DNA of 64,000 bases from Macrostomum hystrix (taxonomy: Eukaryota > Animalia > Platyhelminthes). Of this stretch, positions 1 to 64,000 are shown piece by piece (the stretch's first letter is position 1; each line of letters begins with the position of its first letter). The DNA is taken from positions 13,082,001 to 13,146,000 of the forward strand of contig CATNEN010000003.1 of NCBI GenBank assembly GCA_950097015.1. The letters run 5' to 3'. Below the pieces are notes generated by a model. It saw only the letters and a list, made by a program, of their open reading frames with translations. It searched no databases and was not told the DNA's origin. A program made the translations under genes and the position numbers.

Positions 1-1680
1 AAATATCTATCCAGATCCCTAAATATTCATCCAGATCCCTAAATATCTATCCAGATCCCTAAATATCACTCCAGATCCCTAAATATTCATCCAGATCCCT
101 AAATATCTATCCAGATCCCTAAATATCTATCCAGATCCCTAAATATTCATCCAGATACCTAAATATCTATACAGATCCCTAAATATCTATCCAGATCCCT
201 AAATATTCATCCAGATACCTAAATATCTATACAGATCCCTAAATATCTATCCAGATCCCTAAATATCCATCCAGATCCCTAAATATCCATCCACACCCCT
301 AAATATCCATCCACACCCCTAAATATCCATCCACACCCCTAAATATCCATCCAGATCCCTAAATATCTATCCAGATCCCTAAATATCCATCCACACCCCT
401 AAATATCCATCCACACCCCTAAATATCCATCCAGATCCCTAAATATCTATCCAGATCCCTAAATATTCATCCAGATCCCTAAATATCCATCCAGATCCCT
501 AAATATGTATCCAGATCCCTAAATATGTATCCAGATCCCTAAATATCTATCCAGATCCCTAAATATCCATCCAGATCCCTAAATATCCATCCAGATCCCT
601 AAATATCTATCCAGATCCTTAAATATCTATCCAGATCCCTAAATATCTATCCAGATCCCGAAATATTCATCCAGATCCCTAAATATCTATCCAGATCCCT
701 AAATATCTATCCAGATCCCTAAATATCTATCCAGATCCCTAAATATCTATCCAGATCCCTAAATATCTATCCAGATCCCTAAATATCACTCCAGATCCCT
801 AAATATTCATCCAGATCCCTAAATATCTATCCAGATCCCTAAATATCTATCCAGATCCCTAAATTCTATCCAGATCCCTAAATTCTATCCAGATCCCTAA
901 ATATTCATCCAGATCCCTAAATATCTATCCAGATCCCTAAATATCTATCTAGATCCCTAAATATTCATCCAGATACCTAAATATCTATACAGATCCCTAA
1001 ATATCTATCCAGATCCCTAAATATTCATCCAGATACCTAAATATCTATCCAGATCCCTAAATATCTATCCAGATCCCTAAATATTCATCCAGATCCCTAA
1101 ATATCTATCCAGATCCCTAAATATCACTCCAGATCCCTAAATATTCATCCAGATCCCTAAATATCTATCCAGATCCCTAAATATCTATCCAGATCCCTAA
1201 ATATTCATCCAGATACCTAAATATCTATACAGATCCCTAAATATCTATCCAGATCCCTAAATATTCATCCAGATACCTAAATATCTATACAGATCCCTAA
1301 ATATCTATCCAGATCCCTAAATATTCATCCAGATACCTAAATATCTATCCATATCCCTAAATATCTATCCAGATCCCTAAATCCATCTATCTATCCATCT
1401 ATACATCCATCAACATCTCTAAATATCCACCCAGATCCCTAAATATCCATCCAGATCCCTAAATATCCACCCAGATCCCTAAATATCCATCTACACCCCT
1501 AAATATCCATCCAGATCCCTAAATATCCACCCAGATCCCTAAATATCCATCCACACCCCTAAATATCCATCCAGATCCCTAAATATCCATCCACACCCCT
1601 AAATATCCATCCAGATCCCTAAATATCCATCCAGATCCCTAAATATCCACCCAGATCCCTAAATATCCACCCAGACCCAT
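1..1680. repeat. 20-bp minisatellite (AAATATCYATCCAGATCCCT), truncated by the window start
   Basis: About 80 tandem units visible directly, downstream of METTL3. Confidence 0.97.
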
Positions 1681-1788
1681 TAATTCTCATCAAGACCAAA
1701 AAAGCCTACTATTTAAAACGCATTAGTTCATATTAACAAATTGTCATTAAAAAACTCTATGATAAGCAATCATTAAAGATAAGAAAAC

Positions 1789-1794
1789 TTTATT
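1789..1794 (-). promoter_or_regulatory. Candidate polyadenylation signal (AATAAA) of METTL3
   Basis: TTTATT on + strand about 27 nt past the METTL3 stop codon. Confidence 0.5.
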
Positions 1795-1820
1795 GGAATA
1801 ACAAACCACTATAGACCAGT

Positions 1821-4800
1821 TCAACCCTGCGTCGGTTTAGTAACAACACCGTCGGGATATTTGGCCCGAAATTTGGTCACAACATCCGGATCGATAAGCT
1901 TAACACCGTCCAATTGATTGCCAAGCGTTATCCAATTCGGCTGGACATTGTGCGGCCTGCCGAATAGCTCCAATTTTCTAGTGCCAGGCGCCAGTCGTTC
2001 AATAATGCCATAGATTTCGTCCGGTTTGTGAGACGTAGCGCGAACCTCGCTCACAATGACGTCACAGTCTAAGCCGACGTTGACACTTCTAGGATTGCCT
2101 TTCACACCGATGACGCAATGCTCCTTGCCGTGGTTGAGCCAGTGACCGGTGCGACCCGTGCGGATTATCCGCTGCAGCTGGTTGGTCTTCACCTAGAAGA
2201 AGACAAAGGCTTAGTTGTTTTAGACCAGGCGTCCGGAGTTCTAATCTAAGACCCAATGGGACATAATTAGTGTCTATAAAAATCCGATTGGACCCATTTA
2301 TTGATCATCGAGTGGCGATTAAGATCTCTAAAAGTAATCCAGATCCCTAAATATAATCCAGATCCCAACATGTAATCCATATCCCAACATGTAATCCAGA
2401 TCCCAACATGTAATCCAGATCCCAACATGTAATCCAAATCCCAAAATCTAATCCAAATCCCAAAATCTAATCCAAATCCCAAAATCTAATCCAAATCCCA
2501 AAATCTAATCCAGATCTCAAAATCGAATCCAGATCCCAAAATCTAATCCAAATCCCCAATACGCATTTGAGTTCCTTAAACCCAAATGTTTTTTATAAAC
2601 GAATGCAGATCCTATTAATGTAAACACTTATATGAATAATTAAATCAAGCAAACCAGCAGTCACTAACCCAGATCAGTTCGCCAATGATTCGGTAGCCCC
2701 AGAGACGAAGACAATCTCGCCCAGTCTCGATGGCACGGCCGGTAACCCACAGGAATATATAACCGGAATCCTGCAGGCAGGGTATGTCCAAAGATTTCAT
2801 TTCAACGTCGGACATTGTGCCGTAAGGCAGCTCCATGTGAATGTCCCACGGCGGGTCGCCCATGATGACAGCGAATTTGCCGAGAACTGTCATGTCCAAG
2901 TGGCGAATATCGCATTGAATCCACTGCGGCGGGTATAGGGTGATCTCGTCCTGATAATGCGGCTTCGGAGGAACTGAAATGTTTGTTGGGAGAATGTCTA
3001 TGACCATGCGAATGACCGAATTAGTGAATTGTTTGGTAATTATATCGAAACGTGATCTACAAATCCTTGACGTAAAATCCCATTACCAACTAATCGCTGA
3101 TCTAAAATCCCATTACCAACTAATCGCTGATCTAAAATCCCATTACCAACTAATCGCTGATCTAAAATCCCATTACCAACTAATCGCTGATCTAAAATCC
3201 CATTACCAACTAATCGCTGATCTAAAATCCAATGACTAGCTAATCACTGACCTGAAATCCAATGACTAGCTAATCACTGACCTGAAATCCAATGACTAGC
3301 TAATCACTGACCTGAAATTCAATGACTAGCTAATCCCTGACCTGAAATCCAATGACCAACTAATCCCTGACGTAAAATCCCACGAGCAACTAAATCCCTG
3401 ACCTGAAATCAAATGACCAACTAATCCCTGACGTAAAATCCAATGACCAACTAATCCCTGACCAAAAAACCCTTGACAAAAAAGTCCTGACCTAAAAACG
3501 GTGACTAACTAATCCCTGACCTAAAAACCGGTGACTAACTAATCCCTGACCTAAAAACCGGTGACTAACTAATCCCTGATCTAAAAACGGTGACTAAGTA
3601 ATCCCTGACCTAAAAACCGGTGACTAACTAATCCCTGACCTAAAACCGGAGACTAACTAATCCCTGACCTAAAAACGGTGACTAACTAATCCCTGACCTA
3701 AAAACGGTAACTAACTAATCCCTGACCAAAAAACCCGTGACTAACTAATCCCTGACCTAAAAACGGTAACTAACTAATCCTGACCGAAAAACCCGTGACC
3801 AAAAAGTCTCTGACCTACATGTTAAATCCCATCTGAAGCCAGACATACTCACCAACGATAGCCTTTGAGTCCTTAGCCTTGGGTTTAGCAGATTCAGCCG
3901 CGGCAGCTTTGGCCTCTCTCAAATCGTCAGCGTCAATTTCGTAGTGAACATATTTGCAGGTGTCAATATGAAAGCAGGTGTTGAGAAACGAACAATCACC
4001 TAGAGAGGTGTCAGTGTGACTCTGAATGATGCGGCGAAAGTGCAAGTCCGAGCATCTTTGCGGCGACTCGGCGATTTTGGCACTTCTGCGGGAAGTTTAG
4101 ATTTTTTCTAGGTAATGGGTGGCTTCTGATCAACGCAAACGGACCTTGATCCTTTTAAGTGGGATCTTGATCCTTTAAACTGGGATCTTGATCCTTTTAA
4201 GTGGGATCTTGATCCTTTAAACTGGGATCTTGATCCTTTGAAAGTGGGATCTTGATTCTTTGAAATTGGGATCTTTTCCTTTGAAAGTGGGATCTTAATC
4301 CTTTAAAGTGGGATCTTGATCCTTTAAAGTGGGATCTTGATCCTTTAAAGTGGGATCTTGATCCTTTTAAGTGGGATCTTGATCCTTTAAAGTGGGATCT
4401 CGATCCTTTGAAAGTGAGATCTTGATCCTTTAAAGTGGGATCTTGATCCTTTTAAGTGGGATCGTAATCCACTAAAGTGGGATCTTGATCCATAAAAAAG
4501 GATTTTGATCCTTAATTAAATATATACTGATTCCTATAATATTGTTCTTTATCCCTAAAATAGGGATCACGATTGCAATAACTAAAATCTCGATTCGAAA
4601 CACTGAAAAGCCAATCCTAAATACCGGAAACCCAAAATAAACACAAAAGCCCGTCCTAAAAAGACCGCCGATGGGATAATAATTATTGCTTACCTAGCAG
4701 CAGCAGCTGTTTCGCACTGCTCCCTAGTTTCGTAGTCGCAAAATTTTCTAACCAAAGCGCCATTGCGAGATTTGAATTTTTCAATTCTTTGCAGCTCCAT

Positions 4801-7792
4801 AAAAGTGCGCCTATGCAACAACTCGGCTATTTCCGCATTAGCCCTGGTCGCTTGTCGTTCTTTCAGAGTCTGCAGACTGAGTAGACTCTCGAGGTTGCCA
4901 TCGTCAATCAGCTGGAAGGTATCATCAGCTTGGTCAGTCTTAGCCGCGGCCAGACAGGCTGTCAGACGATTGTGACGACACTCGGAGATTGTCCAGCGGG
5001 CCAGCAGGGGCGACTGCTTGTCGGGATTGTTTCTAAGAAATGATGGCGGCTCGATTATTATGTTACCATTTTAGGGTAACACCAAGGTTCCTGTTGACTA
5101 TCGATTCCGCGGCGAGGCCACATTAATTTGGGGGCTTGTCGTTCAATTTACGCTCTCGAGGACAGGGTCCTTTTAGTTAAGAATAAAACTCAAAATCTCA
5201 CCCTTATAGATGAGAATAACTTCAAAATCTCACCCTTTTAGGTAAGAATAAAACTCAAAATCTCATCCTTATAGATAAGAATGTAACTCAAAATCTTATC
5301 CTTATAGATGAGAATTAAACTCAAAATCTCATCCTTATAGATGAGAATTAAACTCAAAATCTCATCCTTATAGATGAGAATGTAACTCAAAATCTTATCC
5401 TTATAGATGAGAATTAAACTCAAAATCTCATCCTTATAGATGAGAATGTAACTCAAAATCTTATCCTTATAGATGAGAATTAAACTCAAAATCTCATCCT
5501 TATAGATGAGAATGTAACTCAAAATCTCATCCTTATAGATGAGAATCAAACTCAAAATCTCATCCTTTCAGATAAGAATTTAACTCAAAATCTCACCCTT
5601 ATAGTTAAGAATGAAACTCAAAATCTCACCCTTATAGATGAGAATGAAACTCAAAAATCTCATCCTTATAGATGAGAATGTAACTCAAAATCTCATCCTT
5701 ATAGATGAGAATCAAACTCAAAATCTCATCCTTTCAGATAAGAATGAAACTCAAAATCTCACCCTTATAGTTAAGAATGAAACTCAAAATCTCACCCTTA
5801 TATTTAAGAATGAAACTCAAAATCTCACCCTTATAGATGAGAATGAAACTCAAAATCTCACCCTTATAGATGAGAATTTAACTCAAAATCTCACCCTTAT
5901 AGATGAGAATGAAACTCAAAAATCTCACCCTTATAGATGAGAATGAAACTCAAAATCTCATCCTTATAGTTAAAAATCAGCCTTAAAATCTCACCCTTTT
6001 AGTTAAGAATCGAACTCAAAATCTCACCCTTAAATATGTTATTAATGAAACTTGAAATCTCACTATAATAGATAAGAATAAGCCTCAAAATCTCACCCTT
6101 ATAGATGAGAATGAAACTCAAAATCTCATCCTTATAGTTAAAAATCAGCCTTAAAATCTCACCCTTTTAGTTAAGAATCGAACTCAAAATCTCACCCTTA
6201 AATATGTTATTAATGAAACTTGAAATCTCACTATAATAGATAAGAATAAGCCTTAAAATCTCACCCTTATAGATGAGAATGAAACTCAAAATCTCATCCT
6301 TAATATCCTTATAGTTGAAAATCAGCCTTAAAATCTCACCCTTTTAGTTAAGAATCGAACTCAAAATCTCACCCTTAAATATGTTATTAATGAAACTTGA
6401 AATCTCAATATAATAGATAAGAATAAGCCTCAAAATCTCACCCTTAAATATGTTATTAATCAAACTTGAAATCTCACTATAATAGATAAGAATGAGCCTC
6501 AAAATCTCACACGTCAGCTATATAAGCCGGTGCACTCACTGGACAATGAAAATGACACCTTGAGCAGCAAGCTTTTCAAGCAGGTCGACAAGCACTTCAG
6601 CGGCAGGACTAGACGAGTCAGGGAATCGAACAGTTAGCATGTCAGCGATGGAAGCAAAGGTGACTGGCAGGTCAACTGTAACGCCGAGATCTTCTAACAC
6701 TTCAAGGAGGTGCTGCTCAAGCTGTTTTAATTCAAGATCAGATTCAATCAAGGAATTCGCATCGTTGACAGCTGGGGTATTTTCGGTCGGGGCTGCGGCG
6801 ACGGATGCTTCGTCCGGGCAAGCTTCCTAGGAAATTGTTTGTTCAGATAAAAAACTGGAATATACATGTCCATATCCACAGACACATCATTTTCTTTTAT
6901 GAAAACCTTATTCTAATATACCATATTCTTATTCTGAAATCCACGAAATCCCTATTCCAATCATTCCAATCATCCAGCCCGATCCTTATCAGAATCCATG
7001 AAATCACTATTCCAATCAATTCATATATTTATCAGAATCCATGAAATCACTATTCCAATCAATTCATATATTTATCAGAATCCATGAAATCACTATTCCA
7101 ATCAATTCATATATTTATCAGAATCCATGAAATCCCTATTCCAATCAATTCATATATTTATCAGAATCCATTAAATCACTATTCCAATCATCTATATCCT
7201 TATCAGAATCCATGAAATCCCTATTCCAATCAATTCATATCCCTATCGGAATCCATGAAATCCTTATTCAAATCTCCCATATCCTCACCAGAATCCATGA
7301 AATCCATATTTCAATCTTCCCATTTTTCTATATTTCATAATTAAATCTATGAAATCATATTTCTAATCTTCCTTATCCTTATCCAAATCGATGAAATTCA
7401 TAATACAATCTTCCATATCCTTATTTGAATACTTGAAATCAGTCTCCCATTTAGTACTTTATTATCATGCCAGTTTTTAATCCTAGAAATCCCAGTTTAA
7501 AAAGTTTGTTTGTACTCACAGGCTCATCTTTGAACACAGCAGACGGAGTACTAGAACCAATAGTCTCTTCTTCAATTCTCTTCTCATTATCATCTGGGGT
7601 GACACTGGCTAGCTTACAGGTGGGTTCATGGCCGTCATCTGCTGTCGATCCCACATTCCTTGGCATCTTACTGGCTCCCATAGCCTGAGCTATGATTGCC
7701 TGACTATCTAGTTTTCGTTTCTCTCGTTTCTCACGCAGCGAAACAAACCGACTGCGATTCTGTTGAATCTCTTTCCACAAGTCGCTAGACAT
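1821..7792 (-). CDS. METTL3: N6-adenosine methyltransferase catalytic subunit (MT-A70), ~602 aa, 6 coding exons
   Basis: Exons 7792-7520, 6826-6540, 5032-4694, 4085-3853, 2973-2669, 2192-1821; all GT-AG with compatible phases (total 1809 nt). Contains CCCH zinc fingers ([10 protein letters not shown]...CSDLHF; [20 protein letters not shown]), catalytic DPPW and the C-terminal [16 protein letters not shown] and SHKPDEIY motifs. Confidence 0.97.
2335..2560. repeat. 21-bp minisatellite in METTL3 intron 5
   Basis: Units like TAATCCAGATCCCAACATG / TAATCCAAATCCCAAAATC. Confidence 0.85.
3070..3810. repeat. ~30-bp minisatellite in METTL3 intron 4
   Basis: TCTAAAATCCCATTACCAACTAATCGCTGA drifting gradually to CCTAAAAACCGGTGACTAACTAATCCCTGA along the array. 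Confidence 0.93.
4145..4495. repeat. 21-22-bp minisatellite in METTL3 intron 3
   Basis: GTGGGATCTTGATCCTTTAAA units. Confidence 0.92.
5170..6510. repeat. 39-bp minisatellite in METTL3 intron 2
   Basis: AAAATCTCACCCTTATAGATGAGAATGAAACTC-type units; higher-order duplication in the 5960-6500 part. Confidence 0.95.
6940..7320. repeat. 39-bp minisatellite in METTL3 intron 1
   Basis: TCAGAATCCATGAAATCACTATTCCAATCAATTCATATATTTA-type units. Confidence 0.88.
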
Positions 7793-8389
7793 GTTTTAGA
7801 TGATTTCTTACAATCTATAGGCCAGTACTCTTAGAGTTAATTAGCTATATTTAGAGGCCCAATACCTCTTTCAAAAGACTAATTAGCTACACTGTTTTTA
7901 GTCCAGATTTTGCTGAAAGAAAATAATAGGGAAAAATGATCAAGGCTTTTAAAGTTATTTTTATTTTTCAAAAAGATTTAAAACCATGAAGACAAAAATA
8001 CAATTAGGGAGCTAAAAGCTGCACCATAGGCCCTATACTAAGCTTCTTCACTTGATTTTACTCTAAACTCTCAATTTTACCCAAATGATTCTGGAAAATG
8101 AATAGCAAGACAGCAAATAAAAATAATAAACAATTTTGGAATGAATATTGTTAGTTTCATAGCAATCCAATAAATATGATTTCAAAATCATTCTTAAAAT
8201 AATTTTAAACATATTTTAATTTTAAGCACTGTATTTATATGCCAAAAAATGGAAACTTGCTGCAAAAGGGCAGCAAACTATCACTTGCAAAGTCTTGCTG
8301 CTAATCTACTAGCAAAAATGTTGATATTCTGCTGGAAACATGCAGTGACACATTGCTAATCATGTCCAACATGGTTTAAATAACAAAAA

Positions 8390-8520
8390 TATTTGCAAGA
8401 AGGCTACAGGCAATGGCATATCATTCGGTGACAATAGACCTGCGGCCAGCAAGCAGGCAATTTTGCTCATTTTGCTTACTCCTGAGCACATACATGCACA
8501 CTGATACTATACAGAGGCAC
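8390..8520 (-). mobile_element. Decayed 3' fragment of SINE family A
   Basis: Aligns by eye to 48800-48925 and 53000-53095, with CpG positions mutated. Confidence 0.65.
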
Positions 8521-9916
8521 TAGACTACTATACTGCCTAGACTTTCATTGTTGGTTTGTTAGGCAGCTTACATTTCCCTGTGCCTTGTAGGTTGGACCAC
8601 AAGGGTGTAAAGTACACAAAGTGCACCAAATAAATTTTGCCATAAAAAAAGAGAAATGTTGCCCAGAAAATTGTTGTTGCTGAAGTGAATAAAAAACTCC
8701 TGACCCATCAAAATACCCAATCAAAATGTGACTTTTAGGTTACAATTACAAAACTTAATTGAGTAGCTTGCTAAGATTTAGAGGCCATAGTTAGGAAAGT
8801 GGCCTTTGCCTAAAAATTGGGCATATACAACTTATACAAGGTCTAAAGCATACCTGGCACATATAGAGACCTATATAATCACAGAACAGTTGATATTCAA
8901 GGAATAAATGGTATATTTGTGGACTGTGTCTAGCCTACTTTTGCTTGTTGTCATAGCACATGTTGTGCCATCATAGTGTGCTCATAGTGTGTTATGATAC
9001 ACTCACTAGTCAGGATGTGAGAACTTCACTCAGTATACACTAGATATAAAAACCAGTATGATCCCAAGCAAGGATATAAAACATGTAAATTGAGAAGTCA
9101 GCAGCAAAATAGAAATTGAAAATCTTCATGATACACTGGCCATCCATACGAGTTTAAGATTGCCATAGCACATTATCAGCAGGTAAAAAACATTTTAATT
9201 CTAATAAGTAGAACAGTGTCTATAGCAAAGTAAGCATAATTCAAAATTGTCAGTTTATGTAATGTACATTTTTTAATATTATTTCTAGGCCTATAGGGCC
9301 TAGACTCTTTAACTATCTACAAATTCTGTGATAATGACTGCTTATTGCTTTTTAAAGTTAAAGCTTATTATTTTGATTATAAATTAGGTGTTGCTTATAT
9401 TTCTATTTCTATTTTATATGAAAGTACAATATTACACAATAAATCAAGAGGCCTGGATAACTAAGATAGGTAAAAAACCAAATGCTAATAAATTTGCGAA
9501 TAAACTGAGTTCAAAATTTTTGGTTCCATTAATATAAGCACCTGGAATTACTAAATGGTAAATGATGGAGTGTCGTGAAATAATGTTAAAGAATTAATAG
9601 AATAGCAGACAATAAACAAAGCAAAAATAAGTAGGCCTACTAAGCAGCCACATGCTAGTGCAGAAACAAAAGTAGCCAACATAAATTGCTAGCAAGTAGC
9701 AAGGACATAGGGTACTTGTCCACATACAAATGCTTGTATATGTAAGCATTTTTTACGTTTACTGCATAATTTCATACAATATCTTCATAGCGAAAACGCC
9801 AACATGCCATAATTTTGTCTGTTTTCGAACGTTCGACATGGGCACGGAAAAGAGGACACCAATACTACGATTCCATCGTATCCATCCATCCATGTACGAT
9901 AGTTAAACATAAGTGC

Positions 9917-10147
9917 ACATTTGCCCTGATGTGCACACAGTCTACTCAGCCCCAATTCTGTGGGGTTTGGATGCTGCCGATATGTTTGGAAAAAATAAAT
10001 TCCATTGCTGACACGCGGCTGTCAACCGGTGTCCGAGAGAGCCGAGAGTACAATAGGTGTGCAGTCCCCACCTGCTAGTGTGCTTGACACACAACACCTG
10101 CACTGGCCCTTGGGTCTAGTGTCAAATTATTATTATAATTATTATTA
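9917..10147 (+). mobile_element. 5'-truncated, internally deleted copy of SINE family C
   Basis: Near-identical to 15577-15610 and 15681-15862; ends in an (ATT)n tail. Confidence 0.85.
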
Positions 10148-10739
10148 GTTAAACAGAAACAGAAACTGCATCGAACTTAAACTTGAACTGAATTTCCAGG
10201 AAAATGTGCAGAATAACAAACCTGCTTCGGCTTGCAGATTAATGTTGCGGTCGAGAGGTGCACTTCTCACGGATATTACAATTTGCTAGGCCGGCTTTTA
10301 ACTAGCAGTAATCTGCTAAGCCTTTGATCTGTAATGGAACTATTTTTATATTATTTCATTGCTGTCATAAATTACTATCCCATCCCTGTATCGCACGTAA
10401 ACGGCTGTGCCTGTACGATATACTCAGAATTGTCTGCATGATTTGTACATTAAAATGTCTCCTTCTATCCTTTCTCACAGAAAGCAAAGCACTGGTCGCG
10501 GATAATAATGCTTCTAAACTAAGCTTTTATACAAGCGCTAGTCTATACGTTGGAATGAGATCGGGAAGGCCAGAGTTGGCATTTTGCGTCTTCTCCGCAA
10601 TGTACATTGTGAGATCGAGTGAGCGCCTACTGAGTGTAAATTCTATATAGTTTTTAGCTGGAAGTGTAAATTTTTCTGACAGAAAGAAAGAATATTATGG
10701 TTCTATCCTTACAGCAGAGTTTTTCATTGAAAAAAGGAA

Positions 10740-13700
10740 ATGAAGCAACTCATTAAAACGCTAACAGTCGTCGCAACGTTTCTCATGAACAGTTTGCGGA
10801 TAGTAGTCAACGAATCCACAGACGAGTCAACGGACGAACCTACTTTGGATCATGAGCTGCTAGAGGCTGTAAAAACAGGTGATGTGCACAAGTTTGATAG
10901 CATAGCTACGGGAAATAATTATGTCGACAAGCTCATCCCGTTTATGGAAACTCACTTTACATTAGCTATGGTCGCTAGCTATTTTGGAAGAATTGAAATC
11001 CTAAAAAGGCTAATCAGTGCAGCCGTGGTACTTGATCAACAAAATGAGGCGGGTTGCAGCGCTATTTTCTATGCCTCACAGCAAGGTCATCATCAGGCAG
11101 TCAAGTTACTCATTGATGCACAAGCTGATGTTAATCTGCAAACAAAGACTGGTGAGTCCCCACTGTACAATGCATCGCGTGGTGGTCACAGTCAGGTCGT
11201 GGAGGCACTTATTCGAGCACAAGCCGACGTCGATATTTGTGAAACAGATGACTGCACAGCGTTGTACATAGCATCGCAGAATGGTCATTGCTTTGTGGCG
11301 GATGTACTCATCAAAGCACAAGCAAATGTCAATTGTCAAATGAACTCAGGCGAGTCGCCTATCTTTATAGCTTCACAAGAAGGTCACGATCAGATCGTTG
11401 ATTCACTAATAAAAGGGCAGTGCAATGTGAATCTGTTAGAAACAGAAGATAATTGTTCCCCATTGTACATGGCATCGCAGAATGGTAACAGTCAAATCGT
11501 CAAGGCACTAATAAATGCGCAAGCCAACGTTGATGAACAAAGAAGCCTAGGATTGTCGCCGCTTTATGTCGCATCACAAAATGGTCACCATGAAGTTGTC
11601 AATTCGCTTATTAAGGCTCAAGCGAGCGTTGATATGCAGAGACACAGTGGAGCATCGCCTCTTTACATTGCATCTCAAACTGGTCACCATCGAGTTGTTA
11701 GCTTATTAATTAAGGCGCGAGCCAATGTGGATCTTCAGCAAGTCTATGGCTTTTCACCGATCTACGCCGCATCTAAGGAAGGACATAGTCACGTGGTTGA
11801 GTTGCTCATTAACGCCCAAGCTGACGTCAATCTTCAGTCACACAATGGCCAGTCCCCTATCTTGATTGCGGCATGCAATGGCCACAGTCGAGTGATTGAA
11901 TTACTCGTCAAAGCACAGGCCGACGTTAATCTGGAACCAAATAACGGCGAGTCGCCTCTCTATATTGCATCGCTGCAAGGTCATCAGAAAGTGCTTGATT
12001 CGCTGATCAAAGCGCAAGCAGATGTCAATCTTCAAGAAAATGAAGGCTGTACACCCCTCTATATTGCGTCACAAAATGGCCATCGCCGCATTGTCGAATC
12101 GCTCATCAGAGCACAAGCCGACGTCAATCTTCAGAGACATTGTGGTTGGTCGCCATTGTACATAGCGGCATGCTACGGTCATCACCAGGTAGTTGATGCT
12201 CTCATTAAAGTGCAGGCAGAAATAAATTTTCGAGGAAAAGCAAGCTTATCACCTCTTCATATTGCATCGCAAAATGGTCACCTTCAAGTCGTCAAGTCAA
12301 TTATCGGTGCATGCTACATTGGAAGAGCTTCAAGGGAGTTTCTGCAGTCAGCTCTGATGCGCGCACAAGAATTCGGAGAGGATAGCGTAGTTCAGTTCCT
12401 GCAAGACGCACTTAACCAGTCCAAAGTTCAAATGGGGCCATCATGCTCTCAGCCAAACTGGTAAGTCATCATTATTTTAAAGATCGCTATTAATAATTAA
12501 TTGCACTTCAAATTATAATTAATCGGGCTATTGCGCGGCGCATCTGAAGGCTGCGTACCGCTGTTCAGTCCATGGACTGGTGGGACGCCACACCCACCCC
12601 TAATTACCCCAGCTAATGCTGGTACCCATTAAACAGCTGGGTGGATTGAATCAAGGCTGCGTTGAGTCTTGCATAAGGTCACAACATTTTCCAACGGAAA
12701 TCGAACCTCCAACCTCAAATCGAGAGTCCGACGCTCTAATCACTAGGCTACAAATTGTTTCTTCAATGATTCACTTTTATTTTCAGGGCCGCGATGAGCG
12801 ATACACAACTGAGTGAACAGCTTCACTTAGCGCTGAACAAATCTGGATTCACTGACTCCAGAGCCGCATTACAGAGCGCCGTGGCTGACGTCTTGCAGGA
12901 CGTTCTAAGAAAGAGACTAAGTTATGATAAGTACTTCGTGGTCGGCAGCTTCTCAGAGGGTTGGGGCAATAGTTTGGTCACTCTGGACGGCCTAACCGAC
13001 ATCAAGTCGGATATCGATGTGATGCTGCTGCTGCCAGGTGTGCCGTTTCATCTGAGGGATCTGTGCGAGTGCGGAGAACATGCGCAGCCCAACGCAACAG
13101 TTGGTTATAACAATGGCCATATCCTGTGCACTGGATTCAGTGAGTAGCTCAATAAATAATGATATTTTATTAGATTTTTAAGCGCATTATCAAGCGATAT
13201 AGTTGGCAGCCTCCAACTGCAATCCTTTGATTGCAGCCTCCAACCCAGCTAGATCAACGGACGGTACCAATTTGCGCCCGGCGGTTGATCAGGTTTCCGC
13301 TCGACGACTCTGCCGCTATCCTCCGATCGCACCGCTGCTACCTAACCGAATTGGCAGCTCCAAAATCCTCCAGTCCGTTCTGCAGTCGCTACAACAACAC
13401 CTCACCTCCGCCTCATCGCCCTGTCACGTGGTGCACGCAGCTCCTCCCGGATTGGCAGGCCAGCAGCTCCGGGTGAGCACCAGTTTCCTGGAGAGGCGAC
13501 TGTTGAGAAGTCTCAACACTATGCAGGGCCAGCTGTTCGTCACACTCAAGTGGCTGATAAAGAAGGCCATTCGCCACGATGGCTTCAAGTCCTACCACGC
13601 AAAGACCGTCACGTTCCGAATGCTGGAGGAGACACCGGCTGAGCAGTGGAGGCCGGAGAATCTCGTGAGCCTCACGAAACGCTCGCTGCAGATGCTGCTT

Positions 13701-14678
13701 AACGATGTGGAAATCAGTCTTCGGTCAGGCAGAGTTGATGGTCGTATCATGGAGCACTTCTTCCTGAGCGACGCCGCTGTGTACCTGAGAGGTGTAGATC
13801 CCAGATCAACTGAGAGCTTTTTGGAAGCCTTTAATCTTGCAGTTGGTGCGTTAAAAGACGTCATGGCTGAGCTGCCTCAGCTGCTGCTGCAGTTCGAGGA
13901 CAGTCTTCGACCCGTCACCGACTCGGGCCGTTTTCACTTCCACCCGTTCCTCATCCTGCCGATACTTGATATCAAACCAGTGTCTGAAGCCGAGATTTGC
14001 GAGTACCACGAGATCTACGACATTGTGAGAGAGTCCATCCTTCGGCTATCCGATGAATACTTCAACTCAGAGGACGTAGAATGTCTCACAGAGCTGATCG
14101 AAAAACTGCCAGACTGCGCCCGATCAGCGCGAGAGTCTCTCAGAGCGCTGGCCTGCCTGAAGTTCGGCGACCGACTCACTGCAGCGACAGTTGTGAGCGA
14201 CTGCGGACCGTTTAGTGCAAGCAGAGGCATCGATTGGGGAGCTGAGAGGCCGGCGAGTGACGCCACAACGGACTTTGTGTGGCAGCACCTGAGGAGCCGA
14301 GACTCCGCCTGGAAATTCTGCTTCTCGTTCGACACGAGACCAGAACTACCGACAGAGCATATCATACTGGCGGACAATTTTCCACTGCAGATGTACAACT
14401 ACACCAACTACTACTACATGAACTTCAGTGCCCTTCTCTATGGTCTACATTTCGAACTGTCTGAAGTAGTTGACTCGTACGCTCAGGACTGGATCCGGGA
14501 TGTGGCACACTGGGAGGATGCGGACAGACAGGAACTGATGGTGGCTGCACTGATCTCCACTGACCAGAACCTGCTGCAGCTACTGCGCAGGAGAATCTCT
14601 AGGCTCGTTGGCGATGTGCCCGATTGGCTCGACGTGAAGCTTGAAGACATTGTCTTAGATTCTCTATCAAAACAATAG
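10740..14678 (+). CDS. Ankyrin-repeat + Mab-21/cGAS-like nucleotidyltransferase (cGLR-type) fusion protein, ~1171 aa, 3 exons
   Basis: Exons 10740-12460 (donor tg|GTAAGT, phase 2), 12787-13139 (TTTTCAG acceptor; a|GTGAGT, phase 1) and 13237-14678; total 3516 nt in frame. 14 regular 33-aa ankyrin repeats plus caps. NTase motifs VVGSFSEG...SDIDVM and AVDQVSA. Mab-21 C-lobe [13 protein letters not shown]...LKWL...[10 protein letters not shown]...W...EHFF. The start codon is uncertain (an upstream exon is possible). Confidence 0.88.
12525..12752 (-). mobile_element. SINE family B copy in intron 1 of the ANK-cGLR gene
   Basis: Reverse complement of the body at 53570-53810 and 47810-48050, including the CAGTCCATGGACTG palindrome and a degenerate B-box (GTTCGATTTCC on -). 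Confidence 0.8.
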
Positions 14679-14764
14679 AAACCGATGAGGAGCCTGCTTT
14701 TTGCAAACAATGTCCTGAAATATCTTCGCTATAAATTCGCTATAAGTACGAATCTCCTGTTTCG

Positions 14765-14930
14765 ATGGCAGTGTACACCACTACGCCTTGGAGGTTGGCC
14801 CTCACCTCAGGGACGTAAATTGCACGACAAGCCTTCTTTCCGCGGCTGGGCCCCATGTGGCCTCGTCGCGGAATCGAGCTCAGGGACCTTAATGCGAGAG
14901 GCGAAAGCGTTAGCTCTGCCACTAACCCCG
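14765..14930 (-). mobile_element. SINE family A, 5' portion
   Basis: Matches 53140-53310; tRNA-like head on the - strand. Confidence 0.8.
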
Positions 14931-15472
14931 AATACAAGTATTAGCCGAGTTAGAAATTTGACACATGTTCGAATTCACTGCCTTTTGGAAGCTTTGTGAA
15001 ATATCTGCAGCTGAGTAGTATAGGTTTTATGTGAAATTTATATATTTTTTCTCTATTCCTGTCCACAATCCTATTCTTTTGTTGTTAGACACTTAGGCTC
15101 TGTGAAATATAAAATTTATTCCGAGAAACCAAGAGAATATGGTGAAATTAAAACCAGTTTTTTTGTACTTGCTTAATAGTTATTATTGCTGTGTTTATCA
15201 TTTTTATTGACTCATTCCAATTATTTTCTTCGTTCTCCTCTGCATTCGGCCAACGAAAGAAAACAATTAAAGAATAAGACGGATTTGCTGCAAATATATA
15301 TTCTTTAAAATAAAAAACTTAACCAACGCTATGTTATACATGTATGATGATATAAGTGATTATTTGCATACATAAACAAAAAAAATTTAGTATAAGTGAC
15401 TAGCAATTCAGACCCCCAGGCATTGAGTGGCGGCGATTGTTATTCAAGGCTAAGACACACGCGCATCATTCT

Positions 15473-15862
15473 AGGGCGGATAGCTCAGTCAGTAAGGTGT
15501 CGGACTCTGAATCAGATGGTCCTGGGTTCGACTCCCGACCTAGTCTAGAACTATTCGTGCAGCCTTTGGCAAGCTGCTTTGCCCTGATGTGCACACAGTC
15601 TACTCAGCTGCAAATGAGTACCGACATTTCGTCGGGTAATAATAATTCCGGCTGGCGTGGAATAAAGCAGTTCTGTGCGGCAATTCTGTGGGGTTTGGAT
15701 GCTGCCGATATGTTTGGAAAAAAATTCCATTTCTGACACGCGGCTGTCAACCGGTGTCCGAGAAAGCCGGGGAGTACATTAAGTGTGCAGCAGTACCCAC
15801 CTGCTAGTGTGCTTGACACACAACACCTGCAAGCTGGCCATTGGGTCTAGTGTCAATTATTA
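15473..15862 (+). mobile_element. Full-length tRNA-derived SINE (family C)
   Basis: Head GGCGGATAGCTCAGTCAGTAAGGTGTCGGACTCTGAATC...GGTTCGACTCC (A and B boxes), CORE-like middle (GGCAAG...CAGCTGCAAATGAGTAC), ATT tail and a possible TSD CATTCT (15467-15472 / 15863-15868). Second copy at 9917. Confidence 0.88.
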
Positions 15863-16839
15863 CATTCTCAGATTCTCAGATTATATATATTATCATTATT
15901 TTATTATCATTCTATGGCCTAAACGAGTCCCGAAATCACATCTCTTTTGTGCTTCTGCAAACCCTAAACCTTCGTGCATGGCCAAACTTTGAAGATAACT
16001 ATACGGGTCGCAATAAAACATGCAAGCGGTAGCAGATGTACATTTTACAGGGAGATGTAATGGTGGTTGTTGGTAAAGTTTGGTAAGGTAAGGTAAAGGT
16101 ATTGTTTATATGGAAGATTTATCATCGTGATGCCGTACTCAAAATAGTAGTATCTACAGTAACTAAGCAAGGAATAGAATTTTAAGAAGTTTCCATAAAT
16201 AGCAACAGAAATGAAGCAAAGAAAAGATTGAGATTGAAAAGAATTGAGAAGAAAAATAAGAGAGAATTATGTCGCCAGATTTCTCACGCCTCCAAGAGTT
16301 AATGAGCTGCATTCTGCAAATATCAAACAAAGTAAATATACTCTGTAAAACTTATGTTATCGAGTTACGAATGAATGAACAAAAGAAATGAAAAAAACTG
16401 AAATATGCGACTGAGCTACTATTTACTCTAATGTTTATAACTTTTAAGTTCATTATTCGAACTAATTGAAAACATCATTAACGACTTGGGATACGACGAT
16501 ACGGTAAAAAAGTAAAGTAAGCCATAAGATTTATAGGACATTCAGATAGGATTGGGAAACTCAAGCCCTCCGGCATTTGATTGAAGGGACTGTAGAACTG
16601 GAAAAGAAAACTTAATTAATTATTTACACCTGAGAGCGGGTTAAAATATTTCAGCTAAAATCCACATAAAAGACTTAGCAGATGACAAGAGTTTTTGAGT
16701 CAGAAAAGATGACGATAAAGTGGTAAAGTTAAGAAATGAGTAGATACAAATTGGAAGAATGGGAAAGAGGAATGATGAGAATTATGAGAAGATAAAACGA
16801 TGAGAATATGAGATGATAATGAAAGTAAGATAAGAATGA

Positions 16840-18410
16840 GGAGAAGATGGGAAGTGATGAGAAGATGAGAAGTGATGAGAAGATGGGAATGGATGAGAAG
16901 ATTGGAATTGATGAGAAGATGGGAATTGATGAGAAGATGAGAATTGATGAGAAGATGAGAATGGATGAGAAGATGAGAATTGATGAGAAGATGGGAATTG
17001 ATGAGAAGATGAGAATTGATGAGATGATGGGAATTGATGAGAAGATGAGAACTAATGAGAAGATGGGAATGGATGAGAAGATGGGAATCGATGAGAAGAT
17101 GAGAATGGATGAGAAGATGAGAATGGATGAGAAGATGAGAATGGATGAGAAGATGAGAATTGATGAGAAGATGAGAAGTGATGAGAAGATGGGAATGGAT
17201 GAGAAGATGAGAATTAATAAGAAGATGGGAAGTGATGAGAAGATTGGAATTGATGAGAAGATGGGAATTGATGAGAAGATGAGAATTGATGAGAAGATGA
17301 GAATGGATGAGAAGATGAGAATTGATGAGAAGATGGGAATTGATGAGAAGATGAGAATTGATGAGATGATGGGAATTGATGAGAAGATGAGAACTAATGA
17401 GAAGATGGGAATGGATGAGAAGATGGGAATCGATGAGAAGATGAGAATGGATGAGATGATGGGAATTGATGAGAAGATGAGAATTAATAAGAAGATGGGA
17501 AGTGATGAGAAGATTGGAATTGATGAGAAGATGGGAATTGATGAGAAGATGGGAATTGATGAGAAGATGAGAATTGATGAGATGATGGGAATTGATGAGA
17601 AGATGAGAACTAATGAGAAGATGGGAATGGATGAGAAGATGGGAATCGATGAGAAGATGAGAATGGATGAGAAGATGAGAATGGATGAGAAGATGAGAAT
17701 GGATGAGAAGATGAGAATTGATGAGAAGATGAGAAGTGATGAGAAGATGGGAATGGATGAGAAGATGAGAATTAATAAGAAGATGGGAAGTGATGAGAAG
17801 ATTGGAATTGATGAGAAGATGGGAATTGATGAGAAGATGGGAATTGATGAGAAGATGAGAATTGATGAGATGATGAGAACTAATGAGAAGATGGGAATGG
17901 ATGAGAAGATGGGAATCGATGAGAAGATGAGAATGGATGAGAAGATGAGAATGGATGAGAAGATGAGAATGGATGAGAAGATGGGAATGGATGAGAAGAT
18001 GGGAATGGATGAGAAGATGGGAATTGATGAGAAGATGAGAATGGATGAGAAGATGGGAATTGATGAGAAGATGAGAATGGATGAGAAGATGGGAATCGAT
18101 GAGAAGATGAGAATGGATGAGAAGATGGGAATTGATGAGAAGATGAGAATTGATGAGAAGATGGGAATTAATGAGAAGATGAGAATTGATGAGAAGATGG
18201 GAATCGATGAGAAGATGAGAATGGATGAGAAGATGAGAATGGATGAGAAGATGGGAATTGATGAGAAGATGAGAATGGATGAGAAGATGGGAATCGATGA
18301 GAAGATGAGAATGGATGAGAAGATGGGAATTGATGAGAAGATTGGAATTGATGAGAAGATGGGAATTAATGAGAAGATGAGAATTGATGAGAAGATGAAA
18401 AGTGATTAGA
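16840..18410. repeat. 18-bp purine-rich minisatellite (GATGAGAAGATGRGAATK)
   Basis: About 87 units with higher-order blocks; located upstream of the hillarin start codon. Confidence 0.97.
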
Positions 18411-19327
18411 AGAGGTGAAGAAAGGTATATAGCGATGAGATTAGAGTGGGGAGAAGATGAGAGTATGAAGATAATTTGAAGCCAAATATGTAGTCTTTTG
18501 GTTTAAAATCTGAAAGGCATGCGGACGTTTGTTTAAAATAGTATGAATTACATAGGCCTTACTCCAAATAACTAAACAGAAGAGGTGAAGTTCGTATGCA
18601 TCCAAATGTTTAATTAATTTATAGATTCAAGATAGAATGAATGAGGAGAATGGTGAGCCCATTGTGAAGTAAGATTATCCCTAATCAATGGAAGGACTAG
18701 TATAGCTAAGTATCTTACTAAGGATTCAAAAAGTGTCCCTATAGAAACACGTACCAAGACCGTTAGTCAGTGTGATAATGAGTGATTGCAACTTATTTAG
18801 CAAAATTTTGTAGTCCTATTATTAACTGTACGCTATATTTAGAATTTATAATTGGCAGCAGTTGAATTGTGGTTAGACAAGTGGTGGGGGGTCACAAACT
18901 GACTATTTCTCAATCCTCCTATGTATTCTCTCTTTCCTAGATGAGAGAGGAATTGTTTCAATTTTTTGTAGAAGCCCAATTCTATACAATCCGTGTTGAA
19001 TGAGAGAGAGCAAAGCTATATACTGAGGGAAAGAGAAATGTTATACATTGTGCGAACTACGGGGGCCAATAAACTCACCGTCTTGTGCATTGGCTAGTAG
19101 AACTTAAACTCTACTAGAGAATCATGTACATTCTATTCCCTTTCTTTTTAATTTCTCACTCTATATATATATATAATTTTTTTACTCAGCAACTCGCCCT
19201 TTAAGTCCACAATGGCTCACAATTACCGTCTGATTTTATTTTAACGATTGTTAAACGTTAAATTTGTCTGTAAAAAAACTACTTATATTCTCTTTCTAGT
19301 AAGCCTAACTAGTATAGACATTAGAAT

Positions 19328-22300
19328 ATGTTTCGTAGGGCAGCTTCATCTCAAGCAGCAACAGCAGCAACGCCAGCAACTGCAACAGGATTAGGTGGTG
19401 GCAATCTACATGAGTGCCAACGCTGCGGCAAAGCGGTTTATCCCACAGAGAAATTTGGTCCAATTAACGACGCCGTATTTCATAGAAACTGTTTCCGCTG
19501 TCAAACCTGCGGCATCTCCCTGAATGTCGGCAGCTACTGCGCCAATCCAGTAGACAGCAGCGATCGAGATGTTTACTGTGCTAGCCACAGACCACAGCTC
19601 AAAAACACTCAGATGGATATGGATGCGGTGAGATGCAGAAAAACAATAGACTTGTAAAATCTCTTCTAAATCCATACGTCCAGAATCTCGGGTGGGATTT
19701 TCTCTACAATTTTAAAGCCAAAGGTGAGATTTCTTTCGACAGCTTTAGAAACTAGGATGAGATTTCATTCGACATCTTCAGAGTCTAGGGTGAGATTTCA
19801 TTCGACATCTTCAGAATCTAGGGTGAGATTTCATTGGATATCTTCAGAATCTAGGGTGAGATTTCATTGGATATCTTCAGAATCTAGGGTGAGATTTCAT
19901 TGGATATCTTCAGAATCTAGGGTGAGATTTCATTGGATATCTTCAGAATCTAGGGTGAGATTTCATTGGATATCTTCAGAATCTAGGGTGAGATTTCATT
20001 CGACATCTTCAGAATCAAGGGTGAGATTTCATTGGATATCTTCAGAATCTAGGGTGAGATTTCATTCGACATCTTCAGAGTCTAGGGTGAGATTTCATTC
20101 GACATCTTCAGAATCTAGGGTGAGATTTCATTGGATATCTTCAGAATCTAGGGTGAGATTTCATTGGACATCTTCAGAATCTAGGGTGAAATTTCATTGG
20201 ATATCTTCAGAATCTAGGGTGAGATTTCATTGGATATCTTCAGAATCTAGGGTGAGATTTCATTGGATATCTTCAGAATCTAGGGTGAGATTTCATTGGA
20301 TATCTTCGGAATCTAGGGTGAGATTTCATTGGATATCTTCAGAATCTAGGGTGAGATTTCGTTCGACATCTTCAGAATCTAGGGTGAGATTTCATTGGAT
20401 ACCTTCAGGGTCTAGGGTGAGATTTCATTGGATATCTTCAGAATCTAGGGTGAGATGTCGTTCTATATCTTCAGAATTTAGGGTGAGATTTCGTTCTATA
20501 TCTTCAGAATCTAGGCTGAGATGTCGTTCTATATCTTCAGAATCTAGGGTGAGATTTCGTTCTATATCTTTAGAATCTAGGGTGAGATTTCATTCGACAT
20601 CTTCAGAATCTAGGATGAGATTTCATTGGATATCTTCTGAATCTAGGGTGAGATTTCGTTCGATACCTTCAGAATCTAGGATGAGATTTCATTGGATACC
20701 TTCAGAATCTAGGGTGAGATTTCATTGAATATCTTCAGAATCTAGGATGAGATTTCATTGGATATCTTCAGAATCTAGGGTGAGATTTTGTTCGACATCT
20801 TCAGAATCTAGGGTGAGATTTCATTGGATATCTTCAGAATCTAGAGTGAGATTTCATTGGATATCTTCAGAATCTAGGGTGAGATTTCATTCGACATCTT
20901 CAGAATCTAGGGTGAGATTTCATTGGATATCTTCAGAATCTAGGGTGAGATTTCATTGGATATCTTCAGAATCTAGGGTGAGATTTCATTCGACATCTTC
21001 AGAATCTAGGGTGAGATTTCATTGGATATCTTCAGAATCTAGGGTGAGATTTCATTCGACATCTTCAGAATCTAGGGTGAGATTTCATTGGATATCTTCA
21101 GAATCTAGGGTGAGATTTCATTCGACATCTTCAGAATCTAGGGTGAGATTTCGTTCTATATCTTCAGAATCTAGGGTGAGATGTCGTTCTATATCTTCAG
21201 AATCTAGGGTGAGATTTCGTTCTATATCTTTAGAATCTAGGGTGAGATTTCATTCGACATCTTCAGAATCTAGGATGAGATTTCGTTCGATACCTTCAGA
21301 ATCTAGGTTAAGATTTCGTTCGACATCTTCAGAATCAAGGGTGAGATTTCATTGGATATCTTCTGAATCTAGGGTGAGATTTCGTTCGATACCTTCAGAA
21401 TCTAGGATGAGATTTCATTGGATACCTTCAGAATCTAGGGTGAGATTTCATTGGATATCTTCAGAATCTAGGGTGAGAATTCATTGGATATCTTCAGAAT
21501 CTAGGGTGAGATTTCATTCGACATCTTCAGAATCAAGGGTGAGATTTCATTGGATATCTTCAGAATCTAGGGTGAGATTTCATTCGACATCTTCAGAGTC
21601 TAGGGTGAGATTTCATTCGACATCTTCAGAATCTAGGGTGAGATTTCATTGGATATCTTCAGAATCTAGGGTGAGATTTCATTGGACATCTTCAGAATCT
21701 AGGGTGAAATTTCATTGGATATCTTCAGAATCTAGGTGAGATTTCATTGGATATCTTCAGAATCTAGGGTGAGATTTCATTGGATATCTTCAGAATCTAG
21801 GGTGAGATGTCGTTCTATATCTTCAGAATCTAGGGTGAGATTTCGTTCGATATCTTCAGAATCTAGGGTGAGATGTCGTTCTATATCTTCAGAATCTAGG
21901 GTGAGATTGCGTTCGATATCGTTAGAATCTTCAGAATATAGTTTTTCGCTCCAATTAAATTACTTTATGAACTTATAAAAAACGAAAGCATAATTTTTCA
22001 GTCTCTAGTCAAAACATGAAAAAGTATGGACCACTCTCACTAAACTTAACGCCATGTGTCTAGAAATTTCGACGTCTAGGCATTTTTTATGAACACTTCA
22101 GTTTAAAAACTGTTTCTGTCTTAAACACAGCTGTCTGCTCGAAAACGCTGAATGTTGCTAAACTTCATTTTTCTCAGGAGAAGTAAAATTTCTTTACTTG
22201 ATTAACTTTTCCACTGTAAAAAAGTTTATAATTCACGTCTGTCAGTCAGCAGACAAACGCATCACGGAAAGCAGTCGCTCAAAACTATTTCTAGGAAAAA

Positions 22301-25300
22301 AAGTCTATAAAAATCCGCCTATTTTTTCAAACAAAACGCGAGAAACAAAATTAGACCAAGGAGCACTAGAAGAATATAAGTACCTGCTCTTACTTCTTCT
22401 TGTTGTAAAGAATTGACAATTTGTTTTAGGACACTGTCTAAAATAATCATACTGACGGTTCTACTTTTGTCTATGGTCAAAACACCGTCTAGGCCGAGGT
22501 GGGCATTGTATCACGCTGGCGCGCGTTAGATGCACGATTTACTGCGCGTCTAATGTAGGATTAATATATCGCCGCTAAGTGCTTTAACGGTCTTAGCACG
22601 AGTGCGCGAGTGCGCGAAGCGCACGAGTGCTGAGACCGTTAAAGTTCAAAGCGGCGATATATTAGTTTCATTGTAATATGCAAGCTGAGCCATAGACACT
22701 TTAACGTTAGTAAACTTGTTAACGTTGTATGCTTCATCTGTTCCACTTTTGAAATAAACTGTTTTTGTGCTTGTAGCGTTAGACGCACGCTAAATGCGTT
22801 ACACGCATGATGAAAACGCTTAGCGCGGTTGAGTTTCTACCATAGACTACTTGCGTTACACGCACGCTGTCTAACGTTTAATGCACCGCATTGCGTGTTA
22901 CAATGTAGTTGTCTATGGCAATTTTCTATCTGAGTAAAAACAACAAGCGTGCGTCTAACGCGTGTAATGCACGCAAAGTGAGCATATTTTAATAAGTATA
23001 CTTCTGCTACAAGTACAACGAACGAACAACAGGGAATTGTGTAAACTAGGTAGACTGTGTAGACGCCTGACCCAAGTGATTTCCATTTTAAGTCATTGAA
23101 AATGCTTTACATCGCTTATTGTGTATTCACATCGTGGGGTGCTTTGCCCCCCACACCCCGTCCTTTCGGTCCCTACACAGGCTTTTGTAAATCCCTATTA
23201 CAGTTACAGTAACACGAACGGTTAACACGTGCACAGACGATTACCTATCATTGACAGGGAAAGCGAATGAAGATGAAGGCGTTCTGCATTTGGAAGTTCA
23301 GTGTGGGAAAAGTTCATTGCTATTACTCACTCTAAGAATTGAACGTGCAGTTGTTGACAGTGTTGTAGAAGTTGTTAACCACAGTTGGTTTCTTCTTGGC
23401 GTCATCACTTGGCGTCCCACCAGCAATGAAATATGATATGAAATATAAAAATGAAATACTCGTAAATGAGCTCAGGGATTTTCGTGACGAGTTAATTCGC
23501 TCTAACAGTCACCCATCTATCTATCTATCTATCTGCAGGGGGGCCCGGGGCACTTGTCGCACAAGCGACGGAGCGGCACGCCCCAGACCGGCGAACTAGG
23601 CGCTTTTGCGCCCATCGCGCCGCCTCCCCTGAGCAGGCACCACACACAGCAGCACAGACCCGCCGGGGACGGCAGGAGGCACCCAGAATAGACAGCAGTG
23701 TCCCCCACCCCAGCCCCACACGCACAGAGCAGACCAAGCCGGGGCGGAAGGCTGATAAGAAATCAGTCCTCAGGGGGGGGCCGGGGGGGCTGGCTTTCGT
23801 GACTTAAGACATGCAGCCAGCGAGGATTCTGTCCATTTCGCTGACTTCTGAGCACACACGCACACATATAATGTACTTAGGCACACGCTCACACAGGTGT
23901 GTACATCTGTCTCATAGACAGGCTGTGTACACTTTCACTGTGCCTTGGAGGTTGGCCCTCAGGGGCGTAAATTGCACGACAAGCCCCCAAGCATCCTCTC
24001 CGAGGATGCGCCCCAAATTAATGAATGTCGCCTCGCCGCGGAATCGAGCTCAGGGACCTTAATGCGAGAGGCAAACGCGTTGTACCGTTGCTTAATTCTA
24101 AATCCACTCGTAATTAACCAATTAAAAAACAAGTGAAACGCGAAAATAAAACCTTAATTTGGTAAAAAAGGTAGCCGGAAATGATAAAAAAATTACGTCC
24201 ATTGTAGGTCGGCCTGCGCACAGCCGTTTCGGCTCAGAACTTCTACAACAAAACCAAGGATCGCGACGCTGATATTCATCGGAAAAGTCAGGTGGATGCA
24301 CAGTCCATGAGCATCAAGCAGGCTGTCACCAATACGCGAATGCACAACGAAGATCTAGACGCTAAGGCTGTTGTGCGCAGTCAAGTGCCCAGCGTTCAGT
24401 TGGAGTCCGTCGGAATTCAGGTGCTTTCCGCCGTGTTTGGAATCCGGGATTGATTTGGTTTTGTACTCAAACATCAGAGATTTTACTCAATAAGGATCAG
24501 AGATGGGACTCAATGAGGATCATAGATGGGACTCAATGAGGATCAGAGATTGTACTCAATGAGGGTCAGATATAGGACTCAATGAGGGTCAGAGATGGGA
24601 CTCAATGAGGATCAGAGATGGGGCTCAATGGGGATCAGAGATTGCACTAAATGAGGATCAGATATAGGACTCAATGAAGGTCAGAGATGGGACTCAATGA
24701 GGATCAGAGATGGGACTCAATGAGGGTCAGAGATGGGACTCAATGAGGATCAGAGATTGTACTCAATGAGGGTCACATATAGGACTCAATGAGGGTCAGA
24801 GATGGGGCTCAATGGGGATCAGAGATGGGGCTCAATGGGGATCAGAGATTGTACTAAATGAGGATCAGATATAGGACTCAATGAAGGTCAGAGATTAGTC
24901 TCAATGAGGGTCAGAGATGGGACTCAATGAGGATCAGAGATGGGACTCAATGGGGATCAGAGATGGGACTCAATGAGGGTCAGAGATTGTACTCAATGAG
25001 GATCAGAGACGGGAATCAATGGGGATCAGAGATGGGACTCAATGGGGATCAGAGATGGGACTCAATGAGGATCATAGATGGGACTCAATGAGGATCAGAG
25101 ATTGTACTCAATGAGGGTCAGATATAGGACTCAATGAGGGTCAGAGATGGGACTCAATGAGGATCAGAGATGGGGCTCAATGGGGATCAGAGATTGCACT
25201 AAATGAGGATCAGATATAGGACTCAATGAAGGTCAGAGATGGGACTCAATGAGGATCAGAGATGGGACTCAATGAGGGTCAGAGATGGGACTCAATGAGG

Positions 25301-28300
25301 ATCAGAGATTGTACTCAATGAGGGTCACATATAGGACTCAATGAGGGTCAGAGATGGGGCTCAATGGGGATCAGAGATGGGGCTCAATGGGGATCAGAGA
25401 TTGTACTAAATGAGGATCAGATATAGGACTCAATGAAGGTCAGAGATTAGTCTCAATGAGGGTCAGAGATGGGACTCAATGAGGATCAGAGATGGGACTC
25501 AATGGGGATCAGAGATGGGACTCAATGAGGGTCAGAGATTGTACTCAATGAGGATCAGAGACGGGAATCAATGGGGATCAGAGATGGGACTCAATGGGGA
25601 TCAGAGATGGGACTAAATGAGGATCAGAGATGGGACTCAATGGGGATCAGAGATGGGACTCAATGAGGGTCAGAGATTGTACTCAATGAGGATCAGAGAC
25701 GGGAATCAATGGGGATCAGAGATGGGACTCAATGGGGATCAGAGATGGGACTAAATGAGGATCAGAGATGGGACTAAGGGATGGGCTAACTCTGGGATGA
25801 AATATTTAATTAACTCAAATACTAAAGACTTGATTGACTCAAGAATTAACGACGGAATGATAAGCTTCAGGATTAAGGATAGCTGATTATTGATATTGAT
25901 TGTTGATTAAGGATGGGGTGCACTTATGATCGACACGGAGAAAGATTCGCTCAAATACACGTTTTTGTCTTAAGAAATGATTGTTTCAGTATTCCAGCTA
26001 GAAAGACATCTTGACTATCTTGCAGGGCGCGGTGAAGGCGCAGCGGATGCGGCGGCACAAGCGAGCCACGTACAGTCGGCATCACTTCTTTCCTCAGCTA
26101 GTTGCTCAGCGTCGCCGCGAGATGCGCGAAGCTCAGGCGAGCCTGGAGCGGCAGCATCGAGCCGAGGAGGACTCGCTGTATCGTCGCCTAATGGAAGAGA
26201 AGGACCTGCGCGAGAGGAAGCTAGCCGCCGAGATGAAGGAGACCTGGGAGATGCGGCTCGAGGAGCTGATGCGACGCCAGGCGCCCGAGGGTGAGAAAGA
26301 GGAGCTTCGGAGAACCATCCGATTCAAGGAGCAGGAGCAGCGCAGCCTGATAGAGTCGCAGCTTCAGGAACAGGCTCAGGAGAGAACAGCCGAATTGGTG
26401 GCCAGACAGAGTCGAGAAATGCTGCAGTTGCTGGCTAAGAAGCAGCAGGAGATGGAGGTGAGTAGAGATTTTATTGTCCCATAAATGCATTCCGTGCCCG
26501 CTAGTTTTGTCTATGGTTCATGCTAAGTGGCGCCCTCAAATTCATGATGGGGTTCCATCTCATTCCTGCCCGAAAATCCATAGACAGAACGACAGTTGCG
26601 ACTTGGGGAATTGGGAACTCTAACCAACCAATCTAATTAATCAAGCGCTGTCAATTGTCTATGGTAAAAAGCATTTTTTCCTTTCTTTCTTTGATTTAAT
26701 CAGAGGTTTCTATAGATTAACATATCTATTCAGGCGCAGAAACTATCAGGGTCGGAAATCAACACATGTTAATTCTACTGTTAAGTACAAGCAAAGGACC
26801 CCAGTGGGACAAAAAGCGGTTGATGATTAAAATATAGAGCTTGTCCTTCAGTCGAGACAAAGATGTAGAAAATGACGCATGGTAGAATGACTCATTGCAG
26901 CAAGAGCTGGAGGACCTCGAGGAGGGCAACACTAAGCAACAGACAGGTGGTGGAGGAGGCGGCGTTGGCAGCGCTAGCTCAGGTGTTCAGTCGTCGATAG
27001 CGTCTATGACTCTGTTTTCGTCGTCAGCGGGGGCGAACACCAACGGAGGCGCGTCACCAACTGCTACAGGCGACATCGGAAACAAGATGAAATTTGCCGA
27101 TGCTGGAGACTCCTCAACGACCACCGAGCGCCTAATTGAGTCTCCTCAACCGCAGCCAACTGGCGACGATGATAACGACGCTGTGCCAATCATACCGGAG
27201 CGGGTACCTTCGCCGTTTGCTCCCAGCAAGAGAAAGTCGGCTTTGTACACCGACGCTTCCATTTTTAAACAATTGGACGAGCACGTCATCAATATAGCGG
27301 AAGGTGAGCAGGTGACCTTCACAGATCTGGCTGACCAGTTGACATCTGTGTGCACCAGCGAATTGGAAAAGGTGCGAGCCATCTTTCGTTGGATAACGGT
27401 GAAAGATTTGTCCGCTCTGCGCATCGAAAACTGGAACCCGGACACACCGATGGGACTACTGCGTGGCATTCAGTTCGGCACAGAGACCTACCACGTCCTG
27501 TTTATGAGGCTCTGCTCCTATGCTGGAATTCACGCGGTGGAGATCAAGGGTGAGCCAATTCGAAGTTTGGGAATTGAGAACAGAACGAACCCAAATTAAA
27601 CCAAGTTTGCTTTCTGTCTTCAAGATGATGCTGAGATCGACGATATGGCCAAAGGGACATTGTGGGCAGTCGTGCTTCTGCAATATGTCTACAAATGTCA
27701 GAATTAGTTACAGACGTGTCTAAGTGGGCTTTTGAGTTGAAGCTTTTCCGTAAACTCAGTTCTATTATTTGATAACTAAAAACTAAAGACTCAAGGGTCA
27801 CGTCTAGTATTGCGAGTAATTTGTAAGTGCTTCAGAGAAGCTAGTGAAGAAGTAACTAGCGACTCGGAGTTGCGTTGAATTTTCTTCACTAAGTGCTCTC
27901 ATTGTCTGCTCAGAACAATGTTCTCGGTGCACTCTACGTACACACTCAATCTGAAATTTCTTATCGTAAACAAGCAAGAAGCAAGAGCTGAAGAGCATAA
28001 GAGTGGAACGTGAAATTGCCCTGCTATCGTTGCTTCCTAAACAAATAAATACAGCACTTTGCTGACCGCAGTCTTGAGGTCTGGAGTTCGAGTCATAGCT
28101 CAGGGAAAATGGATTCTTGCAAAGAAAAAATTCATACGCGCTTCAGATTACCCAGATATAAAAAAATATTGACATAAGGTAGAAATTTTGTTCGGCGTGG
28201 CACCCCCGTTCAGTCCACGGACTGAATAGCTGTACACAGCCTTTAAAAGTGCCACACATTAAAGTGTTATTTTTATTCACTCAAGTAAAAACTAGAAAAT

Positions 28301-29893
28301 TTTCCTCCGCTACTCAAAACAGGCTTCTCAAAATCTGTCGGCTACGAACCTGGCATGCAGTTTCGTCAGGCCAACAAGTTCAAGAACACCTGGAACGCTG
28401 TGTTTGTTGAAGGCGAATGGCGCCTAATCCAGTGCAACTGGGCGGCCCGTCACCTGGTGTTCAATCGCACCACGGGCAGTGGTCAGGCTGCCAGTGACAA
28501 CACCAACACGACGGGCTCCACTGGCGGCGGCGTCACGGAGAATCTCCGCTATCACTACGACGAGCACTACTTCCTGACAGATCCGGATAAGTTCATCTAC
28601 GAATTCTTTCCGCAAGATCCCAGGTGGCAGCTGCTTGACCAGCCAATCAGTCTAGCCGAGTTTGAAGAGCTGCCGTTTGTTAGATCGGCCTTCTTCCAGT
28701 ACGGCATGCGGTTTCAGCCGAATACGAAAGCCGTAATAGAGACAGACTCGACTGGCGGTGCCATGCTGGAGCTCGGACTGAGTGACCCCACCCTGCCTCT
28801 GGTCTGTCATTATCAGTTTCGCTGCGCCGACACGGGAGCCGCTCATTACAAGGGCACCAAGCTGGATAGGCTAGTATTTTTCACCGTTCGGTCGCCAGGC
28901 AAACTAGTTTTCGACATTCACGTGCCAAATACGCAGCCGTATTTTCTAGAAATTTTCGCTGCCCTAGTTGAGCCGAACAATCCAGCGACGTACGGCTATC
29001 AGGTCAGGCTGAAATGCGTCGCCAAGTTCAAAGTGATTGCACGAGAGCTGCAGAAACGCATGACACCGCTGCCACAGTCAAGTAGCAGCACAGGCGAGTG
29101 GGGCCCATCAAAGGCCATGCGTCATTTTCTCATTCAGCCCAGGAGCCACACGACAGCTATAATAAGCTTCGACGGCCGCCTTAGTAAAGAGCTAAACATG
29201 AATTTCGAAATACCGCCCAGCATCCTTAACGAGAGCTCAGCTTTCTCGGTCGTCGTGAACAGGAATGGCGTCGCGCCTCAGGTGCTGTCAAGATACGCTC
29301 GAGTGCAACTTGACAAGCAACGCAGCTTGCTCTTTGTTCGCTTCCAGCCGCCCGAGTCGGGATCCTACGCTCTGGAAATCTTTCTAGAGCGAAAGAACAG
29401 CCCGCCGACCCATGTCTGCAAGTACCTGGTGCGTTGCGTCGAAATCAAGCCAGACGCAGCCATGTCGCTGTCCAGACCAGCTGTCCCAGACGAGTACAAG
29501 GCCAAGTCCGGACCAAACCAGCCAGTGTTGAAGCGACTACCCATTGCGTACGTCTCGGATGTTCCTTACAAGTCGTCCGTGGACACCAAGTCTGTTTCTT
29601 TAAAGTTCAAATTTTCTGACGAGCAGCTCGAGTATATCACATCGCTGAGTCGCCTGCCCGAAGGTAAGGGCAAGCAGCATCAGCTGGCCGCATCTGTGGA
29701 AGACCATTCTGACAATTGTGAGCTTCGAATTGTCAATCAGAAGGCCACGGTGATTGCCCACTTTGTAACTGACGGGCGCTACAATTTGCACCTGCTAGCT
29801 CGAAGGCCTCAGCCAGATGCTCAGTTCGAGCTGTGCTACAGCTTTAAGCTGGATGTCACCCTGCCGAAGGTTTTGCAACCAACGACAGCTTGA
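19328..29893 (+). CDS. Hil: Hillarin-like LIM domain + coiled coil + transglutaminase-like (KY/Cyk3-type) protein, ~1054 aa, 5 coding exons
   Basis: Exons 19328-19627, 24208-24420 (missed by the ORF track), 26026-26457, 26901-27549, 28323-29893; total 3165 nt in frame. LIM CQRCGKAVYPTE...FHRNCFRCQTC...YCASH, coiled coil, then KVRAIFRWITVK...GTETYHVLFMRLCSYAG...IKGFSKSVGYEPG...NTWNAV...YDEHYFLTDP. Confidence 0.9.
19745..21930. repeat. 33-bp minisatellite in hillarin intron 1
   Basis: TCTAGGGTGAGATTTCATTGGATATCTTCAGAA, about 66 units. Confidence 0.97.
22500..22990. mobile_element. Palindromic non-autonomous element (MITE-like; class uncertain)
   Basis: 103-bp near-perfect hairpin at 22562-22664, plus dispersed inverted CGTTAGAYGCACG / CGTGCGTCTAACG motifs at ~22524, ~22778 and ~22948. 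Confidence 0.5.
23795..24090 (-). mobile_element. SINE family A copy in hillarin intron 1
   Basis: Matches 48850-49140 and 53030-53300. Confidence 0.85.
24470..25780. repeat. 23-bp minisatellite in hillarin intron 2
   Basis: AGAGATGGGACTCAATGAGGATC units with a 552-bp (24-unit) higher-order duplication. Confidence 0.97.
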
Positions 29894-31263
29894 CGAGAAA
29901 ATTAAGAGTGAAGAGGAGTTACTGTACGCCTGAAGAAAAACTGAAAGAGCTTGCAAGATAAAAAAAATTGCATACATAGAGAGGAGCGATTTTGATTGAC
30001 TTGAAGAAAAACATAAATATTTTAACAGTAGAAAGACGACCCTTTTTTACCACTGGGGAAAGAGCATAAGTTGTATTCTAAGAAAATATTGAAAATATGC
30101 AGTGACAATTCTTATAACAAATAGTGTTTCGTACTAAATGTTAGTTAGCGCCATGTGATTGCATGTCATAGTGGTATCAATGAATTTATTCTTTACTTCA
30201 TTAATTTCACGTAGTTTCGAGCGATGAAACTAATATTTATGAATCACCGCGATAAAACAAATCCCATCATCATCATATCATACGGTACGTACTTAAATAC
30301 TATAGTAGAAACTCATCACCAGCCTGCATGTAAAAATGTAATACCAAAGCATCACTTAACCAGATTCCATCAATATATGCGGCGCTGGTTTCAATTGTAA
30401 TAAAACGATGCTGTTTTTTAAGTACACGCAGTTGCAAGTCCGAGATAAACAATAAACTATACCATGCCAATATAAAATATGCAGATAAATACAAGATATT
30501 TGAAACAAATTTGTTTCATAGAATGTCTTAATTCGTAACGCTATTACGGACGCTAAATTTAAAATAATTCTATCTTAGCGCCATGATTAGCTCTAATAGC
30601 CGGCAAACTGCAGCCCATTGGTAAGAGCTTCGGACTAGACTGAAACATCGCGAGTTGAATCACAGTGGAAATTTAGTAAAAAAAATTCCTGTATAATGTG
30701 AATGAATATTGTAGTGCTTTGCTTCATGAACGTGTGCCTCTCTGGAGCAATCGTAAAAAATTAAGTAAAAAGTTGACTCATGGCACTTTCAAAGAGATTT
30801 AGATAAAAAATGCTGCAATCCAGCTACTCAGCTGCTAAATGAACTAAGTATACGGTCGTTACTTCTCTCGATCGATGGAACTTGATTAGCGCTGAAGGCT
30901 TGCAGCAGGTGACGATATAGAAAATTGTATCAATTTTTAATGACAATCAATTAAGGATCGCTTCTCATCATTTGAAGCCATGAGAGGGTGCTCGCATTAG
31001 AGCCTGAATTGAAGTGCTCTAAAGTGTGTCGTCGGTTGAACACTTAAGAAACTTAAATTAAAAAATGTGAACATCAAATTGATTTTAACTTTCGATGACT
31101 TTCCTACCTTAATTAGAATGCAATAAACACAAAAAACTTAATTACCACTAGTGCAATAGAATTGCCTTTACTTGGTCCTTGAAACCTGTAATAAGAGCTA
31201 GGTTCATGTGTTAAACATTGTTTTCCCGCGGACGACATCATATTTCGTAACCACTGCCCTAGT

Positions 31264-31363
31264 TGCTGCTACTTGACTGTGGCAGCGGTGTCATGCGTTT
31301 CTGCAGCTCTCGCGCAATCACTTTGAACTTGGCGACGCATTTCAGCCTGACCTGATAGCCGTA
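31264..31363 (-). repeat. Inverted 100-bp duplicate of hillarin coding sequence 28991-29090
   Basis: Reverse-complement match with 1 mismatch by eye. Confidence 0.93.
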
Positions 31364-32090
31364 TCAGGTCCTTGTTGCATATTTATATACCTTGTTGCAT
31401 AATGGAATACTAGCTTTTACTAAGAGGCGTGGTAAACATTACAAGTTTACAATGATTAGTAGTAAATTACCAGCTTGATTATTGATTAGTAAACTAATAT
31501 GAAAATATTACTTGAATATACTCGTACTTAACGGGATATACTGGATGAAGTTATAGTGATTCACATGGACATGGTAAAATTAGATCGAGACATGCAGATA
31601 ACTAAAACTAGCAAGAATGCATTATTTAAAGTTGACTGAAATTTTGTGTTTAAATACAAGAAAACAACAAAGTACAATAAGACTTTTTTACTCGGACATT
31701 ATGCGAGACACTTTTTTCACAGGATTAAAGTAAAACTAAAATGTATATATTTGTAAGCGGACTAGCATTTTCAGAATAAAATAGAAATTATTGCGATAAT
31801 AGCTGGTACTGGGTACGTAATGTATATTACAGTTAATTGGTAATAAACTAAATATTATTTCAACCGACCTCAAAATTCACGATCGCCGCTCATAAAGTTC
31901 TGATCGACGAAACGCAGAACGAAAATTAAGTTGTAATTAAAACAAAATACTAGAAGTATTGTCTCTACATAATAAATGACAATTAAAAAAATTATTTAGG
32001 TAACTTCAGGTTGTATTTTGTAAATGTTTTATAGGAAATTTATAAAAGTTTTCGTCGTCGTATTTCATTATCGCAGCACACGACCATCGC

Positions 32091-32444
32091 AAACAACAAC
32101 AACAACAAATTACACTGTGAAAAGGAAAGTTCACAGTGTCACAAGGCACGCCGAAGAGCCAGCTTCCTGAAATTGTCGATTGCTCTTGTCCAAGTCTGAT
32201 GCTCGCCAAGACCAGCATCGGCGAGCAGGCCCTCGACATAGCGGTGCGTCCTGGCCTGCCCTCGGCGCAGGGGACCCTGCATGGTCAGCAGCAGGACGTC
32301 CTGCGCCGGCTCTGGACAGTAGGCCCCGGCGCGCACCACATGGCCTGCCAGCTGCAGCCGCCGTCTCCGAAGGGTCTCACTGGGTGGGTGCAGCCCAGCG
32401 CGATAGTAAAGGGCGGCGTTGGAGACCCGCTCCGGGAAGTGGAT
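32091..32444 (-). mobile_element. 5'-truncated RTE-like non-LTR retrotransposon
   Basis: Encodes ...SNAALY...RRRRLQLAGHVVR...RRGQ..., typical of the RTE-group post-RT C terminus. (TTG)n tail; 9-bp TSD GACCATCGC at 32082-32090 and 32445-32453. Confidence 0.85.
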
Positions 32445-33051
32445 GACCATCGCGCAACAGTTTTATTTTCGAGTGTCGAAATATATTCTTTAAAACCGAA
32501 TCACCGGGAAGCAATTGCATAAAAAACTTTAAACTAACTAAAGTGCTATTCAACCGACATGAAAATTCCTACTTGAGCAGCTCATATCCAAGTCTTAAAA
32601 AAGTAAGTACTTTTTCATGACATATTATTTCAAAATCCACGCGTGCTGGCATTATTTCTTCCTGTAGGCTGTAGTATAAAGTTTATTAATTAAATTTATT
32701 GGTTTGACTTAAAGGAAACCTTTTTAACTTTAATCATGTAGCTACTCTACAGTTAATATGGACATTTGAGCTACCTAAGTTAAATTGAATTAATTATTTA
32801 AATGTAAACAACATTTGGTATATTGCGATTTAATAGAACTCTTTTGTAGAATAACAATATCACTATATGATGCGCTAACTAATCTTATTAAAGTTGACTA
32901 ACCATTCATGACGTCCTTGGTCTCTAAAAAGTAGATTTGATTTTCGCCCATTTAGTAGCTGTTTATTTTTCTTTTCCCAGACTCGATAAAAAGTCGAACG
33001 AAATAAGAAAATACATAACTTCAATTTCAGGTAGCGATCGTAGCCTCACAG

Positions 33052-35519
33052 ATGACGAGAGAAAACGAAAGGTACAACCAACTCAAACAAGCTATTCTGA
33101 CAGGCAACGACACTGACTTAAAACGCATTTTAGAAGGCATAGAACGTCAAATTTTCACTAGTGACAATTTTGAAGCCAAGCGCATACTATTAGCTGCCGC
33201 AAGCGACAAGGAAGGTCTGTCTGTACTGAAGCGGTTAATTGATCAGGTGGGAGCCGAAGCGCTTCTACTAACGGACGATGAAGGCAACAGTGTGTTACAC
33301 AAAGCCGCGGTAAACCAAAATTCCGATTCAATGGTTTACTTTGAGCAAATAATGGCATTGAAGACTGACGCAAGATTCTCGTTTGAAGTAAAAAATAAGA
33401 ACAGCTGTTCAGTAGCGCACTTCGCTGCAACCAACAAATTCTGCAACAGCGCACTAACCTGGTTAGTGAACAAACTGGGACCAGAGTGCCTAGATCAACT
33501 CCCTGACAATGACAACGATATAGTGATCATGCTATATAGCAACATAGCCGCTTGCTTTTAAACAGCCGAAACGATGCAGTTTATCAAGGAGAAGATGAAC
33601 GGATCAATCGATTGTTTTAAATGGCGAGGATCCGAGTTCAACTCGACGGTGGCCCATTTTGCTGCCATGAATGCAGTCACTAACTCCACCCTGAAATGGA
33701 TTGTTAAAGAACTCGGACCCGACTGCCTACTTGATCGGGATGAGCAAAAAGAGACAGTTGTCCACAATGTTGCCATTTATCAGACAGTGGACTCTCTGGA
33801 ATTCATCAAGGAGCAACTGCACGGGGTGGAGTGTTTCACAATCAGAGGAGTTTATAATCGAACATCTGTGCACCACGCCGCAATCAATGAAACACAGAGT
33901 CCACTGCTGCAATGGCTTGTGAGTGAATTAGGGCCCCAGTGCCTCACGATCATGGATGCCGAAAACGACACGCCGATTCACCTTGCCGCAAAGTATCAAG
34001 ACGCGTCGGTGTTTCAATTCATCAAGGAGCAGCTAGGCGGCATTGAGTGCTTCTATCCCAAGGGGTCCAAGAATTTCTCTGTGGCACATTACGCAGCCAG
34101 CAATGAGCGCACCTGCTCCATCCTGAAGTGGCTAGTCAGGGAGCTTGGGCCGGAGTGTCTGTTTGAACGAGATGACGACGGAGACACGGTGATTCACAAG
34201 GCTGCCTCGTATCAGGAAGAGGAAGCCATGCAGTTCGTTTATGACACTTTAGAGGACATGGCGTGCTTTAAAATGAAATCAGGATCCACAGGAATGACAG
34301 TCGTGCACTATGCTGCTAGCAATAAGCGTAGCGATTCAGCAATAAAATGGCTGGTGAACAAACTCGGGCCGGATTGCCTAACCCTTCGAGACTCTGAGAA
34401 CAGCACGGTCCTTCACTTTTTAAGCATGCACCAAAAGGCCGAGACTTAGCAATTCGTCAAAGAGAAGATGAAGATGAGTCCAGTGCTTCAGACTCACTAG
34501 TGAGACCAATAAGACCACCGCGCACACAGCCGCAATGAACAAAAGCAGCAGTTCCGCTCTGGAGTGGCTAGTGGACGAGCTCGGGCCCGACTGCCTGACC
34601 GAAAGAGACTCAAAAAATGACACAGTTCTCCACATAGCCGCTCAATTTCAAAATGCAGAAACAATGACACTTATTTTTAGAAAGTTGCGCGGAGACACCA
34701 GCCGCTTTAGGATGAACGGGTGGAGAGGAATGACGGTAGCGCACAGCGCAGCGACAAATCGCAGCGACATCAGCTTTGGAATGGATAGTAGACGAATTAG
34801 GCCCCGACTGTCTCCTAGAGAGAGACGCTGACAACGACTCGGTAATTCACATAGCGTCGAGTTATCAAAGCAAAGAGGTCATGAAGTTTATCGAGCAGAA
34901 AATTCAAGGAGCATAGTGCTTCAGGATGCGAGGAGCGAACAATACGACATCGGTGCATCGCGCTGCAACCAATGAAGTTGACAGTTCAACAATAATCTAT
35001 TTGGTTGAGAGGCTTGGAAAAGATTGCCTAACGGAGAGAGACAGTGGCAACAATACACCGGTGCACCTGGCGGCAGAGTACCAGAAATCTAAAGTCATGG
35101 AGGTAATAAAAGAAACAATGAAAGGAATCATTAGCTTCAAGCTGAAAGGACTGCGAGGCAGGACAGTGACCCACTATGCAGCGAGGAATAAAGTCAGTAC
35201 AGAGCCGCTCGAGTGGCTGGTGGAGGAGCTAGGACCCGACTGTCTAGCAGAGAAAGACGCCAAGGGTAATTCGGTAGTGCACGCAGCGGCCCGCTACCAA
35301 ACTTCGGTAACTCTTCAGTCTATCAAGGACAAGCTGAACAGCGTCGAGTGCTTTAAGGAGCCTGGTAAAGATTCTTTGACACCTGTGCACTACGCCGCCA
35401 AGAATACAATCAGCAGCTCAAATATTGAATGGCTGGTTAACAAACTGGGGCCAGAATGCCTAACAGAGCGCCGAGACTGTTCGTCGACTGCAGTATTTGC
35501 TCAGATTGCCCAACCCTGA
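33052..35519 (+). pseudogene. Disrupted ankyrin-repeat gene built from ~72-aa double-ankyrin units
   Basis: About 10 units with WLVxELGPxCL...D..N.T.xH.AA periodicity (~216 nt). Lesions: insertion/frameshift at ~33530-33561, TAG 34447-34449, frameshifts at ~34475 and ~34770, TAG 34914-34916, and an abrupt end of similarity at ~35475. Confidence 0.82.
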
Positions 35520-35824
35520 GTCCTAGACCAGACCCGAATGAACGTTTTAGTATTCGATCTATTTCTTTATGGTCGCCGATATATTCAAGCAATCTAATCA
35601 CGAAAGTTAAAAACTTTTTACGCTATGCAGATTTCGAATTATTAAACTTATAAACATCCAAACCAACTTTCCCATTGTCGTAAAACGTTTTAACAAGGTC
35701 TTTATTTCTCGATATAACAAAAGATAAAACCTGATAGCGCAATACTTGGTTGGTTGGTTATTTAAAAGCCTACCAATTCCATCGTTTCACTATTGAAGCG
35801 TTATTTATTTATCATAGTGGGAGG

Positions 35825-36030
35825 TGAGTGTCAGAACGGTTTAACGCATTTGCCTCTCGAACCAAGGTTCCTGAGCTCGATTCAGCGGCGAGGCCACATT
35901 CATTTGGTCAGCGAATTGGATAGCTTGAGTCAGCGAAATGGGCAGAATTGCCTCCTCGCTGGCTGCGGGTCTACTGTCAAGAATGATTTGCCATTGCCGA
36001 AGCCATTATGTAATCATTATTATTATTATA
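35825..36030 (+). mobile_element. Internally deleted SINE family A copy
   Basis: Head (35827-35905) joined to the 3' part (GAGTCAGCGAAATGGGCAG...ATTATT tail). Confidence 0.75.
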
Positions 36031-36597
36031 TTCATCATAGTAATAATTAATTACGCAAATATCAATTGCCGATTTTAATTGTGCTTCTTATACTATCAAA
36101 AATAAAGTGAGTATTTATAGTTTTTCTAAAAAGAAATTTGAAAAGTCAAGAAGTACTTCGATTCTGAATTAAGTTGAGTGACAAGACGTAGTGTGTGTTT
36201 TGCTGTTTTTTATTTCACAATTTGCGCATGAAAAAGGGCATCTACAGTAGTAAATGTAGCAGAAACAAGAGTCGGGCCACATAAATCAGAAAATGCATGG
36301 TCCAAGTTAGCATTTCCTAACTCAAGCAAGATAATTTCTCGATTATTGGTTGCTAGGTAGTTTAGATTGTTAAAGACGCTTTTGAAAACGACTTTCTACT
36401 AGCTAAAACAATCCTTACCGGCATTGATTTTTATCGGATAAGTTACATCAGCTTAATAAAAAAGAGTTTTCCATGACAACTTCCTTTGAAAAGCAGCTAT
36501 GCCCTATTATAGTGATTAAAATGATCTAGCAAGATTCAATTCAACGAAAAGAATGCGAAAAACTATTTATTGTTTAGGAAAACTATTTAAGAAGGCC

Positions 36598-38681
36598 TTA
36601 CCAATACCGCCGCCCATACTTGATCGCGTGCGGTGTTAAAAATCGTTCAACGTTGCAAAGATTGTTTTTGCGTACAAAATCAAAGTCAAACGGATTAACG
36701 TTCTCATCCGTTACATATCGATCATAGCGCTCTTCAAAATCCAGCATTTCCTGTGAGACGAATCGACTTTTGAATGGCAAATAGCCGGCCATCTGTTTGA
36801 GCATGCGGTAGGCTTCTTGCCATTCTAGATTGCCTCCCAATTCTAGAATGATTCGTTCATCTTTAACTGGCGACTTGTAGAATTTCGGATCGCGCTTACC
36901 TCCGCCCAGTGTTAACCCGGGCGGGCGCTTATAGCCAGCCATCCAGGGAGCGTCCACTCGCCAGATGGCAAACATTCGGTCTTGGTCCAGCTTCCGGTTT
37001 AACGACATGCGCACGGTTTCAAAGTGACAGTGCAGCATCACGCCCGCTTCTAGGGCCTGTTGGGGATCAGGGATGGTGGTAGAAGTTCCATTTTCATCAC
37101 AATAACCCATTGGATAACCTTGGATAACACATTAGATGACTAATTGAATTTTTTAGGGGCTCGGGTTTGTATAGAATTTTCTTGTTAGCTGCAAATAACT
37201 GTTTGACTTGAGTTGTCTTTCTACAATTTCTTGGTGCATCTATTATCTCTGCGCTGTTTGTTTTACTCACTTCAGTGCAGACAATATTTCAGAACTCAAG
37301 ATATGGTAACCATATCTGTAACTTCCCATAGCCGTATCCGTAGCTACGGCTGAACTCTAATGACAAGGAGAAAATCGAAAAGTTGTGTGACTGCAGCTAC
37401 TGTGCTGGCATCCGGAGTCTGCGTACAGCTGTTGTTTAGTCCATGGACTGTGAGGGGACACCTAACCAAAAATTCAACTCCAGCTAACGATTGAGCTACT
37501 CATTTCGTAACTGTGTGAACTGTCAAGTGTCTTTGCTCAAGGAAAGAAGACTATAACTAATAACCTATCAGACAGGGGATAGAATATGACAGTTGACAAA
37601 GACAACATTTTTCTATAATCTAAACACAAAGTATCACTAAGAACATACTCCGACGTGTCGCTGTTTTTAACATAATACTAATTAACCGTATATCCTTGAC
37701 TATAGAAGAAGCATTTACAAGTACTACAAGCCAAAGCGTCGTCTTTCGTAACCACGAGCGTAGCTACCAGACATTTTGCTAGTAGACACTGGACTGTACA
37801 GTCAGTATATCTTATGACGACATTGTGAAAACTATATTAAAATAGTTAATGTATACTTTATGACTTTATGTATATAAACTGATAAACTAAACTAAGTGGC
37901 GAGCAAACGTGAACTGGAAGGGCAGCAAAGCAAATATGCTTACTCGTTGATAATAATCGCAAAAGAAGGTAAAACTAGAAATGAAACTGATTACACCGTT
38001 TTTGTATGTACATGTAAATTGCATGCATGTACTTTTAGCTGCTGGTTTCTTAATGTGCATTTTGTCACAAAGTCGCTAATGTCACTAAGGGTAGATTAAA
38101 ACTAGAGCTTCGTAAGTTCGCACTCCTAACCGACAGGTCATTGGTTCGATTCATAGCCTGTTGCAAACAATAGTACCTGCCCTAGTGCTGAAGTTCAACC
38201 AGCTGTAAAATATTTACTAGCATTATATTAGATACAAAGTTAAGATTGGTGTGTATATACACCCCAGTCCATGAACTGAAAAGCTTATTATTAACGAGCA
38301 AAATAAATAGCGGGACGCATTTCATTAAGCACGCGAGGAAAATCTTACCTGCACTCCAAACTGTCGATGAATGAGCTTATTGTGAACCAATTCTGGTCCG
38401 CGAAAGATGGATCTACTACCAGTGTAGTGCCATTTAGTGCCAATGGTCACTAAAGTGGGTGACGGCACCTTTGGTCGCGTTGGAAGTCGTCTCTGATCAC
38501 GAGGAACCTCAGCTTCGGTCAGAGCTGGTTTTGGCTGCCAATTGACTCGCCATTGCCAAAGGTGTGGCGCCGCCAAGCTGCGAACTGGTTGGCTCGTGTT
38601 AATGATCACAGGTGCAAATGAGCACGACTGCAGCTTAATTAATGCCGGCAGTGCCGGTACGCTGCGAAATGCACTACTCAT
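36598..38681 (-). CDS. MRPL16: Mitochondrial ribosomal protein L16 (uL16m), ~263 aa, 2 exons
   Basis: Exons 38681-38349 (CAG|GTAAG) and 37056-36598. Motifs RGPELVHNKLIHRQFG, HFETVR, RMFAIWRVDAPW, GGGK, PVK..RIILELGG; basic, acid-free N terminus like a mitochondrial presequence. AATAAA at 36571-36566. Confidence 0.92.
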
Positions 38682-39019
38682 TGCGCTAATAGTATCCTAA
38701 AGGTGGATCGAATGATTATGTGATTGCTTGCGAGCTGAAATTGATTGAGAAATTTGAAAATTATTTCCAATTATTTAAGATCTGTAGATTGATTAGTGAA
38801 TAAGTACTAATTATAGATAATTATTCTTAGATACCTGACTAGCTCTTTAGCTACCTCCTCTGTAAAAATTTTAGCGAAAAATTTATTCCACTTAGGTAGC
38901 AACATGCAGGCAAAAACTCTTAGCAGACGAAAAAAGTCCCCCCCTGCTACAAACAACAATATCTTTGCCCACAGCACACAACTAACTCACATGATGTCCA
39001 CAGAAATGTTAGCGTACAT

Positions 39020-39425
39020 CCAACTTTATCGATGATGAGAATGTGAAAAAGGTGTTGGACACAGATGCTAGTGATAATAGAATCAGTGCAGTCTTTAGCC
39101 AAATTCAGTCCGATGGTGTAGAACGACCATTAGCTTATTTCAGCCAAGCAATGAAGCAATCGGAAAAATGTTGCCCCATCACTAGGAAGGAGTTATTAGC
39201 ACTAGTTGATGCCATGAAGCATTTTAGATATAACCTATTAGGCAAGAAGTTCCTAGTCAGAACTGACCATAAAGCCATTATCTGGTTACTCAGGCACACA
39301 GAAGCACAAGGTACACTAGGCAGGTGGATTGAGTGCATAAATTAATTCAAGTTTGATTTTGAACACTGGAGTGGTGAACACTTCAAGTGAATCAAAATGC
39401 CAACAGCCTATCCCAAAGACCAGCT
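39020..39425 (+). mobile_element. Degenerate Ty3/Gypsy pol fragment (RT-associated RNase H)
   Basis: LDTDAS...ISAVFSQ...ERPLAYFS...TRKELLALV..MKHFRYNLLGKKFLVRTDHKAI.WL...RWIE, followed by stops and frameshifts. Confidence 0.9.
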
Positions 39426-40340
39426 GAAGTCACCAAAGGTACCCCAGTAATAGAACAGCCATTGAGAAACAGCAGTACAAATGAGAGACCCGAACAGGAA
39501 ATGACCAATGATAGCTCCTTTAGCTTGATCAAGGTGAAGACTGCTTTACTGTTTAAAAGAGAGGCAAGGACAACTGATCCCAATATTAGGATCTCGCGGC
39601 CTTGCTTACAGTCTCAGGATTAAAGAAGGAAAGACTTTAGGAAGGACCTCATGATTCCGGCATAATGCTATTGAATCCAGTCACTAAAGAATTCAATCTC
39701 CCAAGCTGAATAAGACACTGCAAGAAGTCAATGGCAAGTGCAAAAAATTACTGACAGATTATCTAACCATTCTATAGTTATAATAGTCTCCCAGGCAGAT
39801 GTCCCCGCAGAGAATGAGATTGTTGAAATTTTAGACGATCGGGAGAATGAAGCTCCACTAAGGCAGTGAACGGCTCCCAGACTAGCCAACGTGAGTAGCC
39901 GATTACCGCTTAGATCGCCTATGTAATGTTCCGCCAGCCAGAGAATCCCACAAGAGGTCAGCCCCAATTTTGTGACTGCCTGTCCCTGTAGACCCAGGAA
40001 AGCGTTGTAGAATCCTCAAGGATCAGCCAGAGATGGAAGTGTCTGTCTCTGAAGCAGCGCTCAGTTGACAACCGGTTGGCACTAAGACCTTGATAACAAT
40101 TACCATCCCAGAGGCCTCAGTCCCAAAGCACCGGAAAACTAGAACGTACTGTAGGGCCATAGTGCCAAAGCCAGCAGCAGCTCCACAGTGGTATATTGAG
40201 CTAGGCAAGCCTCTGTATGTTTGGATCCAGTCAAGACTGCCGCGGCAGCCCTTACAGCCATAGCTGCAGCAGCAGCCACATTCGTCACTGTCGCAGCAGC
40301 AGTTGCAGCAGTCACAGCCATAGCTGCAACAGCAGCAGAA

Positions 40341-41862
40341 TTAGCCTTCACCATCCTGGGCAAAGCCCTCCCCATAAAAACCGAAATCCGCTTTCTCGGA
40401 GTTTGGATCGACCAGAGCCTTCTTTTCTCCACCCACACCAAGTAAATCAAAGACAAGCTCTCGAAGCGCGTCTCCGTCCTTCGCGCCCTGGCCCACCGCG
40501 AGTGGGGCTGTGATCGCTCGCTCCTCCTCAAAGTCTACAAAGCTGTGGTGGAGTCAGTGGTTTGGCACGCGGCTGCCGCCTGGACCCCCTGGCTCTCCAA
40601 ATCCAGGCTTGAAGACCTGGACCGAGTGCAGCGCGAAGCCCTCAGGGTTGTGACCGGCCTCCCAAGGTCCGCGCCCACCGAGGCGATCTACCTTGAAGCT
40701 GGCTCCACTCCCATCAGCATTGAGGCCAAACGGCGGGCGCTGGTGGCCTACGAGAAGGCCCTGCGCAGACTGGAGGGAGACCCTTGGCGCACCGTCTGCG
40801 AGCGGCACCATGACGTCCGCCTTCTGAACAACAGGGGTCTCCGCGAGCAAGCTAGGCAGCTCTGCGATAAGCTCATCCGGGCCCCCCGTCGAGAGGGTCA
40901 CTGGGTGCGAGCCCCACCTTGGAAATCCCTGGCCGACCTGAAGATCACCATCCACACGCAACTCCTGGACGCTGTCCACAGAGACGAGCCAGCCAACCGC
41001 AAGCTGAAAGCCACTCTGGACACCGTCTCCGTGCGCTTTCAGGACGCTTGCCTGTACTGCTCGGACGGCTCTGTTTCAGGTGGAACCGACAATGGCGGCG
41101 CTGCCTGGGTTAAGCTGGACCAATCCAACGACCAGATCCTCCGATCTGGACAAGCAACGGCGGGCCGCTGGTGTAGCTCCTTTGAAGCTGAAATCATTGC
41201 TATGCTGCTCGCCGTCAACAACATTCTGCTCTCCAAACCAGGAGCTGCTGTCATCCTCACGGATAGCCAGGCCACTGTTTCTGCTCTGAAAACCGACCGT
41301 CCAACCACCAATAGGCTGCTTGAGGACCTGAAGACAGCCCTGATGGAAGTCACCAGCTACACCAGCCTGGCCATCCAATGGATCCCGGGCCATTCGGGCT
41401 ACCCGGGCAACGAGCTTGCCGACGCCGAAGCCAAGAAGGCCGCTCTCCTCGACCAGAGCAACGCGCCTGTCTCCTTAGCGGCCACCAAGAGCCGCATCTA
41501 CCGACTCATCAACTACCTTCCCGCCCTCGAAGGTCACCTCACTGTCTATAGTGGCAGAATCACGCACCATGAGGGACCACGCCCCCAACAAGTCATGGTG
41601 GCGCAAACGCGTGCTGGTCATTGTCCGCAGTCCACCTACTACCAACACAGAATTGGAACCATTAACGCGGCCATCTGCAGACTCTGCAACAGTGAGGTGG
41701 ACCAGTTCCATCTCATCCACTGCCCAGCCCTTGACCGCACGCGCTCTAAGATTGGTTTTTACAGCCTCTCGGACCTCGCTCGGGCCGATATGGTGGCGCT
41801 CCTCCTCGGTGCTCTTAACTGGGTCCCCTTGTGAGTGGCACACCGCATACAACAACAAAAAA
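40341..41862 (+). mobile_element. 5'-truncated I-superfamily (Ingi/Nimb-like) LINE: RT C terminus, RNase H, C-terminal zinc knuckle
   Basis: RFLGVWIDQSLLFSTH...WG; RNase H YCSDGS...SSFEAE...ILTDSQ...QWIPGHSGYPGNELAD; CRLC...HLIHCP; (CAA)n tail; candidate TSD CAACAGCAGCAGAA at 40327-40340 and 41863-41876; one stop at 40443-40445. Confidence 0.92.
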
Positions 41863-44319
41863 CAACAGCAGCAGAAGCTGTCACCATCTCAGCCGCAGCA
41901 GCAGCCACAGCCATAATCTTAGCCACTGCAGCAGCAGCCACAACATTGCTGTCATATTTGCAGCCGTAATCATCGCAGCCGCAAAAGTCATCACCACTGG
42001 AGGAAGACTTGGAAGAGGACACATTATATGAAGTTGAGCTGCCATTGCCACAGCAGTCACAGCCAGTTCCATGGCCTACACATCGTTAGTATCAGCTGTA
42101 TCAACATTCTGCAGTTCATCAGCAGAATTAGCCACAGCCTCAGCCATTAATGAGCCTGCAGCGGAATCAGCAACAGCATCAGCAGCAGCAACTTCAGCAG
42201 CAGCAACAGAAATAGCCTGCTAACACTCATCTTGGAGAAGACTTTCTGGCCTTGATACAAAGCCTGCCCCAAGCTGTGCTGAATATTACAAGCATCATGT
42301 GCAGCTGCTCAAGCAGTATCTGATGTCTGTGGCATATGCTCTTCTCGACCGCAAGTTCCCACAGCAAGAGGACATTTGGATGGTGCTTCACTGCATGCAA
42401 GATGAATTCAACAGTGAGTACACCATCACTGCCTGGCATCAAGTGGTGCAGTATGCTAAGCAGTATGCAGTATGCTATTAAACAGAATCAATATAATTCA
42501 ATTGACATAGTGCTCAATATTGAGACTTGCTGGCTAGCCTGTATTATGGCTTGGCCTCATGCCATGCCACTTTCTTAAGGAATGCACTTCTACTTGAAGT
42601 ATAGCTTTGTAGGCAAGATTTGGTGTTTTATATTTTAATTTGTCAACAATGCCAGTTTATATTTTGTCATACTTTTCTATGTGCTCTGTGCTTTTAATTT
42701 TTACTGAGTGTCTTTTGATGCCTGCATCATGTTTTCTATGCAATTCTGCTCTTTATGTTTGTTCATGTTTACCCTTTAAGTGTATTATATCAATGCTTCA
42801 ATACACCTTTTTCTAAATGTGCATATTTTTCTTTATAGTTTGTATTTTTTAATTTTGTCATAATTTTGTTACTTTTTCACTTTATAGCCTCATTAAAAAT
42901 ACCAAAAGACACAAAAAGGCACAAAAAGAATAGTTTACTGTATAGAATCTAAAATATATTAAATTGAGTTCCTTGTTTTACTGGAATATGCCAACCCAAA
43001 TTATATAACATAAATACTGGAGTGAAATTGATGAAGAAGCAACCGGAGTTCCTTGCTCACTCACAATTTAAACAGTGTCCTACTTACTCGTGTTAAAAGT
43101 CTTGTGTACTTATTTCATACATTTCTTACTGAGACAAAACCAAGCTATATTATAAATAAAGCAAAGGAATCATTTGATTTTGTGTGCTTGATTGGGCAAC
43201 TCTAGTGGATTGGTAACCTGGCTATGACTGGAATCTCAAATCTTAAATCTCAAATCTCAAATCTTTGTATTGACTACAAACATTATATTGTAGAAAACTA
43301 TGGATAAAGGCAATGCTTATTTTCTTGGTCCAGTGCCAATAATTTCAATTATATCCACATGGATCTGTGCTGATAATTTTCTGCTTATCCACATGGCAGC
43401 TTGTATGAATAGGTCTACAAATCTTTATATATGCAGTGCCATTATTTCAATTTTATCCACATGGATCTATGACAATAATGGTGTAAATTCAATTTTATCT
43501 ACATAGACTTGTTCTGATAAGCTCCCATTTAGTTTGACATGTAGATTGATATGTGACATCAATATGAAGTTGTGAACAATGCACTTAATTACTGTTGTGA
43601 CCGAATTTATTATCATTAGTCAATTTGTCACTCAAGGAGTTTGCCATGAGCAGAACAGAAAAAGGAAGTGACATTCTAAAACAAATTCCAGGCCAGGGGC
43701 AAGCTCACATTTTAACAATGAATACAAATATTTATAATATAATTTAAAATTTTAAACTAAATTTTGTTTCATTTTGACCAAAAGAAAATATATGATCAAT
43801 TGTACAACAGATAAAGTGTATATAAAGAAAAAAATCTCCCCAATTTAAAATTATGATCTTATGTAAACTGTGAGCCTAGAATTTGCCCTATTAAATGAAT
43901 TAAACTCTACATTATAGGCTGATTATTATTAAAAATCTTGTCTTGTCTTGATCTCATAATGCTTAGACTGATTGTTGCATTGATTTTAAAAGTTCTTGCA
44001 TATTTTAAAATCAATAAACATTTTTTAGTTTGATTCTGCCAGTGCCAAGCTTTGATTCTGATTATGATTCTGCCGCAAGATTTGCAATTAATTTTTAAAC
44101 ATTAAACATAATAATTTTACAAGATTTCAGCATTTAATTATTAACAGCATGCAACTTAGTCAAGGCCTAGTTTTAAACTTTGTATTTTGGTATATTTAAA
44201 ACACAATGTAAATTAACCAAATATAATAGGCCTATAATCTGTTTTATAGTATGTTTTATAGCATATTTGTAGTCTATTAAAATTCACTATTAAACTTGAT
44301 TTAATAACTAAATTATTAG

Positions 44320-45420
44320 AATGTCAGCATGTCAGCTGAAGCTGACACTTCTAAATTGGTGTTAGATAGGCCTAGTCCTTCATGTGACTCTTAACAGTCA
44401 GAATTATTTTATGTAGGTAGACAATTTTCTACCTTTGCTGAACTAACTAGTGTAATAGAAACTTTTGACAAGAATTGCTTCGTGCATCTTAAAATTAAAG
44501 AGTCTCGCACAATTAAATTAGCCAGCTTACAAAGATTTTTTGGGTTTTTGGTTTGAGCTAAAAACAGAACTTAAATATTATGAGATTGTATATGTCTACC
44601 ATCATAGTGGTACACATTAATTATCCTCAGGAGGAAATCCTCTCAAGCAAAAGTATGTTTAGCCACTATATCTGAAACCATATATAGTACTGTATCTTTG
44701 CTTTTTATGTATATACTACTAACTTATGAAAGAAAATAAATTCCATTTTAGTACTATTTTAAAAGAATGCCCAATGAAGATTTCACTGTGAGTTACAACT
44801 TGAGGAAAGTTCCTTGAAGTATGCTCTGTTGACCTACACCACAACCATGAACTACTTAAGGTCATTCTGTCTAGTCTTATAAAAAACTTTTGCTCTATGC
44901 CTAAGTATTTGATTTTTATATTTAGTTATAATAATCATACTTTTAAATTCTATAAAAATCTAAAAGTGTTTCCTCTAAAGTAACACATTCTTTTTTATTT
45001 AAGCAAGTGTTTGATCATCTTTTAAGCCAAAGGAGACTTGCAGTTGAGCAACAGAAAGATATTAAGTAAATGTTAATTCTTGGATGTAACAAGAAGCTAG
45101 TACAGGCATCATCTTCATGCTCAAGGCAAAGTAGAATTACTTCAGGACCTTCACAATTTGTCAGTCAAGCTACAGAGCTTTAGTTGTGATTTGGCTAAGA
45201 ATGAATTGGAAAAGGTAATTGAACTGCTTGGCAAAGACCCTTCAATGAAAGCTGGTGTCTTTTGTTCACAAAATAATGATGGCAGTAAGACGATTGAAGC
45301 CATTTCAATTCAAACTGATTAAATGAAAGCTATGTTTGGTCACATTCCAGAAGTCTTTGTTAGATGCGACATAAATTGAACAATCTAAGAAGGATGCTCG
45401 ACCGACACTAATGTCATCCT
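44320..45420 (+). mobile_element. Degenerate intron-containing MULE/ZSWIM3-like transposase relic
   Basis: Hand translation gives FYVGRQFSTFAELTSVIETF...ESRTIKLA...LKYYEIVY, ECPMKISL...LEVCSVDLHHNHE and QRRL...NKKLVQ...GKV.LLQDLHNL, with stops and frameshifts. 45120-45210 is locally duplicated at ~45622-45710. Confidence 0.6.
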
Positions 45421-47578
45421 TTTTAATTATTGTACTAACTTGCTAAATCTTTTGTCATCATTATGTGTTTTCAATTGAATTGTATTGACTTAAAAAGTAA
45501 GATGTCTATCAAAGAAAATCATACAAGTCAACCAGCAGAATTCTAGTCAGCACTGAACTTGTCCCACATATTATACACCATTGCTATTCTTTTACACTAT
45601 GCATTGATAGTGCACACTATAGCTCAAGGCAAAGTAGTATTACTTCAGGACCTTCACAATTTGTCAGCCAAGCTTCAGAGCTCTAGTTGCGATTTGGCAA
45701 AGAATGAATGGCATGGGACCATGGGAATAAACACTGCCCTAGATAAAACCAGTGCATTAATGACAATTTGTTAATAAAGTGTCTTGCTGCTTAGACACAG
45801 GCAAATCGCTATACATATAGTGTGGTAGGCTAGTTTTACATTCTTTAGCTCACACGATATTGTATATAGTTACTGTATGTATGATTCTTAGAAATTCTTA
45901 GAAAATAATATACACATATGATTTTGCATTGTTTAAATATGCTTTAATTATTTGTTTTACTATGCATGCCCACCCAATTTATGCTATATATATGAACAGT
46001 TTCCCCCACCTAAAAATCAATGGACTGCAAGACAGAAGTTCTTAAATATATATGTTTTATAAGCAAGGAGTTCTTTCACTTCAAAAATTTGCTTGTGTTT
46101 TGTGTTGGATATTTGGTGGTAAAAGGCGAAAGCTAAATTGTTTAGGCCCTACCAGAGACTCAAAGTCAGTTATATAGAACAATAGATTAAATAATACATA
46201 TGCTATGTTTGATTGGTACCCTCCAATCCATTGGAGCCTTTAAAGACTGGTAACCAATAATTTTAAAGAGTGATTCTATACAGTTTGAGAGTTAAAGTGT
46301 CTTACCTCTTAGGCACATGAATTTGCTACCACAGTTATTGAATATACATATATATAATTAAAGTGTTATAATTGGGTAAGTTGACTATTAACTAAGCATT
46401 TTGCAGTGGATAAATATAAGTAATTTACAGAAGAAAGGAGCCCTACGACAATAGCAAAGGAGTCTTTCTCTAGGAAGCTTAGAGGTATTGTCATAACATT
46501 AGACATATAGAAGTTATTTATATATAAATAGTGAATATATGGCCATACTGTGTGTCCACCAGTGGAATTAAATTAGTGAAGAAACCCTAGGGCCTAACTA
46601 ATTGGAGGCAGACAGCAGAACAACAATTTAAGAGTGGAGCCCTGAAACATATAGAATAAATATAGCTAGGCCCATGAAAGATGGCCATGGCAAAATAGTC
46701 ATATTCCATTTATACCAATTGGCAATGTTATAGTGACTTCTGCCATTTTTCACTTAACATCATTAAACTGCAAGTGGAACATGAAGAACTTTGGTAATGG
46801 CAGTAGGCATAGCCCAGGCGATATTAGGCCTAAGCATTGCTAAAGAAGGGGCCTACATCTAGGCCCCTACATGTCAAAGGTGACTAGGAATAAAAGTCCA
46901 AGCACACTAATATGCTGTGTAAGTCAAACATGTTTTATTTTATTTTATGAATGCCGTTACTATTACATCAATGAATATGGCTGACCCTATCTATTAAATT
47001 GTAAATAACGTTTCGAGTGTTAATAGGATAGCCCGCAATTACAATAGCACAGACCACAGACAGACTACATGCTGCGAAGTCGATAATCAAAAATGACGTG
47101 AACGTGATATAAATTTTATAACTACACTCCACTATAAAATATATAGATAACATATGAAACAACCACATACTAGCTGCAGAAAATGTATTCTTAAGACAAA
47201 GATTCGACATCTAATCAGATGGTAATTGAATCAATTAAAATTTAAAAAATCACTTTTTTCACCCTTTTTAAAATAAAAGGTCTTACGTTACTGATTTTAC
47301 TAATTTAGGTCTTTCTTTAATTATTATTTTTCCTGTTTTTTGTTGTAAATTGCTTTAATCTTGTTAAGAATAACGAATGGGTTTGTTAAAATTGTGTATG
47401 GTATTTAAATATACAATTTACATTGCTTCGTAGAAAAAGCGAGACTGTGCACCCTGCCTTGTCTCGTTATTGTATCACTAGTCTGTGTTTGTAACCGCGA
47501 CTTTCTAACTTGATTTCTGTATTTTTTTGGTTTCATCACACGTTTTATATTAAAATTTTTTGTGCTTCTGGCGGTATC

Positions 47579-50500
47579 ATGCTAGTAAGTACTTTTTTAT
47601 TTTGTTTTTAAAAAAAATATTGATACTTGCCCTATTGATTGCTATTGGATTTGGAATTAGCTACTCTGTAATTGATCTAACTTTATTTATTTTCTTTATA
47701 TCTTTCGGCACATCATAAATAAGCGCTGTTTCATAGCTTAACTTAAGTATTCATTTATTTAGCTTTACGCCTTGTAGCCTTGTAGCCTTGTAGCCTTGTA
47801 GAGAGGTTGTAGCCTAGAGAGGGCGTCGCACTCACGACTTGAAGGTCGGGGGTTCGATTCCCGACACCACTGAAACAATATGTGTCCTTTAGCAAGAAAC
47901 TTAACTCTCCATTGCTTCAGTTCACCCAGCTGTTAAATGGGTACCAGCATTAGCTGGAATAATTGAAGGTTGGTGTGGCGTTCCCCTAGTCCATGGACTG
48001 AACAGTTGTAGGCCTAGGCCTACGTAGTCTTCATATGCGCCGCGCAATAGCTGTGGGCTGTGGCTGTGCTGCTAGCTGCACATCTGACCCGATTGGGGCA
48101 GGTGTAATCATTTATTCTTTTTTTTAGGCCTTGCATAGCCTAGCTATGCAAAATTCTTCTATTATATGGCACAGTTAACTACCATCTCACAGTTAGGCCT
48201 GCTTATCCTGACACTTAAGACTACATTTGTTTGCTGGTAGCTGTTACAAATTTGTGTGGATATTTTTTTTAATGGTGTACATAGATCTTTTGCCTTCTAT
48301 GCAATGTAGATATGTACAAGCTGTTTATTAGGAAGATTGGATACCACAAAATTGTGCCTTGTGCATCATTGACTTCATATGTCACTTAAGTGTACAGTTC
48401 AATATGTTTCTGAGTGTTGCCCTAGTATTTTCATATGGATAATTTTTATGCTAGGCTTTGTTCAGGCATAAGCACAAACTGAATTCATATATAAATCGCT
48501 CTTTAAATATCTACCAAACCTGTGAGAGATATAAGTATAAACTAAAAAATTTCTAGCATTATATAGCATATAACCCCCTTCCACAATATGGCAAGCTGGA
48601 TTTTTAGAATAATTTTGTTCATTTAGATATAAAGACTAAGCACTACATTTTTGGGTAAGCTGATGTCTGATGATATGCATTGCCAATAATATCTAGGTAA
48701 ATTTAGTACAGATCAACATTTGTAAAACTGCATGAATTAACAGATTTTAATTTTACTCTAGTCTATTCTAGCTTGATTATGATAATAATAATAACAATAA
48801 TTGCAGGAGGGCTGCGGGCAATGACACATAGTTTGGTGACACTAGACCCACAGCCAGCAAGGAGGCAATTCTGCCCATTTTGCTGACTCCTGAGCACACA
48901 CACACACAGATACAGTACGCAGGCATATGCTCACACAGGTGTGTACATCTGCCCTGACTTTCTCATCATCAGGCAGTGTACATTTCACTGTGCCTTGGAG
49001 GTTGGCCCTCAAAGGCGTAAATTGCATGACAAGCCCCTAAAGCCATCTCTCCGCGGCTGCACCCCAAATAAATGTGGCCTCGCCATGGAATCAAACTTAG
49101 GGTCTGTGGTGCGAGAGGCAAACGCGTTAACCGCTCTGCCACCGACCCCCTTGCTTGATTATGATATTAATAATGATAATAATCACTTCTTCAATCGCCA
49201 GGAAGAAGTTGATCATCAAGTTGACCTATCCGATAGTCCAAATGATGGCGCTGCGGCTTCCAATTCTGTTGGCAAAGAGCAACGCTCAGACACAGTGGAT
49301 CTCAGCGGGAACTCCGATCTCAGAGTAGACATATCCGATGCTCTCAGTGAGAAGGAGCGCGTTAAATTCACTGTGCGAACAGTTACCACGCTGGTGCCGC
49401 GTTTTGCTCAACCCGACTTCTCAGTAGTTCGCACCCACGAAGAATTCGTCTGGCTAGCTGATCGCCTAGCCGAGAATGTTGATTATGCCGGCTTCATCAT
49501 TCCGCCGGTGCCACCGACGCCAGATTTTTCTACTTCTCGCGAGAAACTGGCCAGACTGGGCGACGGCGAGGGTTCAATGACTAGGGAGGAATATGACAAG
49601 ATGAAGTCAGAATTGGAAGCGTAAGTTACTGAACTATTTTACTGACTATTTTATTAGTTCGGAGTTGTCAACAGACTAGAAAAGTTCTAGACTAGACTAA
49701 GCTCTGCGTTAGCGTGTCTATAGTCGCCTATTTACACCTGTTGTACCCCTTGAAGGTCCAGCAGTCTGTCTAGATAAAATTAGGTGACCACCGAAGACGG
49801 AGATGATGCAGGCACATTCGGGTGACTGGCTGAAATGCAGATAATGTTGAAGGCCTGGCAATGTGCTAATTCGTGTAGTGTATGAAATACACTAGCGCTT
49901 ATGGTACAAACCAGACCTTCGGCCAGAACTGATAAATATCTCGATGATTCTGGCGGCTTGATTCTTGTTTCAAAAGATGCGCAACAAAAAGTTGGCCCGT
50001 GTTCTTTAGTTTCGTGTTCTTGCGTTGCTCCGTTCGGGTGCAACAAATGAACATATCTAATGAACATATCTAATAAACATAATGTCTTTTAGATCCCAGT
50101 TGAAACATCAGTTTTAAGCTTAAATATTTCGCGTTTTTTATTATTATAAAAAATATTAATTAGTTTACATTGTTACTGTTTTACAAAACACGCTGATTAA
50201 ATTGCGTGCAAGGTTTTTAGGGCCTTTATATTGATCATGCAATAGACTGTAATTCAAGAAGTCAATGGGAAAGAAGGTGAGCTAATTTATGCCTAAGTTG
50301 GTAAGTGTGCTTACCTTAACTTTTTTAGTCTAATGGCTACAGTTTCATGGGTAGTTACCGTCTCTTTATAGCCTGCCTGTATAATCTTCAGCGTTATCAG
50401 TTTTAACCTGAAACTTGGCTTTGTATGCTTAACTGAGGCTACAGTGTGTTAGGTGTCTTGGTCTCTTACTTTGACTATTTGAAAATCTGTTTAAAGTTGA

Positions 50501-53500
50501 AATAATTCAGAAACGTATGTAATGTTTAATTTACCCTACTCTTAGTAGTAGAACTGGTGTTGTTTAGGGTTTAGTCTTACTTTGTTTTTTTATACACTCA
50601 CTCCTCACAGGGAGTATCTAGCCACCTTCAAGAAGACGGTTGCTATGCACGAAGTCTTTCTTAGACGCATTGCCGAGCATCCAAAACTGCGAGAAGATGA
50701 CATCTTTAAAGTGTTTCTCGAGTACAAAGAGGATGTGAGCTGGGTGTTAACTTGTGGCTTTGTTTTTGTTATCGCATTGTGCTCTAAATTCTTGACCAAC
50801 CCCCATTATAAGAACCCCTTACCCTCAATTTACATAGACTATTTGATTACATTGGCTTCCGGACCAATCCCCACTTTGATAACCTCTTACCCTCAATGTA
50901 CATTGGCTTCCCGACCAATCCCCACTTTAATAACCTCTTACCCTCAATGTACATTGGCTTCCCGACCAATCCCCACTTTAATAACCTCTTACCTTCAATG
51001 TACATGGGCTTCCCGACAAACCCCCACTTAGCCTCTTACCCTTAATGTACAAGTTGTCTTCTTGACCAACCTTAACTATGATAACCTATAACCATCAAGG
51101 TACATTGACTTCCTAACCAACAAACTTTCATATAACCTTGAGCTTAAATGTGCATTGACTCTACTTTAACATACCCACATCTGAATACCTAATATATCAC
51201 CCCAATTGTAATCTGACTCTTACATTGACTTACTTCCTCAGCTAAATGTTCGCGGCAAGAACAAGAAGGAGAAGGTCCAGGGCTTCTTAAAGAGTGGCTG
51301 GAAAACTGTGGACGACGTGATCCTATCCGCTCAGAAGGAGAAGGATGAATTTTTTGAAGGCCAGAAGAAATTTATCACTTCCTATTATAGTCATCTGAAG
51401 AATGCTCTGGCGGATGCTGACAAAATGAACCGCTGTCATAAGAGTGAGCTTGCGTCATTTTTAAAGCGTGTTGGAATAGTTTTTGATTCGTGTTTTAATT
51501 TCTGAAAAAATTAATATTCGAGTAGCTTTCTATGTTTTCTGACATATCATAATATAACACACTTTTATTTATCTCACTCTACTAGATCTCACTCTACTTG
51601 ATCTCACTCTACTTGATCTCACTCTAATAGATATCACTCTACTAGATATCACTCTACTTGATCTCACTCTACTTGATCTCACTCTACTAGATATCACTCT
51701 ACTAGATATCACTCTACTTGATCTCACTCTACTAGATATCACTCTACTAGATCTCACTCTACTAGATCTCACTCTACTAGATCTCACTCTACTAGATCTC
51801 ACTCTACTAGATCTCACTCTACTAGATCTCACTCTACTAGATCCCACTCTACTAGATCTCACTCTACAAGATATCACTCTACTAGATATCACTCTACTAG
51901 ATATCACTCTACTAGATATCACTCTACTAGATATCACTCTACTAGATCTCACTCTACTAGATATCACTCTACTAGATATCACTCTACTAGATCTCACTCT
52001 ACTAGATATCACTCTACTAGATATCACTCTACTAGATATCACTCTACTTGATCTCACTCTACTTGATCTCACTCTACTTGATCTCACTCTACTTGATCTC
52101 ACTCTACTTGATCTTACTCTACTAGATATCACTCTACTTGATCTCACTCTACTAGATCCCACTCTACTAGATCTCACTCTACAAGATATCACTCTACTAG
52201 ATATCACTCTACTAGATATCACTCTACTAGATATCACTCTACTAGATCTCACTCTACTTGATCTCAGTCTACTTGATCTCACTCTACTTGATCTCACTCT
52301 ACTTGATCTCACTCTACTAGATCCCACTCTACTAGATCTCACTCTACTAGATCCCACTCTACTAGATCTCACTCTACAAGATATTTCGCATTTTCAGGCA
52401 CAGCCGATTCTTTTATACGCGTCTCGAGCACTGTTCAGGACTGCTCAAGAATGGAACGCGACAAAGGCCTAGCGGAGTAGGTGTCTAACTGCTTTTTTAT
52501 CGATATATAGTTTATATTTTTACAGTGTTAAACTTTATTTTACAGTTTCTTATTTCACTACGGCGAATTTTGCGAAAAATATCGCAAACTGGAGGGTCGC
52601 CAAGCTTCAGACAGCGATCTTAAACTGGCCGACACTCTTCACTACTACGTGTCAGACTGTACTAGCGCCAAAGATCTCATGTACAGACGTTCAAGAGCTC
52701 TAGCCGACTATGAAACTGCCAACAAAGAATTAGAGAAGGCTAGGACAAAGAATAAGGCGGTTAAAAAGGCCGAAGAGGATCAAGAGGCTGCCTACGCCAG
52801 ATTTGCCGCCATCTCCGATTCTGGTCGCGTTGAATTGACCGAATTTAAGCGACGTTGGGTCGCCTATTTTAATCGGAGCCTAGTTGAGCACACCGAACTG
52901 CAAATTAAGCACGCCAAGGTGAGAGTTATCAAATAATTAATTAGATTTTTCTATACATATCGCCTTACCTTTAGCTTAATAATAAAAATACTAAGAATAA
53001 TAATTGCAGAAGGGCTGCGGGCAATGGCACTTCTGCCCATTTCGCTGACTCCTGAGCACACACGCACACAGATATCGTACGCAGGCACACGCTCACACAG
53101 GTGTGTACATCTGCTCTGACTTTCTCATCGTCAGGCAGTGTACATTTCACTGTGCCTTGGAGGTTGGCCCTCAAGGGCGTAAATTGCACGACAAGCCCCC
53201 AAGCCCTCTTTCCGTGGCTGCGCCCCAAATGAATGTGGCCTCGCCGTGGAATCGAACTTAGGGACCGTGGTGCGAGAGGCAAACGCGTTAACCGCTCTGC
53301 CACCGACCCCGGTTACCCTTGGCTAACCTTACACTACCAGACATCAGGATAAACTCTGCAAATGTTTAAAATAACGAAAGGGGAAAATAAGGCCCAAGCA
53401 TAGCCCCATTATTTATTGCTTGTACTATCATCATATTTTTTATCTCTTTCGGTTCTTCCGAAACATATAGGCAAATTTTTATCTAATGCAGCTAGTTATC

Positions 53501-53985
53501 TTTGTCTGACCCTGACAAATTTTTTTTCTTGCAGTTTGATTAGGCCTAAGGGGGTTTTAAGCTAGTGTTTAGACTGTTAGAGCGTCGGACTCAACTTAAA
53601 GGTCAGGGGTTCGATTCCCGACTTCATTAAAACAAATTGTGTCCTTTAGCAAGACAGTTAACAATGCACTGGTTCATTTCACCCAAATTAAAGCTGGGAA
53701 CCCGAATTAGCTATTAGCTGGGGGGTAATTCAGAGTGGGTTTGGCGTCCCCCCAGTCCATGGACTGAACAGCCGTACGCAGCCTTCAGATGCGCCGCGCA
53801 ATAGCTGCGGCTGTGCTGTCGGCTTCACATCTGGCCCAATTCGGCTGGTGTAAATACGTTTTTCAGCACGTATCGTTTAGTTCCCCCCCGTCGTCTCTTT
53901 TTACCGAGTCGTTATTTAATCCATTCATTTCCAGAGTCAAGCTCAACTACTGCGCCAAACAATTGAACAACTCAAGCGTCTATAG
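47579..53985 (+). CDS. SNX6: Sorting nexin 5/6 family PX-BAR protein, ~417 aa, 7 coding exons
   Basis: Exons 47579-47584 (ATGCTA|GTAAGT, less certain), 49202-49620, 50611-50734, 51242-51443, 52398-52476, 52546-52918, 53935-53985; total 1254 nt in frame. Motifs [86 protein letters not shown]. Confidence 0.93.
47800..48105 (+). mobile_element. tRNA-derived SINE family B (CORE-like middle)
   Basis: B-box GGTTCGATTCCC, then GTGTCCTTTAGCAAG...CAGCTGTTAAATGGGTACC; matches 53560-53850. Preceded by (GCCTTGTA)x4. Confidence 0.87.
48781..49150 (-). mobile_element. Full-length tRNA-derived SINE family A in SNX6 intron 1
   Basis: Minus-strand head GGGGTCGGTGGCAGAGCGGTTAACGCG, CpG-decayed B-box, (ATT)n tail. 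Confidence 0.9.
50845..51050. repeat. 51-bp tandem repeat in SNX6 intron 3
   Basis: About 4 units of ACATTGGCTTCCCGACCAATCCCCACTTTAATAACCTCTTACCCTCAATGT. Confidence 0.88.
51571..52380. repeat. 15-bp minisatellite in SNX6 intron 4
   Basis: ATCTCACTCTACTAG, about 54 units, ending 17 nt before the exon 5 start. Confidence 0.97.
52995..53310 (-). mobile_element. SINE family A copy in SNX6 intron 6
   Basis: Intact A box TGGCAGAGCGG and B box GTTCGATTCC on the - strand; ATT tail. Confidence 0.9.
53555..53852 (+). mobile_element. SINE family B copy in SNX6 intron 6
   Basis: B-box GGTTCGATTCCC; body matches 47800-48105. Confidence 0.87.
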
Positions 53986-54656
53986 GCTGATGCTCAGTTG
54001 GTTTGGCTGATCCACATTTCTTTAATGATTTTGATAATAAGACAAAGAGCCAAGTACTTGATTTATTAGAAGGATAAGAGACAATACAACTATCAGATGC
54101 TGACAATTTCGATTGCTTGATTTGCTTTTTTTACTAAAACCATTCTAGTGTTAATAATGTTTGGTTTAAATTAAAAATGTACTCATTGAATTATTTTGCA
54201 ACCACGATTCTAATTATGATAGCTTCTTTTATCAAAGTGTAATACACCAGATTCTATCACTGTTGACTCTACCTGTACTTGATAAAAATGTTTATCAATC
54301 TGTTCTATTCTTTTTCTTACACACTCTCTCGTTATGTTTTTCTCTAGCCTATTTTTGGCCAATATCAATTCGAGTATTGATATCAAATAAAAATTGTCAT
54401 CAAAGTAGTTAAAATTTTTTTTGTTATATTTTTATATTGCTTTTTAATAATTAAAAAACTAAAATCCTTCTTTCGCAATTATAAAGAAAACTTTTTGTTT
54501 ACAAATTCTGGTCACGATAATTTTACACATACCACATTTTTTCCATCGCTAGTTTTTTTTAGTTACAATTACAAATAGGGCCTATGAGTGTCAAATTGAC
54601 TTTAATTTTCTTCTAACGATTGATAGATTTAAGTAATAAATTAGTAGAACTTATCA

Positions 54657-55074
54657 CCCGCTAAAAATAGGGATGTTTCTTTGGTGATTACAGTTGGAAT
54701 CTGCGGTGTTTCCAGAAAAAGAAACAGCCGAACGCTGGAAACATACCAGTCGGATGATTCCATGCTTAGAATCTACCCAACTGGGCGTTTTCTCGGTGCT
54801 TCTTGGTGGCGAAATGGAATCACCCAAAGAATCCTCCAGTTCGGAAGATTCCATGCTCAGAAACCGCCGAGGAATCGCCCGTAAATAATTCTCTGGTTGT
54901 CCCATGGGCCACTGGTTCGGGTGATTCTTCGGCGGTTTCCGCACAATTTACGGTTACATCGGCTGCTTCCTGGGTGGTTTCTTTAACTCTTGCTAGATAG
55001 GGGGGATTTTGGTAGATTCCACTCCTATTTTGCACAAAAAACCCGCCGAAGAAGCTTCCGAATTTTTTACAGGG
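54657..55074. mobile_element. Non-autonomous DNA transposon (CMC/EnSpm-like MITE)
   Basis: Imperfect termini CCCGCTAAAAA ... TTTTTTACAGGG, 2-bp flanking CA duplication, and internal inverted repeats GAAACCGCCGAGGAATCGCCC / GGGTGATTCTTCGGCGGTTTC. GC-rich island in AT-rich DNA. Confidence 0.55.
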
Positions 55075-55916
55075 CAAAAAGCTAAACATATTTGTTTAGT
55101 AGTATAGAAAGCATAATATAAAGTATGCACATTGTGTTTGTTGTATTAATTAGTCAATTTAAAAAAAATAAAACGTGCAATATTACTGTAATCGCAGTCG
55201 CGTTGTTTTCTATTAATTTTGTTGTTATTTTCTTTGTAGAAATTGAAAACAAACACATGTTTATACAATAAAATCATATTCATTTGTATTGTTTTCTATT
55301 CTTCTGTCACTCTTCTTATAAAAGCAAAATCAAATATGAATTTTTACGTAAACTTAAATTACGTTATTCACGTATTTACCCAAATGTTAAATGTTGTGCA
55401 ATAGAATAATCAGCATATGTTTTGATAGTTTATGATTTTTTCCAGTTTTTAAGTATTCTTTGATATTTTTTATTATTTGTTTCTCGTCAGTAAACAAACG
55501 TCTTTTAGTATAATTAGATTTTTGCTTTTTGTTTGTTTATCTTGTAATTTTCATTCCGTGTCTAAATAATCTAGAAGCTTTGATTTAAAGTTATCAAAAA
55601 AACAAGCGAGCAAAAATTGGTTAAACTACTTACAGTAGTAATCTATCATGGCTATCTCGATTGAATATTTTTATACAATAAAATGATTAAGAATTTTGTT
55701 TTCTAATTTTTGTTAATGATTCTAAATTTCGTTGTAGTTTGTGTGCTTTTTATTTTCGATGTTATCATTTTTTGTATACCTTGAGCACATCAGTTGGAGT
55801 CTAGGATTCGACTTATAGGTCGGGAGTTCGAATCTCAGAAGATTTTTTAAATCTATTTTTCAGCTAAGGCAGTTTATTTCATACAACCGAATACTACTAT
55901 AATCTAGTGCTTTGCA

Positions 55917-58900
55917 ATGAATCAGTCAATGATTAGCCAACCGCTTCAACATTTGGACAAGCTGATATCATCGACTGAATTTTCACCATTAGTCGCTGCT
56001 GCTTCCATCGACTTTAGGCTAAATATTTCTCCCAATAAGTTAGCCGAAAGCTTTCTAAACCAATTGTACGGCGAGAACGACCGATTTGGTGTCGACTCGA
56101 GTCCGATTAAGTCAACAGCTGGCAGTGGAGTGAGGCTGCCTTGTCTGAACGAATTGCCGGCTAATTGTACGTCGATGGTTCGAACCGACACGCTGGTTAA
56201 ATTTCGCGGTATGGTTCAGGTGAGTTTGCGTTGCACTACTTTTGTGGGATGTAGGCAATGTAGAGGAATCGTGAATAGCAACGGGAAGGACTTGAAAATG
56301 AAATAGTATGGTATAGAATGAATTGAGAATAGGAAGGGGTTGTGAACGGGATTATACTGTAAATAGAATGACATTGTGAACAGGATCGGATCGTGAATTA
56401 GATAATATTGAATGGGATGGGATTGTGAATAGGATAGGATTTTGAATAGGATGGGATTTTGAATAGGATGGGATAGGATTGTGAATAGGATGGGATTGTG
56501 AATAGGATGGGATTGTGAATAGGGTGGGATTGTGAATAGGATGGGATTGTGAATGGGATGGGATTGTGAATAGGATGGGATGGGATTGTGAATGGGATGG
56601 AATTTTGAATAGGATAGGATTGTGAATGGGATGGGATTGTGAATGGTATGGGATTGTGAATAGGATGGGATTGTGAATAGGATGGGATTGTGAATGGGAT
56701 GGGATTGTGAATGGGATGGATTGTGAATAGGATGGGATTGTGAATAGGATGGAATTTTGAATAGGATAGGATTGTGAATGGGATGGGATTGTGAATGGGA
56801 TGGGATTGTGAATGGGATGGGATTGTGAATAGGATGGAATTGTCAATAGGATGAAATTGTGAATGGGATGGATTGTGAATAGGATGTGATTGTGAATGGG
56901 ATGGAATTGTGAATAGGATGGAATTGTGAATAGGATGTGATTGTGAATTGGATAGGATTGTGAATGGGATGGGATTATAAATAGGATGGGATTATAAATA
57001 GGATGACATTGTGAACGGGGTTTGATCGTGAATGGGATAAGATTGAATGGGATAGTTTCGGAAATAGAATGTGATTGTGAATGGGATAGTATTGAAATGA
57101 GATGGTATTCTGAATAAGATAGAACTGTGAATAAGAGGAAATTAATGTTTGAAGACATTGTGAGTGTTAAGATATTGAGTATGGATAATGATTGTGAATA
57201 GTGTCTGATTTTGAGCGATATGTGCTTGTGAATAAAAGTATATTGTGATTGAGATTGCAAATAGGGAACAAATGGTATCAAACGGATTGAATTTTTGAAG
57301 TGAAAATGTTTCCGATTGATATCGAATTATGAATCAGGGATCTTAAAAGCTAAAATAACAAACAAACTGGGATAATAAAACTTATTTTCAACCCATTCGA
57401 CCCTTCAACAGGCCACTCTCGAGCCGGAGCTGTATCACAAATCCGCAGGATTATTCCGCGACCGTTGTCCAACCGGTTCGGAGTCGATGCTAACTGACGC
57501 GCAAGTGTCTGCCGCTGGCGGTTGGTCGAATCTTCTTGGCGAACGCCAGCGTTGCCTCTGCGTACCAGTGCCGCACGAGACGGCCTGGCTAAAATCGGAA
57601 TTATCCCAAAGGGATCGGATTGAAGAAGCCGAATTGGTTGGACTCTATGCCACTATGAGTGTTGGCGGCGACGATAAATTGGAACAGAAGGAATCTAATG
57701 AGAAACCTAGCGAAGCTAAGAAGGCTCGCTTGGGACAAGGCGGCGATGCGTTCTGTTGGAATGGCGACTCTGTGGAATTGTTAATCTATGCCGATGAGTG
57801 CAACCTGAGGGTGCACGATCTGGTTGAAACGGTAAGTCATTCTATTTGGATGCTTTCCTGAAGAATTGGAGACTTAGGGCTGTCGTTTTTCCTGAGGAAT
57901 CGGAGGTTTGAGAATTGAGATGAGAATAGCGGTTTTTCCTGAGGAATCGGAGGTTTGAGAATTGAAATGAGAATAGCGGTTTTTCCTGAAGAATCGGAGG
58001 TTTGAGATGGGGAAAGTGGTTTTTCCTGAAGAATCGGAGGTTTGAAAAGGCGAAAGCGGTTTTTCCTGAAGAATCGGAGGTTTGGGATAGGGAAAGTGGT
58101 TTTTCCTAATGAATCGGAGGTTTGAGATGGGGAAAGTGGTTTTTCCTGAAGAATCGGAGGTTTGAGATGGGGAAAGCGGTTTTTTCTAAAGAATCGGAGG
58201 TTTAAAAAGGGGAAAGTGGTTTTTCCTGAAGAATCGGAGATTTGGGGTGGGCAAAGTGGTTTTTCCTGAAGAATAGGAGGTTTGAGATCGAGAAAGCGGT
58301 TTTTCCTGAAGAATCGGAGGTTTGGGATGGGGATGGCGGTTTTTCCTGAAGAATCGGAGGTTTTGAATGGGGGTAGCGGATTTTCCTAAAGAATCGGAGG
58401 TTTGGGATAGGGAAAGCAATTTTTCCTGAAGAATCGGAGGTTTGAAAAGGGGAAAGCGGTTTTTCCTGAAGAATTGGAGGTTTGAAAAGGGGATAGCGGA
58501 TTTTCCTTAAGAATCGGAGGTTTGAAATGGGGATGGCGGTTTTTCCTGAAGAATCGGAGGTTTGAAAAGGGGGAAAGTGGTTTTTCCTGAAGAATCGGAG
58601 ATTTGGGGTGGGCAAAGTGGTTTTTCCTGAAGAATAGGAGGTTTGAGATCGAGAAAGCGGTTTTTCCTGAAGAATCGGAGGTTTGGGATGGGGATGGCGG
58701 TTTTTCCTGAAGAATCGGAGGTTTTGAATGGGGGTAGCGGATTTTCCTAAAGAATCGGAGGTTTGGGATAGGGAAAGCAATTTTTCCTGAAGAATCGGAG
58801 GTTTGAAAAGGGGAAAGCGGTTTTTCCTGAAGAATTGGAGGTTTGAAAAGGGGATAGCGGATTTTCCTTAAGAATCGGAGGTTTGAAATGGGGATGGCGG

Positions 58901-61239
58901 TTTTTCCTGAAGAATCGGAGGTTTGGGATGTGGATGGCGGTTTTTCCTGAAGAATCGGAGGTTTGGAATGGGGATGGCGGTTTTTCCTGAAGAATCGGAG
59001 GTTTGGGATGGGGATGGCGGTTTTTCCTGAAGAATCGGAGGTTTGGGATGGGGATGGCGGTTTTTCCTGAAGAATCGGAGGTTTGGAATGGGGATGGCGG
59101 TTTTTCCTGAAGAATCGGAGGTTTGGGATAAGGAAAGCGGTTTTTCCTGAAGAATCGGAGGTTTGGGATGGGGACGGCGGTTTTTCCTGAAGTCGGGTTG
59201 AGATCAATAGTTAGAATACCTGGAAAACAGTGAAAAGTAGGCAAATTAAAGCCAGGTTTCCCTGAAATTTAAAATCTCAGGTATTTATTGCACCGCCTAT
59301 TTCAGATCGCCATATTGTCTGTTGGTCCTATGCAATCGGACAACAATAGCGATGATGTCGCCGACAACGCTTCTGATTCAGATCCATGTCCGCCTAGTCC
59401 TTCAGTGTTTCGATTGCATTCTTTGACTCATCGCAAGCTAGCTAGTCAAGTGTTGGGCGCTTTCACTCCTGTTAATTTGCCAATTGAAAAGCTAGCTAAT
59501 GATTTAGATAATAATGCCGAACAAATTCAAGACGTCGATGACGACGAGGAGCTGGATAAAGACGATCCGCAATGGGCTTTTCTTAGAAACGCTCTTCTAG
59601 GCGTCCTAACAGAAGCTCTCCTAGGAGACAATTTAGCCGCTGAGTATCTGCTATTGCATTTAATATCGGCTGTTTATCTGCGCGGATTAACCGACTGTTC
59701 AATGCCTGACGATGATCCCGAAGCTGGTTTATTAGCCGTTGGCAAATTGTCCTTGAATCTGTCTTGCTGTCAGGCCCAATTGGCTCGTCACATTGGACGC
59801 CTCCTGGAACTGCTGGTGCCGCGACTATGCCGCCTGCCATTGAGTCTGGGCTGCTTGAATGCCGGTCAATTGACTCCGCAATTGGACTGCAACAGCTGCC
59901 GATTGAAACCGGGTCTGCTTCAGATGCCGTCTCATACTCAACTAGTGCTTGACGAGACAGCCATGGAGACAGGGCGGCTTAGCGAGAACGGATTAGCTAA
60001 TCTGAAAGCTCTGGGCAGATTAGTTTCTAGGCAGGCTGTGGAATTTGATTTGCAGATGTATAGAAAAGATTTCGCTGCCGATCTGCGCGTGCTGGTCGTT
60101 TCTGAGGTGAGTTGAGCTGCCTTTCGTGTAGTTGATTTGGAACTAAAAGTGTTACAATATCTTGCAATGGTTTTAAATTGTTTATTTTTTATGTCGATAC
60201 AGTCTCACTTTCCTCTATTGGGCCAGATGTGCAGACGACAGCACAGCCGCAGCTATTGCGCGACGCATCTGAAGGCTAGGGCTTCGGCTGTTCTGTCCAT
60301 GGACTGGGGGGGCGCCACACCCACCCTTTATCACCCAAGCTATTGCTGGTACCCATTTAACGGCTAGGAAACTGAACCAGTGCATATTCAAGTATTTAGG
60401 TATTTCGAAACGGTTTATTTGTGGATTTCAAAACTGTTTATTTAAGGATTTCGAAGCTGTTTATTTAGGTATTTCAAAGTTTTTTATTTAGGTATTTCGA
60501 AACTGTTTATTTAGGTATTTCGAAACTGTTTATTTAGATATTTCGAAACTGTTTATTTAGGTATTTCGAAACTGTTTATTTAGGTATTTCGAAACTGTTT
60601 ATTTAGGGATTTCAAAACTGTTTATTTAGGTATTTCGAAGTTTTTTATTTAGGTATTTCGAAACTGTTTATTTAGGTATTTCGAAACTGTTTATTTAGGT
60701 ATTTAGAAACGGTTTATTGAGGCATTTCGACACTGTTTATTAGTTTATTTTATTTTTCCTTTCATTTCCAGGGGAAATCTGTCCTACCCTGCGATCTACT
60801 GCTTCCCTTAGAGGCCAAAAATTTCATCTCACAATCTGCCACCGAATCGGATTTCAATCGCCTATTAGACAAGGTGACCCTAGATAAGCCGTTTCTGCGC
60901 GAGATTAGACGCTACCTGGCCGGTGTAACTCAGTTAGCGGTCGATACTCAGGCCTACTCAATCAGGGCCAATCAGCAGGCCTGGATCGAAGCCGATTTTG
61001 TAAGCCGCAGACAGGCTGCCAGAGCTAAATCTGCCAAGCATGGCGACGACTTCTCTACGGAGGTTGACGACGACGGTTCAACGGCCAACGATCTGGCGCT
61101 GAGGCTGGTGCTGTGCCGCCTCTTGACCCTGTCGCTTGGTCGGCGCAGGCCAACTAGATCGCTCTGGGATCGGGTCGCCCGGATGGAAGCTGAGAGAAAA
61201 CGTCGACAATTGAGGGCTTGTAAGAATTCTCCCGCTTGA
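55917..61239 (+). CDS. MCMBP: Mini-chromosome maintenance complex-binding protein, ~663 aa, 4 coding exons
   Basis: Exons 55917-56219, 57412-57831, 59306-60106, 60772-61239, all phase 0. Motifs LVKFRGMVQ, ERQ...CVPVP.E..W, LLGDNLAAEYLLLHLISAVY.R, GLLQM...T.LVLDET.ME.G.L...G..N, VSEGKSVLPCD. Confidence 0.92.
56405..57005. repeat. 17-bp minisatellite in MCMBP intron 1
   Basis: TTGTGAATAGGATGGGA units. Confidence 0.93.
57885..59192. repeat. 40-bp minisatellite in MCMBP intron 2
   Basis: GCGGTTTTTCCTGAAGAATCGGAGGTTTGGGATGGGGATG units with a 361-bp higher-order duplication. Confidence 0.96.
60215..60385 (-). mobile_element. SINE family B 3' portion in MCMBP intron 3
   Basis: Reverse complement of 53660-53840. 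Confidence 0.8.
60393..60742. repeat. 23-bp minisatellite in MCMBP intron 3
   Basis: TTTATTTAGGTATTTCGAAACTG units. Confidence 0.93.
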
Positions 61240-61499
61240 TTCAAATCACTGTCAGACTAGGACTGTTTGTACTTTTAGTACGGCTCTGCTGATTGAGTCA
61301 CGGTTAATCATTGTTTGTTGTGTACCTAACAGCTCTTCTTCAAATCACTCTATGGCACGTGTGTCTTCTTCCCCATTTTTCCTAATTTCCTCGTCTTCTA
61401 ATATTCCTCTTCTCCCCCTTCATATTCCCCTCTTTCTACCACCACTTTCAAAGTCGCCTCGTGATCTCTTCCCTTCCTCTTTTCCCCTCTTCCTGAAAA

Positions 61500-61770
61500 C
61501 CTCTTCCTTATCCCCTTTTCATCTTCCCTTCTTCTTTATCCCCTTTTCATCTTCCCTTCTTCTTTATCCCCTTTTCATCTTCCCTTCTTCTTTATCCCCT
61601 TTTCATCTTCGCTTCTTCTTTATCCCCTTTTCATCTTCCCTCTTCTTTATCCCCTTTTCATCTTCGCTTCTTCCTCATCCTCTCTTCATCTTCCCTTCTT
61701 CCTTACCCCCTAATCTAATCTTCCTTTCTTATCCCCTCATAATCTTCCCATCGTCCTTATCCCTTTTCTA
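61500..61770. repeat. 28-bp pyrimidine-rich tandem repeat
   Basis: TTATCCCCTTTTCATCTTCCCTTCTTCT units. Confidence 0.85.
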
Positions 61771-62254
61771 GTCCTTCTTCTCTATTTTCTCTCTAGCTCC
61801 CCCCATAGTAAAACTACACTTAAATTGGTGCTTTATAAAAATTCTCTGGTTTAATTTACTCGTAATTCTATGGACTTTGTGTTTTAGGCTGTATGTTATC
61901 AATTTTCTGCTGACAAACTTTCATTTTGAATTTTCGTTAGCTAGTTTTTTACTCATTAAAATGCAATTAATTTAGTAAACAAAAACTGCATTTTAAATAA
62001 TATTTTTTATTACTTTCAGTTCATTGAATAATACTTAACTAGTAAAACGACTGCATTTGAAATGTGTAACTCGTTAGAGCCATATTTTTTCTAACTTATG
62101 AAACAAGCGCTAATTTTTAATCCAACATTCATTAATTAACTATGACGGTTTGAAATTTTATGAAAAATTGCCCACTTTCGAAAAAAACTTTACCTTCTAT
62201 CAAGACTTTTGCTCGTTATTATTTTCCTGTGCCCTTTTAGCTGTACTTCTACAC

Positions 62255-63400
62255 CTCTCTACCCTACCTGTCCCTTCTCTACCCTACCTGTCCCCTATCT
62301 ACCCTACCTGTCTCTTCTCTACCCTACCTGTCCCCTATCTACCCTACCTGTCTCCTCTCTACCCTACCTGTCTCCTCTCTACCCTACCTGTCTCCTCTCT
62401 ACCCTACCTGTCCCCTATATACCCTACCTATCTCCTCTCTACCCTACCTGTCCCTTCTCTACCCTACCTGTCTCTTCTCTACCCTACCTGTCTCCTCTCT
62501 ACCCTACCTGTCTCCTCTCTACCCTAACTGTCCCCTATCTACCCTACCTGTCTCCTCTCTACCCTACCTGTCTCCTCTCTACCCTACCTGTCCCCTATAT
62601 ACCCTACCTATCTCCTCTCTACCCTACCTGTCCCTTCTCTACCCTACCTGTCCCCTATATACCCTACCTGTCTCTTCTCTACCCTACCTGTCCCCTATCT
62701 ACCCTACCTGTCTCTTCTCTACCCTACCTGTCTCCTCTCTACCCTACCTGTCTCCTCTCTACCCTACCTGTCTCCTTTCTACCCTACCTGTCTCCTCTCT
62801 ACCCTACCTGTCTCCTCTCTACCCTACCTGTCCCTTCTCTACCCTACCTGTCCCCTATATACCCTACCTGTCTCTTCTCTACCCTACCTGTCCCTTCTCT
62901 ACCCTACCTGTCCCCTATCTACCCTACCTGTCCCCTATCTACCCTACCTGTCTCTTCTCTACCCTACCTGTCTCCTCTCTACCCTACCTGTCTCCTCTCT
63001 ACCCTACCTGTCTCCTCTCTACCCTACCTGTCTCCTCTCTACCCTACCTGCCTCCTCTCTACCCTACCTGTCCCCTATATACCCTACCTGTCCCTTCTCT
63101 ACCCTACCTGTCTCCTCTCTACCCTACCTGTCTCCTCTCTACCCTACCTGTCTCCTCTCTACCCTACCTGTCTCCTCTCTACCCTACCTGTCTCCTCTCT
63201 ACCTTACCTGTCTCCTCTCTACCATACCTGTCTCCTCTCTACCCTACCTGTCTCCTCTCTACCCTACCTGTCTCCTCTCTACCATACCTGTCTCCTCTCT
63301 ACCCTACCTGTCTCCTCTCTACCTTACCTGTCTCCTCTCTACCATACCTGTCTCCTCTCTACCCTACCTGTCTCCTCTCTACTCCACCTGTCTACCCTTT
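62255..63400. repeat. 20-bp pyrimidine-rich minisatellite
   Basis: ACCCTACCTGTCTCCTCTCT, about 56 units. Confidence 0.97.
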
Positions 63401-63571
63401 ACTACACCAGTCTACCCTTTAACCCACCTGTCTACTCTCTGCTCTACCTGCCTTTCCTATGTCTTGCCTACCAAGACCGAGTGCTAAAATTGATTAATAT
63501 TTTCAGATTTTCCCTATCAAACGGTTTATAATTTAGATAAAATTAAATAAAATTAAAAAAAATTCGTGTAA

Positions 63572-63811
63572 ATGGATCGAGTGCTTCAGCACTTACCAGA
63601 TTGTCAAATTCAATTCGTCTCCGATGTCGCTAATAGAAATGGCGTTGAATATGACGACGAGGCGAACAATTTTCTATTGGGCCAGCAAAATGCTGAGCAA
63701 TTGGAATTCGTTCGCTTGTGCGCCAATCGGCACACCGTTGTACAACGCGTCGAAGCTCTGATTAAACGTCGTGGCGGCGCCGCGGCTCGAGTCCTACTAG
63801 ATGACCTGCAG
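63572..63811 (+). CDS. First coding exon (80 aa) of an unidentified gene continuing beyond the window
   Basis: ATG at 63572, open frame MDRVLQHLPDCQIQFVSDVANRNGVEYDDEANNFLLGQQNAEQLEFVRLCANRHTVVQRVEALIKRRGGAAARVLLDDLQ, donor CAG|GTGACT, coding-like GC content, acceptor-like TTTTCAG at ~63506. Absent from the ORF track. Confidence 0.65.
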
Positions 63812-64000
63812 GTGACTCTACCTTTTTGTCCATGTTTTTTTTATCCTACGTTTAACAATTGTTTTCTATGCACTAACATACCTAAGCCCTTCCTGCCTTT
63901 AATCTCTATATCTACCATATATACCGTTATCTACTCTTTTAAAATTATCTACCCTTTCTACCTATCTACCCTGTCTACCTTATCTACCCTGTCTACCTTA

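Follow-up and report, generated by a model that had tools for sequence, protein, structure and literature searches.

Gene structure and transcription

The window, i.e. the whole 64,000-nucleotide stretch of Macrostomum hystrix DNA that was analysed, contains a real, transcribed gene of three exons that joins an ankyrin array to a cGAS-like enzyme with an intact catalytic motif. The features of the locus are the following:

10695..10739, + strand: 5' untranslated end; contigs of the four runs start at 10695-10737, and the ATG at 10740 is the first start of the frame
10740..12460, + strand: coding part of exon 1, with a short hydrophobic N-terminus, the ankyrin array and a linker (ORF, donor, and joint in four runs)
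10851..12374, + strand: ankyrin array of about 14-15 repeats, bounds approximate (Pfam Ank_2, Ank)
12461..12786, + strand: intron 1, 326 nt, GT..AG, skipped in contigs of all four runs
12787..13139, + strand: exon 2, the N-terminal lobe of the nucleotidyltransferase (NTase), with spine helix, GS loop, DxD strand and a conserved H/C/C/H insert (61% identity to P0008 residues 1-100)
12944..12949, + strand: Gly-Ser of the activation loop (GSFSEG, 12944-12961), read from the sequence and aligned with the GS of mollusc Mab-21 proteins
13010..13018, + strand: Asp-Ile-Asp, the first two predicted metal-binding carboxylates, read from the sequence and aligned with mollusc SDxD
13140..13236, + strand: intron 2, 97 nt, GT..AG, skipped in contigs of all four runs
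13237..14678, + strand: exon 3 with the stop, comprising the remaining NTase core, the Mab-21 C-lobe and a C-terminal helical domain (ORF, public-protein matches)
13287..13289, + strand: third catalytic Asp (AVDQV), read from the sequence and aligned with the invariant D of mollusc D-x-V-x-A
13572..13766, + strand: Mab-21 C-lobe signature (SYHAKT ... W ... HFF; Pfam Mab-21_C, family profile)
13986..14675, + strand: 230-residue family-specific domain made of helices and a small sheet (AlphaFold)
14679..14884, + strand: 3' untranslated region, in contigs 14295-14884 (runs X1 and X4) that extend about 200 nt beyond the stop

An earlier note, made from the sequence alone, had joined three open reading frames into one protein. 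These frames are present in the ORF track at 10740-12464 (574 aa), 12794-13147 (117 aa) and 13203-14678 (491 aa), as that note had described them. Its two GT-AG, phase-matched junctions (12460/12787 and 13139/13237) are borne out by the sequence and the spliced contigs alike: intron 1 has the donor GTAAGT from 12461 and the acceptor AG at 12785-12786, with exon 2 from 12787 (TG|G = Trp), while intron 2 has the donor GTGAGT from 13140 and the acceptor AG at 13235-13236, with exon 3 from 13237 (A|CC = Thr). The coding parts of 1721, 353 and 1439 nt add up to 3513 nt or 1171 codons, the length that had been estimated.

The transcript data are assembled contigs from four public runs of one study, of low depth and with the kind of run unrecorded. 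The joints 12459 to 12786 (GT..AG with the cut moved by +1) and 13139 to 13237 (GT..AG) both occur without mismatch in contigs of the four runs, so that the junction-spanning transcripts called for earlier do exist. A single contig of 2296 nt (run X3) consists of 10721-12459, 12786-13139 and 13237-13439, and hence connects the ankyrin exon to both enzyme exons. Exon 3 has one genomic copy at 100% identity and the next-best copy is at 73%, from which it follows that the spliced contigs derive from the M. hystrix locus itself; their origin from a retrocopy is ruled out, as the genome holds no second near-identical copy. No contig in the four runs shows splicing to sequence upstream of the starts at 10695-10737. 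The stretch 13806-14294 is covered by no contig in these four low-depth runs; it is one open frame and homologous to relatives throughout. At the intron 2 site, whose position is shared with paralogues, the M. lignano protein P0008 runs colinearly through (ILCSGFATNPAK versus ILCTGF|(T)SNPAR). Intron 1 contains a dispersed repeat (approximately 12527-12596), for which no tRNA and no Rfam family within the window provides a name, and contig-run depth is 280-1900 across 12392-12759 versus about 8-10 on the exons.

The ankyrin array, the enzyme core and the C-terminal domain

Exon 1 matches Pfam Ank_2 with 509.9 bits (cut-off 27.3) and Ank with 285.1 bits in 13 stretches, i.e. it has the tandem 33-residue repeats above the curated cut-off by which Ank membership is recognised. 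From residue 105 onwards, twelve canonical repeats keep a 33-residue register; a further one lies at residue 502, and the N- and C-terminal caps are degenerate. The previous count of 14 repeats is in keeping with the 13 Pfam matches, which amount to about 14-15 repeats with the degenerate terminal ones.

Downstream of the array, GSFSEG, D-I-D, AVDQV, SYHAKT and HFF were all read at the positions claimed for them. The catalytic motifs are spaced as VVGS, 20 residues, DIDV, 55 residues and VDQ. The published cGLR (cGAS-like receptor) motif is h[QT]GS X8-20 [DE]h[DE]h X50-90 h[DE]h, and its relaxed form is G[S/G] plus [E/D]h[E/D] X50-90 [E/D] (Li et al. 2023, PMC9980059). The relaxed form is present in full in the M. 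hystrix protein, which departs from the strict form at two flanks, with V for Q/T before GS and Q for a hydrophobic residue after the third Asp.

Profile searches on the separate exons, as the earlier note had proposed, gave a divided result: Ank_2 is well above its cut-off, whereas Mab-21_C reaches 19.1 bits on exon 3 (E 1.5e-3), under its cut-off of 24.1, and the Mab-21 NTase model has no match to the separate exon pieces. A Pfam match of these pieces to MTPAP is at chance level. Searches of PDB sequences with the single sequence gave E 0.045, reaching cGAS and cGLR1 in the C-lobe only, and the family profile over the C-lobe stretch matched cGLR1 (8gjy) with E 1.3e-4 and cGAS with 0.015. By contrast, the family alignment, which includes both NTase exons, aligned in hhalign with mollusc Mab-21 proteins at a probability of 99.9% (E 5.4e-33) over 293 columns, which start at the spine helix and take in the whole C-lobe, with GS, SDxD and DxVxA in the same columns as in the molluscs. 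The homology by which cGLRs are recognised, across the NTase core and the C-terminal helix bundle, is therefore present. The mollusc Mab-21 profile in turn matches cGLR1 (8gjy) with E 1.2e-34 and cGAS with about 1e-21, and the Asp of mollusc D-x-V-x-A aligns with the VDL of the solved cGLR1 structure 8gjy. The reading of the gene as a fusion of an ankyrin array with a cGAS-like (Mab-21/cGLR) nucleotidyltransferase that has the full GS / DxD / D set is supported.

The fold was examined on the M. lignano protein P0008, the closest relative that is contiguous, with 61% identity to exon 2 and 52% to exon 3. Its AlphaFold model has a pLDDT of 92.3 and shows, in the counterpart of exon 2, a helix at residues 4-32 and strands at 37-40 and 63-75, with DxD at the start of the latter strand; G41 and S42 are conserved in at least 90% of the family. 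All Foldseek matches listed for this model are cGAS or cGLR (E 1.7e-8), and the VIA comparison listed cGAS 4k9b (Z 18.9, rmsd 3.5, 258 aligned, residues 6-319), Cv-cGLR1 (18.6) and MB21D2 (17.7). Through this relative, then, the structural homology to known cGLR/CD-NTase enzymes is predicted as well. The structural check suggested earlier, carried out on P0008, gives a cGAS/cGLR fold, and the model supports a placement of the three acidic residues on the strands expected for a Pol-beta-type NTase. M. lignano relatives down to about 30% identity, and nearly all of 20 paralogues, retain GS, DxD and the third Asp; this conservation of the acidic triad argues for selection on catalysis.

The C-terminal domain was modelled by AlphaFold from the M. 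hystrix stretch 13986..14675 itself (pLDDT 94.5, pTM 0.91), and in a relative it is co-modelled with the core at high confidence. Foldseek returned nothing for it at E <= 0.001 and the ESM Atlas no match at 0.9 or above, while the best VIA row has Z 8.6. A TPR identity was considered and rejected, given the lack of a Pfam TPR match, a probability of 0.6% in hhalign against the mollusc TPR region, the empty Foldseek result, and TPR-like or solenoid rows in VIA of Z 6.4-8.0, below the bar for helical repeats.

A family of ankyrin-cGLR loci

The search for paralogues that had been proposed found at least 92 family matches in the M. hystrix genome (at least 90 such genes), and ankyrin DNA lies upstream in 17 of the 20 paralogous loci that make up our census. 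The ankyrin-cGLR architecture is the norm for this family, and both paralogues and M. lignano gene models repeat the three-exon build. Over its residues 1-469, exon 3 is matched at 52-67% identity by public proteins of 1100-1200 aa (P0002, P0003, P0006, P0011). Another relative, P0065, is named caspase p20 domain-containing, i.e. caspase-domain fusions exist among some relatives. The third Asp has been lost in a few paralogues (PAVNYF in L008 and L029).

Divergence is unevenly distributed along the protein: the ankyrin exon is 46-58% identical to its counterparts in paralogues, exon 2 61-67% and exon 3 70-74%, and the number of repeats per locus ranges from 3 to 39. Entropy over 283 family repeats is maximal at repeat positions 5 and 3 and also high at 1, 2, 13 and 14. 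Positions 2, 3, 5, 13 and 14 constitute the canonical binding face in designed ankyrin proteins; ankyrin proteins as a class commonly vary strongly at their surface positions.

The architecture is neither rare nor new in kind. Ankyrin-cGLR fusions are a listed architecture class, and M. lignano family members were counted as cGLRs and cloned, including nos. 89-91 in the visible part of Table S3 (Li et al. 2023, PMC9980059). The M. lignano constructs seen there begin at the NTase domain and were tested against dsDNA and poly I:C; the screen yielded 15 active enzymes, and flatworms are missing from the phyla named for these (Li et al. 2023, PMC9980059). The absence of flatworms among the active phyla may simply reflect a lack of the ligand, or of the ankyrin part, in the constructs. 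The nearest M. lignano proteins were not found by accession in the visible part of the supplementary tables, and the tie to the published members rests on PAA45980.1. The M. hystrix gene is a further member of a catalogued design.

Proposed function and comparison with known systems

The explanation that we favour, with moderate confidence, is an expressed gene for a cytosolic cGLR of 1171 residues, in which the ankyrin solenoid senses and the enzyme signals to a STING-like protein; a role in innate immunity, as the earlier note envisaged, would go with it. The cGAS-type core would be off by default and, once active, would make a nucleotide second messenger from NTPs, probably a cyclic di- or oligonucleotide. 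The ankyrin array, as the variable part of the family, would bind an activating ligand or a partner and so release or organise the enzyme. The nucleotide signal would then be read by one of the divergent STING-like proteins of the genome. For the latter there is a candidate ORF (G000:C2:9104529-9105040), which resembles STING_LBD with 25 bits as a stop-to-stop frame (cut-off 27, E 1.4e-5) and whose 14 weak PDB matches are all STING. Trimmed to its first start codon, this ORF has no Pfam match; no transmembrane exons were identified upstream of it, and a word-based search of the genome found no STING homologue.

Nucleic acid might instead be bound by the core itself, as in cGAS and Drosophila cGLR1, in a likewise active cGLR whose ankyrin array would serve localisation, oligomerisation, autoinhibition or partner recruitment. 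All cGLR ligands identified so far are, to our knowledge, double-stranded nucleic acids, and the core is mildly basic, with a pI of 8.3 computed from the composition of the exon 2 piece and the first 240 residues of exon 3 (9.0 for the P0008 core). A pI above 8.5 has been reported for nucleic-acid-sensing cGLRs (Li et al. 2023, PMC9980059). However, the M. lignano constructs starting at the NTase that appear in the visible part of Table S3 were given dsDNA and poly I:C, and flatworms do not figure among the active phyla (Li et al. 2023, PMC9980059). Moreover, no other part of the family diverges as fast or varies as much in length as the ankyrin array, a pattern that a recognition module explains more easily than a tether would, and we regard a nucleic-acid-binding core as rather unlikely. 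That flatworms are missing from the phyla named for the 15 active enzymes would suit a non-enzymatic scaffold of the Mab-21 type, whose cGAS-like domain binds a ligand or oligomerises, as proposed for Mab21L1 and MiD51, and signals by protein contacts (screen in Li et al. 2023, PMC9980059). The caspase p20 fusion in P0065 suggests that some members signal directly through protein, and the loss of the third Asp in L008 and L029 would also fit a scaffold. Yet without selection on catalysis one would not expect GS, DxD and the third Asp to be kept here, in almost all of the 20 paralogues and in relatives at about 30% identity, and the Mab21L1/2/3 genes, unlike the M. hystrix gene, have no predicted functional active site (Li et al. 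2023, PMC9980059), all of which leaves a scaffold distinctly improbable.

Still less probable is an active nucleotidyltransferase of another type (an OAS-like producer of linear 2'-5' oligonucleotides, say, or a modifier that transfers nucleotides) or a role outside immunity. All of the Pol-beta NTase superfamily shares the GS/DxD/D set, which by itself would allow such an enzyme, but cGAS and cGLR among the listed Foldseek matches, and cGAS, cGLR1 and MB21D2 among those listed by VIA, are not accompanied by OAS or poly(A) polymerase, and the closest relatives outside flatworms are mollusc Mab-21/TPR proteins, whose best match is cGLR1. That the joined gene is an artefact, with separate ORFs, a pseudogene or a mis-assembly behind it, is exceedingly improbable: the gap in contigs at 13806-14294 and the unrecorded kind of the runs would fit it, but the exact canonical joints occur in four runs, one contig passes through all three exons, the frame is open throughout, and paralogues and M. 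lignano models have the same three-exon build.

The field has yet to learn what the many orphan cGLRs respond to. In our favoured reading of an ankyrin-sensing cGLR, a variable protein-binding solenoid is joined to the enzyme, which makes this family a natural place to seek a cGLR that senses something other than double-stranded nucleic acid. As a more far-reaching and tentative possibility, Macrostomum flatworms, in a phylum said mostly to have lost cGLR-STING signalling, may have a large, diversifying repertoire of ankyrin sensors for non-nucleic-acid (probably protein) targets, in which each array switches its own cGAS-like enzyme and STING-like proteins read the product; the M. hystrix gene would be an expressed, catalytically intact member. 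Taken alone, this gene adds little beyond the catalogued family. Its transcript-supported joints, intact motif, short introns and moderate number of repeats make it a convenient member for full-length cloning. Macrostomum is experimentally tractable, with RNA interference and transgenesis established in M. lignano.

Among known systems, M. lignano PAA45980.1 (no. 90 in the visible part of Table S3; Li et al. 2023, PMC9980059) has the same order of ankyrin repeats followed by the cGLR core. The P0040 cluster, which holds this protein, carries Ank and Mab-21_C and matches M. hystrix exon 3 with E 7.7e-47, and proteins of this type share the motifs GSxxxxWG, SDxD, LRVSTxxLER, LKxYHxKT and HFF. 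PAA45980.1 is just 32% identical to the M. hystrix gene, which comes from a different Macrostomum genome than the published members and whose nearest public proteins are the uncharacterised M. lignano models at 52-67%. With cGAS (4k9b) and oyster Cv-cGLR1 (8gjw) the family model shares the entire catalytic-domain fold over about 255-260 residues (Z 18.9 and 18.6), including the GS loop, two Asp on one strand and the third on a neighbouring strand, and the Mab-21 C-lobe signature. Identity to these enzymes is 15-22%, however, and the M. hystrix core is shorter, with 55 residues between DxD and the third Asp; it also has the conserved H/C/C/H insert before the third Asp and adds the ankyrin array and the 230-residue C-terminal domain. 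The nearest relatives outside flatworms, the mollusc Mab-21/TPR proteins (Mercenaria XP_053407825.1, i.e. P0100; P0085, P0110), likewise fuse a repeat domain to a cGLR core, but their repeats are TPR and C-terminal, whereas those of the flatworms are ankyrin and N-terminal. Human MB21D2 (7lt1) has the common fold (Z 17.7) and no ankyrin repeats, and human Mab21L1 likewise lacks the repeats; the M. hystrix gene differs from the Mab21L1/2/3 genes in keeping the active-site motif.

Gene structure and transcription

The three open reading frames (ORFs) that the earlier note had joined into one gene are all present on the sequence, and both of its GT-AG junctions, canonical and phase-matched, can be read on the DNA and are seen spliced in contigs of all four public runs. 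The limits of the gene are as follows:

10695-10737, plus strand: starts of run contigs, giving a short 5' untranslated region
Junction 1, plus strand: exon 1 ends at 12460, donor GTAAGT; acceptor AG at 12785-12786; exon 2 starts at 12787
Junction 2, plus strand: exon 2 ends at 13139, donor GTGAGT; acceptor AG at 13235-13236; exon 3 starts at 13237
14884, plus strand: end of a run contig, giving a 3' untranslated region of about 200 nt

On reading of the sequence, junction 1 restores a Trp codon (TG|G) and continues in frame into the ATG-ORF of 12794, while junction 2 restores Thr (A|CC) and continues into the 491-aa ORF. Together the exons encode 1171 codons (1721 + 353 + 1439 = 3513 nt). The N-terminus (10740-10850) contains a moderately hydrophobic stretch, which could be membrane-associating or signal-like; the Macrostomum lignano protein P0006 has a similar start, AFFQSIAVVFMQASLIQQSTDEPTD.

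The transcript data comprise four runs from one study, each with 42-50 Mb of assembled contigs and of unrecorded library kind, which were compared with positions 10000-15500. Both joints occur with GT..AG ends and zero mismatch in contigs of every run, and one 2296-nt contig of run X3 spans 10721-12459, 12786-13139 and 13237-13439, which places the ankyrin exon on one molecule with both enzyme exons. A retrocopy as the source of the intron-less form was rejected: in the 220-Mb eukaryotic assembly (42 contigs; the window is G000:C3:13082001-13146000) searched for copies of exon 3, the exon occurs once at 100% identity and its nearest other copy reaches 73%, and we therefore infer that the intron-less form is RNA of this locus. 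No contig of the four runs covers 13806-14294, a stretch that is open and homologous throughout; depth on the exons is only about 7-10. Record 21 of run X4 (depth 43) follows the gene through both joints and then shows 23 differences and two indels past about 13450 (window 13440-13669); a chimera with a paralogue, made in assembly, or else a divergent allele is the probable cause. Within intron 1, an element at 12527-12596 reaches a contig depth of 280-1900, against about 8-10 on the exons, with many loose ends. A transcribed repeat of dispersed type is the probable explanation, and by eye the element has a tRNA-derived look; ARAGORN (tRNA) and Rfam gave no match to it.

The enzyme core and the C-terminal domain

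The motifs are as previously described, with GSFSEG at 12944-12961 and D-I-D at 13010-13018 in exon 2, and AVDQV (Asp at 13287-13289), SYHAKT and HFF in exon 3. Profile searches with HMMER/Pfam agreed with the proposed domains in part: Ank_2 matched strongly, but Mab-21_C stayed below its cut-off (19.1 bits) and the Mab-21 NTase model gave no match. The survey of animal cGAS-like receptors (cGLRs) by Li et al. 2023 (PMC9980059) applied three tests, namely motif, homology over both lobes, and structure. As to motif, the window gene reads VVGS - 20 residues - DIDV - 55 residues - VDQ; spacings and all catalytic residues fit, with deviations from the strict pattern at two flanking positions. As to homology, an alignment of the flatworm family matches a 50-sequence mollusc Mab-21 alignment over 293 columns (probability 99.9%, E 5.4e-33), with GS, SDxD and DxVxA in the same columns of both. 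The mollusc profile in turn matches solved structures of cGLR1 (8gjy, E 1.2e-34), cGAS (about 1e-21), MB21D2 (4.5e-18) and Mab21L1 (5e-14), its invariant Asp aligning with VDL of cGLR1.

Structure was modelled on P0008, a 598-residue M. lignano gene model without ankyrin repeats, continuous across the position of intron 2, on which window exons 2 and 3 abut colinearly (ILCTGF|(T)SNPARSTDG versus ILCSGFATNPAKPFRG). From a 67-row alignment AlphaFold reached pLDDT 92.3 and pTM 0.91 for this protein. Among the Foldseek matches listed, all were cGAS or cGLR (best E 1.7e-8), and the structure comparison VIA placed the model (residues 6-319) on mouse cGAS 4k9b with Z 18.9 (rmsd 3.5 A, 258 aligned), followed by Cv-cGLR1 (Z 18.6) and MB21D2 (Z 17.7). 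In the model, G41/S42 come directly after strand 37-40, D63/D65 are at the start of strand 63-75, and strand 119-128 carries D121; such a placement of GS and three Asp on strands is the arrangement of Pol-beta-type NTases. The predicted structure of this relative supports the cGAS/cGLR fold, with the acidic residues on the expected strands.

The three acidic positions are retained in M. lignano relatives down to about 30% identity and, with few exceptions among 20 paralogues, in those as well; the exceptions concern the third position: PAVNYF in loci L008 and L029, and Glu in L020 and L041. L029 (G000:C3:11166281-11175005) combines PAVNYF, an Asp to Asn change, with SDSDV, and L041 (G000:C11:3665669-3674378) reads PTVEHV. 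Judged by these residues, some members of the family may be catalytically dead or altered.

Beyond the C-lobe the earlier note had counted about 250 further residues; the last 230 (13986-14675) are predicted to form a separately folding domain, which modelled alone reaches pLDDT 94.5 and comprises roughly 11 helices plus a small sheet. Foldseek found no match to it at E <= 0.001 and ESM Atlas none at >= 0.9, VIA returned only generic TPR or solenoid chains (Z 6.4-8.6), and hhalign against the mollusc TPR part gave a probability of 0.6%. That P0008 as a whole reaches pTM 0.91 hints at firm packing of this domain against the core.

The ankyrin array and the gene family

The count of about 14 ankyrin repeats agrees with exon 1, which scores 509.9 bits with Ank_2 and contains 13 Ank stretches (Pfam); a 33-residue register resolves 12 canonical repeats and an additional one at residue 502, flanked by degenerate caps. 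Among 283 repeats of the family the framework positions are nearly invariant, and entropy peaks at positions 5, 3, 1, 17, 2, 21, 13 and 14 (designed-ankyrin numbering). The canonical binding face of ankyrin repeats includes positions 2, 3, 5, 13 and 14. Variability there fits a role in recognition, but such a pattern is common to ankyrin proteins generally.

The earlier note had left the rarity of this architecture open. It is not rare, being already catalogued and represented in this genome by at least 92 exon 3 matches, a lower bound with 89 of 176 candidates scored. Most matches are intact, and many are clustered on contigs C3 and C18. In the paralogues the division into three exons is kept, as is the place of intron 2. 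Of 20 examined with 7 kb of upstream DNA, 17 have ankyrin sequence ahead of exon 2 on the same strand, amounting to 3 to 39 canonical repeats per locus. Identity of this gene to its paralogues rises from the ankyrin exon (46-58%) through exon 2 (61-67%) to exon 3 (70-74%).

Three more ankyrin ORFs (Ank_2 E 1e-7 to 1e-29) lie at 33052-35519 on the plus strand and probably belong to another ankyrin gene, separate from the first. The exon 3 search gave one match only in the window, and hence no cGLR-like exon near them. Other features of the window are:

19724-21739: two tandem ORFs with a START_2-like match
28355-29893: ORF with a KY-like Ig domain (E 2e-42)
36598-37110, minus strand: ribosomal protein L10e/L16
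40545-41834: RNase H / RVT_3 ORF in a stretch of 58% GC, probably a retroelement
48941-49624: piece of a PX domain
59288-60115: MCM-binding protein

Local GC skew is very strong at 1-2000 (-0.65), 16001-18000 (+0.71), 56001-60000 (+0.35 to +0.49) and 62001-64000 (-0.63), which suggests simple or satellite-like repeats with a strand bias.

Exon 3, searched in full with HMMER, matches 175 proteins at E <= 0.001, 81 of them at E <= 1e-10. The stronger matches looked up were all from M. lignano, mostly of 1100-1200 residues and named hypothetical, ANK_REP_REGION or Mab-21-like domain-containing; the closest full-length ones are 52-67% identical, a level at which the window would come from a Macrostomum-type flatworm distinct from the M. 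lignano that was sequenced. All seven that were scanned carry N-terminal ankyrin repeats, and six a weak Mab-21_C as well. The weak tail is made up of mollusc proteins that combine Mab-21 and Mab-21_C with TPR repeats at the C-terminal end. A further M. lignano relative, P0065 (PAA59752.1, 1099 aa), matches in the cGLR-like domain (E 4e-24, residues 147-554) and bears the source name 'Caspase family p20 domain-containing'; going by that name, it would join a caspase to the cGLR-like part.

Comparison with known receptors

The reading as an ankyrin array joined to a cGAS-like enzyme is supported. We consider it fairly probable that the predicted enzyme is active, and are less confident of the putative role of the array. 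The most likely mechanism would be a ligand-gated synthase of a nucleotide signal, whose specificity the ankyrin array would supply. The search for a STING homologue in the genome yielded one divergent ORF similar to Pfam STING_LBD (G000:C2:9104529-9105040, minus strand; L021:1000-2010), but its score is slightly below the cut-off (25 bits, E 1.4e-5; profile positions 3-145 of 182). It starts with FAWNFAFTFLRLILPKL and contains the motif FLRLILPKL; its weak PDB matches are STING in 14 of 14 cases, the best being coral STING 8efn and oyster TIR-STING 6wt6, and a word search gave no homologue. This ORF makes a STING-type receptor in the genome plausible.

Li et al. 2023 (PMC9980059) describe TPR or ankyrin modules in part of the cGLRs, with ANK fusions as an architecture class (Fig. 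1C and S2A). They give over 200 cGLRs for certain bivalves, and for nematodes and most platyhelminths none except Mab21-like proteins. Their 15 active enzymes come from insects, anemones, molluscs, hydras and corals, with no flatworm enzyme. In their Table S3, M. lignano proteins cloned for the screen appear as nos. 89-91 and following, in constructs that begin at the NTase domain; PAA45980.1 (no. 90) falls in the cluster of P0040, a protein with Ank and Mab-21_C that matches window exon 3 at E 7.7e-47. Our literature search found no further paper on Macrostomum cGLRs. The window gene belongs to this already catalogued ankyrin-cGLR kind and is one of many in its genome.

Exon 2 also encodes a pattern His-x4-Cys-x-Cys-x13-15-His (13049-13120), placed after the DxD strand and before the strand of the third Asp. 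Its residues His88, Cys93, Cys95 and His111 of the translation of 12788-13138 correspond to H76, C81, C83 and H97 of P0008, and 85-95% of 55-59 family sequences retain it. The four residues could bind zinc, at a position other than that of the cGAS zinc thumb.
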